IMG/VR virus record: IMGVR_UViG_3300031993_000012
Span: 118,216-182,215 of that record
Strand: one strand, 5' to 3'
DNA: 64,000 nucleotides
Origin: a virus
Lineage: Duplodnaviria; Caudoviricetes
The position numbers and the translations under genes were made by a program. Of this stretch, positions 1 through 64,000 are shown piece by piece (position 1 is the first letter of the stretch; each line of letters begins with the position of its first letter). The notes beneath the pieces were generated by a model that was not told where the DNA came from, made no database searches, and was given only the letters and a program-made list of their open reading frames with translations.

Positions 1-2758
1 TCGCTGCGTCACTGAGTTGTTTTGAAATACTGCTGAAATTCTTCAAAGCATTCGTTGATTCTGTTATATTCTTACACAGATCCAAGAAGTCTTTACCTTT
101 AACCGGCGTAGGAGTTTGATCCGGTTGTGCATCGACATTACCGTACAATACCCAGTTCTGAACTTTCAGATCAGTACTTTCGTTACTGTCAAATGTAATC
201 TTATCCTTTAATCCGTCAGGAAGTAATTCCTTAAACAATGCATTCTTATCAACTGACTGCTGATTACATGCTGCTTCAATTTTATCTTTATAATTATGGA
301 TATTTGTCAATGCCTGAATATTAACATTGTATTTCGGGAAATTATTTACGGTGATATTCAGATTACCGCTGTCCAAAGATTGTGCAACCTGTTGATTGGT
401 ATTGTCGTTCTTTTCAACCCATGCAATTTCCAGACGATGTTTTTCAGCAAACTTTGTTGATACTTTCGCCAGATTGTCAGCACACCAACGAACGAATTTC
501 GATATTAAATTACCAAGTTGCAATTTAATGTTTTTCGCACCATTGACAATCTTACTATCGGATTTACGTGTAACATTGACTGTTGGTTTTGCATTTGCGG
601 TATTATTCGTATTTGGTGTTTCTTCTTCCTGAACGAAGTATTCCACGTACATATATCCCGGTGCCATGGTATCCATCATTGTATCGGAATTATCAATAAC
701 ACGTGTATTGTTATGATACAATTTCAGTATGCAACGAGTTTCAATCTCTCCAAGAACAGCCAATACATCTTTGACCATTTCATAGTTACATACTTCACCG
801 TGACAATATGAATTTATAATACCGAGCATTACATTACCAACTGCGATAATGTGATTTGCAACTTCTTCATTTGATACCAAATGTTTATCACCGTATATAT
901 GATAAATAGTATCCAGTGTATTCAGAATTGGATGTACATTCTGATTACCGGGATTATCACGACGATAATTGGAATCATATGCCGGAGAACCATAAACGAT
1001 TTTGTCCAACCAATCAACATCAGTGTGGAAATCGTTTAATCTGTACATATCTTCGAATATACGTTCACCGGTTTTATTATTGAACCAACTATTATTGGAA
1101 TCATGTCGTGGTTCATCATATTTGAATATCATGTTTGTTACCATACTTGCATCCGGTAAACATACATTATTCAATGTAACATACTTCGTGAGTAATTGTG
1201 CAATTGGTGATTTTGGATTCTTGATTACGTAATAAAGAGCTGCTTTTACATCGGTGAAACGTGGTGTCATATCACCAAGTACGAGTTCACGGAAATTGAT
1301 ACTGAATGGAATCTTCGAACGGAATATTGTATCATCCGTTTTAAGTAAACAACACTCGGTTACGAATGATTCATATGTAACTGATGCTTTCTCCGATGTG
1401 AATGCTTTTAACTTTTTCTTTACATTCGACGGTGAATAATTATTGGAATCTCCATAGAATACATTAACCACTTTATTGGTATCAGCATCATCTAAGATAG
1501 TTTGGAAGTCACCTGGATTCGGCGAATTCTTTCCTGTCAGATTTACACCAACCTGTTTGAGTACGGTATCAACAAATGTTGAACATATACGACGATACTT
1601 ATCTTCACTGGGGGTTTTATCTTTACTGAATAATTGAGATAACATTGCACCCCAATCGAATTTGGTTTTCATTCCTAAGTAACCTTCGATGTATTTCTCC
1701 ATTTCGGATACTGCTTTCGATGGAAGATAAATTGCATACACACCGATGTTGACATGTTTACCGCGGAATAAACGTTCATCGATATCTTCGTATTTGAAAC
1801 CGAACTTCACATTGTTCATGGTTCCATCGGGATTGAGTGATGGTCTACCATATGACCACATACGTTTCAAATTCGGATCAAATGAAATTGATGCATGTGA
1901 GAAATTACTTTTGGTTTTTGCACGAATTGCATTTGACAGAAGTGGTGTTTTACCCTCAGACAATACAATGAATACGGGCTTGTTTTTGGTTGTATTAACC
2001 GATTCCTGGTGAACTTGGTTATCACCGTCACCGAGTTCCTTGGTATTGTAACTTACATGAGGATCAACATAATTTGTCATGCCGACGATTGTACATGTAT
2101 TCAACAATATTGCGAACATGATGAAACCTTCGATTGCATTGGTGAATGTTTCACTGAGCAACGGACGATACTGTTGCCAAATGGAATCTGAACGATCAAT
2201 CAAACCCGGTAATGCACTTACAATGTTCTTCATTACACCGGAGAAATGCAGATCATTTACCTTACGAAGATCCTCTTTGACATTCATCTTTTGAACACCG
2301 ATTTCGTAATTGGATTTCAACGATGTTGGGAATACTTCATTATGTGCAATCTGCAATAAGTCAGTAAGAGTAAAATCGCGTGGATTGATATACGTACCGG
2401 AGAATGCTCCAAGAACATTTGTGTCATCAAACGGTGTATCATCATGATCTGAGATAAAACGATATGCAGACTCAACCGAGAATTTCTGGATATCATCAAT
2501 GTTGTACTGAAGCATACCAATACGGAATGCTTTTATCAAGTTTGATACATATGTAGAAATATCATTCGGTGTTATGAGTCTAACTGAATACTTATTACTG
2601 CAATAACCATAGTCACAGTTGGTTGCTGAATGTACAGAATCATTGAGCTTATCAAGAGCCATCTGATACAGCTTCATACTTGTTTCAAACTTCTCTTTGA
2701 AATGCGGAGTGAACTTGAAAGGTATTTTACCAGTCTGCTTTTCAGTAGTTATATTCAT
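1..2758 (-). CDS. Large putative virion protein containing a permuted papain-like NlpC/P60 (YiiX/PPPDE-type) peptidase/amidase domain; runs off the left edge
   Basis: Missing from the ORF track because it is truncated. ATG at 2758 follows AGGAAGGA. Manual translation starts MNITTEKQTGKIPFKF and contains FSHASISFD (His codon 1895-1897) and RRICSTFVDTVLKQVG (Cys codon 1583-1585), i.e. His before Cys. The frame was open at every point checked, down to base 2. Confidence 0.75.
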   Translation of the reverse strand, partial: MNITTEKQTGKIPFKFTPHFKEKFETSMKLYQMALDKLNDSVHSATNCDYGYCSNKYSVRLITPNDISTYVSNLIKAFRIGMLQYNIDDIQKFSVESAYRFISDHDDTPFDDTNVLGAFSGTYINPRDFTLTDLLQIAHNEVFPTSLKSNYEIGVQKMNVKEDLRKVNDLHFSGVMKNIVSALPGLIDRSDSIWQQYRPLLSETFTNAIEGFIMFAILLNTCTIVGMTNYVDPHVSYNTKELGDGDNQVHQESVNTTKNKPVFIVLSEGKTPLLSNAIRAKTKSNFSHASISFDPNLKRMWSYGRPSLNPDGTMNNVKFGFKYEDIDERLFRGKHVNIGVYAIYLPSKAVSEMEKYIEGYLGMKTKFDWGAMLSQLFSKDKTPSEDKYRRICSTFVDTVLKQVGVNLTGKNSPNPGDFQTILDDADTNKVVNVFYGDSNNYSPSNVKKKLKAFTSEKASVTYESFVTECCLLKTDDTIFRSKIPFSINFRELVLGDMTPRFTDVKAALYYVIKNPKSPIAQLLTKYVTLNNVCLPDASMVTNMIFKYDEPRHDSNNSWFNNKTGERIFEDMYRLNDFHTDVDWLDKIVYGSPAYDSNYRRDNPGNQNVHPILNTLDTIYHIYGDKHLVSNEEVANHIIAVGNVMLGIINSYCHGEVCNYEMVKDVLAVLGEIETRCILKLYHNNTRVIDNSDTMMDTMAPGYMYVEYFVQEEETPNTNNTANAKPTVNVTRKSDSKIVNGAKNIKLQLGNLISKFVRWCADNLAKVSTKFAEKHRLEIAWVEKNDNTNQQVAQSLDSGNLNITVNNFPKYNVNIQALTNIHNYKDKIEAACNQQSVDKNALFKELLPDGLKDKITFDSNESTDLKVQNWVLYGNVDAQPDQTPTPVKGKDFLDLCKNITESTNALKNFSSISKQLSDAA

Positions 2759-2833
2759 TCATTATCATTCCTTCCTAAAAATATTAATCATTTATATTGA
2801 GTATACCATATATGTTCGTAGACCCAATGTAGA

Positions 2834-2846
2834 TTACATGCTGGTT
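2834..2846 (-). promoter_or_regulatory. Putative late promoter AACY-N6-TAA (AACCAGCATGTAA); one example of a recurring motif
   Basis: The same pattern lies upstream of structural/late genes at 8546-8558(+), 9179-9191(+), 26081-26093(-), 32260-32272(-), 50633-50645(-) and 57886-57898(-). It resembles the AACA-N6-TA late promoter of Bacillus phage AR9. Confidence 0.7.
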
Positions 2847-2868
2847 TTTCAAACCATCTAGAATTCTT

Positions 2869-2908
2869 AAATTCCATATATATATTATTAATATGAAGAA
2901 AGAGTAAA
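2869..2908 (+). promoter_or_regulatory. Putative early promoter (ATATWTATATYATT) inside a 40-bp block repeated exactly at 50663-50702
   Basis: AAATTCCATATATATATTATTAATATGAAGAAAGAGTAAA occurs twice. The core motif also occurs near 12791, 15608, 21342, 26133, 29710, 32307, 56314 and 57936, always upstream of + strand units. It resembles phiKZ/AR9 early TATATTA(C/T) promoters. Confidence 0.75.
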
Positions 2909-2969
2909 ATATATTACTCTGGATTCACTCAAATATCAATCTATTTTCCATTATGAAAGGATGGTCATT

Positions 2970-3203
2970 ATGACAAGAAAAACATTAGCTATGAACGGAC
3001 TTATAGGCATCCGCACAGAGAACGGTGGGGTTCTCACAGGCACAAACGCTATGACGAAGGCTAGCGCTAAGGCACAGCGCACCTTCACTGGCTCGACAGT
3101 TACAGCCATCCGCGAGGACGGCTCAACATTTCAGACGACAAAGGCTCGTCTCCAGAAGGAAGCTGCTAAGCAGACCATTAAGAACTTCATCGACAGATTC
3201 TAA
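2970..3203 (+). CDS. Small basic hypothetical early protein
   Basis: SD GAAAGGA, own promoter upstream and terminator at 3271-3300. Lys/Arg/Thr/Ala-rich and visibly more GC-rich than its neighbours. Confidence 0.7.
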   Translation: MTRKTLAMNGLIGIRTENGGVLTGTNAMTKASAKAQRTFTGSTVTAIREDGSTFQTTKARLQKEAAKQTIKNFIDRF

Positions 3204-3409
3204 TCATCGATGAGACTCTCCCATCTCAACAGGGGTAGTATAAAAATAATACTGTAATGATCAAACGAATAAAAGCACATCCATCAAGGGTGTGCTTTTT
3301 TGTTTATTTTTTGAACGGACGATTAAGTCAGAAAATTTCCATTACCATCTTCATGATGGTCCTGACGAAATTATCTCCGTAATTACAGCGTTTTAATTTG
3401 TTTAATGTA

Positions 3410-3431
3410 GACCCCGGGATATCCCGGGGTC
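3410..3431. terminator. GC-rich palindromic hairpin (GACCCCGGGATATCCCGGGGTC), probable bidirectional terminator
   Basis: Perfect 22-nt palindrome just after the stop of 3439..4182; member of a genome-wide hairpin family. Confidence 0.75.
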
Positions 3432-3438
3432 ATCATTT

Positions 3439-4182
3439 TTAATCTTCGGTAAATTGAGCACGTACCAATCCAGTATTGTAATATGCTTCTGATACAATAT
3501 CAGTTTTTATTCCCATTGCCTTTAAGAATAAATCGGTTTTCAATAATGTCGGTTTATCGAGTGAATTCGTTTTGATATCTTTCAATGAACAACTTCCAGA
3601 TTCAGATATCTTCTCTAACATGTTTTCATATTCAACCATGTTATCTCCACGAACACCACATACTTCTGACAATACATTCTTTGCACCAAGACCAATGAGA
3701 ATCTCATTCTCAATACCAGAGAAAGTACCACCTTTAGATTCACCCTTTGCGATACCGGTAAGATCATCTCTATCAAGGTCATTAATAACACCAGTTGATT
3801 TTTTAGTCTGGAGCTGTTGTACGGTTTTGACATTCAAATATCCAACCAATACCGGAGTTCTTGTGCGAACCGGACGATTTGGATTTGATGATACATGAGG
3901 AATATACACATACTCATATAAATCAAGACCCATTTGTTTTGCAGCTTTTTCTACGTTTTCATATTTGAGTGTTTTCGATTTATCGAATTCCTCAATATCT
4001 AAACGCATATTGGCTTTTGGATCTGCAAGAAATGCTGACATCCATTTGGAGAATTGAGCATCATTCATTTTAGAGAATATCGATTTATACTTTGCAGTAT
4101 TTGCACCAGAAGGATCTAATGCATTCATAGTACGATAAACAAGTGTCTCAATTTGACCACGTTTATTTTTTATATCTGCCAT
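3439..4182 (-). CDS. Split multisubunit RNA polymerase beta subunit, C-terminal fragment (probably virion RNAP)
   Basis: VLVGYLNVKTVQQ...KGESKGGTFSGIENEILIGLGAKNVLSEVCGVRGDN aligns by eye with the RpoB C-terminus (VTVGYMY...GGQRFGEMEVWALEAYGA..LQEMLTVKSDD). It complements the 51623..55909 fragment. Confidence 0.8.
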   Translation of the reverse strand: MADIKNKRGQIETLVYRTMNALDPSGANTAKYKSIFSKMNDAQFSKWMSAFLADPKANMRLDIEEFDKSKTLKYENVEKAAKQMGLDLYEYVYIPHVSSNPNRPVRTRTPVLVGYLNVKTVQQLQTKKSTGVINDLDRDDLTGIAKGESKGGTFSGIENEILIGLGAKNVLSEVCGVRGDNMVEYENMLEKISESGSCSLKDIKTNSLDKPTLLKTDLFLKAMGIKTDIVSEAYYNTGLVRAQFTED

Positions 4183-4195
4183 TTAAATCACCTTA

Positions 4196-6967
4196 TTAAC
4201 CGAAACTTCCTCTTTGTATTATATTTTTATCTTGTAAATTATCAACCTTTGCTGGCGTGAATGGTGTATCAATATCGAATACTCTGACATTGATATCGAA
4301 TGGTGATCTGTTGAATCTCAATGCTGGTTTCATAGGCATATTGTTCATTTCAATTATAGGATAAACCAACAAAGTATCTTTATCAATTATATATTTTTTG
4401 CCCCCTTCACCATGACCGGATGAAGTCCACATCTCAAGCTGATTAGGCTTAATTGTACTCAGTCCAGGTGAGAATTGCATTCGATTCGCAGTTTTAGCTA
4501 TGTTCTCAACAGTATATACGAGCTGTTCGCCATTGATGGTATCACCATTGTTTGTATTATTCTGTGGCTGTTGCTGTTGTTGATTATTTTGTTGCTGCTG
4601 TTGCGGTGCTGGCTGTGGTTGACCGTTCTGAGCCTGCTGTTCAGGAATAGGATTCTGTTGCGGTGTTGGTTGTGGATTATTCTGAGTTGGTTGTGTTCCT
4701 CCAGTTGGAGCTGGTGCAGAACCATCACCTTGTCTGATTACACCTTTACTGAGAAGATCACCATGATCGTTGAATTTTGCTGGAGTTATAAGCGTTGAAT
4801 TGTCTAAACCACCTTTTCCAACGACATCAAATAGCTGTGGGTTAAGTGTATTTACACGAACCTGATACGGTTCAGTTGTATATGGATATACGTTACCTCC
4901 ACTGTCAGATATAAGTGGACCATTAGTTGAAAACTCAAGTAATTGAGTACCAACATTCCATCTTCTACGTTTACCAGTCTTAGACAAGTTATTCTTTATT
5001 AAATCAAACAACTGTGCACCTGTTATCGAACCAGCATTATTGGTTCCCACATTCTGTTGTTGAGTATTCTGTTGCGGTGTTGGTTGTGGATTATTCTGAC
5101 TCTGTTGTTGCTGAGGTTGAGCGGTTTGTGTTGGATTCTGTTGAGGTTGTGTTTGCTGCGTTTGCTGCCGAGTTTGATCAGTTTGACCACCACCATTATT
5201 AGCAGCACCATCCTTCTGAATAGAACCAGGTTGTGTGATCTTACCATTTGATACTTGTGCAGGTGTAATAACTGAAGCATCACTGATAGTGAAACTACCA
5301 CCAGAATAGTTGAATACATTATTATTGAATGCCATTGCTGCTATTTGATAAGGAGCTGTTACAAACGGATATACCAGACCAGTTGAAGGATCTGCAACAT
5401 ATCTACTACGATTATTACCTGGAACAAGCTGTTTATTTTGAGCATCCCAATCATAATATTGACCAGATGTGCTGAGCTTATTCTTCACCAAATCAAACAA
5501 CTGCGTACCTGTTATCGGTGTAGCGGCGCCAGATGATGTTAAACCACCATTCTGATTCTGTTGAGGTTGTGCCTGTTTCGATTGCTGTTCAGGTGTGGGG
5601 TTTTGTTGTGGTGGATTTTGTGTACCATTTATATCATTCAATATATTCTGTGCTTCCGGTGATACTCTACGTCCATTCTGTTGTTGCTGTTGTTCAGGAG
5701 CGGGTTCATTAGTATTCTGACCGCCACCACCATTCTGGTTATCTCTCATCTGATCAACGAAAGAATCACTGAGCTGTTTAGCGGTATCAGCATATCCTTT
5801 GTACCACTGCTCAACAATCTTCATTTTATCCTTACAGAACTTACGTTCATTTGCCGATGTATTACTGTCTTCGGACTTTTGTTTATACCAATCAATTGCA
5901 GCACGTTTCTCTTTGATAACATTATTCCATATATCACTGAGATCATCATAGTTAGCTGCTTTCTTGATATCTTCAGTTGCTTTCTGGAAATATTCTGCTG
6001 GATCTGGCATTGGATCACCGATGATACCACCCTTTGGTGATTGTGATAGATTACCTTTATATGACTGAGTAACATTATTCGACGCTTGCTGTACTTTCTG
6101 TATTTGTGATTTACAATAGTCAGCTTCCTGTTTTGTCACGGGACCATTTTTCAATTTGTCTTTATAGAATCTAGTCAACTTGTCATATGTTTCTACTGCT
6201 TTATCATATGCCTTTTGTGCGTCCTGTGGTGACTTGGCATTCTTTATAGTATCTATGATATTCTGGGTGTAACCCTTGAGATCTGAAATAGGTTCACCTT
6301 CAATACTAGAAACAGATGACGTCATTGAACTGATTAAATTACTCAAACGCTTTAAGATACCACCACCGGTTTTAAGCTTTTCTTTTTCTGCCTTAAGTTT
6401 ATTCTGGTTAACTGCATCCTGTGCTTGACCAGCAACATTTTCCATTTGTTGAACATTGTTGCTGATTTGATCGATTGCTTGATTGACTCTATTGGTGGCT
6501 TCTTGCAGATTGTCAATCGTCAATGATGAATTAGATTCAGCTGATCGTTCAGACAATTTCTGTTTAAACGCTTCTGCTTGTTCTGGAGTCATCTGAACTT
6601 TTCTGTTGACTTCCTCCATTATCTGAGCAATTCTCTCTGGTGTAAAAGTTACATTAGTCGCAGCATCGGAATATTCATTTGCAGCTTGGATGATTGTTTC
6701 TGCCGGTTTTACCATTGGGGGTGGAACCGGTGTTCGTTTTGGTACTTTATTGGTTTTACTTTTTATATTATCAACCATCTTACGACACCATTCAATGAAT
6801 CGTTGTATCAAGTTTCCATTGTTTGGTGAAGTTCGTTCAGGTGTTATTGTTGTAACACCAGCTTCCATGATTACCGTTTCAAACATTATCTGTTTTTCAT
6901 AATATTCCGATAATGCCATCAATACATTATATTCGGATTCAAGGATAATGTCTTGAATACTATTCAT
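4196..6967 (-). CDS. Putative virion (internal head) protein with three repeated ~100-aa domains and Q/N/P-rich linkers
   Basis: N-terminus ILESEYNVLMALSEYYEK..IMEA is typical of jumbo-phage head proteins. Repeats begin ITGTQLFDLVKN, ITGAQLFDLIKN and INGEQLVYTVEN. Confidence 0.6.
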   Translation of the reverse strand: MNSIQDIILESEYNVLMALSEYYEKQIMFETVIMEAGVTTITPERTSPNNGNLIQRFIEWCRKMVDNIKSKTNKVPKRTPVPPPMVKPAETIIQAANEYSDAATNVTFTPERIAQIMEEVNRKVQMTPEQAEAFKQKLSERSAESNSSLTIDNLQEATNRVNQAIDQISNNVQQMENVAGQAQDAVNQNKLKAEKEKLKTGGGILKRLSNLISSMTSSVSSIEGEPISDLKGYTQNIIDTIKNAKSPQDAQKAYDKAVETYDKLTRFYKDKLKNGPVTKQEADYCKSQIQKVQQASNNVTQSYKGNLSQSPKGGIIGDPMPDPAEYFQKATEDIKKAANYDDLSDIWNNVIKEKRAAIDWYKQKSEDSNTSANERKFCKDKMKIVEQWYKGYADTAKQLSDSFVDQMRDNQNGGGGQNTNEPAPEQQQQQNGRRVSPEAQNILNDINGTQNPPQQNPTPEQQSKQAQPQQNQNGGLTSSGAATPITGTQLFDLVKNKLSTSGQYYDWDAQNKQLVPGNNRSRYVADPSTGLVYPFVTAPYQIAAMAFNNNVFNYSGGSFTISDASVITPAQVSNGKITQPGSIQKDGAANNGGGQTDQTRQQTQQTQPQQNPTQTAQPQQQQSQNNPQPTPQQNTQQQNVGTNNAGSITGAQLFDLIKNNLSKTGKRRRWNVGTQLLEFSTNGPLISDSGGNVYPYTTEPYQVRVNTLNPQLFDVVGKGGLDNSTLITPAKFNDHGDLLSKGVIRQGDGSAPAPTGGTQPTQNNPQPTPQQNPIPEQQAQNGQPQPAPQQQQQNNQQQQQPQNNTNNGDTINGEQLVYTVENIAKTANRMQFSPGLSTIKPNQLEMWTSSGHGEGGKKYIIDKDTLLVYPIIEMNNMPMKPALRFNRSPFDINVRVFDIDTPFTPAKVDNLQDKNIIQRGSFG

Positions 6968-6980
6968 TATACTTCACTCC

Positions 6981-7454
6981 TTATATGTATATTTTCTTTG
7001 AATAAAGATTATTCAATTGATCATATGATATACCGATGATGACCTTATGAGTCTGTGACCCAATTGCAATACGTTCCGTACCAGTAATCTGTATGAGTAA
7101 CGCAGGCTGAGATTCCAGTTCATCCATCATACAATCGATTGTTATACCAGTTAATGATATACGATTACATTGTTCTTCGATTTGTGCTTTAATGGTTTTT
7201 GGTACCATATGATCATCAGCATATTTATGTAAGTACGATTCAATATCAATTCCAAGTTCCGGTATTGATGGATACTGACCGGGTTTCATGAATAACAATG
7301 CTTGAACAATATTTACACACATTTCAAACGTTGATAATACTTTTGGTTTGTATGCGGTATCATAATCAAGTGCAACATCATATCCAAGAGTCTGTACGGA
7401 TGATGGATATTTCTTATTGATTTCTTGGAGCGTGATTCCTACTTCGTCTAACAT
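6981..7454 (-). CDS. gp25/GPW-like baseplate wedge (sheath initiator) protein
   Basis: LLFMKPGQYPSIPELGIDIESYL matches the gp25-family L.T..GE....P.FG pattern; 157 aa. Confidence 0.7.
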   Translation of the reverse strand: MLDEVGITLQEINKKYPSSVQTLGYDVALDYDTAYKPKVLSTFEMCVNIVQALLFMKPGQYPSIPELGIDIESYLHKYADDHMVPKTIKAQIEEQCNRISLTGITIDCMMDELESQPALLIQITGTERIAIGSQTHKVIIGISYDQLNNLYSKKIYI

Positions 7455-7460
7455 GATTAA

Positions 7461-7751
7461 TCACCTCGCTTTTAATTGTTCACGTATCATTTCACATATT
7501 ACTGAAGTATCTTTACCGTTCATATGGAAATCATACAATTTCTCGATCAATAATGTCAATATGATTGATGTGGATTGCGTTGCATTTGCAAATACCAATT
7601 CACTGGAAACTGACACATTCGATCGCATTATCGTTAATAAATATTCATCAGATTTATTTGAGATATCTCCTTTGGTGGATAATGTTATTATCTCAGGATA
7701 TTTCTCAATAATCATTTTGATTGTTTTATGTGTTTTACTCATATGCATCAC
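7461..7751 (-). CDS. Hypothetical protein
   Basis: ORF packed between neighbours, overlapping the upstream stop. Confidence 0.55.
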   Translation of the reverse strand: MMHMSKTHKTIKMIIEKYPEIITLSTKGDISNKSDEYLLTIMRSNVSVSSELVFANATQSTSIILTLLIEKLYDFHMNGKDTSVICEMIREQLKAR

Positions 7752-8503
7752 CCCTGGTCAGGACGATTGTTCGGTGACTCAACATATTCATCATCGAATT
7801 CGTCGTAATTTTTATCCAGTATTTTGATGTAATGCATTCCGGTTCGTTTGCATTCATTTCTCATCATTTGGTCTTTACGTGCTTCGATATCACGGTTGTG
7901 TTCCATGAATGATGTATTGAAATTACCTTGTTTGATTTCAACATGAAGATTCAATGATGGAATAAAGAAATCTGGAATGTACAAATGTTGTGAACCGTCT
8001 CCCCATTTATAATGGAAATCAACCGGTGATGGTGCAATGATATCATCTGGGCTCCAATCCATGTCTTTCAGATGATTCAGAAAATCAACTTCGTAATTAC
8101 CGATTACACGGAATTTATGTTTATCATCCCATACATAATCACGTGCATCAGCGTGATTTATCATCATCTTCCGTTGTTGTTCACCATCATTCAATAAATG
8201 TTCTTTACCATAAACATTCACCATTCTTGATTTCATCATTTTAACATATGCTTCTTTGCATTTTGGATCATCACACAGTCGAGCATATTTTAATGTATCA
8301 TCATTGAATGCGACTTTACGTTTACGACACATCAAACATAAACGTCCCATTGGTTTATTGACAAATAATGAATATGCGAATTCATATCCATCATCACAAT
8401 CTTCGGGAATTTGATTGTTATGTTTGTAAACCACATGGTCACAATATTTGTGTTTATCATTAAATGAACGATCGCAGAATAAACATTTTACCTTACGACT
8501 CAT
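7748..8503 (-). CDS. Zn-finger plus PD-(D/E)XK (TnsA-like/head-completion type) nuclease
   Basis: Start moved to 8503 (AAAGGAGG SD, MSRKVKC). Contains C2H2 CLFC...HVVYKH, a CLMC...C....C cluster and YIPDFFIPSLNLHVEIK. Confidence 0.7.
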   Translation of the reverse strand: MSRKVKCLFCDRSFNDKHKYCDHVVYKHNNQIPEDCDDGYEFAYSLFVNKPMGRLCLMCRKRKVAFNDDTLKYARLCDDPKCKEAYVKMMKSRMVNVYGKEHLLNDGEQQRKMMINHADARDYVWDDKHKFRVIGNYEVDFLNHLKDMDWSPDDIIAPSPVDFHYKWGDGSQHLYIPDFFIPSLNLHVEIKQGNFNTSFMEHNRDIEARKDQMMRNECKRTGMHYIKILDKNYDEFDDEYVESPNNRPDQG

Positions 8504-8605
8504 TTGTTTACCTCCTTTATAGTAGAATATTATAGTTTGGTCTTCAACCAATGTGTAATCTATCATCATTGATAGAACTATACTAACGAAAGTGGTGATA
8601 CATCC

Positions 8606-9133
8606 ATGAGAGTAAATATCGTGGGTAAAGGTGTATGCCCTGTACTGGGAATAATACTGCCTGTGACTAATGTTGATGTAACCGATGGAGTTCTGGAGAC
8701 ACTTATAAAGACACGTAATATCCGAGTATTTGACGTGATGACAGGTGTTCAAGTTACAACACGTAACTACAAGAATTTCCTCATGAGAAGAACTGTCGCT
8801 GCAGTTGCACAGACAGCCGCACCTATTGAACCAGTTAAGGTTCCCGCAACAAAGGTTGAAAAGAAGAAGAAGTCTACAAAGAAACAGGTAGACGAGGTTC
8901 CTGCAACTGTAGAAGCTGTACCGGAAACTGTTCCTGAGGAAACTCCTTCTGAAACCGTTGAAACCACCAAGGAAACATACGAAACTCCGGTGGTTGAAAC
9001 TGTGCCTGAAGTATCGGAAGAATCAGTTGATACAACAGAAGAAACAACCGACGAAACATCAGATTCATCAACTGATACTGATACAACGGAGTCAACCAAC
9101 AATTACTCATCAAAGAAAAAGAAGAGAAAGTAA
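8606..9133 (+). CDS. Hypothetical protein with T/E-rich disordered tail and terminal polybasic KKKKRK
   Basis: ORF with a late-promoter motif at 8546 and a terminator at 9137-9160. Confidence 0.7.
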   Translation: MRVNIVGKGVCPVLGIILPVTNVDVTDGVLETLIKTRNIRVFDVMTGVQVTTRNYKNFLMRRTVAAVAQTAAPIEPVKVPATKVEKKKKSTKKQVDEVPATVEAVPETVPEETPSETVETTKETYETPVVETVPEVSEESVDTTEETTDETSDSSTDTDTTESTNNYSSKKKKRK

Positions 9134-9216
9134 TATGGAGGCGGGTATATCCCGCCTTCTACTTTTTATTGTTTGAAAAACCGATTCGTAATCTTATATT
9201 TAAAGGAGGTTACACA

Positions 9217-10407
9217 ATGGATTTCATTGATGAAAGTTATTTCGGTATAGATGAAGCAATGTCATTCATTCAAGAATCAAATGATTCTACAATGAGATTA
9301 CGTGCAGAAATCATTGAACCGATTATGAAAACATTGGATACCAAAAAAGGTTCTGATGAATATTTGAAATTCGGTACTGAATTCATTGAAGCAAATGCGG
9401 ATATGTTAGCACGTGAATTTCCAACAAAACGTGTTTCATTCCCAAAGAAATACGTTGATAATATTCTTGGTGTATTCGGATTTGAATTGGAGTCGTTTAA
9501 GAAAACAATCAAATCTTTATGTGAAGATATTAATGGTAGTGATTTCAAAACAATCATTGCAACACCAACGAATATTATTCACGCAATCGTTTTGTTTTAT
9601 TCCGACATGACATTCAATCGTTATGTTCGTGATTCTGCACGTCAACAATTGGCATTAACCGTATATCATGTTATGTTCAATAAATTTTATCATGGATTGC
9701 CTGATGAAAAAGTAATGGCTTACACGTATATGCATCTTAATAGAAACTGGGATATTGTTAAAGCCGAAGATATGATGACATGGATTTCTGATAAAGTTGA
9801 TTCTGCATACGCGTTTTATAAAACACAACTTACCATCAATACAACGATGAAAACAATCGTTATGTTTTTAAATCGTGTACGTACTCAGATACGTCAAGCA
9901 ATGCAACAATTGGCAAATGTTTATTACAAGAATCAAACCGAAGGAAATCGTGTAAACGAAGATGCTGAAACTGGTCAACATGAATATATCGTAACTGATG
10001 ATACTTCGCAAATACGTAATAAATTGATGCAATTGATGAAACGTGGTGACTCTTTGTATACAACCGAGAGTAATTTGTATACCGGGGTGGCGAAATTGAA
10101 AAACGTTTCTTCAAAAGCATTATACGAATTGGCACAGAAAGTTTCTCATCGTGATATTGGTGAATTGATTGATTTGATATTCTATGTATTCATTGTAAAG
10201 GAAGGACATAAAATTGAAGAAATAAATTCGTCTGTATATATCGGTGAGATTACCAATTTACCAACGAAGGTTGATCGTTGTATTCCCGGTAAACCAATCG
10301 TTGCTCCATACGTAAAAAAGTATGGTGTTAAAAAAGAATTGATTGTCGCATACATATGTTTGATTGCAACATGGATAATGATGCGAATCAATGATGTTAC
10401 TAAATAA
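9217..10407 (+). CDS. Hypothetical late (probably virion) protein
   Basis: SD AAAGGAGG, late motif at 9179, acidic N-terminal leader ending FIQES. Confidence 0.65.
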   Translation: MDFIDESYFGIDEAMSFIQESNDSTMRLRAEIIEPIMKTLDTKKGSDEYLKFGTEFIEANADMLAREFPTKRVSFPKKYVDNILGVFGFELESFKKTIKSLCEDINGSDFKTIIATPTNIIHAIVLFYSDMTFNRYVRDSARQQLALTVYHVMFNKFYHGLPDEKVMAYTYMHLNRNWDIVKAEDMMTWISDKVDSAYAFYKTQLTINTTMKTIVMFLNRVRTQIRQAMQQLANVYYKNQTEGNRVNEDAETGQHEYIVTDDTSQIRNKLMQLMKRGDSLYTTESNLYTGVAKLKNVSSKALYELAQKVSHRDIGELIDLIFYVFIVKEGHKIEEINSSVYIGEITNLPTKVDRCIPGKPIVAPYVKKYGVKKELIVAYICLIATWIMMRINDVTK

Positions 10408-10421
10408 AAGGAGGTCTTATT

Positions 10422-12206
10422 ATGCCAGACAATCCAAGAATGCTTGGAGACTTATTCCCTGCAACCGGTGATGGTGAAGGTCGTGGTGTCATTGATGCTA
10501 ATGATCTTAATGTGTATGATTATGCATTGGCAAATAATTGTGCACGTACTTTCATTGATTATCAGGAAGGACAAAAAGTTCCAATCGATGTAAAGAATGG
10601 CGGTATCATTCCCGAGCAAGCTGCTGTTGCATCATTACATCAGAATGGTTTTGTTTCCGGTGTTGATCGTTATCTGTTAAAGAAATATATTGATAAACAG
10701 GATAAACCCACTGGATACAATGTACAAACATTTATCGCAGAATTAGATGCTCAAGAAATCATTCCACCTGTTGATCCTGAAGTTAAAACATTGGATGAAT
10801 ACCGTGATGATGTTACTGATCATATTCTCGATCTTAAAGTATATCAGGCTGATGTTATGCTTACATTACAAACCATTTCTGCTAAGAGTCTCAATGATAT
10901 GTGGGAGAAATCACAACGTCTTTGGGGTGAAGCATATAGAATGGATTATGATACAATCGCTCAGCTCGATGCTGATATGAATGCTGGTATTGACGCTACA
11001 TATGAGCATGCCGATGACAGTGGATGGAAAGCTGGTCAACCGGATATTCTTTCCAGTATCAAAACAATCATTGGTACACCGGAAGATGGTCTTAATAAAG
11101 CACAATGTGAAGAAATCCGTGATAAGTATTGGACTCCAACTGCGATAACATTCTCAGATCCACCAACACAAGAAGAGCGTGACAAGTTGGTTAAACGTTT
11201 GATCAGTATACCAGTATCAGAAGGTGTTGACTTTTATGATACATATAAGAATGCCGAACACAGTGGCGGTGGTGGCGATGATCCTGGTGAGTCACTCGTA
11301 CCTGCTGATCCCGAAACTGCACCTGCAGCTTCTGGTGATCTCGCAACGTTCATTTCCAACTGTTCATCTACATATCAAACCACATTCAACAATACTATCA
11401 CATCATCACACCCGAATCAGATTATCACACTCAAAGGCAATGGTGGCTCAGATGCAATTCTTAACTGCTATGAAGTCAGTGGTGGCACATGGACTGCTGT
11501 ATCTGGATTAACGAATGTTGCAGCAAAGGTTGGTGAAGCTGGAATTAAACCAGTCAGTGAAGTTCGTGAAAATCATTACAACACAAGCAGAACTCCCGCC
11601 GGAGCATGGCGACTTGGTAACTGGTCTACATGCGCTGATGATATTGGTGCTTTCGGTAAAGAAACACGTACTGGTTTGAAAATCAATTATAAGAAACTCG
11701 AAGCAACTATGCATTGGATTGACGCAGGTAATTCACCACAGCAACAAGTTGAATCATATCCATCATGGTATAATACATTCTTCGATACTGCTCAAAATCC
11801 ATTCCATCTTATACAATGGAAACGTGCTGACTGGGCTACCAGTGTTTTCTATAAAAGTGATAAAACCACAACTATATCTGGTGCGGATACAGCATTCGAT
11901 TATGGTAAATATTATGCAAATTTCAGTGGTGTTTCTACCAATGCTACCGAACGTTTGTATGATTATGTGGATACATCATATAGAAATGCAATCGTTATTC
12001 GTTTTAATATGCCACCACATGTACAGAAACCAATTACACCAGATGAAGGAGCTGGTGCTGGTTCTGCATACTTCCTCCATAGTTCGAACAACGATTCTAC
12101 ACCTGCTGCAACCGGAGGATGTGTATCTGTACACAATGACAAAATGATTGCAATATTGAACTGGATCGATCGTACGAAGAGTCCATTCATATTCATCGGC
12201 TTATAA
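10422..12206 (+). CDS. Degenerate dockerin-like N-terminus plus C-terminal L,D-transpeptidase (YkuD)-like domain
   Basis: N-terminus LGDL...GVIDANDL...QAAVASLHQNGFVSGVDRYLLKKYI. C-terminus RTPAG...YRNAIVIRFN...GAGSAYFLHSSNNDSTPAATGGCVSV...ILNWID, with the catalytic H...TxGC motif. Confidence 0.7.
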   Translation: MPDNPRMLGDLFPATGDGEGRGVIDANDLNVYDYALANNCARTFIDYQEGQKVPIDVKNGGIIPEQAAVASLHQNGFVSGVDRYLLKKYIDKQDKPTGYNVQTFIAELDAQEIIPPVDPEVKTLDEYRDDVTDHILDLKVYQADVMLTLQTISAKSLNDMWEKSQRLWGEAYRMDYDTIAQLDADMNAGIDATYEHADDSGWKAGQPDILSSIKTIIGTPEDGLNKAQCEEIRDKYWTPTAITFSDPPTQEERDKLVKRLISIPVSEGVDFYDTYKNAEHSGGGGDDPGESLVPADPETAPAASGDLATFISNCSSTYQTTFNNTITSSHPNQIITLKGNGGSDAILNCYEVSGGTWTAVSGLTNVAAKVGEAGIKPVSEVRENHYNTSRTPAGAWRLGNWSTCADDIGAFGKETRTGLKINYKKLEATMHWIDAGNSPQQQVESYPSWYNTFFDTAQNPFHLIQWKRADWATSVFYKSDKTTTISGADTAFDYGKYYANFSGVSTNATERLYDYVDTSYRNAIVIRFNMPPHVQKPITPDEGAGAGSAYFLHSSNNDSTPAATGGCVSVHNDKMIAILNWIDRTKSPFIFIGL

Positions 12207-12222
12207 TTAGGAGGTGATTTAT

Positions 12223-12663
12223 ATGCCGAGACTGTTAGGAGATTTCAACAATGACGGTATGGTTGACAGTAGAGATGGTACAGATATACTAACATATCTC
12301 AGCCAGGTTAGCATGTGTCGTGAGGCAGATCCATCCAGAACCGAAGAGGATATTGAAGCTGGTGATGTTATGCGTAACAGCGAACTTTCTAACCAAGATA
12401 GATATGCGATATCAAAAGCATATGCAATCATGAGTACATACAACCGTGTATATCCTAAAACTCAACCTGCAAACTGGACTGATACTGGTGCAGATGGATA
12501 TAAGAAATATTGGTATGTTAATGAACAAGGTGAAGAAGTTTCATTGGCAGACGAACCATCTGCTCCAACATTTGAATCAAAAAAATACTTTTACAAGATA
12601 ACTGGAGTTGGTGATTTACTTGGTGATGATCCAGTAGCCGCTTTAGTTACTCATTTGCCGTAA
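12223..12663 (+). CDS. Type I dockerin-like domain protein with a phage structural-type aromatic repeat
   Basis: LGDFNNDGMVDSRDGTDILTYL...EAGDVMRNSELSNQDRYAISKAYAIMST forms two Ca-loop/helix segments of a dockerin, followed by TQPANW...YKKYWY...APTFESKKYFYK. Confidence 0.75.
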   Translation: MPRLLGDFNNDGMVDSRDGTDILTYLSQVSMCREADPSRTEEDIEAGDVMRNSELSNQDRYAISKAYAIMSTYNRVYPKTQPANWTDTGADGYKKYWYVNEQGEEVSLADEPSAPTFESKKYFYKITGVGDLLGDDPVAALVTHLP

Positions 12664-12749
12664 CAGCCAGATAATTCCATCAACTCAAACATTCCTGATT
12701 ACAGCCGTCGGAACCTCCTTTGATCTGTTGGTGGGATTTCAATATATAC

Positions 12750-12770
12750 ACCCGGGGTTAATCCCCGGGT
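12750..12770 (+). terminator. Hairpin terminator ACCCGGGG-TTAAT-CCCCGGGT followed by a T-rich tract
   Basis: Inverted repeat after the dockerin operon. Confidence 0.7.
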
Positions 12771-12859
12771 ATTATATTTTTTTGATTTGTATTTATATCA
12801 TTATCGTGTACAAGAGAACTCATTTGTACAAAAATTTATTTCAATAGGAGGTTACGTTT

Positions 12860-13537
12860 ATGGGCGTACAGAATGACAGTAATTTTGAAGGAAGTGTATT
12901 TGAGAAATCATTAAACTTCCATAATGAAAACAAATCCATTGATGCTAAACTGTGTGAGTTACCACCATCAAATGGCGAATGGCATCGGTATATCGATGAA
13001 AACATCGTTCCAACAAATCCTGCTTATACCGGTGAGAAAATTGTTGATGATAATAATGAACGGCCTTCGAAGGTTGAATATTATTTAAATATTGCAACGG
13101 TTGTTTCATCACGTTCAACATGTATCCGTAGAAAGTTCGGTGCTGTTATTGTTAAAGATGATACAATAATTGCAACTGGTTACAATGGTGCACCACGTGG
13201 TCGTATAAACTGTTGTGCGTTAGGCACATGTTTCCGAAAAGAAAATAATATTCCCGCAGGTAAAATGTATGAAGCATGTCGTAGTTCACATGCTGAAATG
13301 AATGCAATTATGAACGCGGATCCAAATCGTCGTAAAGGAGCGACATTGTATTTGGTTGGTGTTGAAATGGATGGTTCATTCACAGAAGCAGATTGTTGTT
13401 CAATGTGTAAACGATTAATTCTTAATTCCGGAATAACAAAAATAGTATTCCGTACTAAGAACAAAAGCGTTAGAACCGTCGTTGTTCAGGAATGGATTGA
13501 AAACGATGATTCATTAACAATTCATGAGGGTTATTAA
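12860..13537 (+). CDS. dCMP deaminase (ComEB-like)
   Basis: RSTC..RKFGAVIVKD..IIATGYNGAP, HAEMNAI, CCSMCKRLILNSGI. Confidence 0.93.
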   Translation: MGVQNDSNFEGSVFEKSLNFHNENKSIDAKLCELPPSNGEWHRYIDENIVPTNPAYTGEKIVDDNNERPSKVEYYLNIATVVSSRSTCIRRKFGAVIVKDDTIIATGYNGAPRGRINCCALGTCFRKENNIPAGKMYEACRSSHAEMNAIMNADPNRRKGATLYLVGVEMDGSFTEADCCSMCKRLILNSGITKIVFRTKNKSVRTVVVQEWIENDDSLTIHEGY

Positions 13538-15575
13538 TATGAATAAATTTGAACAATATTTGATCGATAATAGTATCGAAACAATTGGCACACCACCACC
13601 GGATTTACGTAAAGAATTTCCGGAAGGTGCAGTATTATTCGATGTGCGTTATCGTAAACGTCCAAACGAATCATTCGAAGTGGTTTACTTAGACCCAGAA
13701 ACAAAACGTTTGGAAGTTAAATATATTGCACCAATCGTCGATATATGGTTCACACGTGAAGATTATCGATATACATTAGATGGATTCTGTGTTGATCAAT
13801 ATTTCCGTAATAAAATGCGTGAACAACATAAACCTGATGATGCATATCAAATGCCACAAATCAAAATCAAACATGCATATCGTGTATTCTGTAAAGTTTC
13901 ACAAATTCCGAAAATGATATATGAACATGCTGGAAATGCGAAAATGTATTCTGAAGATGGTTCACATCTGATTGATATGACATATAAGGAATATTATGAA
14001 CAGAATTGCGATGCACTTTATCATCCTGATTTCCAGAAACGTATGTGTCAGAATCCATGGTCATATAAATGTGATTTCCAACCAGATGCATATTTCCGCA
14101 TTCGTTGGTTACATGAATTCACAGATACTTGCGATGTGTCCAAGGTAACCGCGGGATTTATCGATATTGAGATCGATGTTATTGATTATCAACCGGATCT
14201 TGGTAATCCGTATGATGTTCGTACGAATGTAAATACGGTTACATCAATATATCCACATGATAAAATCGTATATGTTGATTTGTTGGAACCGCGTAAAAAG
14301 TTAAATGGTAAAACACCGGAAGAACAAAAACATTTCGATGAATTATGTAAACAACAACAAATCGAATATGATTGGATTAAATCGCATCAAGAAGAATTCA
14401 TTCAAATGATTTTGGGTAATCCATCCAATAATAATTGTCCGGTTCATATTGATGCAGATGATGATAATCTGAAATATCTGGAAGGTTATGATGTCAAATT
14501 ATTATTCTGGGAATCAGATAATAGAATATCATTTGGTGGTGCGGAAGCACGTTTAATCAATTCCGTATATGAACATGCAAACAAACATCGACCAATGTTC
14601 GTATTCGCATGGAATGCACCATTCGATTTTAATTATCTTCCGAATCGTGCACAATGGTTGGGTTATGATCCAATTGATATCGTGGTTCCGCAAATATTCA
14701 AATCAAAAGAATATCGTTTCAGTAAAGATAACTCGGATAATTTCAGTATGAAAACAAACCGAGATTGGTTCTATGCATCAACATATTCTCAATACTTATG
14801 TCAGGAACGTTTGTATGCAGCCATCAGAAAATCACAATCTGAAGAACCATCGTATCGTTTAAATGCAATTGGTAAAAAGGTTGCAAAGATTGAAAAGTTA
14901 ACCGATACTAAGAGTGGTATATTCCGTGAGTTTGCATACACTGATTATATCAAATTCATATTATATAATATCCGTGACGTTGTTGTACAAGTTGCAATTG
15001 AAACCAAAGTAAACGATGCACAAACATTGTATTCACGTGCATATACATTCTCAACGGCGTATTCAAAATGTTTCCAAGAAACTCACATTGTGCGTAATTC
15101 CAAAGACCAATTGTTTGAAGAATTCGGATATGTAATGTCGAATCGTGCGGTAATTGATCGTACAATTGATGGTGCATTCAAAGGAGCATATGTTGCAGAT
15201 CCAGCAAAGAACAAACCAACTGGATTGGTTGCATCTGGACGTGCTTATAGTAGTATTATATATGGTGCGTCGGATTTGGATGCTGCAGCAATGTACCCGA
15301 ATCAAAAGATGGCATATAATAAAGACAAATTGTCGTTGTTGTATAAATGTCGAATTGATAATGATTTATTCCGTAATAAATATTGTCACAATAATTCATA
15401 TAATCAAGAATACATCTGGAAAGATTCTAAAGGAAATGAACATGAAGAGGATATGGCTGGACCAATCATGAATTCATTCAAGAATCACAATTATATGTCA
15501 TTGACATCCAATTGGTTTGGTGTACCGGTTATAACCGATATAATCCAATCGGTACGTAAAGAGTTAGTAATTTAA
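13524..15575 (+). CDS. Family B DNA polymerase, N-terminal part (3'-5' exonuclease plus motif A) of a split enzyme
   Basis: ExoI FIDIEID, ExoII AWNAPFDFNY, ExoIII YNIRDV, FKGAYVADP and motif A DLDAAAMYPN. No KxxxNSxYG or DTDS before the stop. Confidence 0.85.
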   Translation: MRVINMNKFEQYLIDNSIETIGTPPPDLRKEFPEGAVLFDVRYRKRPNESFEVVYLDPETKRLEVKYIAPIVDIWFTREDYRYTLDGFCVDQYFRNKMREQHKPDDAYQMPQIKIKHAYRVFCKVSQIPKMIYEHAGNAKMYSEDGSHLIDMTYKEYYEQNCDALYHPDFQKRMCQNPWSYKCDFQPDAYFRIRWLHEFTDTCDVSKVTAGFIDIEIDVIDYQPDLGNPYDVRTNVNTVTSIYPHDKIVYVDLLEPRKKLNGKTPEEQKHFDELCKQQQIEYDWIKSHQEEFIQMILGNPSNNNCPVHIDADDDNLKYLEGYDVKLLFWESDNRISFGGAEARLINSVYEHANKHRPMFVFAWNAPFDFNYLPNRAQWLGYDPIDIVVPQIFKSKEYRFSKDNSDNFSMKTNRDWFYASTYSQYLCQERLYAAIRKSQSEEPSYRLNAIGKKVAKIEKLTDTKSGIFREFAYTDYIKFILYNIRDVVVQVAIETKVNDAQTLYSRAYTFSTAYSKCFQETHIVRNSKDQLFEEFGYVMSNRAVIDRTIDGAFKGAYVADPAKNKPTGLVASGRAYSSIIYGASDLDAAAMYPNQKMAYNKDKLSLLYKCRIDNDLFRNKYCHNNSYNQEYIWKDSKGNEHEEDMAGPIMNSFKNHNYMSLTSNWFGVPVITDIIQSVRKELVI

Positions 15576-15580
15576 TCGAT

Positions 15581-15604
15581 GAATGGCGGGAATTCCCGCC
15601 ATTC
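15581..15604. terminator. Palindromic hairpin GAATGGCGGGAATTCCCGCCATTC
   Basis: Perfect inverted repeat right after the polymerase stop. Confidence 0.7.
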
Positions 15605-15670
15605 GTGATATATATTATATATGAGGCAACAGGTATGTAGCTTTTTAAATATAGGAGGTTGTATAACACA

Positions 15671-17983
15671 ATGAATGGCGATTTATATGTACCGATTAAA
15701 GATGAAGAATACGGAAATCCAAATATGACTCAATCTGATTTTGGTGAATTAGCAAAACGATATTATTGTTTATATGGTATCAATGTCAATTTAGCCAGAG
15801 CAATTCCAGCATTGGTTGATGGTTTGAAACCAATCCATCGTCGTATATTGTATACCGTTTATAATAATTATCGTAAAGAACAATTCACTGTTGGTTCTGC
15901 AGTTGGTGATGTATTACACTTATCGCCCCATGGCGATCTTGGCTTAAGCCAGGTATTTGCATCAATGGCACAAGATTTCTCAAATAATGTACCATATCTG
16001 GATACATCAGATGGTGGTAACTCAGGTAATGCGGTTAATGGTAACGATGCAGCGTCACCAAGATATCTTCAAATGAATGTATCTGAGTTCACGTTAGATG
16101 TATTCTTCAGCGAGTTTGATAAAAAGGTTAACATGATTCCATCATATGATGGTAAAACCGTTGAACCAGTTTCATTACCCGCAAAGATACCAACGATTCT
16201 GTTGAATGGTAGTTGTGGTATTGGTTTAGGATATGCAACTGATATTCCACCATATAATCTGAATGAAGTAATTAATGCGACAATCAAGTTGATTAAGAAT
16301 CCAGATGCAAAGATTAAATTGATTCCAGATTCACCAACCGGATGTGATATTATCATTCTTGATAATGAACATTTCATGTTCCAATCATCATTTGAAATTG
16401 ATAATCGTAATTATGAAATCATTTTCAAGAATACTCCATATGGTGAATATTTGGATGACATCAGAGATCGTTTGAATGAAATCCAGGATTCGACAAATCC
16501 GATTCCGGAAATATTATCTGGTGATGATGAATCTCAATTGATTGAAGGTAAAATCAGATACGTAGTTAGATGTAGACCATGTAACCTTTATCAGGTTTTG
16601 AATAAACTGTTTAAACGTGTATCCGGTTTCCGTAGTAACGTTTCATCGACAAACATGTTAGTCGTTGAACCCAATTTCAAAATGAAAGACATGAATGTCA
16701 AACAGATATTATTGTCATGGATAAATAATCGTGTAATGGAAAAACGTGCATGGTTACAACGTCAATTGATTATGCAGACACAACTGTTCAATCAGAATGT
16801 TGGTAAAGCATTTATGTTATCACCAAAGAATCTGAATACCACTATCAAATTATGTCGTCAAGGCAGTGATGAAGAAGAAACCATTCAGTTATTGGTTAAA
16901 CATTATAAACCTGATGTATCATCATCACAGGCGAAGTTAGTTGCAGAAGTTCCATTACATAAATTATCCATTAAACGTTACGAAGAAACAGTTGCAGAAA
17001 TCAATAAAATCAAAACTGAAATTGAACGTTTACGCAATATCATATCCACACCGGAGAATATCAAAGATGAAATCATCAAAGATATGGAAAAGATAAAAGA
17101 AAAATATGGATATCCACGTCGTAGTACAATACTTAATACTGGTGAAAAGGAAGTTGTCAATGTTGGTGTTGTTCAAACATTAACCGACGGAAGTGTAATA
17201 TTCTCTGAAACTGAGAATCCTGAGCATTTGTCATCTGATGTAATTCCAATCAATGGTACAGCTGTATGTTTGATTGATGATAAAGCAGGATATGTTTGGG
17301 TTGATACAACAAAAGTTCCACATGATAAACCAATCACAATGACATCAGTTGGTCGTGGTGGTGCCATGGGAAAATGTATATCAGTTGTATCAAATCCATC
17401 AAACAATATTGTGTTGTTATCCAATAGAGGCAGAATCAAGTATATGCCAATATCCAGAATACCTTCTAATACTGCAAGGAAACCGTTGGTGAAATTGGAT
17501 AATGATGAATATATTGTATCTGCGTTAGAGGTTCCAGATGCATTAACGGATATATTGATATACACAAATGATGGTCAGGGCAAGCGTATCCAGACAACTG
17601 ATTTGAATAAAGTAATGTCAGTTGATGCAAATGGACAGTTCATTATAAATGGATATGAAGTTGCAGGAATGTTCTGTGTTAATTCGAATAAACCATTCTT
17701 GGCATATGTAACGAAACTCGGGAGAATTAGAATCAATCATTCGAAATTCTTAACAGCAACCAAGAAGTTTGGTGAATGCAAACCAATAATCAAACTGTCA
17801 CCACAAGATGATTTAGCAGCTGTATTTTGCGTTGATAAATCGCAGAAGTTGACATTACATCATGCCGACAGTAGAGTATCTACAGTTAACATTGAATCAT
17901 TACCAGTATTAACAATGGCAGCTCCGCCAGAAAGACCAAAACACGTATATGGAGTTAAAGTTGTACGTGTAACATTGCAATGA
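15671..17983 (+). CDS. gyrA: Type IIA topoisomerase/DNA gyrase subunit A
   Basis: RAIPALVDGLKPIHRRILY, SPHGD, catalytic ASPRY, PVSLPAKIPTILLNGSCGIGLGYATDIPPYNLNEV, and a degenerate C-terminal pinwheel. Confidence 0.92.
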   Translation: MNGDLYVPIKDEEYGNPNMTQSDFGELAKRYYCLYGINVNLARAIPALVDGLKPIHRRILYTVYNNYRKEQFTVGSAVGDVLHLSPHGDLGLSQVFASMAQDFSNNVPYLDTSDGGNSGNAVNGNDAASPRYLQMNVSEFTLDVFFSEFDKKVNMIPSYDGKTVEPVSLPAKIPTILLNGSCGIGLGYATDIPPYNLNEVINATIKLIKNPDAKIKLIPDSPTGCDIIILDNEHFMFQSSFEIDNRNYEIIFKNTPYGEYLDDIRDRLNEIQDSTNPIPEILSGDDESQLIEGKIRYVVRCRPCNLYQVLNKLFKRVSGFRSNVSSTNMLVVEPNFKMKDMNVKQILLSWINNRVMEKRAWLQRQLIMQTQLFNQNVGKAFMLSPKNLNTTIKLCRQGSDEEETIQLLVKHYKPDVSSSQAKLVAEVPLHKLSIKRYEETVAEINKIKTEIERLRNIISTPENIKDEIIKDMEKIKEKYGYPRRSTILNTGEKEVVNVGVVQTLTDGSVIFSETENPEHLSSDVIPINGTAVCLIDDKAGYVWVDTTKVPHDKPITMTSVGRGGAMGKCISVVSNPSNNIVLLSNRGRIKYMPISRIPSNTARKPLVKLDNDEYIVSALEVPDALTDILIYTNDGQGKRIQTTDLNKVMSVDANGQFIINGYEVAGMFCVNSNKPFLAYVTKLGRIRINHSKFLTATKKFGECKPIIKLSPQDDLAAVFCVDKSQKLTLHHADSRVSTVNIESLPVLTMAAPPERPKHVYGVKVVRVTLQ

Positions 17984-18027
17984 TTATAATGGGGAGAAAT
18001 TCTCCCCATTAAATTTTATAAAGAAGG

Positions 18028-18249
18028 ATGGAATGTATCATGAGTATTTTTAAGAAGAAACCCTCGACAAACACAATCACAACAGAAGGAGAAACCAAAC
18101 AGTTGACATTGTATTCGTATCTGATATACAATCGTGCGGAAAATAAGTTTACTGGAAGTATTAAACTTACAGAAGACCAAGCCCAAGAATTGAATATGCA
18201 GATGAAATATAACAATGTTGACAATCTTATATCTTTCATAAGGAGCTGA
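18028..18249 (+). CDS. Small hypothetical protein
   Basis: ORF with SD; contains LTEDQAQEL like its two neighbours. Confidence 0.6.
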   Translation: MECIMSIFKKKPSTNTITTEGETKQLTLYSYLIYNRAENKFTGSIKLTEDQAQELNMQMKYNNVDNLISFIRS

Positions 18250-18253
18250 TATT

Positions 18254-18505
18254 ATGAAACAACAAATCATTGATATGGGGATAAAATATAATGTAAAGGT
18301 ATTTGAGTATAATGACAATCTTGATGAACGCCAGAATCTCAGAAGTCTCATACATCTGTTATTTGCAATGAATCGTGATACTGATTTTGGTACATATTCA
18401 TTCGGTACGATTTATGGAAAACTCTCTGAGGAACAGATTGCTGATATACAAAAAATTGATATGGGGATAATGATTAAGAATGATATAGATCATTATATAA
18501 AATAA
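18254..18505 (+). CDS. Small hypothetical protein, likely paralog of 18520..18828
   Basis: KYNV...LSEEQIADIQKID. Confidence 0.6.
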   Translation: MKQQIIDMGIKYNVKVFEYNDNLDERQNLRSLIHLLFAMNRDTDFGTYSFGTIYGKLSEEQIADIQKIDMGIMIKNDIDHYIK

Positions 18506-18519
18506 TAAAAATAAATGGA

Positions 18520-18828
18520 ATGGAATTGATTAGTATGGATGAAAAAAGATCGAGTCGTCTCATAGGCAAAATGACGACAATTGCATTACTTGCAAAGAAA
18601 TATAATGTTGTATATACACCGTTGGAAGATCCTAATAGTACATTATCACATGTAATCAAATTGATTAACCAACGGAATTTGTATATGGAAGAACCAATGA
18701 AATGTGTTGAAGTTTTATTCCCTTCAGCATACAAAATGAAACCTCTCACTGTATTACTGACAGATTGTCAAATCAAAGATATAAAAAAGATTGATGATCG
18801 GTTGTTGTTAGAAGAAAGAAGTGATTGA
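18520..18828 (+). CDS. Small hypothetical protein, likely paralog of 18254..18505
   Basis: KYNV...LTDCQIKDIKKID. Confidence 0.6.
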   Translation: MELISMDEKRSSRLIGKMTTIALLAKKYNVVYTPLEDPNSTLSHVIKLINQRNLYMEEPMKCVEVLFPSAYKMKPLTVLLTDCQIKDIKKIDDRLLLEERSD

Positions 18829-21310
18829 TATTAAGTATAAAATTATTATTCGGAACACATGCGTTGTTGTCACTCCAGGTGAAGATGCAATGGAACGTTT
18901 AGGTCCGATAGTAAACACATTGACATATGAAGATGAGTTTGTTGAAGAAACAATAACTCTTGGAATTATGTTGGATAAATCATCGAATGAACTGTATATT
19001 CACAAAGGAATCGATATACCATTCTTGAAGAAATTATTAATCAATTGCGATGTTGAATATGATATTGATTACGAAGGTGAAGATATGGATTTCCAATTTG
19101 AGGAACTGATATCACCACGTAATGAAGAACAGAAAGACGTTATTGATTTCATTGCAGGAGAAAATGATTTTGTGGACAACCGAGATGATTCTCGGTTGTT
19201 CGTTGTGAAAAAACCCGGATTTGGCAAAATGCAACCATTCTTTGCAAAGATTGCAACTCCAAAAGGATATGTCAAAATGGCGGATATTCGTCCCGGTAGT
19301 ATCATATTTGACAACGGCGGTTTTGAATGTAAAGTATTGAAAACATTTGACCATGGTCCACAGAAAGTATATAAAGTAACTTTTTCAGATGGACGAGAAA
19401 CGTATTGTGGTGATGAACATCTTTGGCGTGTAAAAGGAGATGGTGAATGGCATATCAAACCATTGTATGAAATTCGTAATTCATATATGTCATACATGAC
19501 ACGTTGTAAATATCGATATGAGATTCCAAAGAATGGTTATATTGATTACCCATGGATCCCACAAAGAGTTGATACATTCACATATGGAATTTGTATTGGT
19601 TTGGCAAATCATAATAAGAAACATTTGACATTCGATATCGAATATTATCAACTTGATAAAGTTCAATCGATTGTATTGGATTTATGCAATATAAACGATT
19701 GGGAATATCGATTTGAAAATAATTCATTTGAGTTTCTTGATGAACATGGTCGTTATATTAATCATGATGATATATTCTACAAAGGTATTGATTCAATTCC
19801 GAATGAGATGAAGTATTCACGTTCACGTTTAGAATTACTTGGTGGAATACTTGAATCAATGGTATGGGCTAACAATGCAAGAGTTATCTCATCAACCCAG
19901 AAAGCATTATTGAATGACATCATTGATATATTCCGTTCATGTCAATGCTATGCTAAATTAAAACTGAGTAAATACAGCAATGTTTGCAGTATTGAATTTG
20001 GTTTAAATACACACGTATTAATGGAAACATGTGAAGATTGTCGTAAGTATTTCAAACGTTGGTGGAATACATATACCAAACGTAATAAAGAACCAATCTA
20101 CATCAAAGACATTAAAGAATTTGGTACATATCAATGTAGATGTATTCAAGTTGATTCTTCTGATAAGTTATATCTGACAGATGATTATATCGTTACACAT
20201 AATACATATTGTACTGGATATGGAATTGGTTTGTATAAAAAGAAAGCATTGATAATAATGCATCGTGATACATTACGTGTACAATGGAATGAATCGTTAT
20301 TCATGATGAATGGATTCGATCATCAACATGTACATGAAATCGAAAAAACCGAAGAATTATATAACATCGCAATTGGTAACTATGACGAAGAGTACGACGT
20401 GTATTTGATTACACATGCAACATTCCGTGCGGGATTAAAACGAATTGGTGATTTGAAAATCGCACAGAATATTATTAAGAATCTTGGTATTGGTATCAAA
20501 GTAATCGATGAAGCTCACTTGGAATTCAAAGATATATTGTTGATTGATGCTGTATGTAATGTAAAACGTAATATTTATCTTACTGCAACACCTGGTAGAT
20601 CACAACGTGAAGAAAACCGAATATATTGGAATGTATTTAAATCCGCAACCTTCTATGAATCATCAAATGAACTTAATAACAATATTCCAGATAAATGGAT
20701 GAACTACGTTACAGTGAAACTCGATTCACAATGTCGTCCAAATATTTATCGTTATCAAGTTACCCGTGGTAAAGGTATGAGTCCAGCATCATACGGTAAA
20801 TGGGTAATTGCATATGATAAAAAGAAACGTCATTTCAAGTGTTGCAAAGAGATAGTAATGGAGTGTTTTAAACGAGATTCAAATGCGAAAGTATTAATAT
20901 TAATACCATTGATTGCGTTATGTGATTCATTAATGGATTTTCTAATTGAAGAATTGGATAAAGAAGATGAATTCAAATATGCATTATCAATTCGAACCAT
21001 TAATTCCAATAACAGTAAATCTGATAATGAATATAATAAGAAAGCAGATGTAATAATATCTACATTAGGTAGTATGGGTGTTGGTACTGATGTTAAAGGA
21101 TTAACTGACATAATTAACATGACTCCATATTGTAGTAAACTTACAGCTGAACAATCGTTAGGACGTGTTCGTTATGCCGGTAAACCCGGACACTACTATG
21201 ATGTCGTCGATACATCTGTACCAATGGATACGTTCTGGTGGCGTGCTCGTTCTAAAACATTAAAACGTTTATCGATGTCGCATTCCGAGTTATATTGGCA
21301 TGAAGAATAA
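18821..21310 (+). CDS. SF2 (UvsW/XPB-like DEAH) helicase interrupted by an intein
   Basis: PRNEEQ, Walker A PGFGK|T split by the intein, VIDEAH, LTATP, GTDVKGL, EQSLGRVR. Confidence 0.9.
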   Translation: MIDIKYKIIIRNTCVVVTPGEDAMERLGPIVNTLTYEDEFVEETITLGIMLDKSSNELYIHKGIDIPFLKKLLINCDVEYDIDYEGEDMDFQFEELISPRNEEQKDVIDFIAGENDFVDNRDDSRLFVVKKPGFGKMQPFFAKIATPKGYVKMADIRPGSIIFDNGGFECKVLKTFDHGPQKVYKVTFSDGRETYCGDEHLWRVKGDGEWHIKPLYEIRNSYMSYMTRCKYRYEIPKNGYIDYPWIPQRVDTFTYGICIGLANHNKKHLTFDIEYYQLDKVQSIVLDLCNINDWEYRFENNSFEFLDEHGRYINHDDIFYKGIDSIPNEMKYSRSRLELLGGILESMVWANNARVISSTQKALLNDIIDIFRSCQCYAKLKLSKYSNVCSIEFGLNTHVLMETCEDCRKYFKRWWNTYTKRNKEPIYIKDIKEFGTYQCRCIQVDSSDKLYLTDDYIVTHNTYCTGYGIGLYKKKALIIMHRDTLRVQWNESLFMMNGFDHQHVHEIEKTEELYNIAIGNYDEEYDVYLITHATFRAGLKRIGDLKIAQNIIKNLGIGIKVIDEAHLEFKDILLIDAVCNVKRNIYLTATPGRSQREENRIYWNVFKSATFYESSNELNNNIPDKWMNYVTVKLDSQCRPNIYRYQVTRGKGMSPASYGKWVIAYDKKKRHFKCCKEIVMECFKRDSNAKVLILIPLIALCDSLMDFLIEELDKEDEFKYALSIRTINSNNSKSDNEYNKKADVIISTLGSMGVGTDVKGLTDIINMTPYCSKLTAEQSLGRVRYAGKPGHYYDVVDTSVPMDTFWWRARSKTLKRLSMSHSELYWHEE
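19229..20203 (+). mobile_element. Class 3 intein (325 aa) with degenerate LAGLIDADG endonuclease
   Basis: Begins MQPFFAKIATPKG and ends DYIVTHN followed by Thr+1. WCT triad: EHLW (block B), CRCIQV (block F), VTHN (block G). LAGLIDADG remnants TYGICIGLA and LLGGILESM. Confidence 0.88.
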
Positions 21311-21531
21311 CCTTGTTATATATCTATAATTTCAAAAAACGATATATATATCATTATTATGGTCTGAGGAAAAGATGTTTTCATATATACGGACTGGTAA
21401 GTCAACCTTGGTACGCAAAGGCACTTATCAGAAAATATATATGAAACTCCGTATCTGATGACCGTCGGCATTTGTACCCAAGATGCCATCCCAACAAAAT
21501 TTTCAATACACATAAAAGGATGGTAATTAAA

Positions 21532-22272
21532 ATGAAAAAGGTTAATGTTAAAGTTTATCTGGAATTCATCGCATTGGTACTTATGACAATCTCATTTGTC
21601 AGCGGTTGTTGCAAAGTTGGAAAAGGAGCAAGAATTCATGTGACTGACGAATTGGTCAAGAGTGAAGCTAATGTTCCGTATCCTGTTATTGCAACAGCAT
21701 TAAGTACCTCGGTTGTACAGATAACTTACACTACCGAGGGTACATTCGGTATTCAGACAACAGAAACATCAGTAGAAGAATTAAGTGAAACTACTACTGA
21801 GGTTCAAGAAGCAGAGAATATCGCTGTACCTATTTCATACGCCGATCACACGAATATCGAGAATGACATGAATGTCGACGTTACGGAAATGTCATTCGAA
21901 CCTAACGACTATGGATACTATCCATCTGTAGCAAATGGCTACATAACAGAAGAGGAACGTATATTCCTCTGTAACACGGTTGGAACCGAATGGGGTTCTG
22001 ATTGGGTAAGCTTGTACGATAAAGCAATGGTGGTCGATACTGTAATGACCAGAGTCGAGGAAGGCTGTTGGACAAACGGACTGGAATCAACTGTTTACAA
22101 CGTATTGACTGCTCCTAATCAATATAACCCCGAATATGCAGAGCCGTGGTATCACGATAACGTGACACAGTCATGCATTGATGCTGTGGAGTATTACTTC
22201 CAGCATCGCGATGATTTTCCGCATTACACATCTTTCTACGGAGATGGTGTGGAGAATCATTTCTATAACTAA
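21532..22272 (+). CDS. Exported/lipoprotein-like SleB-type (Hydrolase_2) cell wall hydrolase
   Basis: Signal peptide ending FVSGC, T/E-rich linker, then FLCNTVGTEWG...AMVVDTVMTRV...TVYNVLTAPNQY. Confidence 0.7.
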   Translation: MKKVNVKVYLEFIALVLMTISFVSGCCKVGKGARIHVTDELVKSEANVPYPVIATALSTSVVQITYTTEGTFGIQTTETSVEELSETTTEVQEAENIAVPISYADHTNIENDMNVDVTEMSFEPNDYGYYPSVANGYITEEERIFLCNTVGTEWGSDWVSLYDKAMVVDTVMTRVEEGCWTNGLESTVYNVLTAPNQYNPEYAEPWYHDNVTQSCIDAVEYYFQHRDDFPHYTSFYGDGVENHFYN

Positions 22273-22292
22273 ATGATGAAGGGAGATATACC

Positions 22293-22520
22293 ATGAAAAA
22301 GGGAGAGCAGATCTATCTGGTAATAATCGATTGTTCGCGAGTTAGCATTCTCACAATCGACCAAACGCCATTGAAAGTAACACGGTCGCAAAGGAATACG
22401 TTGATGAATTGGAAAAGCGAAACTTACATAACAGATGTAATCAAAGCGTTTTCAAATGACAACATACTACATCCGAAATTCTCTGTCGTACAAGACGGAG
22501 AAACTGTGTTCGAAAGATAA
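22293..22520 (+). CDS. Hypothetical protein
   Basis: SD AAGGGAG; terminator hairpin at 22532-22551. Confidence 0.6.
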   Translation: MKKGEQIYLVIIDCSRVSILTIDQTPLKVTRSQRNTLMNWKSETYITDVIKAFSNDNILHPKFSVVQDGETVFER

Positions 22521-22567
22521 GCTTAGAGTATACCCGGGCTATATGCCCGGGTGTCTCGATCTCTTTA

Positions 22568-22975
22568 TCATGGTATATCGATGTCATCGATGATATGGGT
22601 CTCATCAGGCTCTTTTGGGTGATCATCGGTGGCGATTTCATCGAACTCAATCAAAGGAAACTCATTAGTTGAAGGGACATCTTCATCTGACTGGTTTCCT
22701 TTTTTGTTGAGTTGTTTACCAACTTGATTAATACCACATGCACCAGCACCAGAAGATATTCCGATGAATACCGCTTCAATGATATTGTTACCCATTTCAA
22801 CATCAGTGAAATAGTATCCACATACAGAAAGTATTATACCATACACAATCGCAAAGATTGGTAAGTAGTATGATATATCCTTTTTGAATAATGATGCTAT
22901 ATAACGTGTGGTAGAAACAAGAATGGTTACAAATGTCGATAACGTAATAATTGAGAATTCTAACATATAAATCAC
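22568..22975 (-). CDS. Putative holin (three TM segments, acidic tail)
   Basis: LPIFAIVYGIILSV...AVFIGISSGAGACGINQVGKQL resembles Firmicutes phage holins. Confidence 0.7.
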   Translation of the reverse strand: MIYMLEFSIITLSTFVTILVSTTRYIASLFKKDISYYLPIFAIVYGIILSVCGYYFTDVEMGNNIIEAVFIGISSGAGACGINQVGKQLNKKGNQSDEDVPSTNEFPLIEFDEIATDDHPKEPDETHIIDDIDIP

Positions 22976-23041
22976 TCCTTATATATTTGGACGGTTGTCC
23001 ATTACTATAGGGTACTTATATTATCAAAGGAGGAAATTCAT

Positions 23042-24070
23042 ATGAATAGCAAATTACTTGTAGTTCATCATACTGATGCAGATGGTCATTGTGCTGCTGC
23101 ATTGGTTAAGTACGAACTTGCAGGACCAGCGTATACTGAGTATTATGCATATAATTACGCTGGTGAAATCAAATGCGATGTTGATCCAAGTACAATGGTG
23201 TATTTGGTTGATATATCAATGAATGATGATGTTGAAACATTCATCAAACATTGTATTGATATCAAATGTAAAATTGTACATATCGATCATCATAAAACAT
23301 CGGTTGATTATTATAAGGAAAACAAAATCGATGATCCGAATTGGGTATATTTCGTACATGATGAAAATGATGAACGTAATGGAGCCATCAGCGGTTGTCT
23401 GCTTACATTCATATATTCATGTATGAATTCGGATAAACGTCAGCATCCAATGGACGTTGATTTTGATTTGACTGAAATGCGTGATCATCTAATATTTGAT
23501 GGTAATACCGATAAAGAGTATCGTGTACCATTCATCGTACGGTTGATTGATGACCATGATGTATGGCGTCATAAAATGAATGAAACGAAACCTTTCTCAT
23601 ATGCATATAAGAGAATGCCAAAAGAGTTCACAGATCCAGAAAACGAAGATTTGTGGGAGGCAATATACAACGATAACCATCGTGTTATCTTCCAAGCCAT
23701 CCAATCCGGTGAACGTTATATCGAAGATGAAAATGAAAGAAATGCAATACTCCGTAGTATTGGTGGTTTTGAATCCGACATATTTGAAAACCATTGTTAT
23801 TGTATGAATTCATTGACTGCTGGCAGTGATCAGTTTGGTGACGAATATGACAATCATGACATGGTTTGTAGATTCGCATATAATGGTAAGGGCTGGTCGT
23901 ATTCATTATACAGTAGCAATCCAACTGTTGATTGTTCTGAGATTGCCAAGAAATACGGCGGTGGTGGTCACCGTGGTGCCGCAGGATTCAAATTGGATTA
24001 CAGTATCTTCGGTAGTCAACCTCCAAAGAAATCAATCTGGCAAAAGATCAAAGATTTCTTTATACATTAA
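23042..24070 (+). CDS. DHH/DHHA1 family phosphoesterase
   Basis: HHTDADG, LVDIS, HIDHH, GGGGHRGAAGF. Confidence 0.92.
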   Translation: MNSKLLVVHHTDADGHCAAALVKYELAGPAYTEYYAYNYAGEIKCDVDPSTMVYLVDISMNDDVETFIKHCIDIKCKIVHIDHHKTSVDYYKENKIDDPNWVYFVHDENDERNGAISGCLLTFIYSCMNSDKRQHPMDVDFDLTEMRDHLIFDGNTDKEYRVPFIVRLIDDHDVWRHKMNETKPFSYAYKRMPKEFTDPENEDLWEAIYNDNHRVIFQAIQSGERYIEDENERNAILRSIGGFESDIFENHCYCMNSLTAGSDQFGDEYDNHDMVCRFAYNGKGWSYSLYSSNPTVDCSEIAKKYGGGGHRGAAGFKLDYSIFGSQPPKKSIWQKIKDFFIH

Positions 24071-24074
24071 TAAA

Positions 24075-24098
24075 TATCCCCCGGATATCCGGGGGATA
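24075..24098. terminator. Palindromic bidirectional terminator between convergent genes
   Basis: TATCCCCCGGATATCCGGGGGATA. Confidence 0.8.
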
Positions 24099-24103
24099 CA
24101 ATA

Positions 24104-26059
24104 TTATATTTTTACAATTTCTTCGAGTGGTGTTTCACGCGTTTTCCGATTATTCAAAGTTGAACATAATCCTTTCTTAACAGAATTGGATATGTCTTGG
24201 AATAATAATCCTGATAAAAAGTTTGATGTTTGTACAAGTGAACGGAAATTATCTTTTTTGTACGATAATGGATCTACTTGGGGATTTTTACCGTATATCT
24301 TTGCGAATGTATCGTTGTCTTCCGTACGGCATGTACGACGTGTCAACATCTCATATATAATAGATGGTGAACTCAAATCAATGTTATTCATTGATAAACA
24401 TGTGAACATCATCTGTACTATGAGCGGATATGGTATTTGTGCAATCTTAGAATACAGGAATATTTGATTGATAAAGTATTCTACATTTACAACATTCTGA
24501 CGAATTGACAAACGCGTTATTGCAGAATTCGGTTCGTATGTAATTATGATATTATCAGGATCTTCTTGTGGCTCAGCATACAAATTAAACGACATTAATG
24601 CAGGAATTGTCAATAATGTAGATGCTGTTGGTTTATCACTCTTATCATAGAATTGTACGGGTACAATGCCGAGACATGCAATGTACGTAGTTTCACGTTC
24701 GAATCCTACGAGATCGACGTCATCACCCTCTGATTCATCTTTGATACGTGGAATGAATATTCTCATTTTTTCTTTATTGAATAAATATCCATCTTTGATA
24801 AATAACTTATCAGCCTGAGATAGTACTGTTTGTTCAACTTTCATTGTACCTGCAGATTGTGCAAGATTATGTTTTGATTTCAGTTTAAGGTTAAGAATTT
24901 TATCGGTGAATTGCGTACATAATAAACCAACATGTGTTATATTTCCAAGATTATAAAATAATGGTCCTGCACATTTCGCACATATACGATCGTGTGTACA
25001 ACAAACCGGTGAACACAATCTGACCGTTTTACCCATATAAGAATTAATGTTCTTTGGTGTAAGAGTTACTATTTTTGAACCTTCCATTATATTACGATTA
25101 TAAACATATTTCGCTGTAGATTTATCAATCAATAATGGGATCGTGGCTTTGGTTCCACAATCTGATTTTGGATTCGGGTCTAATTCTTCTGACTGGAGCA
25201 ATGCCATCATTTGTTTTGACATATATCCAGCATCAGCAGTACCAACTGCAGAAGGATATGCACCAGCAACAACTGAATTGGCAAATGCAGGAATATCCTT
25301 TCGATCAATGCCATCCATCATTGAAGATTCAACAACATCATATTTTTGCGTAATATCATTGAATACTGCACCACGCATAACATTGATTGTTTTGTAATTA
25401 TTGTCCAAATTATAAACACCGGAATTGAATAAATCATTTGATTCACCAGCGTTTTTCAAATTTGTTTTAACCATTCCAATTAATTCTTTTTCAATTGAAT
25501 TGGTTGCAAGAATCTGTTTAACCGGGTCATTTGAATTGACATCATTTGAAAGTTGTTTAAATAATTCCACTTTACGTTTATTTACGTTTTCCATTGGCAT
25601 CAATAATGATGATGAAACCGCAGTTCCGATATAACAACAAATCCATGCTGCTAAATGATCACGGGTATCAATAACATTTGCTTGGTCTTCAGTTGTAATC
25701 TGATCTGCAATAACTAATTGCGCCAGCATGGTTTCAAATGATTCCATTCCTTTATTGCTTAATGGAATATTCCAATATTTTGTTACTTGGATTATATGTG
25801 TTTTCTCCAATACAACTCGATTGAATAACAACATTCCAAGTGATGTTTCTGTTGGTCCAACAACATACGGATACTCTTCCGGTGTTAACATTATATGTGC
25901 ATTACAATCAAAATTCGCATGTTTAAAAGTACCAGTTTCACGATCATGATATGATGCAAACATGTCTTCGATAAATGCTTTGTTGATTTGTTCAATTGGG
26001 GTTGAAAGAAGTTTTTGTTTACCCAATTTAGTATTCTGGGCATCAGCCATTAGTATCAT
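24104..26059 (-). CDS. Split RNA polymerase beta' subunit, C-terminal fragment (bridge helix, Zn site, trigger loop)
   Basis: SAVGTADAGYMSKQ (bridge helix), SDCGT, LCSPVCC..ICAKCAG, VGLLCTQFTDKILNLKLKSKH. Confidence 0.88.
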   Translation of the reverse strand: MILMADAQNTKLGKQKLLSTPIEQINKAFIEDMFASYHDRETGTFKHANFDCNAHIMLTPEEYPYVVGPTETSLGMLLFNRVVLEKTHIIQVTKYWNIPLSNKGMESFETMLAQLVIADQITTEDQANVIDTRDHLAAWICCYIGTAVSSSLLMPMENVNKRKVELFKQLSNDVNSNDPVKQILATNSIEKELIGMVKTNLKNAGESNDLFNSGVYNLDNNYKTINVMRGAVFNDITQKYDVVESSMMDGIDRKDIPAFANSVVAGAYPSAVGTADAGYMSKQMMALLQSEELDPNPKSDCGTKATIPLLIDKSTAKYVYNRNIMEGSKIVTLTPKNINSYMGKTVRLCSPVCCTHDRICAKCAGPLFYNLGNITHVGLLCTQFTDKILNLKLKSKHNLAQSAGTMKVEQTVLSQADKLFIKDGYLFNKEKMRIFIPRIKDESEGDDVDLVGFERETTYIACLGIVPVQFYDKSDKPTASTLLTIPALMSFNLYAEPQEDPDNIIITYEPNSAITRLSIRQNVVNVEYFINQIFLYSKIAQIPYPLIVQMMFTCLSMNNIDLSSPSIIYEMLTRRTCRTEDNDTFAKIYGKNPQVDPLSYKKDNFRSLVQTSNFLSGLLFQDISNSVKKGLCSTLNNRKTRETPLEEIVKI

Positions 26060-26151
26060 TCCTTTCTTATATATAAAAGATTATCGATTGGTTGATGGTG
26101 GGATTACCCACCATCTATAATTTTTGAATTCGATATTTATATTATTTAAAT

Positions 26152-26365
26152 GGAAGAGAACAAAGAAATATTTATCGAAAGGAGCTGTTTCTCATGGGTG
26201 AAATTGTGATATTCCCCGTACCTTCGGGTGAGAGTATCATTTGCGAATAATACAAATGATAATATGAACAGTGGTTGATCCCCACGATAAAGAATCGATC
26301 GTTCAACGTAATCGCAGTTACGTTGTTCCATTCGCCATAAACCATCGACATCTTTGAACTCTTCC
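26152..26365 (+). ncRNA. Candidate multibranch structured RNA / 5' leader
   Basis: Ends pair (GGAAGAG..CAAAGA with TCTTTG..CTCTTCC). Internal stems: TTTATCG/CGATAAA, TATCATTTG/CAAATGATA and CAACGTAA/TTACGTTG. Starts a few nt after an early promoter motif. Confidence 0.5.
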
Positions 26366-26396
26366 TAATATATTGTAATTCAAAGGAGGAAAATAA

Positions 26397-27602
26397 ATGG
26401 ATTACAACAAACTTATTTTACCACTGATGATGATTTTGCGTAAAGCAAAACCTGATGAATCAGTAATTAATTCGTTGATAAAAAGTCGCGTATGGTATAC
26501 TGTAGACATCAGCACTATTTATCACAGTATAACCCCTGTGTTTTCGGCGATATCTGATAAAGGTAGTAAATCAATGTATATAGATGAAAGCGGTGAAGTA
26601 TATACACAGTTTCGAACACCATTCGGCGCATCATCAGTCGATCTAATATGGTACAAGAAAGTGCCGCTCTTAATTTTGAAACGACACTTCAAAGATACCC
26701 ATGCGTCAAATTATGAAATTATGACGCTCAACAATAAGTATTGTCGAGAGATGGTAATCGAATTTGTTAAAAAATGTGTCGCTGCACAAAACAAATTTGC
26801 AGTAAACACATTCGCCGGTCAAATTGATATTGTCGATTACACCGGACGTAATGGTGAATATTTACATTGCGACAAAAAATCATTTGATGATGTCTTTCTG
26901 CCTGATGAACAACAGAATGCTATCATTAATGGTGTGAACGATTTCATCAATAAAATACCGTGGATGGAAGAAAATCATATTCCGACCCATTACGGAATAT
27001 TATTGTATGGAACACCCGGATGTGGTCGTACATCAATTATTAAAGCCATTATTAATAAATGGAATATTCGTCCACATTACATTCAGCAATTAGAGTGTTT
27101 GCCGCAATTGGTAATGTCACAGTTACCCACACGGAAAACACCAACAAATGAACTCCATATGGTTATATGTGAGGATATTGATTGCACACTGTTTAATCGT
27201 CAGAAAGGTTTCAAAGAAACTAAATACGATGAAGAGTATGACGAATTTGAATGCAACGGAGCATTCTTTAATCCGAATCTGCGTAGGGGTAAAACATCTT
27301 TGTCACAGGTATTAAATGCAATTGATGGAATGGTGGCACCACATAATACATTATTTGTGTTTACGACCAATCACATCGAAGAATTAGATCCAGCTCTGAT
27401 TAGACCGGGTAGAATGGATTTGCATTTGGAGATAAAACCAATATGCAAAGAAACGTTAAATAAATTCTGTCTTAAATTCTTTGGTAAATCAATACCGGAA
27501 GATTTTAAATGTAAAGAAGGAGTGTTATTCTCCACATTGCAAACGATCATAATGGGTAATGGTACCTATGATGATATATTAAACTATATGAAAGAGGAGT
27601 AA
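26397..27602 (+). CDS. BCS1-like AAA+ ATPase with variant Walker A
   Basis: GILLYGTPGCGRTS, ICEDIDC, SLSQVLNAIDG, FTTNHIEELDPALIRPGRMD. Confidence 0.9.
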   Translation: MDYNKLILPLMMILRKAKPDESVINSLIKSRVWYTVDISTIYHSITPVFSAISDKGSKSMYIDESGEVYTQFRTPFGASSVDLIWYKKVPLLILKRHFKDTHASNYEIMTLNNKYCREMVIEFVKKCVAAQNKFAVNTFAGQIDIVDYTGRNGEYLHCDKKSFDDVFLPDEQQNAIINGVNDFINKIPWMEENHIPTHYGILLYGTPGCGRTSIIKAIINKWNIRPHYIQQLECLPQLVMSQLPTRKTPTNELHMVICEDIDCTLFNRQKGFKETKYDEEYDEFECNGAFFNPNLRRGKTSLSQVLNAIDGMVAPHNTLFVFTTNHIEELDPALIRPGRMDLHLEIKPICKETLNKFCLKFFGKSIPEDFKCKEGVLFSTLQTIIMGNGTYDDILNYMKEE

Positions 27603-27607
27603 TTAAA

Positions 27608-27820
27608 ATGAAGAACAACAAACTCACAAAAGGATTAATCATCGTATCAACAATTGGTGCAATTGCATCAATCGCTCGTTTGGTACTGATGCTGATTGAC
27701 AGAAAGTCACAGCACACCGATGAAGTGTTATACTTCGATGGTTGTGATGAGGATTGTGATATTCCGACATATCCTGATTTCTATGACCAGGCTGAAGAGG
27801 AGGATACTGATAATGAGTAA
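27608..27820 (+). CDS. Small membrane-anchored acidic protein
   Basis: One N-terminal hydrophobic segment, SD GAGGAG. Confidence 0.6.
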   Translation: MKNNKLTKGLIIVSTIGAIASIARLVLMLIDRKSQHTDEVLYFDGCDEDCDIPTYPDFYDQAEEEDTDNE

Positions 27821-28424
27821 AGAATTAGTAGATGATTTCATCAACAATACAGGAACAAAAGAAATCCCGGAAGATGAATTAGTAGCAATACATTCAATAC
27901 CAATGTTTCTGCCGTTATACACAGAACCGGTTGGTATTCCTGTTCAGCCAATTATTGATATGACACCGGAAGAACGTATGCGCACTTTTAAAGAGTTCAT
28001 AAAAGATATTCGTTCGGTATGTTCGATGTTCAAGGATATCGCGCATCTCGATAAACTTAACAATCCGGATGAAATCTACGAGGAAATCAAAGATACCGTT
28101 TGGCCATTCGCGGCTTCAATCGGTATAAAATTCAATCTGGCAGTTTCCGATAAATGGTTGGAGATAAGCTGTATACTTGTACAGGTTTACGGTTATCTTA
28201 CCGAAATAACCAGATGGATGGCAGCGGAATACTCCATTACGTATGATCCCGATGATGACCAAGTTGTACAAGCGGCAGTATCGGACGATGTTGATGAACA
28301 GCCTGGAGAATCTGATGAACTTGAGGATTCTAGATTCATGGATATGCTCGCAGCAGAGATGATGGGTGCAACCCAGGGTAACCCATTCTCTGATAAAGAA
28401 TTATTCGGTGAAGACAAAAAATAA
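27813..28424 (+). CDS. Acidic hypothetical protein
   Basis: Start moved to ATG 27813 after GAGGAGG; hairpin at 28433-28456 follows. Confidence 0.65.
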   Translation: MSKELVDDFINNTGTKEIPEDELVAIHSIPMFLPLYTEPVGIPVQPIIDMTPEERMRTFKEFIKDIRSVCSMFKDIAHLDKLNNPDEIYEEIKDTVWPFAASIGIKFNLAVSDKWLEISCILVQVYGYLTEITRWMAAEYSITYDPDDDQVVQAAVSDDVDEQPGESDELEDSRFMDMLAAEMMGATQGNPFSDKELFGEDKK

Positions 28425-28470
28425 TTAATATTATGGCGGGGTCTATACTCCGCCATTTTATACGAAAGGA

Positions 28471-29208
28471 ATGAATACAATGAAAGTATCATTAATCACA
28501 AACACACCACATCCTGAAGAAGTTATAACCATGGCAGCAAAGATGTGCTATTCAAACAAAACTATTGCTGAAATGACGCTTGAAGAACATGAAGGTTTCA
28601 TCAAGCGTCTTATGGAACTCGGACATGAGTCTCCTATCGAACACGTATCTTTTACCTTTGGAATTGAGGGTATCTCGAGATCTACGAGCTTACAGCTCGT
28701 CCGTCATAGAATAGCGTCATATAGTCAGAAGAGTCAGCGTTATGTCAAAGAGGATCAGTTCGACTACGTGGTTCCACCTACAATCGAAGGTCTTGGTGCT
28801 GAAGACAGATTCAGAAAACTGATGGGATATATTCAGTCTGAATACAATTCCATTAGAAACGACATCATTGCTGAACTTGAAGCACACGGTGCTGATAAGA
28901 AATCTGCTGAAAAGATAGCGAACGAAGATGCCCGTTACGTACTTCCGAATGCATGTCAGACTTCATTAGTATGTACCATGAATGCTCGTTCGTTGTTTAA
29001 CTTCTTCAAACTGAGATGCTGCAATAGAGCACAGTGGGAGATTAGAGAAGTTGCAAATGAGATGTACAGAATCTGCTACCTTGTAGCACCGACGTTATTT
29101 ATGTATGCTGGACCGAGCTGTGTTGTGAATGGCAAGTGTTCAGAAGGTAAGATGTCATGTGGACAGTTAGCTCAGAAGAAACGTGAGTTTGAAGAATTAA
29201 GAAATTAA
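28471..29208 (+). CDS. thyX: FAD-dependent thymidylate synthase
   Basis: GHESPIEH, QLVRHRIASYSQKSQRY, EDARYVLP, RCCNRAQWEIR. Confidence 0.96.
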   Translation: MNTMKVSLITNTPHPEEVITMAAKMCYSNKTIAEMTLEEHEGFIKRLMELGHESPIEHVSFTFGIEGISRSTSLQLVRHRIASYSQKSQRYVKEDQFDYVVPPTIEGLGAEDRFRKLMGYIQSEYNSIRNDIIAELEAHGADKKSAEKIANEDARYVLPNACQTSLVCTMNARSLFNFFKLRCCNRAQWEIREVANEMYRICYLVAPTLFMYAGPSCVVNGKCSEGKMSCGQLAQKKREFEELRN

Positions 29209-29283
29209 AATAAAACCCGGAGCAATGACATTTTCGAATTGTGCGAGAGACTTCAAAAATTAACAAACGGAAGGGGAGATTAT

Positions 29284-29667
29284 ATGAACGGAAACGGTTT
29301 TTCAATGAAAATGATGGATTTGTGTATTATGAATATCTTAAAGGATTCCGTAAGATATCCATATAACATGGAAAATACATTATTAAATTCTGTAATATGG
29401 CAACAATCGTTATGCATACCTATAATACATGATGCAATGTTGATATTAAACGATCGCAGTAAATATTATAAAATGTGGTATAATACATACTACATTAACA
29501 CGATGCTTGAACGTAAAGCTTGGAATGAACGAGAACGTATTCTTAGTAACGCCCGTGAATATATCTATAATCGCAAAAATGAAACACCAATAAATTACTA
29601 TAATTTTGATATGGAACGTTTTGTGTATATGTTAATATCAAGCAAGCGTTTGTATCATCGTAGATGA
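29284..29667 (+). CDS. Hypothetical protein
   Basis: SD GGGGAG; terminator at 29672-29694. Confidence 0.55.
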   Translation: MNGNGFSMKMMDLCIMNILKDSVRYPYNMENTLLNSVIWQQSLCIPIIHDAMLILNDRSKYYKMWYNTYYINTMLERKAWNERERILSNAREYIYNRKNETPINYYNFDMERFVYMLISSKRLYHRR

Positions 29668-29838
29668 AATATTGGGAGCCATTACGGCTCCCAAGAATTT
29701 CATTATTCGATATTTATATTATTCAATAGAATGATAACAAACGGGAAATAATTTCGAGAGGGGTGAAAATTATTATTCAGCTCCCGAATGTCATCATTCT
29801 TATATTAAATGGTTATTAAACCAGAAAGGAAAATCAAT

Positions 29839-30675
29839 ATGTATAATGAAAATTACAGTCGCTTAGACGCTTTGGAGGCCCAGAACATTGCTCTCCGTAA
29901 ACAGCTCGGAGAATTCGGATTCTTCGGACCGAACTATTTACCTCCAAGATTAACAGATATCCGTGAGGATATTGAGAATAAACTCACAGTACGTGAATGG
30001 AAGCTCATAAACAATATGAGCATTTCGTACACACCTGATCAGATTAAAGAATGCGTAAGTATTCTGAATCGTCTGGTATCCGAAGGAGTGTTCGACACAA
30101 CGGCACCGTATTATACTTCGTATTATAATTTCGGTAATCCCACACCATATCCACCAATGGGTGCTGGAGTGGTTGCAGATCCAGCAATCACAAAGGAACT
30201 CACACCTCAGCCTGAAGATACTAAGAATATGATCATAATGTCTGGTATGACGGAGCGCATAAGCGTACCTACTTATTCGGGTGTCGGATTCACCGACCAT
30301 GGAACTCGTATCGAGATTGAGACTGATAAAGTTGGAGTCAATAGTTTAAGTTACATAAAGCTTAGACTCACTGAATCGATTAAGGACAAAAACGTTGTTA
30401 CGATCAATATTCCTGAAAAGTGTATCGAAGATGCACATAACACATTTAAGGGCCATTATGATTACATTGAATCAAATGTGCTTATAACGTGCCCAACAAC
30501 AATCACACTCATTAGTTCAGATATAAAATATGTTGATAATATTATCAACTGCACAATGAAATTATTTGCTAAGATATACGATAAGGATATTGCAGAAGTA
30601 AATAATGAAAATCCCGGACTCATCACAGCAGTAGAAGACGATGAGGAGGTTGTAACAAATAATGAATCTGATTGA
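29839..30675 (+). CDS. Hypothetical early protein
   Basis: SD GAAAGGA, early promoter and structured leader at 29710-29800. Confidence 0.65.
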   Translation: MYNENYSRLDALEAQNIALRKQLGEFGFFGPNYLPPRLTDIREDIENKLTVREWKLINNMSISYTPDQIKECVSILNRLVSEGVFDTTAPYYTSYYNFGNPTPYPPMGAGVVADPAITKELTPQPEDTKNMIIMSGMTERISVPTYSGVGFTDHGTRIEIETDKVGVNSLSYIKLRLTESIKDKNVVTINIPEKCIEDAHNTFKGHYDYIESNVLITCPTTITLISSDIKYVDNIINCTMKLFAKIYDKDIAEVNNENPGLITAVEDDEEVVTNNESD

Positions 30676-30958
30676 TGAATTACGTCGATTGGAGAAATTA
30701 TTTGGTATTAACATCCATGACGTTTGCAGTGTTGCTGTATTCGATATGGATGAACCACATATTCAGGGGTGGCGTATTGCTACCCCTGATACAATGGTAA
30801 TTGACATCGGCAAAACATACATATTTAAAAATGAAAAATATAATTACAGTTACATGATTAAATCATTAACTGATAGAGGATTCAATGCAAATACCATCAG
30901 TAAAATGTTGGATATTGGTGTTGAACAAATAAAATTAATCGGAGGTATAGTAGCATGA
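30662..30958 (+). CDS. Small protein with possible C-terminal HTH
   Basis: LTDRGFNANTISKMLDIGVEQIK. Confidence 0.5.
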   Translation: MNLIDELRRLEKLFGINIHDVCSVAVFDMDEPHIQGWRIATPDTMVIDIGKTYIFKNEKYNYSYMIKSLTDRGFNANTISKMLDIGVEQIKLIGGIVA

Positions 30959-31617
30959 TAGATGAGAATTATATAAAAATGGATGGAGAACCCGACAGCT
31001 TTGAAGGAGGCGCAATCAGATACTCGAAAAAAGGAAAAGGTCGTTATGATCTAATCCCGAACGATGTTGTATATTTCATATTAGGATTTGCTGGTTTGTT
31101 GTTCAAAGAGAAGCCGGACACGATATTTTTGTTATCGGATGTATTGAAAGACGCGTATATAGACGACCGTCAAAGATACATAAAAGCCATAATTGATTTT
31201 GTGGCTTTAGAGTATGTTTATCATACCGATGAAGATGACAAGTACAATTTGGTCGCTGTTAATTATAATGATTGGTTGATCGGTTTTGTTAAAGCATTGC
31301 GCGATTTAGCCATACATTATGAGTACGGTGCAGAAAAATACGGTGTGGACAATTGGAAGCAGGGTATTCCAATTACCGGTGGTGAACGTGGTGGTTCGTT
31401 TACTGATTCCGGACTTCGACATCTCACCCAGTGGTTTCTCGGTGAGACAGATGAAAAACATGGAGTTGCATTCATGTGGAACTTCATGAATGCTGCACAT
31501 TTACAGTTGCAACAAACATCAACAAGAGTCGAACAGATTCTCGAAGAACGTTATCAGAAAAATAAAAAGATAGCGAACGAAGATATTCATGATTTCGATG
31601 ATAATATAACCGATTAA
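30955..31617 (+). CDS. dATP/dGTP diphosphohydrolase-like (DUF5664) protein
   Basis: GAIR...GKGRYDLIP...HYEYGAEKYGVDNWKQGIP...DSGLRHL..W..GETDEKH...WN. Confidence 0.8.
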   Translation: MIDENYIKMDGEPDSFEGGAIRYSKKGKGRYDLIPNDVVYFILGFAGLLFKEKPDTIFLLSDVLKDAYIDDRQRYIKAIIDFVALEYVYHTDEDDKYNLVAVNYNDWLIGFVKALRDLAIHYEYGAEKYGVDNWKQGIPITGGERGGSFTDSGLRHLTQWFLGETDEKHGVAFMWNFMNAAHLQLQQTSTRVEQILEERYQKNKKIANEDIHDFDDNITD

Positions 31618-31654
31618 TTTAAATGTACCCGGGCATTACGCCTGGGTTTCTTTT

Positions 31655-32236
31655 TTATTCTCCATCTGTTGGTTCAAATAATTTTACGTCATATTCTTTG
31701 TCGTTGATTACGATACGACCGTAACCAATTGCTGCAGATGAATCACTTTCGGGATCATCTGGTTCGGGTGTTGATGGTGTTTCAGGTTCTGGTGGATTGG
31801 TTGGTTTATTACCGGGACGGTATCCATCATCATATACTCCAAGTTCATTTGGAATACCACTGATTTCACATACATTGAGGAAACATCCTGCAGAGAAGTT
31901 TGGTCTGATACAGTAGTGACAATGTGAACCAAAGCTGTATCCAGTATCACCTTCGATACCAATTACATCTGTACAGTTTACTTGTGCACCAGTGTATGTT
32001 TTGATTTCTGACAGATGTCCATAATAATAGTAACGATTATCAGTACCAAGGATACATACGAATTGACCAAAACCTTGTCTGTGATTGGAATCATTCTCCC
32101 ATCCAGCATAGATAACTCGACCGCTGATAGTAGCATGAATCTCTTTAGAATCAATACCAACCAGATCGAGTCCATCATGGGCAGAACCTTTGAATTGTTG
32201 AGTAACACGGAATTGACCGCAATACGGTGAGTTCAT
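31655..32236 (-). CDS. M23 family peptidase (candidate endolysin or virion lysin)
   Basis: HDGLDL, YYYGHL, GDTGYSFGSHCHY; late motif at 32260. Confidence 0.9.
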   Translation of the reverse strand: MNSPYCGQFRVTQQFKGSAHDGLDLVGIDSKEIHATISGRVIYAGWENDSNHRQGFGQFVCILGTDNRYYYYGHLSEIKTYTGAQVNCTDVIGIEGDTGYSFGSHCHYCIRPNFSAGCFLNVCEISGIPNELGVYDDGYRPGNKPTNPPEPETPSTPEPDDPESDSSAAIGYGRIVINDKEYDVKLFEPTDGE

Positions 32237-32373
32237 ATACTCACATCCTTTCGTTATTTTTATCGATGAGTTGAAACCTAATGTATACTAGAATTTGGCA
32301 ATTCTACATATATATTATTCTTATGGACAGATGCGAGAGTATTTGTTACATTATAATTGAAAGGAATTCATAT

Positions 32374-33075
32374 ATGGATATTTGTTCAATGATCAAAGAA
32401 ACAAAATTGAATGGTGGTGATATATGGATAACTTCAGATCTACACATGCTAAAACGTGGAAAGGATACTCCGAGAATAGTATCAAATGATGAAGTTATCA
32501 AGAATATTACCAAAGCAGCCAGTACTATGATTACTGAAAATGATATGCTGATCTTTTTAGGAGATTTATTAGATGATACAATCCCGAGAACGATAGCAGT
32601 ATGTGAATTTAGTGAATTCACAAAAATGATTAAATGCAAACGTAAGGTGTGGATAAGAGGTAACAATGACATGTTATCTGATAAATTGTTGAAGAACAAT
32701 GGATGGGATGTATGTTATTCAGCAGTCGGAAAATATAATAAACATGTCATTGTATTCTCTCATACATCATTGGAAATGGTCGGTCGCCCATGTATAAATA
32801 TTCATGGACATATGCATCGAAACGATAACAATACAATGTATTATTATCATGATCCAATACGGTGTATAAATGTGGCGCCGATTACATGTAAAGGTTATTT
32901 TATTAATATAGACGTGATCGATCACATGATCGACGAGAAAGTATGGACGAACAATGTATCAGCATGGTCGGGTGAAGAGAAACCCGGCATGAGTAAATTT
33001 ATCTATGAACAAGCAATGGATGAATTCAACGATGACGTGCTTCATGTTGTATTTGGAGGAGGTGAAAAAGAATGA
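32374..33075 (+). CDS. Calcineurin-like metallophosphoesterase
   Basis: WITSDLH, LGDL, RGNND, FSH, IHGHMH. Confidence 0.88.
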   Translation: MDICSMIKETKLNGGDIWITSDLHMLKRGKDTPRIVSNDEVIKNITKAASTMITENDMLIFLGDLLDDTIPRTIAVCEFSEFTKMIKCKRKVWIRGNNDMLSDKLLKNNGWDVCYSAVGKYNKHVIVFSHTSLEMVGRPCINIHGHMHRNDNNTMYYYHDPIRCINVAPITCKGYFINIDVIDHMIDEKVWTNNVSAWSGEEKPGMSKFIYEQAMDEFNDDVLHVVFGGGEKE

Positions 33076-33242
33076 TTGATATAATATCAAGAGTTGTTGC
33101 AGGAATAATCGCAATTGTGTTTGCAGTATTAACAATATTAGCCGAACAGAAAGTGGAACGTACCAGAAGTGCACGTTCTACAGCATCGATGCTTATATCA
33201 TTATGCGTATATTGTGCATCAATGATTGCAGTATTAGAGTGA
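33072..33242 (+). CDS. Small two-TM membrane protein (56 aa, not in the ORF track)
   Basis: SD GGAGGTG; MIDIISRVVAGIIAIVFAVLTILAEQ...MLISLCVYCASMIAVLE. Confidence 0.6.
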   Translation: MIDIISRVVAGIIAIVFAVLTILAEQKVERTRSARSTASMLISLCVYCASMIAVLE

Positions 33243-33246
33243 GGAG

Positions 33247-33618
33247 TTGATTAAGATGAACGGATATACTCGAGCATTTTTACAGACTATGGTGACAAGC
33301 TGGTACAGACCATCACTGAAAGACGACAACGAACGTGGTGCACACTGGTATATGACCGCATTAAGATTGTCGAAGATGATGAATTCGGTATTAGTACCGG
33401 ATGATGTTGAAAGAGATGTCGTTGAAAAATTCATTAAAGATGGCCATTCTGTTATGATGAACGACGGAATGACCGCATTAGGTGAATGGATAGAAAGTGA
33501 GTCAATTAATTTGGGAATTTTCCCAGATGTAGACACGATGAAAGAATTGTGTCGCCAAGCGTACATATATTCCGGAGCAATAATGGCTCAGATCGATCCT
33601 TTAATAATAGAGGAATAA
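33247..33618 (+). CDS. Hypothetical protein
   Basis: SD GAGGAG; terminator at 33629-33655. Confidence 0.6.
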   Translation: MIKMNGYTRAFLQTMVTSWYRPSLKDDNERGAHWYMTALRLSKMMNSVLVPDDVERDVVEKFIKDGHSVMMNDGMTALGEWIESESINLGIFPDVDTMKELCRQAYIYSGAIMAQIDPLIIEE

Positions 33619-33678
33619 TAATTTATTTAGAACCCCGATTAACACCCGGGGTTCTCTTTTTGTAAAGAAGGTGATATA

Positions 33679-34212
33679 ATGTTAACAGAATCATTGAACG
33701 TAGATTCATTCAGAATAAAATGTAAGTTCCCCAAATCAATAATGATGAATTTATTCATTCCTACATTCAGTAAGTTTGATCATATTTGGCATATCAAATA
33801 CAATGATGAACCATTGACGATTATTGATGAATCGTATGATGGTGAACATATGTATCTGTATTATTATACTGAATCAGGTGAACGTTTTGATATCGTAGAT
33901 GGTGACATTATTCGTTTGGATCTTGAGATATGGAATGCACGTGGAGCCAGAAGGTTCATGGGTAAAACGAATCTCAATGCAGATGAGATAGTTTATGTAT
34001 GTGAAACATGGAAGGTTGTAGAACAATCCAATGGTCACAATAAATTTGAGATGATCGAAACAGATGATGTCATTATAACTGAATTGCTTAAACCACGATG
34101 GGATATGAACATGTTCCAGAAGAAGATCAAGATGGAATCAGAACCCTCGGTTATCGATGTTGACTTTGTTGAAGTTAACGAGAATCAAATTGAAATGAAA
34201 GGAGACAATTAA
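33679..34212 (+). CDS. Hypothetical protein
   Basis: SD GAAGGTG; operonic. Confidence 0.6.
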   Translation: MLTESLNVDSFRIKCKFPKSIMMNLFIPTFSKFDHIWHIKYNDEPLTIIDESYDGEHMYLYYYTESGERFDIVDGDIIRLDLEIWNARGARRFMGKTNLNADEIVYVCETWKVVEQSNGHNKFEMIETDDVIITELLKPRWDMNMFQKKIKMESEPSVIDVDFVEVNENQIEMKGDN

Positions 34213-34213
34213 T

Positions 34214-34537
34214 ATGAATGAAACATTATTAGCAGAACTTGTATCCGAGTTACATAATATCAATTTGAATCTGATTGAATTAAAGGATGCAATTATCGGA
34301 GGAAAGAATACTGCATCGGATAAACATGAACAAAAACATGAAGAACCAATTAATATTGATTTAGAAGGTTTATTCTCGAATACATTATCATCATATTGTA
34401 TTTGTGATGAATGTACTGAAAATAATGATGGATGTTGTTCCAAGAATATGCCATTGTATAATAAGTGTCAGGTATGTATGTATTACATAAATGATGCTGT
34501 CTACAGACCTATACTCGAAGGAACAGAACAGATTTAA
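34214..34537 (+). CDS. Hypothetical protein with Cys-rich C-terminus
   Basis: CICDEC...GCC...CQVC. Confidence 0.6.
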   Translation: MNETLLAELVSELHNINLNLIELKDAIIGGKNTASDKHEQKHEEPINIDLEGLFSNTLSSYCICDECTENNDGCCSKNMPLYNKCQVCMYYINDAVYRPILEGTEQI

Positions 34538-34541
34538 ATAT

Positions 34542-34564
34542 ACACCCGGGTATATCCCGGGTGT
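34542..34564. terminator. Bidirectional hairpin terminator at the end of the RT gene
   Basis: ACACCCGGG-TATAT-CCCGGGTGT between convergent genes. Confidence 0.75.
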
Positions 34565-35649
34565 TATTTTCTTATTTTAAGTTTGTATGCAGTACCAACA
34601 TCTTTGATACTGACTCTCCAATGTTTATATACAGGAAATACATACTTTCGTTGGAGATTATATCCATTTGAGTGATATGCGAATCCTCTCAATGAACCAA
34701 TGCAACACCGACGATGCAATGTCATCATTTTTCCGTTATAGGCAATACATTTAATCTTTAAATTATTTTTTATTCTCTTCCGTAATAATACACGATCTGG
34801 AAACAAATTATATCCAACAAAATCTAATCCTTCTTCCAATGTCCTAATCAGATAATTCGGTTTAACAACCAATCCTTCATCTAGTAGTATACTGATAACA
34901 AGATCAGCTAATAATCTCAACTCCCCAGTATTGTCTCCAAACAATACCATGTCATCCATATATCTGTAATAATGTTTGATGCGATATCGTTCTTTCATCA
35001 GATGATCGAATTCTGTCAAATACAGATTACCACTGAATTGTGATAGATAGTTACCAATGGGAACTCCTTCGTTAGGTTCAACTGAATCTATGACGTTAAA
35101 TATCAATCCAAGTAAATCAGGATCTTTGAATAATTTATAATATTTCTCCTTCAATCGTTCATGGTCAATTGATGGATAGAATTTACGAATATCCATTTTA
35201 AGATAATACCTCATGTCGGGTAATCCACGTTTGTAATAGTAGTATGTAGCAGCATGGATACGTTTCATACATGCAAGCGGACCTTTTCCTTTGATAGAAG
35301 AATATGTATCATATATGAAGTGACGTTCCATAATAGGACCAATGATTTGTAGGATTGCCCATTGTACTATTCGATCTGGATAGTACGGGAGCTTGTATAT
35401 CTTCCGGAGTTTCTCACCTTCCTCACGTTCAAATACGTCGTATTGAGATGTCTGGAATGTGCGATTGAGTAATGATTCTTGGATTTGTTTCAGATAATAG
35501 TCTGGATTGGAATTAACCATCTTGACTTCCTTATAGAATGCTTTTCCACGAGATGCATTATAATGTGCAAGTCGTAAATTATCCATATCACAAATAGCAT
35601 CAAAAAGTGTCACCCCGGGATCACCCGGGTAGTAACGATATCTAATCAT
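34564..35649 (-). CDS. DGR reverse transcriptase
   Basis: KLRKIYKLPYYPDRIVQWAI, LKMDIRKFYPSIDH, the DGR-type GVPIGNYLSQ, YRYMDD and GLDFVGY. 361 aa, no maturase or endonuclease domain, TR immediately upstream. Confidence 0.95.
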   Translation of the reverse strand: MIRYRYYPGDPGVTLFDAICDMDNLRLAHYNASRGKAFYKEVKMVNSNPDYYLKQIQESLLNRTFQTSQYDVFEREEGEKLRKIYKLPYYPDRIVQWAILQIIGPIMERHFIYDTYSSIKGKGPLACMKRIHAATYYYYKRGLPDMRYYLKMDIRKFYPSIDHERLKEKYYKLFKDPDLLGLIFNVIDSVEPNEGVPIGNYLSQFSGNLYLTEFDHLMKERYRIKHYYRYMDDMVLFGDNTGELRLLADLVISILLDEGLVVKPNYLIRTLEEGLDFVGYNLFPDRVLLRKRIKNNLKIKCIAYNGKMMTLHRRCCIGSLRGFAYHSNGYNLQRKYVFPVYKHWRVSIKDVGTAYKLKIRK

Positions 35650-35793
35650 ATTTATTCTCCTTTATATTGTTTTTGCTTATGTGAATAACAGAGTCTTCGA
35701 AAACCTACCAACACCGTTTGTTCGTGCCATTTGTTCGTCGTATAGACTGGTACATGTTAGGTATAGCTGTTTGCCATGTATGATAACATGACG

Positions 35794-35907
35794 ACATAAG
35801 TACGTGTGCCGATATTACGATTCCGATTCGAGGTAGCATTATTCACATTCCAATAGAAAACACTGGCATTCGACGAATTATTCCAATTACTGCCCAAATG
35901 AGCTGTT
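35794..35907 (-). repeat. DGR template repeat (TR) with IMH*-like 3' end
   Basis: 35803-35906 aligns without gaps to 36172-36275; all 23 mismatches are at TR adenines; rich in AAT codons. Confidence 0.96.
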
Positions 35908-36039
35908 AATCTATTTTCGATAAGACTACTAGCGGACTAAATATCAACCTAATATACCATGCGTAAAATCGTCAATCTGTAAAGATCATGGGGATACGCT
36001 CTTATCTCAGTTCGATTAAATGTATGTTATAAATTTGGT

Positions 36040-36112
36040 GAACCCCAAAGAACATGAAGTCCTTTGGGGTTCGTGTAAAATCGAATCCGTATATCGTGGA
36101 TTCGATTTTACA
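36040..36112. promoter_or_regulatory. Two tandem hairpins downstream of VR (candidate DGR target-recognition cruciforms)
   Basis: GAACCCCAAAG/CTTTGGGGTTC (36040-36072) and TGTAAAATCGAATCC/GGATTCGATTTTACA (36074-36112). Confidence 0.7.
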
Positions 36113-36149
36113 ATTATTATTTATAAATATACACCGAGACTTATTAAAT

Positions 36150-39100
36150 TCACGAAGGAATATACATAAGCCGCGCGCCGAGAACACGACTCCGAGCCGA
36201 GGCAGCACCATACACATACCAATAGAAAACACCGGCACGCGACGAATCATTCCAACAACCGCCCAAACGAGCCGCCCTATAACCATTAAGATTAGCCGTT
36301 TTATAGAAGTAATCGCCAACTGTCGTAGAAGCCGAAGCACCACCGCTACCAGCAGTTGATGGCATGAATACCCAGTCATATTTATCATTACCCCAACCGA
36401 AGTATTTAACATAACCATCTGTATTAGCAACAGTAAATCCGGCTGATTCATAGTTAGATGTATTGGTATCAGAGAAGTTCATATCTGTACATACATATGG
36501 AACACCACCACGTTGTGAACCATTGCCATATATGTTAATTCCATCAACCCATTTCCATATGTTACCCCACATATTTTCAATACCACGATAGTTAGCAGAT
36601 GTGGTTGTTGAAGATGTGTACGTTGTTTCTGTTCCACCTATTTCATTAATAGTAGAAGCAGCACGACCCGTTGTATTTCCAACCGTACTACCAACATATG
36701 ATGCACAGTTATACGACGAGTTATCAGTAATACCAACTACACCGTTAGCGATAGCAACCTGTGAGTTACAACCATATTCAACAGTAATCAACATCTGAAT
36801 TGCCGATGCGAGTTTGAATGTAAGAGCATACCATCCAGCTCCACGGTTCTTCGCAATCTTCATGGCATTCGGACGTGTGAGTTGTTGTGTTAAACCAGAT
36901 GCAGGTTTAACATGAACTGTTGTACCACTGTTATCAACATAACCAATTGATGCTAACAAATCTCCTGTGGATGCAGTAAAGTCAACAGTTTGTGCATCGG
37001 TTGTATTATATGCTGATGCAGATGTATCGTATGTTGAACCTTCGAATGCAGAACAAAGAACATAGTTAACCTCATCACCGTTAGCATTAATAAATGCAGG
37101 ATGGAGTTTGTAACCGTCGAGTTGTATATCAGAGATGCTGTAGGTTGCTTCGTGGATGTCGTAACCATAATCAGGATTATTAGAATCAACAAGTTGTTTA
37201 TCGGTAATATTGACTTTGTAATAGAACTTCGGAATGTATACCATTACCTGTCCATTAGAACCATCTTCTGTATATGATGTATCTCCGTAGTATGCGGTGA
37301 TTGTACCATCGTCTGATACATTGCAACGACCCATCATATTATATGCACGAAGATTCAATACTGATCCTGTTGTGGATGTTGTGTCGTTTTCATAATTGAT
37401 TGTACGTGATGCTGAAATAGATGGATAGTCGTAAACGAAATGTGTTGTGTTAGGTGCACCCCATGGATATCCAGTTACTTCATTCTCCGACCATGGAACA
37501 TATACAGTTTCGAGGCTGGTTGCAGAAGTGAAGAGGTTTTGTGAGAGTGAAGTTGGAGTTGATTTAAACTCAATGGATTTTATATTCGATGAAAGGTACA
37601 TCCATGTTAGTGAGTCATCAGGTTTGTTATTGATAATTATGTCAGTTGGCTGGTGATTATTATTATAACGAATTACTTCGACAAATGGTGGAGTTGGTGC
37701 AGGTGGTACATTTACGACTATACTATTATAAAGAGTTGTATCATATGTATCATTTTCAGTAATCTCTGTTGGATATGCAGTTTGTGGAACCAATGCACCA
37801 GAGTTAACAACTTTACCCTCATCTGATGATGAATATGTATTTGGAACGTTTACGGTTATTTCATCATAACCAATGGTATTAAGATCGTTGTATGTAATCG
37901 AAGTTAAAGATGGTTTAACGGTTGTATTGACATTGAATGTGTTATGACCAACAGTAGTCGGAATCTGAACTTGTGCCTGAACACTTGAGAGTGTGTCTGC
38001 ATAATCACCGATACGCATCAATGGTTCGTTGACTATGCCAGTTGTGGGTTCTGCCAATACGTACCAAACTGTGACGGGTGTTCCTGCAGCGTATTGCTGT
38101 TGGAGATATGTTTTGAAGTCATCAACTGTACTTATTAAATCGGGACGGATTCTGAATTGCGAATTTCCACTCATCGCGATTCCAATATCTTCTGTTGTAC
38201 TTGAAATATTGGCGTTAACATATCTATCGCTTATAATTGTCGCCCAGCTTCTTGCATCATCGATGCTTAGATAGAAAAATCGTGTATTTCCACTACCTGA
38301 TGTCTGTAACGCTTCTGTTCCTGTGAACTCATACTTCTTAATCTTCCTCGTGGATTGAACATTACCGAGATAAATATTATTAACATCAGTATTATCTGAT
38401 ATTGAAAGTTTGTATCCATACGGCTCATAGGGTAAGGCTGTACTGCCTACATTAACCATAACCCAAAAACCATTTGAAATTATTTGTGATTCACTCTTTT
38501 TGTCTGCTCCTGCTCTAATTGCAAAATCGATTTGTGTCGTTCCCTCAGGTGCTGTAAACGTTGACCCGGTATAATCCGTATCACTTAAAGATGAGATATA
38601 TGTGTCACCGTTCCAAAAATATACACTCATTGACGGATTTTCGATTGACATTGAGCTGATTGTAAATTCAGTCCCTGCCGATATTGGTATTTTTGGAGAT
38701 AACCATTCACCGTTTGTATTGGTCGACGTCCATTGACCATTATACGCAAAACGATAACCCACCAACCAACCGTTTACTGCTCTAATAGATTGACATAAAT
38801 TTCCCGTCTTGTCACCGGTACCATTTACAGCAACTGGACTACTCGGAGTAGGAGTTCCATTCTGTACAGTCTGTCCAGTGATAGAATACGATATTAATGG
38901 ATCACCAATTGATTCGAATTCAATTGGTAAAGTATCGGATGTGATAGTTTTGTTTACTCCAAGCTTATAATATGATATTGATGTTGATGATGGTTTAACA
39001 GTTAAATCATAATCAATAAGATTATTACCGGTTACAGTTGGAAGGGTAATATCAGAATTCGTTAATGTTAACTGGTCGGAGTAATCACCAATCTTCATGA

Positions 39101-40217
39101 GTGGTTCATTGAGCGTGGTTGTTTGTGGTGTTGCTAATACATAATACACGGTAACGGGTGTTCCCGCAGTGTATTGCTGTTGCAAGTAAGATTTAAAAGC
39201 ATCAACCGTTGAGTATGAGCTATCGCGTATATATAGAATCATGCTAGTTCCTGATCCAGCATAAAAAGTTGACGATTTATCAGCAACATAACTCCAGAGA
39301 CTAACATTCGCCTGAGATCTGTAGTGCGTCGAAATAGTTGTTTTAATTGTCTGTCTCAGATAATCACTTACAGCAATATTAAACAAGTTAGCATCTAAAT
39401 GCCCTGATGTGATATCTTCCTGTCCTGTCAGCACCAACTTCTTAATTTTTCTTGTAGTTTGATAATTACCGAAGTAAGCATTGATATCATTACCACCATT
39501 GATAGATGTAGGTAAATAATAACCGTATGGTTCATATGGTAACGGTGATGATCCTTCATTAAGTATCGTGTCATAATCTTCGGGGTGTGATCCATTAAGA
39601 TTACGATACGCAATAGTTATGTAACCTTCATCAGATGTTACTGTTCGAGGAATATTATCTGATACACCATTCGTGACAGTCGATGCTCCTGATGAAACAT
39701 TACCCGGTAATATAAACAATGGAGCGCCTGAAGACGTAATCGGTGCATTTGTAGATAATGTAAAATCACCAGATCCAACATATATGCCGATATATGTGAG
39801 ATTAGTGCTTATACCAGCATATTCTTCATTCCACAAATTATTACTCTTGATACCAACACCAATCACATCGACCGGCGCCGTGGGCGTCGGTGTCCCATCC
39901 TGTACCGCATTACCATCAACCGTCATTGATACAATTGGTGAACCGTTTGCATCAATTTCAATTGGATATTCATTTCCAGTAACAGTATCCAATGTTCCAT
40001 TTCTATAAGTACCATTTTCATTGATACTTATTGAAGTTAAATCCTTTTTGATTGTTGCTATATCTTCCGGATAGTCACTGAATTTATCTCCGTCATTAAC
40101 AGTACCACCCTTTGCGATAATAGCGTCTTTAATAGCATCACGAGCAACAATCAGATTTTCAGTTTTCTGTTGTAACTCCGCAATGTTTTCATTTATTGTT
40201 GGCATATTAAATAACAC
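36150..40217 (-). CDS. DGR target: tail fibre/receptor-binding protein with C-terminal C-type lectin (Mtd/FGE-like) domain
   Basis: GQVMVYIPKFYYK, HPAF, YRGIENMWGNIWKWVDG and a terminal GGxW...GARL. Two internal GTPTP...LPYEPYGY...VTVYYVLA modules. Confidence 0.9.
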   Translation of the reverse strand: MLFNMPTINENIAELQQKTENLIVARDAIKDAIIAKGGTVNDGDKFSDYPEDIATIKKDLTSISINENGTYRNGTLDTVTGNEYPIEIDANGSPIVSMTVDGNAVQDGTPTPTAPVDVIGVGIKSNNLWNEEYAGISTNLTYIGIYVGSGDFTLSTNAPITSSGAPLFILPGNVSSGASTVTNGVSDNIPRTVTSDEGYITIAYRNLNGSHPEDYDTILNEGSSPLPYEPYGYYLPTSINGGNDINAYFGNYQTTRKIKKLVLTGQEDITSGHLDANLFNIAVSDYLRQTIKTTISTHYRSQANVSLWSYVADKSSTFYAGSGTSMILYIRDSSYSTVDAFKSYLQQQYTAGTPVTVYYVLATPQTTTLNEPLMKIGDYSDQLTLTNSDITLPTVTGNNLIDYDLTVKPSSTSISYYKLGVNKTITSDTLPIEFESIGDPLISYSITGQTVQNGTPTPSSPVAVNGTGDKTGNLCQSIRAVNGWLVGYRFAYNGQWTSTNTNGEWLSPKIPISAGTEFTISSMSIENPSMSVYFWNGDTYISSLSDTDYTGSTFTAPEGTTQIDFAIRAGADKKSESQIISNGFWVMVNVGSTALPYEPYGYKLSISDNTDVNNIYLGNVQSTRKIKKYEFTGTEALQTSGSGNTRFFYLSIDDARSWATIISDRYVNANISSTTEDIGIAMSGNSQFRIRPDLISTVDDFKTYLQQQYAAGTPVTVWYVLAEPTTGIVNEPLMRIGDYADTLSSVQAQVQIPTTVGHNTFNVNTTVKPSLTSITYNDLNTIGYDEITVNVPNTYSSSDEGKVVNSGALVPQTAYPTEITENDTYDTTLYNSIVVNVPPAPTPPFVEVIRYNNNHQPTDIIINNKPDDSLTWMYLSSNIKSIEFKSTPTSLSQNLFTSATSLETVYVPWSENEVTGYPWGAPNTTHFVYDYPSISASRTINYENDTTSTTGSVLNLRAYNMMGRCNVSDDGTITAYYGDTSYTEDGSNGQVMVYIPKFYYKVNITDKQLVDSNNPDYGYDIHEATYSISDIQLDGYKLHPAFINANGDEVNYVLCSAFEGSTYDTSASAYNTTDAQTVDFTASTGDLLASIGYVDNSGTTVHVKPASGLTQQLTRPNAMKIAKNRGAGWYALTFKLASAIQMLITVEYGCNSQVAIANGVVGITDNSSYNCASYVGSTVGNTTGRAASTINEIGGTETTYTSSTTTSANYRGIENMWGNIWKWVDGINIYGNGSQRGGVPYVCTDMNFSDTNTSNYESAGFTVANTDGYVKYFGWGNDKYDWVFMPSTAGSGGASASTTVGDYFYKTANLNGYRAARLGGCWNDSSRAGVFYWYVYGAASARSRVLGARLMYIPS
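36164..36276 (-). repeat. DGR variable repeat (VR) with IMH
   Basis: Encodes AARLGGCWNDSSRAGVFYWYVYGAASARSRVLGARLM at the 3' end of the target gene. Confidence 0.96.
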
Positions 40218-40428
40218 CTCCTAATGCAAGATTTATTTCAGTTAAATCGAGATTGATATCATCGATTACCTGATTGATGGATAAAACATTTGCAGGTTGT
40301 TTTTCCAATCCATCAGTTGATTTTGCCGTACCTCCAACAGAAAGTACGGCATTACCAATATTGATTCTGGTTTGATTTACACGTTCTAATTTATCGGCGA
40401 TTGTATTAGGCATAATATCACCTCTCAT
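40207..40428 (-). CDS. Small fibre adaptor-like protein, similar to the N-terminus of the DGR target
   Basis: MPNTIADKL...IGNAVLSVGGT..DGLEKQPANVLSI versus MPTINENIAEL...IKDAIIAKGGT..DKFSDYPEDIATI. Confidence 0.55.
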   Translation of the reverse strand: MRGDIMPNTIADKLERVNQTRINIGNAVLSVGGTAKSTDGLEKQPANVLSINQVIDDINLDLTEINLALGGVI

Positions 40429-40431
40429 TTA

Positions 40432-42249
40432 TTAATATTCAATGTATGTATATGACGATGGAGACGGATAATTGGTTTTTGTTGTGTATGCTGTCAATGT
40501 TCCTGATGGTACATAAATAATACAATCAGTTGGAACACCTGTCCATGCAGCACTGCTAGAGACAGTCGGTGGAGTTGTTGAAGTAAATTTGATCGATCCC
40601 AATCCATAACAATACTGGAAAGCATAACTACCAATACTAGTAACTCCATCAGGTATTGTAATAGATTGTAATGAAAAACAATACTGGAAAGCATTACTAT
40701 CAATACTAGTAGCTCCATCAGGTATTGTTATTGATGTTAATGAAGTACAATTTTGGAAAGTGTATTGACCAATACTAGTAACTCCATCAGGTATTGTAAT
40801 AGATTGTAATGAATAACAACTATTGAAAGCATAATTACCAATACTAGTAACTGAGTTAGGTATTGTAATAGATTGTAATGAATAACAATACTGGAAAGCA
40901 TAACTACCAATACTAGTAACTCCATCAGGAATAGTAATAGATGATAATGAAAAACAATAATTGAAAGCACTCTGACCAATACTAGTAACTGTATCAGGAA
41001 TAATGATTGAGGTTAATGATCTACAACTAGCAAAAGCATTACCACCAATACTAGTAACTCCATCAGGTATTGTTACAGATGTCATTGAAGAACAATCACT
41101 GAAAGCACTACCACTAATACTAGTAACTCCATCAGGTATTGTAATAGATTGTAATGAATAACAACTATTGAAAGCATAATTACCAATACTAGTAGCTCCA
41201 TCAGGTATTGTTATTGATGTTAATGAAGTACAATTTTGGAAAGTGTATTGACCAATACTAGTAACTGAATCAGGTATTGTGATAGATTGTAATGAATAAC
41301 AACCTTGGAAAGCATAATTACCAATACTAGTAACTGAATCAGGTATTGTGATAGATTGTAATGAATAACAATACTGGAATGCTCTACCACCAAAACTAAC
41401 ATTATTACCAATCTCAATACTAATCAATGAATTCTGATATACTCTATCATTATTCACATTTGGAGATGAGGATTTCCTAAGTATATTAGAATAATAGCTA
41501 CTATCACCATTCAATGTAATACTACCAGTTGTTACTGAAATGGATATAGTATACTCCCCTGCAGATGTATATTCATGAGGTGTATACACTGTAGAAGTAT
41601 TTAATGTAACACTCTCAACTGTACTACCATCACCCCAGTCTATTGATACGGTAGTGCCACTACTATTACCAGTCAATCCCAGATATGGTTTTAATCTTCC
41701 CTCTCCAAGTCTTATGTGTAATCTTGTACTACCATCATCGGTTACATACATCTGACCAATATCAAGTTTTCCATTATTGGTAACATACGTTTTTGCATCA
41801 GCAAAACTCAAATTCCATCCTTGTGCTGTTAACCCCTCGTGTGAGGGGTTTGATGGCATTTCTGTTAATGCCAAGAATTCATCTTTTGTATATGAATATA
41901 ATACAGAACCATCATAATCATAGAAGTTTACTTTACTGGAAGCTCCCTTGTAGCCAGACAAAATCAATTCCAATATCTCAGCAGTATCACCGATACCATT
42001 TTTGATATCGGTGACATTCGTATTGATTGTGTTGGTAGTTTGTTCAATACCACCAACGGTATTAAGTATTTGGGTCAATACCGGACTTAAATCATCGATA
42101 CTTTGTTGAGCCAATGCAATATTATCCGCATTGGTTTTCATCTGTGTATCGATTGTATCCATATTGGCTGTGATGACGGACATATCGAAATTGTCATTCG
42201 GATCTGTTTGTTTTCCTAAATTGTAATTAGGTGTGTATGTTGTAGCCAA
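40432..42249 (-). CDS. BspA-type (LRR_5) leucine-rich-repeat fibre protein, 12 repeats
   Basis: 23-aa units SIGxxAFxxCxSLxSITIPDxVT, a DWGDG PKD-like domain and a MATTYTPNY N-terminus. Confidence 0.9.
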   Translation of the reverse strand: MATTYTPNYNLGKQTDPNDNFDMSVITANMDTIDTQMKTNADNIALAQQSIDDLSPVLTQILNTVGGIEQTTNTINTNVTDIKNGIGDTAEILELILSGYKGASSKVNFYDYDGSVLYSYTKDEFLALTEMPSNPSHEGLTAQGWNLSFADAKTYVTNNGKLDIGQMYVTDDGSTRLHIRLGEGRLKPYLGLTGNSSGTTVSIDWGDGSTVESVTLNTSTVYTPHEYTSAGEYTISISVTTGSITLNGDSSYYSNILRKSSSPNVNNDRVYQNSLISIEIGNNVSFGGRAFQYCYSLQSITIPDSVTSIGNYAFQGCYSLQSITIPDSVTSIGQYTFQNCTSLTSITIPDGATSIGNYAFNSCYSLQSITIPDGVTSISGSAFSDCSSMTSVTIPDGVTSIGGNAFASCRSLTSIIIPDTVTSIGQSAFNYCFSLSSITIPDGVTSIGSYAFQYCYSLQSITIPNSVTSIGNYAFNSCYSLQSITIPDGVTSIGQYTFQNCTSLTSITIPDGATSIDSNAFQYCFSLQSITIPDGVTSIGSYAFQYCYGLGSIKFTSTTPPTVSSSAAWTGVPTDCIIYVPSGTLTAYTTKTNYPSPSSYTYIEY

Positions 42250-44026
42250 TGTATTCTCCCTCCATTTCTTTTATTTTCTTTGATTGTAAATCACTGATCT
42301 TAAGTGTCTGTGACCAATCAATCGATGGATTCAATATCCAACGATTATTCTTGTATACTTTTGCACGCCGGAGTGCATTGTATGTGATGTCGAGTTTCGA
42401 CGGTTTGATTTGTGTATCGGTGGTAATATCATTCTGACCGTATGTGGTTGGAATGTTGGAACTGTATGTGACAGAATCTGCATAATCACCAATTTTCATG
42501 AGTGGTTCATTGAGTGTGGTTGTTTGTGGTGTTGCTAATACGTAATACACGGTAACGGGTGTTCCCGCTTGATACTGTTGTTGGAGATATTGTTTGAACG
42601 TTGTTTCATCATTGAATGATGTATCGCATATTATTAAACGATTATTAGTATTATAAAAACCAACAGTACCATTCAAAAATGACGCCGAACCGGATGCATT
42701 TGCGGTACCAATATAATGTGTACATACGGTAATCATACCATTTTTCATATAACCAGTGACCGTTGTCCAGAATTTACTACCAGTCAGATAAGTCCACGTT
42801 TCATTACCAGTCAATACCAACTTTTGAATTTGTCTGATGGATTGAAATGTTCCAAGATAAATGTTTGTTATCTGAGAATCAATGTCTAAACCAACTTTAT
42901 ATCCATACGGTTCATATGGTAATGATGATGAACCTATGTTAAACATGAAACGATTGTCCAGATTTTCACTGTAACCGGTGAAATTTATGATACAATAAAC
43001 AGCATTTGCTGGAGATGTATCTGATAAAGAATACTCTGGTATAGTAAGTGTATCCATCGTTTTACGTGAAATCAACTGTTTTGTATTATCAAACCAATTT
43101 ATTGCGATTGTATTAGCAACATGCGCTGTACCATAACATGTATACGTATACGTAGTATTTGGTATTATAGCGATGTAATCGGTGTGATTAAGTCTACTTG
43201 GACCCGAGGCGGTTGTATCGGTTTCAATACCACTGGAGTTAATATATTTTCCAATAGTAGCAGTTGACAAATCGAATAGATTCCTACTAACATCACCAAC
43301 ACCAGTTACATCAACCGGATCAGTTGGAGTAGGAGTTCCATTCTGTACAGTATTACCATATACAGTACAAGAATCAATTCCATCTCCTTGAGAGAATACT
43401 GTTGATGGAATCGGTGATAATGTTTCATTCACACCGTATTGACGATACATGATTTCGTTCCACATATCAACCGAATCACACGATGTTGGGTATATTGGAT
43501 TCTGTGGAGTTGGTGTACTATCTTGAATCAAGTATCCTTCGATAATACCACTCAAACCTTCAGGAACAGTAACTGTTTCAGTTGTTGGTTCTGCCAATAC
43601 ATACCAGATGGTTACTGGATGTCCTGCTTGATATTCGCTTCTAAGATATTCTTTGAAACCATTTATATTGTTACCAAGCGATTGTGCATTCATTATATCT
43701 TTTCCGAAATTCATATAAATAACATTATATGAATTTACTGAATTTATTGCAACTGTAGATGTTGGAGCGGCTGTTGAATATGGTAATCGATCACATATTA
43801 CTATATTATTTGGAGATAGATTTTCTGAAATATAATTATTCCAAATATAATATAAATAATTATTATCATTAGGACTTGAGTTTTTATTAAACGATTCGTC
43901 ACCAGTTAATTCAACTTTACCGATTCGGTGTGTTAGCTCCCCCGTGTGTAAATTCAATTCATCTTTAACATTACCAATTGCATATAATGATACAGGTAAT
44001 GTTAAATTTGATCGTTGTTTAATCAT
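42227..44026 (-). CDS. Tail fibre-associated protein sharing modules with the DGR target
   Basis: VQNGTPTP, LPYEPYGYK, KLVLTG, YLQQQYQAGTPVTVYYVLATPQTTTLNEPLMKIGDY. Confidence 0.75.
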   Translation of the reverse strand: MIKQRSNLTLPVSLYAIGNVKDELNLHTGELTHRIGKVELTGDESFNKNSSPNDNNYLYYIWNNYISENLSPNNIVICDRLPYSTAAPTSTVAINSVNSYNVIYMNFGKDIMNAQSLGNNINGFKEYLRSEYQAGHPVTIWYVLAEPTTETVTVPEGLSGIIEGYLIQDSTPTPQNPIYPTSCDSVDMWNEIMYRQYGVNETLSPIPSTVFSQGDGIDSCTVYGNTVQNGTPTPTDPVDVTGVGDVSRNLFDLSTATIGKYINSSGIETDTTASGPSRLNHTDYIAIIPNTTYTYTCYGTAHVANTIAINWFDNTKQLISRKTMDTLTIPEYSLSDTSPANAVYCIINFTGYSENLDNRFMFNIGSSSLPYEPYGYKVGLDIDSQITNIYLGTFQSIRQIQKLVLTGNETWTYLTGSKFWTTVTGYMKNGMITVCTHYIGTANASGSASFLNGTVGFYNTNNRLIICDTSFNDETTFKQYLQQQYQAGTPVTVYYVLATPQTTTLNEPLMKIGDYADSVTYSSNIPTTYGQNDITTDTQIKPSKLDITYNALRRAKVYKNNRWILNPSIDWSQTLKISDLQSKKIKEMEGEYIGYNIHT

Positions 44027-44041
44027 TATATATCACCCCGA

Positions 44042-44974
44042 TCAGAATCCAAATCCGATTGAACCCACTGGAATATCACCCGTTGGTTCCGTTAATGATG
44101 TATACTGACGAACTCCGTTTACCACGATATAATTTGGACCCGATCCAATACCACTGTCTTTTACAGTTTTTCCATTTGCACCAAATGCAACCAGATTATT
44201 TTCAGTAGTACCGGACGCAAGTCCGGGAATTGCATTATCAATTTTTGCAACTTCTTCTGCATTGATTCCACTGTTGATTGCAGCCCATTGTTCAGTAGTA
44301 AATGATGTATTGTTAACATCATATTCATATGCCCAATGTGAATTGTCAATTGGTGGATCAACCCATTTATATCGTTCATAATGGTTTACTGTGTCATCTT
44401 GTTCATACCATGTATCTGCAGCCCACACATCACTACTCTCACCGGGAACGTATTTCCCATCGACGAGTTTATAGTATTCTGTCGGGTCGAATGATGCAGG
44501 CTCTTCGGTAAGTAATGTATAATTGTATACAATCAGAAATGCATAGTCATTATTATCTGCTTGAACGGCATCCATTTCTGCTTTGGTTTCATACGTACCT
44601 TTGAATTCTGCCGTTGATGATTCAATGGATTGATTGACATAATTTGTGATTGTTGAGTTTGCGATTGGGTTCATTGATGTCAATGAAGTTTCAGTATCGG
44701 TCATTTGTTGAACGATTTCCTGTACTTCTTCAGGATCAACTCCACCACCACCTTCATCCGGGAAGTAATCAGTGATGTTAGCACCACTGATTACGTCGCC
44801 AGTAACAGCATCGGTTACCCAATACTGAGGAAACTGAATAAGTTGTAAGAGTTGTTCGCGATTGACATAAACGTTTGTTGCTGGATTCGGTACTCCAATA
44901 ACCGCAATACGTTTTGGGTTTAATGGTGGTACCGATTTATCAACAACATTAATCAGTACTGTATCGACTGCCAT
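44042..44974 (-). CDS. Tail-associated structural protein
   Basis: N-terminal ~75 aa shared with 46831..48894; FTTEQWAAINSGI; terminal PTGDIPVGSI. Confidence 0.65.
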   Translation of the reverse strand: MAVDTVLINVVDKSVPPLNPKRIAVIGVPNPATNVYVNREQLLQLIQFPQYWVTDAVTGDVISGANITDYFPDEGGGGVDPEEVQEIVQQMTDTETSLTSMNPIANSTITNYVNQSIESSTAEFKGTYETKAEMDAVQADNNDYAFLIVYNYTLLTEEPASFDPTEYYKLVDGKYVPGESSDVWAADTWYEQDDTVNHYERYKWVDPPIDNSHWAYEYDVNNTSFTTEQWAAINSGINAEEVAKIDNAIPGLASGTTENNLVAFGANGKTVKDSGIGSGPNYIVVNGVRQYTSLTEPTGDIPVGSIGFGF

Positions 44975-44980
44975 TTATAA

Positions 44981-45253
44981 TCACTCCTCTGATTCTGGGG
45001 TTGTTGGTGTTACGGGAATATTTGGTATCATCGGAGGAATCATTCCGGGAATACCGAACTGTGGTTGCTGTGGTTCCTCTGGCGGTTCGGGATGCTCAAT
45101 CGGAACATCGGTTTCTTCGTATGTATACTTACACGGTATGATATCTACGGCATCCTCGTATAATGCACCTGTTTCTACCTGTTTGATCATAACGTCCTGA
45201 TCTGAATAACGACGCTCGCGAGTCTCGTTATCTACTAATTCTACAATAATCAT
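44981..45253 (-). CDS. Small acidic/Pro-rich protein after an LRR fibre (possible assembly chaperone)
   Basis: SD GAGGAGG; RRYSD...QVETGALYEDAVD...YTYEETD. Confidence 0.55.
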   Translation of the reverse strand: MIIVELVDNETRERRYSDQDVMIKQVETGALYEDAVDIIPCKYTYEETDVPIEHPEPPEEPQQPQFGIPGMIPPMIPNIPVTPTTPESEE

Positions 45254-45270
45254 ATTTGATTACCTCCTCT

Positions 45271-46815
45271 TTAATATTCGATATATGTGTATGACGACGA
45301 TGATGGGTAATTCGTCGCGGATGTATATGCTGATAATGAACCTGATGGAACATAAATTTTGCATGTTGTTGGAACATTTTGCCATGCATTACTGCTGGAA
45401 ACAGTTGGCGGAGTTGTTGATTTGAATTTGATTGATTCCATGTATGAACAACCACTGAAAGCACTACCACCAATTGTAGTAACTCCAGAGCCAATTGTAA
45501 TTGATGATAATGAAGAACAACTACTGAAAGCACTACCACCAATACTAGTAACTCCATTAGGTATAGTAATTGATGTTAATGAATAACAATTACTGAAAGC
45601 ACTACCACCAATACTAGTAACTGTATCAGGTATTGTAATTGATTGTAATGAATAACAATTATTGAAAGCATTACTACCAATACTAGTAACTGTATCAGGT
45701 ATAGTAATTGATGTTAATGAATAACAATTAGTGAAAGCACTACCACCAATACTAGTAACTCCATTAGGTATAGTGATTGATGATAATGCATAACAACTAC
45801 TAAAAACACTACTACTAATACTAGTAACTGTATCAGGTATAGTAATTGATGTTAATGAATAACAATTAGTGAAAGCACTACTATCAATACTAGTAACTGT
45901 ATCAGGAATAGTAATTGATGTTAATGAAAAACAATTAGTGAAAGCACTACTATCAATACTACTTATTCCAGTACCAATCTCAATTTTCTTTATTGAATTA
46001 TTATACGCTCTATCAGGTGAACTAGCATTATTATTTCCATTCCATAAGATACCGGATACAGATGTAGTAGACGATTGTAATACAAAACTACCAGATGTTA
46101 CAGTAATAGCTATTACATAATCTCCTGGTGTAGCATATTCATGTCTCTCACTCTTATATCCAGCAGTCGTGGAAGTAAACGTACTGTGAGAACCACCATC
46201 ACCCCAATCGATATCAAGTTCACTATTAGCATTAAGATACAACTGAAGTATTGGGCTAATGCGCCCTTCAGTAAGAGTTATATATAACCTGGTCTTTCCA
46301 TCATCGGTCATATACATCTGTCCGATGTTCAATGAACCATTTGCAGTTACATATGTTTTAGCATCAGCGAGACTGTAATTCCATCCTTGAGCCGTAAGCC
46401 CCTCGTGTGAGGGGTTTGATGGCATTTCTGTCAATGCGATGAATTCATCCTTTGTATATGATGCAGCGACCGTTCCATCATAATCATAGAATGTTACTTT
46501 ACTGGAAGCACCAGCATAACCGTCCAATATCAAATCCAATATTTCGTTTGTGTCTCCGAGCTTCCCATCGACATTAGTTACGTTGGAATTTATACTGGTT
46601 GTATTCTGTTGGATTGCTGATACCGTATTCAGGATCTGATTCAATATTGGAGTGATGTCTGTGACAACACCACGTGTATTCGCAATATTATCAGCAGTTC
46701 TTTTCATCTGGGTATCGATTGCATCCATATTGTCAGTAATCGTATCCATATTGAATAAATCCTTTGGATCTTCCTGTTTACCCAAATCATAATTGGGTGT
46801 ATATGTCGTTGCCAT
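45271..46815 (-). CDS. BspA-type LRR fibre protein, 8 repeats; paralog of 40432..42249
   Basis: Same N-terminus, FYDYDG...EMPSNPSHEGLTAQGWN block, LRR units and C-terminal cap. Confidence 0.9.
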   Translation of the reverse strand: MATTYTPNYDLGKQEDPKDLFNMDTITDNMDAIDTQMKRTADNIANTRGVVTDITPILNQILNTVSAIQQNTTSINSNVTNVDGKLGDTNEILDLILDGYAGASSKVTFYDYDGTVAASYTKDEFIALTEMPSNPSHEGLTAQGWNYSLADAKTYVTANGSLNIGQMYMTDDGKTRLYITLTEGRISPILQLYLNANSELDIDWGDGGSHSTFTSTTAGYKSERHEYATPGDYVIAITVTSGSFVLQSSTTSVSGILWNGNNNASSPDRAYNNSIKKIEIGTGISSIDSSAFTNCFSLTSITIPDTVTSIDSSAFTNCYSLTSITIPDTVTSISSSVFSSCYALSSITIPNGVTSIGGSAFTNCYSLTSITIPDTVTSIGSNAFNNCYSLQSITIPDTVTSIGGSAFSNCYSLTSITIPNGVTSIGGSAFSSCSSLSSITIGSGVTTIGGSAFSGCSYMESIKFKSTTPPTVSSSNAWQNVPTTCKIYVPSGSLSAYTSATNYPSSSSYTYIEY

Positions 46816-46830
46816 TATATCACCTCACTT

Positions 46831-48894
46831 TTAATATCCGATATATGTATATGTGTTCGGATTTGGATAATTAGTAGCATATTTGTATGTATTGAGTGAA
46901 CTGTTTGGAACATAAATAATACACGTTGTCGGCACATTTGTCCAAACATTACTATTGGCGATTGATGGTGGTGTTATTGATCTAAATCGAATTGATTGTA
47001 GTGAATAACAACCCTGGAAAGCACTACTACCAATACTAGTAACATGCGAGCCGATTGTTAATGATGTTAATGAATAACAACTCTGGAAAACACTAGTACC
47101 AATACTAGTAACTGAATCCGGGACTGTGGTTGTTATTAATGATTGACAATTCTGGAAAGCATAACTACCAATACTAATAACTCCAGAGCCGATCGTTAAT
47201 GATGTTAATGAAAAACAATTCTGGAAAGCATTACTACCAATACTAGTAACTGAATCAGGAATAACCAATGTTCGTAATGGATAAAGATGACACATAGCAT
47301 AATCACCAATACTAGTAACATGGCTACCAAATGTTATTGTTTGTAATGCGTTACAGTAGTTGAATGCATATCGATCAATGGTAATATTATTGGTATTAGG
47401 AATAATGAGGCTTTTCAATGGAGTATAATTAAATGCATTATCACCAATTTTAGTGAGATTAGATGGTAAAGTTACATCTGTTAACGCCTGACAAAAATAG
47501 AAGGCATATGCACCAATTTCAGTAATACTATCAGGGATATTGATTGAGAGTAATGATTTACACCAGTAAAAAACATAATCGGCAATATTGTTGACTGAAT
47601 AACTGAGTGATGCAACTGTCAGTGAAGCACAAAAATAGAAAGCATTCATACCAATACTTGTTACTCCATTCGGAATAACAATTGCTGACAAACTTGTGAA
47701 ATTAAAAGCGTTATTACCAATTTTGGTGACTGACGCCGAGGTCATTATGACTTCTTTTAATGAATAACAATTATAGAAAGCATAATCACCGATTTCACGT
47801 ACATCTGGACCAATAAGGATCTTTTGGATTGCATTGGCATAAGCAATATTCGCTGAACTTGATGATTCATTACCATCCCATAATAGTGTAGACATGTATG
47901 TGATTGATGATTTTAAGTCAAAACGACCACGGTTTCGTGAAATTTTAATCACATAATCTCCTGGATTAGAATAATTATGTCGTTTACTATAGAATCCAGC
48001 ATTTGATGATGATAGTGTGTCAATATAACCACCGTCTCCCCAATTAACATAATAGGTTGACTGTGAATCTAAATATAATTGTAACATTGGACTTTTTCGT
48101 TCGGCGGTAAGAGTGATAAATATTTTTGTTTCAAAAAAATTATACACTGCTCCGATAATTAACGAACCATGATTATTCACATACTCTACAGCTTTATTAA
48201 ACTGCCAATTCCAACTAGAACTTCCAATCTCAGGACGATTAGGTGATGGTGGAAAAGATGTTAATGATAAAAACTCTTCTTTTGTATATGCTGCAAGTAT
48301 AGTTCCATCGTAATCAACAAACTTGACTGGTTTTCCTCTGTCCAAAGTTTTAACTACAACGCTGCTATATCCATCAGCGTTATCCGATGATGCTGTGTAT
48401 GTTCCATTTTCAGTAATCGTTTTTGTTTTATATGTAGGAACATATGTATCGACAGTCACTTTACTGTAGCCATCGGCATCATCGTCAGACGGTAAATATG
48501 TTCCATTCTCAGTAACTGTTTTCTCGATCAATACTGGTGCCGGTGGTGGCACTGGTGTATTTACAGTTACTTTACTATAGCCATCAGCATGGTCATCGAC
48601 TGCCATGTATACACCATTTTCAGTAATGGTTTTCTCAACGACGATTGGTAACCGACCACCACCTCCACGTGGAAAGTATTCATAAAAGTTGACACCACTG
48701 ATAGTACGACCATTCTCATCGGTAATCCAATACTGTGGTAACTGTATCAACTGTCGGAGTTGCTCTTCGTTTATCTCATATCCTGTAACAGGATTCGGTT
48801 CATTGATTATCGCGATCAAACTATGGTCATCCGCAGGGATACTTTTGTCAACAACATTAACTGGAATAGTTGGTTGTTTAGCCATATATTTCAT
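46831..48894 (-). CDS. BspA-type LRR fibre protein, ~12 repeats, with three ITENGxY...ADGYSxV repeats
   Basis: LRR_5 units; N-terminus shared with 44042..44974. Confidence 0.88.
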   Translation of the reverse strand: MKYMAKQPTIPVNVVDKSIPADDHSLIAIINEPNPVTGYEINEEQLRQLIQLPQYWITDENGRTISGVNFYEYFPRGGGGRLPIVVEKTITENGVYMAVDDHADGYSKVTVNTPVPPPAPVLIEKTVTENGTYLPSDDDADGYSKVTVDTYVPTYKTKTITENGTYTASSDNADGYSSVVVKTLDRGKPVKFVDYDGTILAAYTKEEFLSLTSFPPSPNRPEIGSSSWNWQFNKAVEYVNNHGSLIIGAVYNFFETKIFITLTAERKSPMLQLYLDSQSTYYVNWGDGGYIDTLSSSNAGFYSKRHNYSNPGDYVIKISRNRGRFDLKSSITYMSTLLWDGNESSSSANIAYANAIQKILIGPDVREIGDYAFYNCYSLKEVIMTSASVTKIGNNAFNFTSLSAIVIPNGVTSIGMNAFYFCASLTVASLSYSVNNIADYVFYWCKSLLSINIPDSITEIGAYAFYFCQALTDVTLPSNLTKIGDNAFNYTPLKSLIIPNTNNITIDRYAFNYCNALQTITFGSHVTSIGDYAMCHLYPLRTLVIPDSVTSIGSNAFQNCFSLTSLTIGSGVISIGSYAFQNCQSLITTTVPDSVTSIGTSVFQSCYSLTSLTIGSHVTSIGSSAFQGCYSLQSIRFRSITPPSIANSNVWTNVPTTCIIYVPNSSLNTYKYATNYPNPNTYTYIGY

Positions 48895-48959
48895 TCCTTT
48901 CTGTATTATAGATTATTGTAGGTGGGACTTGTGTCCCACCCGTTCGTGGTTATTATTTA

Positions 48960-50174
48960 TTATTCACCAACTTTAATGAATTTACCGTTTGTCAAATCAA
49001 TAACCATTGATTCTGCAACAGTCTCTGCGGTATTGTCAGAAATGTAGTCATTGACAACTTGGTACAGAACACCTATCTCAGCATACAAAAGTTGACCCTC
49101 ATAATATTGAGTATTCTGATGATATTCAACCACGTCATATGCTTTGTTCTCCAAGGCAATGATTCTTTCTTCGAGTTCAATATTCTTAGCACGAAGCTCA
49201 TCAACTTCACTCGTGAGAGTTTCAACAGTCTCCAACAATTCGTTGACAATTTCATCAATCGGTCTGTTGAGACACTGATATACAGGATATGTGTTATATA
49301 CCCATGGCATATCACCGACGAATGCAGTGAATCTCAATTGTACACGAGTACTCATGTTAGCTTGGAATGTAGTAGTATAACCGAGTTCAGCAGTACAGTA
49401 AATTGTTTCAGTAGATTCAGCAGCATCAACGTTCTCATGATCAATAACCATTTTGGTTCTGTCTTCGTTGAATGCATAATACGGATTCAGTTCAGCATCG
49501 TTCTCAACCGTATCGATATACATTGACAATGTATCCAATCTCAGTGTATACATTCCCTGGAATGTGAGTGATGGGATATCACCAATCAATATTCCCATAT
49601 ACGAATTAACAAAATAATCACGTATATCAGTATAATGCATTGCAGAGTTCTTTACGAAACAATCAATGTGTGATTGATGTACATTTCCGCCGTTTGTATC
49701 AAATACAGTATACTCCAAACGGAATCTCACGGTTTGTTTTGCAACCGGAAGTTTTCCTTTGAGTGTTTTATATTGAGCTGATATCATATCACACAGATTA
49801 CCAAACCACAATGTATTTGTAATGTAATCATGTGTCATGTTTATTGTACCTGCAAGATTTACACATGATATATCCTGAGTACGTGAAATTCTGGTATAGA
49901 TGCTTTCGGATACAGATAATTTTGCACCGTATACCATATCAGTATTATCAATCAAATACGGTTTCTGATTGATGATTCTGAATGTGTTGTATGGCATTTT
50001 ACCGTTAACCGGAACACCTTCATGTCCGACAACATCCTGTTTTGTTACTAATGATCCCGGTGTACAACTACTGCATTGATCACATCCAACTGTATACGGA
50101 TAACATGGTGGATAGTATCCAGGAACACCGTATACAACACCAATCGGTTTATTTGTAAGATTCATATATTGCAC
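48960..50174 (-). CDS. Putative structural protein with C-terminal coiled coil
   Basis: In the late operon; heptads LLETVETLTSEVDELRAKNIELEERIIALE. Confidence 0.6.
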   Translation of the reverse strand: MQYMNLTNKPIGVVYGVPGYYPPCYPYTVGCDQCSSCTPGSLVTKQDVVGHEGVPVNGKMPYNTFRIINQKPYLIDNTDMVYGAKLSVSESIYTRISRTQDISCVNLAGTINMTHDYITNTLWFGNLCDMISAQYKTLKGKLPVAKQTVRFRLEYTVFDTNGGNVHQSHIDCFVKNSAMHYTDIRDYFVNSYMGILIGDIPSLTFQGMYTLRLDTLSMYIDTVENDAELNPYYAFNEDRTKMVIDHENVDAAESTETIYCTAELGYTTTFQANMSTRVQLRFTAFVGDMPWVYNTYPVYQCLNRPIDEIVNELLETVETLTSEVDELRAKNIELEERIIALENKAYDVVEYHQNTQYYEGQLLYAEIGVLYQVVNDYISDNTAETVAESMVIDLTNGKFIKVGE

Positions 50175-50192
50175 CTGCTTTCAATATTATTA

Positions 50193-50585
50193 TTAGTGAG
50201 CTCCAGGTGTTGTTGGTAGATCCATTACTTCTTCATGGAATGAATCCATTACGCCATTTTTACCCAGAGCATGATACTGCTGATACAGATTGTCAAAGTT
50301 GTCTTTGACGTGAAGTGGTATTTCATTCTTCGGACAATACTCATCATGAATTTCTATGAGTCTATCACGAAGTAATGCTTGAACACCACGTTCTAATGCT
50401 TCCTGGCGTCTGACATCTTCATCATGTAATTCACGTGATCGTTGTTCACTTGCTGCGCGTCTTTCATCTGACTCATTAATTCTGTTTGTGAGATATTTTA
50501 ATACCGCTGCTAATAATCCTGATGATAATAGCAACGATACTACCGATACTAAAATACCAGTCATATTTTCATCCACTACAAACAC
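50193..50585 (-). CDS. Holin-like membrane protein
   Basis: N-terminal TM, then GVQALLRDRL...LYQQYHALGKNG...VMDLP, a pattern common beside Firmicutes phage lysis/tail genes. Confidence 0.65.
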   Translation of the reverse strand: MFVVDENMTGILVSVVSLLLSSGLLAAVLKYLTNRINESDERRAASEQRSRELHDEDVRRQEALERGVQALLRDRLIEIHDEYCPKNEIPLHVKDNFDNLYQQYHALGKNGVMDSFHEEVMDLPTTPGAH

Positions 50586-50806
50586 CTACTTTCTAAAATA
50601 TAATAAAATGTTACGATGGATTTAGGTCCATCTTATGAATCGGTTTGATTCCTAGAAAATGGAAATTCCATATATATATTATTAATATGAAGAAAGAGTA
50701 AATAATATACTCAATCTTCAGTCAAATTAATCAAAACTTTTAACTGGGGTAACTGGTCTAGTCAACCAGCCTGCAAATTATCTATGCAGGTCCAGGAGGT
50801 AATCTT

Positions 50807-51235
50807 ATGACAACTACAACAAATACAAATGGAACAACAACAAAATTCGGAGTCGAGTTTCCGATTAGAGAAGTGGTCAACTATGAGCTCATCGAAAATG
50901 AGACTATCCCCACTCTTAAAATAGTATTCGACAATGGCAACGGATACTATCTCCAGCCATTCAGAAAATATTGCTTCCAGGTATCAGGAACCATAGATGG
51001 TGACGGTGATTATGGTAGCAGTAATACTTTACCTTATGAGAACCTCAAAGACCTTACAATATCAACAACAACAGCAATACTCACTGATGCTGCTAAGGCG
51101 GCAATAAAAGATTTCGAAAGCAGAAATAGTGACTGGGTAATTAGCAACATCTCCATCCCAAGAAGAACATTCGCTAAATTCATCGACGAGTGTCACAGAT
51201 GGATTTACAACAAACAGTCAGACTATATAGTCTGA
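50807..51235 (+). CDS. Hypothetical early protein
   Basis: SD AGGAGGT; duplicated early promoter at 50663-50702. Confidence 0.7.
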   Translation: MTTTTNTNGTTTKFGVEFPIREVVNYELIENETIPTLKIVFDNGNGYYLQPFRKYCFQVSGTIDGDGDYGSSNTLPYENLKDLTISTTTAILTDAAKAAIKDFESRNSDWVISNISIPRRTFAKFIDECHRWIYNKQSDYIV

Positions 51236-51460
51236 TTAACAAACAAAAATGTCCAAACGATAAAGAAGAGCTCCCCATTACGGGGAGCCATCAAAGGCTT
51301 CAAGATGACATTCCATCAGTGAATGTCATCTGCATTGTCCATTAAAGACCCCGCTTCCGAGGGAGGATAATAATATCGGAGATCATTTAAAATATTTAAT
51401 TTTAAATCTGGCGCAAGTGGAGATGTCAATCCAGCCCAATGGGTCCAGGGAGGAAAATTT

Positions 51461-51583
51461 ATGAATTCACAGGATTTAACAACACAGAACACTCAAGATG
51501 TGCATGAGGAACCCGAAATGACTGAGGAACAAATAAAACAATTAGTAGAAGCAATTAATGAAGCCTTCATGATTATCGGTTAA
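51461..51583 (+). CDS. Small acidic protein (40 aa, not in the ORF track)
   Basis: SD GGGAGG; MNSQDLTTQNTQDVHEEPEMTEEQIKQLVEAINEAFMIIG; terminator at 51590-51614. Confidence 0.55.
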   Translation: MNSQDLTTQNTQDVHEEPEMTEEQIKQLVEAINEAFMIIG

Positions 51584-51622
51584 TAATTTAGAGACTCCCA
51601 TAACGGGAGTCTCTATTTTTTG

Positions 51623-54600
51623 TTAACTTTCCCAAATATTTCGCATACGTTCTTTCAATTCTTTCAGTACTTTATTACCAGCAGCAACAATCATTACAGA
51701 AGGAATCATACGTTTTATAATCGCACCTGAAGAAATGAACATACTGATTTCTTCAGATGGTTTCTTTTCTGAATATGGTTCCAATCCTTCAGGAATCATT
51801 TCCGAGATAACTTGTTTAGATGCTGCGTAACATACACATTTATCACCAACTGATGTTGAGTTTGGATGATCAATATAAACTTCAACTAATACATCCGTGG
51901 TTATACCTTTGATACTCGCACTCTTAAGCGGTTCAGTTGGTAATGAGAATAATGTATTCATTTTATAAACTGAATTTGTTTTATCATGTTTATCCAACAT
52001 ACGGCGTTTCTTTTTATTCTCATTGAAATGATTATTAATAATCTGATACAAGGATGGTGATAATTTATCCATTGATTTAATTGTGTATATTCGTACATCA
52101 ACAACTTTTCCGGAATGTTTGGATTTCTTAACACGTTTTGCGTTATCAACCAAACTTTGTTGAGTATTGTCTTTGGTTTGGAATGCCTTCAAAAAGTTAT
52201 TAACGTTCTTGTCTTCAGTGTCACCGATGCCGAATATTACCAATGGGTCACCAACTTCAACTTCATCACCAACTTTGACAATGAAATCAATCTCATCATC
52301 AGCATTGATTTTGATATCTTGCATCATTGTAACGTGTGATGTCATTCGTTTCGACATCTTCTCGGTCATAACTCCAGCGTCTTCATATGTTGCATATGTT
52401 CCCATAAATGCGACCTTTGCAACTGGTCCCAGATTCGCACGAATAACACCATCAACACCTTTGGTGAAAAACTTATTGTGGTATGCCAATACGTCATTCT
52501 GTTTGAATTTGTCTTTTACTTTTAATGCTGTAATCAATTTATTATCAACATAGAATCCAGAGCCGGAATTAAATGAATATCTGTTGGATAACGGTATTGC
52601 TTCCTTTTTACCGGATTTATATTGTACGACCATATATTGGTCATCCATATCGATTACAGAACCATCTTCTTTTGCCATTACAGAAAATTCATCTGATAAT
52701 GCTCCGGGTAATATTTCATCAACACCATTTGAAATCAGTACCGGTTCGGAATCATCGGTTGCAATAATATGTGATGTTTGTGATGTCGCAATCGCCGTAC
52801 GAATTGCATCGTCACGCGTAACCGATGCGGGTGTTATTAATTCTGAGAATGATGTTAAATCGAAATCATTCATTTTATTAATATCCGCGTCCGCATCCGT
52901 ATAACCACGAACCGATTCAAGTTTCGGATTTGCGGTTGTTTGACGATTGATACCGATGTTGCCGTTATTCGGAGAGCTGATGGCGAGTTTACCGATCATC
53001 GATGGATCATATGCACGTTTCGTCAACTTATATGCACGATCGTTATTAACTCCTTTGAAACCTTTCTTAGTAATGTTTTCTTTTGCATGGAGTTCAACAA
53101 ACGGATTCAATGCGGATGCCGGTTCAACATTTGGTACATTTAACAATTCATTGATTACTTCATTTGGATTGAATTGTAATGGATTACCACGTACTTTCGA
53201 ACCCATGTTATTATTATAACGGGAAATCGCAAATGCCAATCTGTAATGTATAATTGCGGGAATGATTTCCGATGAACGAATACGATACAATGCCGAATTC
53301 GTTTCATTACCGGCATTATTATCCGCCAACAAGGTTGATGCATATATTAACATTCCAACAATATCATTTGGTAAATTATAATGTAAACAAACATCTGATG
53401 TTATTACATCAACAAAGAATTGATAATACGTGATGAATGTTGTGAGCTGTGAATATTGTTTAAAGAATAATTGATTGAATATATCAACGTAAATTGAATT
53501 GGAATTTGTTATTGGCGTTTCGAAATCTGATGCATTATATGCACGGGTATTGATACGATAGAATCCGTTGAATAATAATTGATTCGGGATTGTATTCGGA
53601 ATTGCCAATGATTTATCTTTGAAACGAATGATGAAATATGAATAATCATCGAATTTATTATCGACGAATTGATATCCGATATTTGCTTTTTTCAATACAT
53701 TCGTCAAACCCTCCCACGCACATATGGCCAATCCAATTGGTATCTTAATTGCATCGAGTTTACATTCTGAATACATTGAAAGTTTACCCGGTTTAGAACC
53801 ACGATATTCACGTTGTACTTCTGGTGGTAATGTATTAACGATTGTCTCGGTAATAGTTATTCCATTACGTGTTAATCCAGTTTCGGTATTAATTACAATC
53901 GGTACTTTGTTCAACATACCACAACAAAATTCATCCGGTTTAACATCAACGAACGTATACCGTTTTGCACATTCCGTACGATTGAAATATATTTCACAAT
54001 TGGATTGTTTGTTTATAAAACAGAACCATTGTTTTGCATATTCATCATATTCGATTGTGGAAATGAATGCACGATTCGATGATACGGAACTACCGGGTTT
54101 GATGTATTCGGTTTTGTTCTTCATTACCTTTACAAGCAATCCAACATCAACCAATGATTTTGTATCATAACGAGAAACCGTAATCTTATTATAATTGGAT
54201 GTGAGCATTACTGTTTTAGGATCAATCTTCAAAATTGGTATGGGAAAATCTTGCTTACCAATATTATACCAAATACCATTAAGATAGAATTTACCATTCT
54301 TAACAACCGGAACACGAATATTGATATTCGATGTACGATCCGTTTGACGATTCTTCAATGTGACATGCCAATTGTGTACCAATGATGTTGCATCAGATAC
54401 ATCAGTAACTTTTACATCAGTAACATAAAAGCCATCCGGTAATTTCGATAATTGCATGAATGTTGATACGATATCACGATCCATCAATTTATCTTCATAT
54501 TCAGATTCGATACGTGTATAACCAGTTCCTTTGCGAGCACCAACATTCAATGTTGATATATTATTTGGAACAACTCCTTTTGGTATTGGTGTATCTGTAA

Positions 54601-55909
54601 TGGATGTAATTGTATTGAAAGAAACATTGTTGAGTTTTATCTTACCAAGATTCTCACGTATCTTCAATTCACGTGCAGATGTAATTGTCTTTGTTGCATT
54701 ACCAACATTTGCAGCATCAACGGTTTTTGATAATGTCTTTGCAGTATCATCATTGATTTCTTTTTCAACAGAACCTTTTGCATCTGTATTCAATTCCTTA
54801 GCAATCTTTTCGTAATTATTAACGACATTCGTTGCGGGATTGATACGATTCATCAAACGTGCATTAACATTCATGAGTTTCGCTTTGTATACTGTATTCT
54901 TATCAATGTTTGGATTCTCTGCAACTTCACCTTCGCCGTATTTGGTTTTCAATTTATCAATCGTCGATGTGAGTTTCGATGTAATATCAGTATTCTTTTC
55001 CTGAAGATTTTTGATTTCTTCAGTTTCTGTTTCTGAAGTTTTCTCGTTAATCTCAATCGAATCTTCAACATTTGCTGGTGCAAGTTTATTCAACTTTTCA
55101 TCGATTGTTTCTTCATCATCAGATGCAAAATCATCAATACTACCACCTGCGGTATCATTATCAGTTGCAGTCATTTCTGATACAGTACCAATTGCTTTTA
55201 ACATCTTACGGAGTTTCATTGAATCAGTTTTCTGATTAAATGACATCATATCCAATTTATAATCAAACTTCTTTGTTTTGAATATGATTGTGAGTTTCAG
55301 ATGTTTCATCATATTCGGTTCATTGTATAACAGTGCCGTCAACAATGCATTCAACAAATCCGTATTATATGTATCCGGAGTTAAATCAGAATACAATTTA
55401 TAATGATTGGTATCTACAACCAATACTTTTTCTTCAGAGAAATTCCAATAATTCAATGTATGCATAAACACATTGAATATGTTTTCTTTGATTACTTGCT
55501 TTGATAATGTTCTGATGATTGTTGATACTTGTTTGAATACATCACTCATTGAGATATACAGATTGTCTTTAATGGTTTTTGGATACGGATAACGAATAAC
55601 ATTCAATTTCGGTAATAAATTTTGTTCGTTAATATACCGAATCTTGTTGACCATATCAGTTTGTGATAATTGATATCGTAATGGTTTCATACCACATATA
55701 CGATCATACACACGCTGAGGTATGATGATTGAACGATAATCGTTCTTTGGTGCTGGTAATATTTTAATTGTCTGAATATCATATTCAAATGAATTACTCA
55801 ACAAATATACCGATACATTCTCTTTACGTTCAGGGAGACGCAATAACATATGAGCTGGTACTAAATTTCCAACACTGGAGATAGCAACAGCTTCTTGGAA
55901 TATATTCAT
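51623..55909 (-). CDS. Split RNA polymerase beta subunit, large N-terminal/middle fragment (probably virion RNAP)
   Basis: SSPNNGNIGINRQ, RDDAIRTAIATSQTSH, KVAFMGTYATYEDAGVM, VKVGDEVEVGDPL and VGDKCVCYAASKQVISEMIP...IIKRM. Ends where the 3439..4182 fragment picks up. Long N-terminal extension. Confidence 0.9.
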   Translation of the reverse strand: MNIFQEAVAISSVGNLVPAHMLLRLPERKENVSVYLLSNSFEYDIQTIKILPAPKNDYRSIIIPQRVYDRICGMKPLRYQLSQTDMVNKIRYINEQNLLPKLNVIRYPYPKTIKDNLYISMSDVFKQVSTIIRTLSKQVIKENIFNVFMHTLNYWNFSEEKVLVVDTNHYKLYSDLTPDTYNTDLLNALLTALLYNEPNMMKHLKLTIIFKTKKFDYKLDMMSFNQKTDSMKLRKMLKAIGTVSEMTATDNDTAGGSIDDFASDDEETIDEKLNKLAPANVEDSIEINEKTSETETEEIKNLQEKNTDITSKLTSTIDKLKTKYGEGEVAENPNIDKNTVYKAKLMNVNARLMNRINPATNVVNNYEKIAKELNTDAKGSVEKEINDDTAKTLSKTVDAANVGNATKTITSARELKIRENLGKIKLNNVSFNTITSITDTPIPKGVVPNNISTLNVGARKGTGYTRIESEYEDKLMDRDIVSTFMQLSKLPDGFYVTDVKVTDVSDATSLVHNWHVTLKNRQTDRTSNINIRVPVVKNGKFYLNGIWYNIGKQDFPIPILKIDPKTVMLTSNYNKITVSRYDTKSLVDVGLLVKVMKNKTEYIKPGSSVSSNRAFISTIEYDEYAKQWFCFINKQSNCEIYFNRTECAKRYTFVDVKPDEFCCGMLNKVPIVINTETGLTRNGITITETIVNTLPPEVQREYRGSKPGKLSMYSECKLDAIKIPIGLAICAWEGLTNVLKKANIGYQFVDNKFDDYSYFIIRFKDKSLAIPNTIPNQLLFNGFYRINTRAYNASDFETPITNSNSIYVDIFNQLFFKQYSQLTTFITYYQFFVDVITSDVCLHYNLPNDIVGMLIYASTLLADNNAGNETNSALYRIRSSEIIPAIIHYRLAFAISRYNNNMGSKVRGNPLQFNPNEVINELLNVPNVEPASALNPFVELHAKENITKKGFKGVNNDRAYKLTKRAYDPSMIGKLAISSPNNGNIGINRQTTANPKLESVRGYTDADADINKMNDFDLTSFSELITPASVTRDDAIRTAIATSQTSHIIATDDSEPVLISNGVDEILPGALSDEFSVMAKEDGSVIDMDDQYMVVQYKSGKKEAIPLSNRYSFNSGSGFYVDNKLITALKVKDKFKQNDVLAYHNKFFTKGVDGVIRANLGPVAKVAFMGTYATYEDAGVMTEKMSKRMTSHVTMMQDIKINADDEIDFIVKVGDEVEVGDPLVIFGIGDTEDKNVNNFLKAFQTKDNTQQSLVDNAKRVKKSKHSGKVVDVRIYTIKSMDKLSPSLYQIINNHFNENKKKRRMLDKHDKTNSVYKMNTLFSLPTEPLKSASIKGITTDVLVEVYIDHPNSTSVGDKCVCYAASKQVISEMIPEGLEPYSEKKPSEEISMFISSGAIIKRMIPSVMIVAAGNKVLKELKERMRNIWES

Positions 55910-55989
55910 GCAAATTAACCTCACTTTCATTTAATTGAAACATATGTAGTTTCGATTATTAATTTGTCGATACAAAGGAGGAATTAACA

Positions 55990-56274
55990 GTGGGAAGAAA
56001 CAAAAAGATTGTAGAAATCATACCACGCAACAAATACAAAGTTGACAATGAATTTGTATGTGCGGGTGACATTATGCGTAATGGTATCGTATATGGATTA
56101 AATCCAATAATCTACAATCGTTTACTTACACCGGAGGAAAACAAAGTTCGTGTTTACAATCACATCAAGGAACGTTTTAATGTATCCTTGTCAGATGAAC
56201 AACTTTCCGAATTATGTGATAATAACCTCATGTCTGTTGCGTTCATCAAACGACTAAAGAAAATGATACGTTGA
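55990..56274 (+). CDS. Small basic hypothetical protein
   Basis: SD AAGGAGG; palindromic terminator at 56276-56303. Confidence 0.65.
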   Translation: MGRNKKIVEIIPRNKYKVDNEFVCAGDIMRNGIVYGLNPIIYNRLLTPEENKVRVYNHIKERFNVSLSDEQLSELCDNNLMSVAFIKRLKKMIR

Positions 56275-56330
56275 TTAATACCCGGGGATATCCCCGGGTA
56301 TTATATTCATTTATATTTATATCATTATTA

Positions 56331-56557
56331 TGAGAAGATAGTGAAATCCCATTACGGGAGGTGATATAGATGGATATCCAGTCGAGAATCGTTAACTGTA
56401 AACCCGACAATTCCAAAGGTGTTTACAGTTACATTGATAAACTGATAAATTCTACATGTCCAAAGAATTCATCAGACAAGATAATTCCTACTGGTATTGG
56501 TTATAAACCATAACGTTGGATTCATTCGTCATAAACCTAATCATCACTATCTTCTCA
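56331..56557 (+). ncRNA. Candidate stand-alone structured RNA / small-ORF transcript closed by a 14-bp terminal stem
   Basis: TGAGAAGATAGTGA (56331-56344) pairs perfectly with TCACTATCTTCTCA (56544-56557). It encloses a 47-aa ORF at 56370-56513 with SD GGAGGTG. Confidence 0.5.
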
Positions 56558-56569
56558 ATATTGTGTTCA

Positions 56570-57859
56570 TTATTCTTTCATTAATAATACACGTTTGATG
56601 ATGTATATAATGATTGGTGTATACAAATATATTTCACGTGATGAACAAATACCATTATCAAATAATTGATCTCCGGTATATAATGATAAATCTTTGATGG
56701 ATTTCAAACGACCATGAATGAAATCATGTATCATTTGTACATACGTATATCGTTCACAACGATAATGACAACAACACGTTTTTTGTTTATCACAACATTT
56801 ACATGAACATGTTCGTGTACAATTACAGTCTCCTTCGGCCAATATACGTGCAATTTCATCCGAGAAGAATGTATCACAGTACGGAGATGCGCACCATGGA
56901 TCATTCGGAATTATTACTTGAATATCATTATCTCCGTATTGTGGAAATGATGAATTTACGAAGTTATACGAATCCATCATATGATATTTAAATGTATCCA
57001 AATATCGAATCGGTGCATCACGTTCAATCCATTTAAACGGTGATTTCTCATACAGATTATGAATATCATGCAAACGTAACTTATCTTCATTCAATACTAA
57101 ATTACCATATGCATTATCATTAATCAATAATCCATGTTTCGCCATAAACATGTTTCCGCATGGATCAAATATCGCAGTTCCATTTCCACGATAAATCAAA
57201 CAATTATGTCGTTTATCATAGAATCGTGATACGTAATTATCAACCATATCATTTACCATTTGAATTAAACGTGATCGATGTTCGTAATCCTGACGACCAA
57301 TGACAGGTGTTAAATCATTACCACCGATGGTTTGTAAATCCGTTTTGAATTCACCAACCGTTTGTTTATAAACCCATTCAATTTCTTGTGGATTGGTTGA
57401 AAACAATTGGTATGAAATTTTATATGAACCATCTGTATTCAATCCGTCCTGACCAACGGCAGTAACACGGAATAGATGTGTCATATTGATTTGACGTACA
57501 ATGAAGAAATCATTTTCTTTCGGTTGTACTGTTCCGGGAATAACGTATGCTTCACCGGGTAAATCATAATTTCTAACGGTTGTTGTTGATGCTTGTGTGT
57601 CTTGCGGTTGTAATGGTGAAAATCCTAATAACGGGAAATCCTCGATACGATTAAATCTGAATGGTGAATCTTTGCCTAAAATTTGATACGCATCGTTCAA
57701 ACCAAATGAATCTGTGGTTCGTTCATCATTGATACTGAAATACGTAACAATCGTACGACCGTCACCGGTATATTTATTGATTCGATTGTGTAATACTTCG
57801 TCGTATTTATAAAGTTGACCATCAATGGTGGAACGTTCATCAAATATTATGTTTCCCAT
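56570..57859 (-). CDS. Putative virion structural protein with Cys-rich insert
   Basis: Late motif at 57886; GEAYVIPGTVQPKENDFF...LFRVTAV; CNCTRTCSCKCCDKQKTCCCHYRC. Confidence 0.6.
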   Translation of the reverse strand: MGNIIFDERSTIDGQLYKYDEVLHNRINKYTGDGRTIVTYFSINDERTTDSFGLNDAYQILGKDSPFRFNRIEDFPLLGFSPLQPQDTQASTTTVRNYDLPGEAYVIPGTVQPKENDFFIVRQINMTHLFRVTAVGQDGLNTDGSYKISYQLFSTNPQEIEWVYKQTVGEFKTDLQTIGGNDLTPVIGRQDYEHRSRLIQMVNDMVDNYVSRFYDKRHNCLIYRGNGTAIFDPCGNMFMAKHGLLINDNAYGNLVLNEDKLRLHDIHNLYEKSPFKWIERDAPIRYLDTFKYHMMDSYNFVNSSFPQYGDNDIQVIIPNDPWCASPYCDTFFSDEIARILAEGDCNCTRTCSCKCCDKQKTCCCHYRCERYTYVQMIHDFIHGRLKSIKDLSLYTGDQLFDNGICSSREIYLYTPIIIYIIKRVLLMKE

Positions 57860-58023
57860 GTAGACACTCCTTCCATAGTGTAATTTTATCGTTGGGTTTG
57901 GACTATAATGGTATACTAATATTTCTATATTCTACATATATATTATTCTATTGAATAGAGGACAAACCTAAAAATTTATGGGTAAATATTTATCACAACC
58001 TCTATTCAGAAAGGAGTGTAATT

Positions 58024-58845
58024 ATGACTATAAGAGAACTTGTCGAACAGGGTAAAATTCCCTGGGTACTTAAAGTGCCAGACCACATTGACAAAGTGGT
58101 CGTCCATGATGGTACTTTTCATGCGGATGATGTTTTCTGCGTAGCGTTGTTGATGGAATGCTACAAAGAGGATATCAAATGGAAACGTGTTCCGAGAAAT
58201 GCCGTTCTGGGGAAATACGGTTACGATGTGCTCATATGTGATATTGGGTATGAGTATGATGGACTGAACAAATTTGACCATCATCAGTATGCCAATGCGC
58301 AGTTAGCAGCATCGGAATTACGTGCGGCAATCGGATTGTTGTGGGATGCGTACGGTAACGATATGTATCATCGCACAACATCGATGTTTCGTGATATTGA
58401 TCGTCATGACAACAATTCACGACAGTTCCGTTCACAGCTGTGCGTTTCAATTGGTATGTTTAATCCGGATTGGAATGCATCCGATGATGAACGTGATCGT
58501 TGTTTTGAAATGGCAGTCAACGTCGCACGACAAATGATTCGCGCATCAATCATTTCAGACACGTATAACATGCGTGCTATTCGAGAAATATCTGAACATA
58601 TGGAAATCGTTGGTGATGTTATGATATTAGATACAAACGCACCATATGAATTCTGTATATCAGATTATGACGTAAAAATTGTTGCACGTAAATGTGGCAA
58701 TAAGTACAAACTCAAAGCAGTGAATGGTTATAACTTTGACAAACGTTGGTCGGGAGCTCCGCCACTCAAAAATATGTCAATGGTATCATGGATCATCGAG
58801 ACCACTGATTATGATACTATATTCAAAATAGCCAAACTTTTATAA
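58024..58845 (+). CDS. MYG1-family metal-dependent hydrolase/exonuclease
   Basis: HDGTFHADDVF, CDIG, KFDHHQ, AIGLLW..YG, IDRHDN, FNPDW. Confidence 0.88.
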   Translation: MTIRELVEQGKIPWVLKVPDHIDKVVVHDGTFHADDVFCVALLMECYKEDIKWKRVPRNAVLGKYGYDVLICDIGYEYDGLNKFDHHQYANAQLAASELRAAIGLLWDAYGNDMYHRTTSMFRDIDRHDNNSRQFRSQLCVSIGMFNPDWNASDDERDRCFEMAVNVARQMIRASIISDTYNMRAIREISEHMEIVGDVMILDTNAPYEFCISDYDVKIVARKCGNKYKLKAVNGYNFDKRWSGAPPLKNMSMVSWIIETTDYDTIFKIAKLL

Positions 58846-58858
58846 GGAGGATATAAAA

Positions 58859-59650
58859 ATGAAAGTTAACATTTCAATCGCAGAGGTTCGTAAAGTATGT
58901 GAGACACTGCTGAAAGAAAACGGTGATGTTTTCGAAACATCAAGAAAGACGAACGTATCCGTCGATGATGTTCGTCGTATCAAAGAAGGTCGTTATATGA
59001 AATCCATTTCGGAGACATATTTCGATTCTTCTAAATGGTCAGACAACGCAACTGCTGGTGTCCAGGAACCAGAACCAGTTCAGCTGGTAATGGATGACTT
59101 TGACAAGACAGAGACCGAGAAGAAGGAGACAAAAAAGAAGGAGACAGAAAAGTCAGAACCCACCGTTGCTAAACACACGTTTGCAAAAATCACAGAGCCT
59201 ATGGTTTGTGAAATTTGCAACCTGTTATTGGCAGGAACAAAACATGGAGATATTGCCAATAAATTCAACATATCTATGTCAGCAGTATCGTCCATCAGAC
59301 GTAAAAGGACATGGAAGGTTGTATCTGACCGGTTTTTTGAATGCGTATCCGATCACGGCTCAGCAATCAAAAATATAAAAAGTGGCGAAGTGGTTATCAA
59401 CCCGAAGGATCGGTGGTATGCCAGCACGCTCCATGTTGAAACCAAAGGTCCGGTTATATCAGCAACGACCGATAACCACACTCGTGACATTATAGACGAA
59501 ATCCTTGAATTGGCAGTCAAATGCATTTCGCTCAACCGTACAATTGATGAACTTCCTGAACCAATAAAAACAAAAGTTCTGGAAGTAATTAAAAATGAGA
59601 TTGGGAATATGTCAATCTCACAAATAAAGGAGATAACCGATGTCAGATAA
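58859..59650 (+). CDS. Putative DNA-binding protein with two HTH motifs
   Basis: ETSRKTNVSVDDVRRIKEG and HGDIANKFNISMSAVSSIRRKRTW. Confidence 0.65.
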   Translation: MKVNISIAEVRKVCETLLKENGDVFETSRKTNVSVDDVRRIKEGRYMKSISETYFDSSKWSDNATAGVQEPEPVQLVMDDFDKTETEKKETKKKETEKSEPTVAKHTFAKITEPMVCEICNLLLAGTKHGDIANKFNISMSAVSSIRRKRTWKVVSDRFFECVSDHGSAIKNIKSGEVVINPKDRWYASTLHVETKGPVISATTDNHTRDIIDEILELAVKCISLNRTIDELPEPIKTKVLEVIKNEIGNMSISQIKEITDVR

Positions 59651-60803
59651 ATATGAATACCAGAACAAAAAGGAAGTTCTGGATGAATACATTGACAAAA
59701 TGGCACGTGGAATCATGCCAATGGTCGATGATCTTACGTGGAAAGAGATCGAGTTAAGGATGCATGAACTTGCATCTCAATCCGCGGAAGATACTGATGA
59801 TGAAGAAGAAATTGCACAACTCATGGAGGACACTAAAGTTCTCCGTGAGAAAGCACAGGAAACAAAGCGAAAGGCAACTCGTAAAGATGTTGCATATTTC
59901 ACGCTCACGGATGAACAGAAGAAACAGCTCCGTGAAGATATGTCGGCATCATATGTTCGATCTTCACCGTCATCTTATAATACGCCGGATGATAAACTGA
60001 ATGAAGATAAAGAACGCATGTTATTGCAAAAGCGAGCCAGTAGAATCCGTCGCTGTTATTATCATGCCGATGAATGGATTGCAGCAATGCAAACCATTCT
60101 TGATATCATTGATTATGATTCCAGGAATTATCCATGGATGACGAAGCATGAATATTATGAAGCATTCTGGAAAGGAACAATCAAATTGAATGTGATTGTA
60201 CCGATGCTGTTCATGGACTATCATACTCCGATTAAAGATCCGGTGGTATTAGCATCGATCTTTAAAGGAGAAACAATCGTCGAAACGAAACATGAAATCG
60301 ACACTTCAAATAAAGTCCGTGTTAAAGACGATAAAGCAGTCTGGATGGATGCGTTTGAATATTCACATGCAGAAGTCGATACAATGCAGCAACTGGCATC
60401 ACAAGGTTATGATACGCCAGTTAATCACATTCTTAAGGATACTAGAAAGTCATTGTACGATCGCTTCTTACCAGTAAGCAAACGAAATACAATGAAATTC
60501 AAAGGCAAAGTTCAAGAATTGTTGAAAGAATATAAACGTTTCAACAAGTTCGATGGACTTGATATAGTTCCATATAAACCATCAGATATTGTTACATATA
60601 TCCATAAACAAAATGATGGAAAACTCAATGCTTCTATCAGTACAGCAACGACAAAGTTTTTGTCAATGTTGTCAGATAAGCAAGAGATTAAAATCGATAC
60701 ATCATTTAAAACAAATGAGGTATTGGTTAATGCCGAAGCAGCAATGAAAGAAGCAGAGATCATGGCGAATATTAAAAGCATTAATAAAACCACGAAAATG
60801 TAA
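59640..60803 (+). CDS. Hypothetical protein
   Basis: SD AAGGAG; 387-aa ORF; terminator at 60875-60895. Confidence 0.65.
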   Translation: MSDKYEYQNKKEVLDEYIDKMARGIMPMVDDLTWKEIELRMHELASQSAEDTDDEEEIAQLMEDTKVLREKAQETKRKATRKDVAYFTLTDEQKKQLREDMSASYVRSSPSSYNTPDDKLNEDKERMLLQKRASRIRRCYYHADEWIAAMQTILDIIDYDSRNYPWMTKHEYYEAFWKGTIKLNVIVPMLFMDYHTPIKDPVVLASIFKGETIVETKHEIDTSNKVRVKDDKAVWMDAFEYSHAEVDTMQQLASQGYDTPVNHILKDTRKSLYDRFLPVSKRNTMKFKGKVQELLKEYKRFNKFDGLDIVPYKPSDIVTYIHKQNDGKLNASISTATTKFLSMLSDKQEIKIDTSFKTNEVLVNAEAAMKEAEIMANIKSINKTTKM

Positions 60804-60908
60804 AAATACATATCAATGTATTAATAGATCACATGTCGTCTGTGATCTTGGCTTCCTTTCGAAAACACATAAAAGCTCCCCCATTACGGGGGAGCCAATG
60901 TGTGTTTT

Positions 60909-63900
60909 TTATTTGAGTTTCACAGGTTGTGAATATGTTGTTGTATGAACATATTTTTTCTCGTATTTATCAATCGATTCCAATACAATTTGAATACCAC
61001 AATTTACATATGGAATGATTTGAATTGTGTGTTCGATATCATCGATTTCACCGTTTTCAATTGATGAAATATATACAGTAAAGAATCCGTCATATTGACC
61101 GTTGATATTAATACGATAACAATCGTTTTCAATATCTTTATCATATTTGACAACCGGTATGTTCATTATATCCGTAGTATGATGTAACGGTATGTATGGA
61201 TTTATAACAGCATCTTTACTCCATATTTGATTGTACAAATTGAGAATTTTTTTGTTATCGATTTCATGAATACCTAAAGAACGAACCGACATATTATACA
61301 ATACAGATCCATTTATCATTGGTAAATGAATAAGATTGCGATAATCAATCGGTGTTGTTTCAGGTAATAATAATCCATCAAGTATATTTGGTTCAGCATC
61401 ATGATTGTTTGGATTCTTGATGACATTACCAGTATATTCATACAATGGTTGATGTTGTAAATTATAGAACATGTAATCGATTCGTTGTTCCACGATATAA
61501 TGATTATTAATCATCATTTTCAAGAACGAATCGTATGTATTCGTATGGTAATAATTTCCATATAAATCAATGTACACATTTCCATGTGGTAACAACTCAG
61601 AATCATACATATCATCAACCAATTCAATACATTCAAAATTATGTAATGAATTCAAATTACACAATTGAATTGACGTTGGTGAAATGATATATAATGATTT
61701 ATCATCTTTGATACAACGACCATTCACCCAGAATTCATAACGGTCACGTGACAATGGTGTTGGAATATGTCCAGTCATATCAATGATTCCGTCTTTAGGA
61801 ATCTGGTTTAATGAATAACGACAAATACCAATATATGGTGAACGTACCAATTCGATATTGTCATTTATATTAGTATCGATTGCAAGTCGTGTTGCATTAT
61901 CAGAATGACGTGTATCCGATATTGGATAACGTACATGATATTTAGTGCTGAAATAATATTTGTATGGATCATCCGGCAATGAGTTATCCGGATTAAGTAT
62001 TTTTGTTTCGGTGTTGTAATATACGTTTTGTATCATTACATTATACGGGAAACCACCTTCGGATGGACACGATACAACAAATCGTTTTGGTAAAATATGA
62101 TACATTGGATTATTTAATTTCATCCAGTTACCACATTTCAATTCGTCGTTTTCATGTTTTGATACAATTACCGATATTAAACCACCGCAACTTTTGTATA
62201 CTGAAGAAGAGGAAACCATACAGATATATGATCCTTCCGGTAAATGATCATCTGAACAACGTTTGATTGTGAATGATTGATTATCCGGATCATCTCCAGT
62301 AACAGATTCAAATGTTAATGTCGAAACGTTTCCATTGAACTTATCTGACGATATGCATATTAAATCAACTTTGGTGTTTGGTTGATACGAATCACAATCA
62401 ACATTTACGATACAATAGTATGTATTATAATCAGAAGATTCCGTCGTATCAATATCCGGGAATTCAATTGGTACATAGAAATCAAATGCTGTATATGGAC
62501 GATTGTTTATGGAAATATCTTTGAAACGATATACTGGATTATTAGTATACTTTCCATTCGGTGTTGGACGTTCAACCATGAATCCTTCGAGAATATCTGC
62601 TTTATCAATATCACCCGGTAAATTGTCCTCGGTGAATGTATAATGTTCATGACCGTCATAATGTTTACGGATATTGATTTCGTTGTAAATATCCGTATTA
62701 ATATTACGATTGATTGACAATATTGGTTTAAACCGAACATCACATATTGATGGATTGTGTTCAATGTTTTCAAACATATCCGATTTACGGAATCCAATAT
62801 AAACCAATAATTTTTGCGTTGGTTGCGATTCATTGAATGTTACATCAATTGAATGTAAAACATTATTTGTTGCAAAATCATCGGGATTATCGAAACGAAC
62901 ACCATCGACAATATTTGGTGTTATTGTATATGATGTTGGATCAATCCATTTATGATTTTGACAATCATACATGTATATTTCCAATTCATCTGTATACGGG
63001 ATATCCATTATACATTCAACGAATTCTGATGTGACCAATTCGGCACGACCGTTATCGATATAAACCATTGCAGCATTGTATGAACCAACATTATACCATG
63101 TGGTCGGTTGTTCCAAATTTTTGATACAATATTCCATTCTGGCAATATATGCATTCCAGTAAGAAATCTTTTGTTCGCAATCCAATATTTTACGATAATA
63201 GAAATCTTTATCGTAATGGGTTGTTGCACGTTCCATTGATTCTGTATAGCTGACAATCAATTGTTCATAATGTTGGATGTTATGGTTTGCAACATCGATA
63301 CGTGATTCGAATACGGCAATTTCACCATCCCATACATCATGATCATCGGGTTCACGACGTAATATCGGATATTGTTCTGATAATGTTAACGGATCAACAT
63401 TATGATTTATCATTTTAATTTTAAATGAATCATCATATACTTGGTATTCACCAATGTATTTGAATTGATATTGTTTATGTTCATCATCAATAAAACGATT
63501 CTCATTGTTTTCTCCCAGTATCCAATTGATACGTGTATAAACATAATTTGCATTTGTTTGTACAAATATTGGATCACCCGGGAAATACAATAATTCATCA
63601 TATGGAATATCCGTCATATCAACGATATCGTACGTAATCCAATCCGTGTGATTGTATTCATTCAAATAATTTGATACATTATCTGGAATGACATGACACT
63701 CAATATCATCGAATAAATATTCATTGATTTTTGATTCATCGGTTATTTCAAACCATTTCGAATCCATATCAACAACACATTCAATGAAACCGCGTGATTG
63801 TGAATGATCAATTGCGGTTATTATTACGGGGAATCGATATTGATAATCGTATGTTTCCAAGTATATCTTTTGACCAACGCAGTATGGACCATATACCGAT

Positions 63901-64000
63901 GTAATGATATCATCGTCAATTGGTAAATGTAAAACTTGTGACGGTTTGAAATACATACTTGCAGAATGATGATTACCATAATAATCGATGGCGTAATCAT
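60909..64000 (-). CDS. Very large putative virion structural (baseplate/tail) protein, C-terminal part; start lies beyond the right edge
   Basis: The frame stays open from 63956 to the window end; PLSRDRYEFWVNGR-type segments; D/N/I/Y-rich. Confidence 0.65.
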   Translation of the reverse strand, partial: DYAIDYYGNHHSASMYFKPSQVLHLPIDDDIITSVYGPYCVGQKIYLETYDYQYRFPVIITAIDHSQSRGFIECVVDMDSKWFEITDESKINEYLFDDIECHVIPDNVSNYLNEYNHTDWITYDIVDMTDIPYDELLYFPGDPIFVQTNANYVYTRINWILGENNENRFIDDEHKQYQFKYIGEYQVYDDSFKIKMINHNVDPLTLSEQYPILRREPDDHDVWDGEIAVFESRIDVANHNIQHYEQLIVSYTESMERATTHYDKDFYYRKILDCEQKISYWNAYIARMEYCIKNLEQPTTWYNVGSYNAAMVYIDNGRAELVTSEFVECIMDIPYTDELEIYMYDCQNHKWIDPTSYTITPNIVDGVRFDNPDDFATNNVLHSIDVTFNESQPTQKLLVYIGFRKSDMFENIEHNPSICDVRFKPILSINRNINTDIYNEINIRKHYDGHEHYTFTEDNLPGDIDKADILEGFMVERPTPNGKYTNNPVYRFKDISINNRPYTAFDFYVPIEFPDIDTTESSDYNTYYCIVNVDCDSYQPNTKVDLICISSDKFNGNVSTLTFESVTGDDPDNQSFTIKRCSDDHLPEGSYICMVSSSSVYKSCGGLISVIVSKHENDELKCGNWMKLNNPMYHILPKRFVVSCPSEGGFPYNVMIQNVYYNTETKILNPDNSLPDDPYKYYFSTKYHVRYPISDTRHSDNATRLAIDTNINDNIELVRSPYIGICRYSLNQIPKDGIIDMTGHIPTPLSRDRYEFWVNGRCIKDDKSLYIISPTSIQLCNLNSLHNFECIELVDDMYDSELLPHGNVYIDLYGNYYHTNTYDSFLKMMINNHYIVEQRIDYMFYNLQHQPLYEYTGNVIKNPNNHDAEPNILDGLLLPETTPIDYRNLIHLPMINGSVLYNMSVRSLGIHEIDNKKILNLYNQIWSKDAVINPYIPLHHTTDIMNIPVVKYDKDIENDCYRININGQYDGFFTVYISSIENGEIDDIEHTIQIIPYVNCGIQIVLESIDKYEKKYVHTTTYSQPVKLK

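Follow-up and report, generated by a model that had tools for sequence, protein, structure and literature searches.

Dockerin modules on two adjacent proteins of a rumen jumbo phage, one joined to a YkuD-fold peptidase, and their possible docking on host cohesins

Few protein contacts on the surface of fibre-degrading Ruminococcus are as tight or as specific as those between cohesins and dockerins, and two adjacent genes in a 64,000-nucleotide stretch of phage DNA (the window; positions 118,216 to 182,215 of the 182-kb record IMGVR_UViG_3300031993_000012) raise the question of what a virus would do with dockerins. The genes lie on the plus strand at 10422-12206 and 12223-12663 and encode proteins of 594 and 146 amino acids that open with MPDNPRMLGD and MPRLLGD, respectively. 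An earlier note on this DNA had read both as dockerin-like, one of them fused to a wall enzyme, and had proposed that a jumbo phage uses them to exploit host cohesins. The two reading frames and all the motifs on which it built (GDFNNDGMVDSRD, GDVMRNSELSNQD, ISKAYAIMST and FLH...TGGCV) were found as described, with DRY common to both proteins. The jumbo phage comes from the rumen, and relatives of the dockerin genes are from cow-rumen metagenomes.

Megablast of positions 9000-16000 and tblastn of the 594-aa and 146-aa proteins and a neighbouring 396-aa protein gave no match in 50,697 phage records, neither dockerin protein had a match in PHROGs or NCBIfam, and PADLOC returned one 13-bit match only. 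Our literature search found no paper describing phage dockerins of this kind and none naming LR756507, the 237-kb record of a complete relative.

A unit of three genes

The genes for the 396-aa, 594-aa and 146-aa proteins form one unit bracketed by terminators, all on the plus strand. Its left border is an intrinsic terminator at 9137-9159 (9-bp stem), which closes an upstream 175-aa gene, and its right border is a second one at 12750-12770 (8-bp stem); both stems contain 7 GC pairs and lead into a T run. Ahead of the unit lies a sigma-70-like promoter match at 9173-9200 (TTGAAA-16-TATATT; 10 of 12 consensus positions), which is weak on its own because shuffled sequence is expected to yield just as many matches as this region does. 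What had been called a late-promoter motif at 9179 is this promoter-like match, but the upstream motifs gave no assignment to early or late expression. Strong Shine-Dalgarno sequences precede the ATG codons at 10422 (AAAGGAGG) and 12223 (AGGAGG), and we place the start of the 146-aa gene at the latter rather than at the GTG at 12214 of the ORF list.

The first gene of the unit (9217-10407) encodes a helical 396-aa protein that matches phrog_2921 (E 2.6e-11) and is without a match in Pfam, NCBIfam or PDB. Its sequence is very highly conserved, with 84-97% identity in relatives that share only about 40% in their dockerin proteins. No holin-like gene is present in the unit, and its sole candidate for a membrane protein is the borderline hydrophobic C-terminal end of the 396-aa protein (maximum 19-residue hydropathy 1.59, residues 376-394). 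The unit is adjoined both by replication genes and by a weakly baseplate-like, divergent module, the latter with a weak gp25 baseplate match (17.3 bits).

Dockerin modules of the Ruminococcus flavefaciens type

Both proteins carry dockerin modules with paired loop-helix repeats. For the 594-aa protein, which has 13 homologues of 43-80% identity, the AlphaFold2 model built from a 60-sequence alignment reached a mean pLDDT of 90.4. Foldseek on the whole model was insufficient, giving only weak rows (E at least 0.055 in PDB, and likewise weak in BFVD), and the domains were resolved by an exhaustive VIA-align search. The N-terminal module (residues 1-111; 10422-10754) is modelled as four helices and a beta hairpin with the loop-helix pairs of a dockerin, and the predicted structure superposed on 8ajy_D at Z 9.3 (82 of 84 residues, rmsd 3.0), on 2ccl_B at Z 8.2 (62 of 62 residues, rmsd 2.0) and, with Z scores of 5.8-7.4, on eight other dockerin entries, so that the model gives this module a dockerin fold. 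The superposition on 8AJY takes in the fourth helix, which marks group-4 dockerins (PMC12270676). At the sequence level, the best five PDB matches of the N-terminal profile (A4) were all dockerins (top E 0.0012), and hhalign related it to the dockerin of the 146-aa protein with 68-73% probability. The Pfam model Dockerin_1 reached 12.6 bits on residues ~16-90 (cut-off 22.9) and matched 4 of the 13 homologues at E <=0.1.

In the 146-aa protein, the dockerin occupies residues 1-76 (12223-12450) and is followed by a conserved beta-rich module (residues 77-146) ending in an invariant LVTHLP. Its profile (A2) matched 8ajy_B, the ScaH dockerin of R. flavefaciens, best of all PDB entries (E 1.2e-5) over both repeats and through the YAI-ST helix end, and the following 11 matches were all dockerins. 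Relative to its cut-off of 22.9 bits, Dockerin_1 fell slightly short with hmmscan (22.4) and lay slightly above it when six frames were searched (23.4), and a precomputed PF00404 match was present in 5 of 9 homologues. The model of this protein is poor (pLDDT 51.6), with 8ajy_D ranked second at Z 3.5 in its fold search. A search for longer proteins that share this dockerin gave none, and in the 182-kb record family-specific HMMs detected these two dockerins and no others. Hence, the ScaH group-4 dockerin 8AJY is the best sequence match of one protein and the best structural match of the other, which bears out the R. flavefaciens type suggested by the earlier note.

The calcium-binding loops are kept to differing degrees. 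Taking D or N at loop positions 1, 3 and 5 and D at position 12 as canonical ligands, the first loop of the 146-aa protein is canonical (D7, N9, D11 and D18), and in its second, ligand position 3 is taken by Met. The 594-aa dockerin is, as previously supposed, the more degenerate of the two: its second loop reads S71-x-H73-x-N75-G...D82, and its first loop, canonical in short-form relatives, is lengthened in the window by 7 inserted residues.

The group-4 (type III) dockerins of R. flavefaciens share with the phage modules two calcium-loop/helix repeats, with a long linker between them, and a fourth helix. Moreover, the 146-aa protein keeps the Arg of the ScaH recognition position (S-R versus G-R), and a peptidase-Doc of strain FD-1 provides an example of non-cellulolytic cargo on the same dockerin group, as in the phage. 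In contrast, the phage dockerins are N-terminal and leaderless, whereas bacterial dockerin proteins are secreted. The second loop of each phage module is also degenerate, with Met at position 3 in the 146-aa protein and S-x-H-x-N in the 594-aa protein, whose dockerin moreover has a beta-hairpin insertion. The wall-anchored cohesin ScaE is bound by group-4 dockerins, among them one carried by a peptidase (PMC5301203; PMC13463774), and ScaE, the partner of the ScaH dockerin, is covalently anchored to peptidoglycan.

Signal peptides are absent from all 22 family members of the two dockerin proteins, the maximum 19-residue hydropathy of the two being 0.93 and 0.75, and the dockerin begins within about 10 residues of Met1 in all but one (21 of 22); in the exception, P0019, it is preceded by a copy of the C-terminal module. 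Without a signal peptide, cohesins could be reached only on the particle or after lysis. The dockerins are also the most changeable part of both proteins, at about 48% mean pairwise identity against 58-69% for the other parts: 47.6% in the 594-aa protein, where no domain varies more, and 48.7% versus 68.6% for the C-terminal module in the 146-aa protein. Within the 146-aa family, the calcium ligands are fixed and loop positions 10-11, which form the Gly-Arg recognition pair in ScaH, are the most variable. As far as alignments can tell, a variable dockerin beside fixed ligands and a conserved 396-aa neighbour is what one would expect if the dockerin presents a recognition surface to the host.

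The YkuD-fold domain of the 594-aa protein

Behind the dockerin, residues 121-282 (10782-11267) form two small helical bundles (pLDDT mostly 88-98), which make up the most conserved domain of the protein (61% mean pairwise identity) and gave no convincing known fold, just common helical matches at Z <=6.7. The catalytic domain follows at residues 302-594 (11325-12203; pLDDT mostly 88-98) and has a YkuD fold according to both Pfam and VIA-align. Pfam YkuD (PF03734) matched residues 508-584 with 24.9 bits, above the cut-off of 23.4, and matched 11 of the 13 homologues. The catalytic positions are His553 (12078-12080) and Cys567 (12120-12122), 14 residues apart as in the YkuD family motif, and they are invariant in the 13 homologues and nearly invariant across the 60-sequence alignment. 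The family motif is [S/T]-H-G-C-h-N, whereas the phage protein has T-G-G-C-V-S.

The C-terminus had been described in the earlier note as L,D-transpeptidase-like. Its fold and its catalytic His and Cys agree with that description, but the closest structures are L,D-carboxypeptidases, namely Csd6 of H. pylori (4XZZ; Z 12.9), Pgp2 of C. jejuni (6XJ7; Z 12.7) and Bd1075 (7O21; Z 11.3), while transpeptidases such as LdtMt2 and Ldtfm matched at Z ~10-11. The enzyme thus appears most like the L,D-carboxypeptidases, which the comparison of the model favours by only about 2 Z units. Its sequence identity to known enzymes of both kinds is just 13-21%, long insertions separate its two conserved halves, and its partner domain is a dockerin, whereas theirs are NTF2, peptidoglycan-binding or Ig-like domains. 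A more distant match was the type VI secretion (T6SS) effector Tlde1 (7UMA; Z 7.7), also of the YkuD family. Tlde1-like effectors are YkuD enzymes used as weapons that weaken the wall of another cell from outside the cytoplasm; the phage differs in the route of delivery, and no immunity gene is recognisable at its locus.

More than 1300 YkuD-type relatives matched the domain. Bacterial ones are fused to the wall-targeting modules SLH, CWB2 and SH3b, and also to other wall hydrolases (CHAP, NlpC/P60, Amidase_3 and M15). Judged by domain order in the sequences, the dockerin of the phage protein occupies the place that wall-targeting modules hold in these bacterial relatives.

Host, alternative readings and possible docking on cohesins

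Elsewhere in its genome the phage encodes an Amidase_2 endolysin (G000:C1:51116-51928) whose closest counterparts are the endolysins of two Ruminococcus phages (67.5% identity, E 6e-91), with a Faecalibacterium phage next at 48%. To the extent that one endolysin domain can point to a host, the host is therefore probably a relative of Ruminococcus, a group with wall-anchored cohesins. These two Ruminococcus phages carry no dockerin. The only genome bin containing a relative of the dockerin genes is labelled Spirochaetaceae and has no cohesin; we rejected Spirochaetaceae as the host, since a single binned 41-kb contig holds the bin's only dockerin and the endolysin points to Ruminococcus.

Three alternative readings of the dockerins were weighed. 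In one, the 594-aa protein would serve lysis from within, as a second lysin that passes through holin lesions and uses its dockerin as a wall-binding domain, with the 146-aa protein modulating it or competing with it. Like modular endolysins and virion-associated peptidoglycan hydrolases, it combines a peptidoglycan domain with a host-surface targeting module, and it is leaderless like canonical endolysins. YkuD is listed, though rare, among the catalytic domains of phage lytic proteins (10 entries in PhaLP; PMC8310338), a gut-phage endolysin with YkuD is on record (PMC13284279), and the best viral structural neighbour of the 594-aa model is annotated as an endolysin (weak, E 2.7e-3). We nevertheless consider this unlikely: a canonical Amidase_2 endolysin is already encoded elsewhere, the unit is without a holin-like gene, and cohesins on the outer face of the wall would offer little guidance to an enzyme that comes from within the cell. 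Neither PhaLP (PMC8310338) nor the gut-phageome survey (PMC13284279) mentions a dockerin, and the targeting module of the 594-aa protein is N-terminal and dockerin-type, predicted to bind a protein socket, whereas endolysins carry binders of wall polymers.

A lower probability attaches to the idea that the dockerins bind a cohesin-like domain of another phage protein and clip their cargo to the particle, with no host cohesins involved. Such an internal plug would suit leaderless proteins made in the cytoplasm and a unit lying beside the divergent module with its gp25 match, and the degenerate but conserved S-x-H loop of the 594-aa protein could fold without calcium. However, Pfam Cohesin gave no match in the 182-kb record (E up to 10), nor in the 166-kb, 25-kb and 16-kb viral relatives (E up to 1) or one MAG, the viral records searched being only 62-68% complete and Ruminococcus cohesins being known to escape sequence models (PMC13463774); a single 11.9-bit match in the relatives fell in an ORF of DNA polymerase size and was treated as spurious. 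The high variability of the dockerins likewise argues against a conserved partner within the phage. Most doubtful is that the modules merely bind calcium or add stability and have no partner at all, their likeness to cohesin binders reflecting ancestry only. Dockerin-like modules are widespread outside cellulosomes, Dockerin_1 also gives matches in control genomes without a cellulosome (8 of 14), and the calcium ligands of the phage modules are lost in part. Many dockerins of LRR proteins in R. flavefaciens bound no tested cohesin (PMC5301203). On the other hand, two different cargoes of one operon carry a dockerin at the same position, and scaffold positions are conserved while surface positions vary, as in a recognition surface.

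The reading that we favour, with a probability of roughly 0.5, is that the dockerins plug into cohesins on the host surface and thereby bring two cargoes, a peptidoglycan peptidase and a small module, to the outside of the wall. A rumen jumbo phage would have acquired group-4-like Ruminococcus dockerins at the N-termini of two leaderless cytoplasmic proteins, which would leave the cell on the particle or be set free in the burst. Outside, where calcium is available, the dockerins would plug into surface cohesins, and the docked cargoes would be a YkuD-fold stem-peptide enzyme, predicted to be catalytically intact and acting on the wall from outside, and the small conserved beta-module. Of the earlier reading, the dockerins, their R. 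flavefaciens type, the YkuD domain and the rumen jumbo phage were upheld, and attachment to cohesins is what we infer, together with the identity of the host, the reaction of the enzyme and the route to the surface. More tentatively, wall-anchored cohesins may act as a docking platform on which the phage dockerins are receptor-binding plugs, one of them delivering the wall-weakening YkuD peptidase right where the cohesins are anchored, and the small protein may occupy cohesins. Released by the burst, it may do so on debris or neighbouring cells, resulting in receptor masking or displacement of cellulosomes.

The dockerins could help to trace which bacteria uncultured rumen jumbo phages infect. 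If wall-anchored cohesins do act as such a platform, this phage would be the first natural example of viral use of the cohesin-dockerin system, and phage predation in the rumen would be tied to the digestion of fibre there. If phages use cohesins, a wall enzyme aimed at a protein socket would represent a new type of lysin targeting module, and the cellulosome anchor would be a phage receptor. Displaying cellulosomes would then carry a cost, which could help to account for how extremely ruminococcal cohesins and dockerins have diversified.

Dockerin domains of two adjacent phage genes

The ORFs at 10422-12206 (594 aa, + strand) and 12223-12663 (146 aa, + strand) are real genes, each with a strong Shine-Dalgarno site ahead, and both encode dockerins, as the earlier note had proposed. 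The small protein scored 22.4-23.4 bits against Pfam Dockerin_1 (cut-off 22.9), five of its nine homologues carry a precomputed Dockerin_1 match, and a language-model look-up placed it among Dockerin_1 clusters of Bacillota. When a profile built from the nine homologues was run against all PDB sequences, the first 12 matches were all dockerins, led by the R. flavefaciens ScaH dockerin (8AJY chain B, E 1.2e-5) in an alignment spanning the two repeats as well as the YAI-ST helix end, in agreement with the R. flavefaciens likeness that the earlier note saw in this helix end. The ligands of loop 1 are the canonical D7, N9, D11 and D18; in loop 2, positions 1, 5 and 12 are kept and position 3 is Met. 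The AlphaFold model of the small protein (pLDDT only 51.6) was too poor for a fold verdict. Residues 77-146 form a better conserved, beta-rich module with an invariant LVTHLP at its end, and a single homologue, P0019 (202 aa), has an extra copy of the C-terminal YPxxxPxNW...GYK(K/R)YYY module ahead of its dockerin, showing that this module is an independent, portable unit.

The large protein gave a better model (mean pLDDT 90.4, 60-sequence alignment), which an exhaustive structural search split into three parts. Residues 6-111 superpose on dockerins, best on 8ajy_D (Z 9.3, 82/84 residues, rmsd 3.0), and also on the C. thermocellum Xyn10B dockerin 2ccl_B (Z 8.2, 62/62 residues, rmsd 2.0) and eight more dockerin entries (Z 5.8-7.4). 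Also modelled is a fourth helix (101-110), which has been described as distinctive of group-4 dockerins (PMC12270676). The sequence evidence is specific, yet weaker than the structural evidence: the top five PDB matches to a profile of the N-termini were dockerins (best E 0.0012), and the large and small dockerin profiles matched each other with an hhalign probability of 68-73%. This copy is indeed the more degenerate of the two. Loop 1 is fully canonical in short-loop relatives (D-V-N-L-D-G-E-I-x-x-x-D) and carries a 7-residue insertion in the window's copy, and loop 2 reads S71-x-H73-x-N75-G76...D82, with S71 invariant and H73 almost so, and hence departs from a standard Ca site. Two helical bundles make up residues 121-282, for which the structural search gave no convincing match.

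Bacterial dockerin proteins are secreted, whereas no signal peptide or membrane segment was found in any member of either phage family. Both proteins vary most in the dockerin, which has a mean pairwise identity of 47.6% in the large protein against 58-61% elsewhere, and of 48.7% in the small one against 68.6% for the rest. The Ca ligands of the small dockerin do not vary, and entropy peaks at loop positions 10-11, which in ScaH hold the Gly-Arg recognition pair (PMC5301203).

The YkuD-fold domain and the dockerin unit

Residues 302-594 of the large-protein model adopt a YkuD fold, the Pfam YkuD match exceeds its threshold, and His553 and Cys567 are invariant. The fold of the enzyme described earlier as L,D-transpeptidase-like was thus upheld, but L,D-carboxypeptidases are structurally closer (Csd6 Z 12.9, Pgp2 12.7, Bd1075 11.3) than L,D-transpeptidases (Z ~10-11), DpaA (8.5) and the T6SS effector Tlde1 (7.7). 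This ranking favours a carboxypeptidase by only about 2 Z units; stem-peptide trimming or cleavage is the probable reaction of the predicted enzyme. The domain is matched, in two stretches, by more than 1300 proteins, and bacterial relatives are fused to wall-targeting modules (SLH, CWB2, SH3b) and to hydrolases (CHAP, NlpC/P60, Amidase_3, M15); in the phage protein, the dockerin takes the place of the wall-targeting module. YkuD is a rare but known lysin domain (PMC8310338).

A 396-aa gene (9217-10407, + strand) precedes both dockerin genes, and the three form one unit, with intergenic gaps of only 14 and 16 bases and an intrinsic terminator on either side (9137-9159, 12750-12770). The helical 396-aa protein, whose sole family match is phrog_2921, is 84-97% identical across relatives while the flanking dockerin genes fall to ~40%; one relative combines 84% identity here with dockerin proteins only ~40% identical. 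Its C-terminal end (LIVAYICLIATWIMM) is hydrophobic and invariant and ranks as a borderline membrane segment. Upstream, a 175-aa protein (8606-9133, + strand) has a long acidic Thr/Glu/Val-rich tail ending KKKKRK, directly followed by a strong terminator, and a gene with a weak, sub-threshold match (17 bits) to the gp25 baseplate wedge protein (6981-7454, - strand) belongs to a module divergently transcribed from the dockerin unit. Another weak, sub-threshold match (18 bits), to a SleB-like cell-wall hydrolase (Hydrolase_2), lies at 21472-22272 (+ strand). An AT-rich motif near AATAATATATATGTAGAAT occurs in several intergenic regions (57860-58023, 32237-32290, 50586-50700), and a different one, TTATAT(T/A), is found 8-12 bases ahead of the ribosome-binding site upstream of other genes, the dockerin unit included; the two motifs may represent two promoter classes.

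The phage and its host

The viral record (182 kb, CheckV completeness estimate 68%), of which the window makes up the final 64 kb, encodes a multisubunit RNA polymerase beta-like protein, topoisomerase II, a family-B-like DNA polymerase, dCMP deaminase, three BspA-type LRR proteins and a tail protein, which identify a phiKZ/AR9-like phage; the earlier note had likewise taken it for a jumbo phage, as this makes it. Contigs of 237-254 kb carry identical or related proteins, and relatives of both dockerin genes come from cow-rumen assemblies (PRJEB21624, STEW19). The three large, consecutive LRR_5 repeat proteins (40432-48894, - strand, E 1e-63 to 1e-106) adjoin the 1355-aa tail protein and may be fibres; among the rows of the Atlas, our source of language-model protein clusters, fusions of LRR_5 with a dockerin are a common feature of Bacillota.

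The best host clue is the phage's separate canonical endolysin (G000:C1:51116-51928 of the phage record, L023:1617-2429), which lies outside the window and consists of an Amidase_2 domain and a C-terminal stretch of ~70 residues that appears SH3b-like by eye and has no Pfam match. Residues 1-202 are 67.5% identical (E 6e-91) to the endolysins of the Ruminococcus phages NatCom_23091 and NatCom_29429, both from human faeces; the next match, Faecalibacterium phage Mushu, is 48%. Taken with the affinity of both domains to Bacillota and with the strength of the Shine-Dalgarno sites, this match points to Ruminococcus or another Oscillospiraceae as the candidate host. The only genome bin holding a relative is labelled uncultured Spirochaetaceae, where the gene order of a 41-kb contig (L006, CAYYEN010000001.1) matches that of the window. 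As this bin contains no cohesin, and no dockerin outside the phage contig, we take the binning as an artefact rather than as a sign of a Spirochaetaceae host; the contig was probably mis-binned.

Putative docking on host cohesins

The classic bearers of cohesin-dockerin systems are the ruminococci, whose ScaE cohesin is attached to peptidoglycan (PMC5301203, PMC13463774). A putative docking of two phage cargoes on host surface cohesins is the most economical reading. Being leaderless, both proteins would reach the surface either carried on the particle or after burst, and once docked they would act on the wall from outside. The large protein might instead be a second lysin working from inside, but since cohesins sit on the outer wall face, we infer that action from outside is the likelier of the two. 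A plug and socket internal to the phage would call for a cohesin of its own, and the search of the rest of the genome envisaged in the earlier note detected none in this record or in related phage records; all of these are incomplete, however, and ruminococcal cohesins are known to be missed by sequence models (PMC13463774). The dockerins could also be relic modules that have lost their partners.

Docking on host cohesins remains our preferred reading. Our literature search on dockerins of phages, virions and endolysins turned up no paper on a natural phage dockerin targeting host cohesins; the nearest report mentions dockerin domains for a putative archaeal-virus contig (PMC13452462). Viral proteins make up half of one Atlas cluster of dockerin-domain proteins, indicating that viral dockerin genes sit uninterpreted in databases, and the present phage record has no third dockerin. 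Both the docking module and the enzyme fold are known; what is new is their viral, leaderless, N-terminal arrangement, by which host surface cohesins may serve the phage as docking sites for two cargoes.
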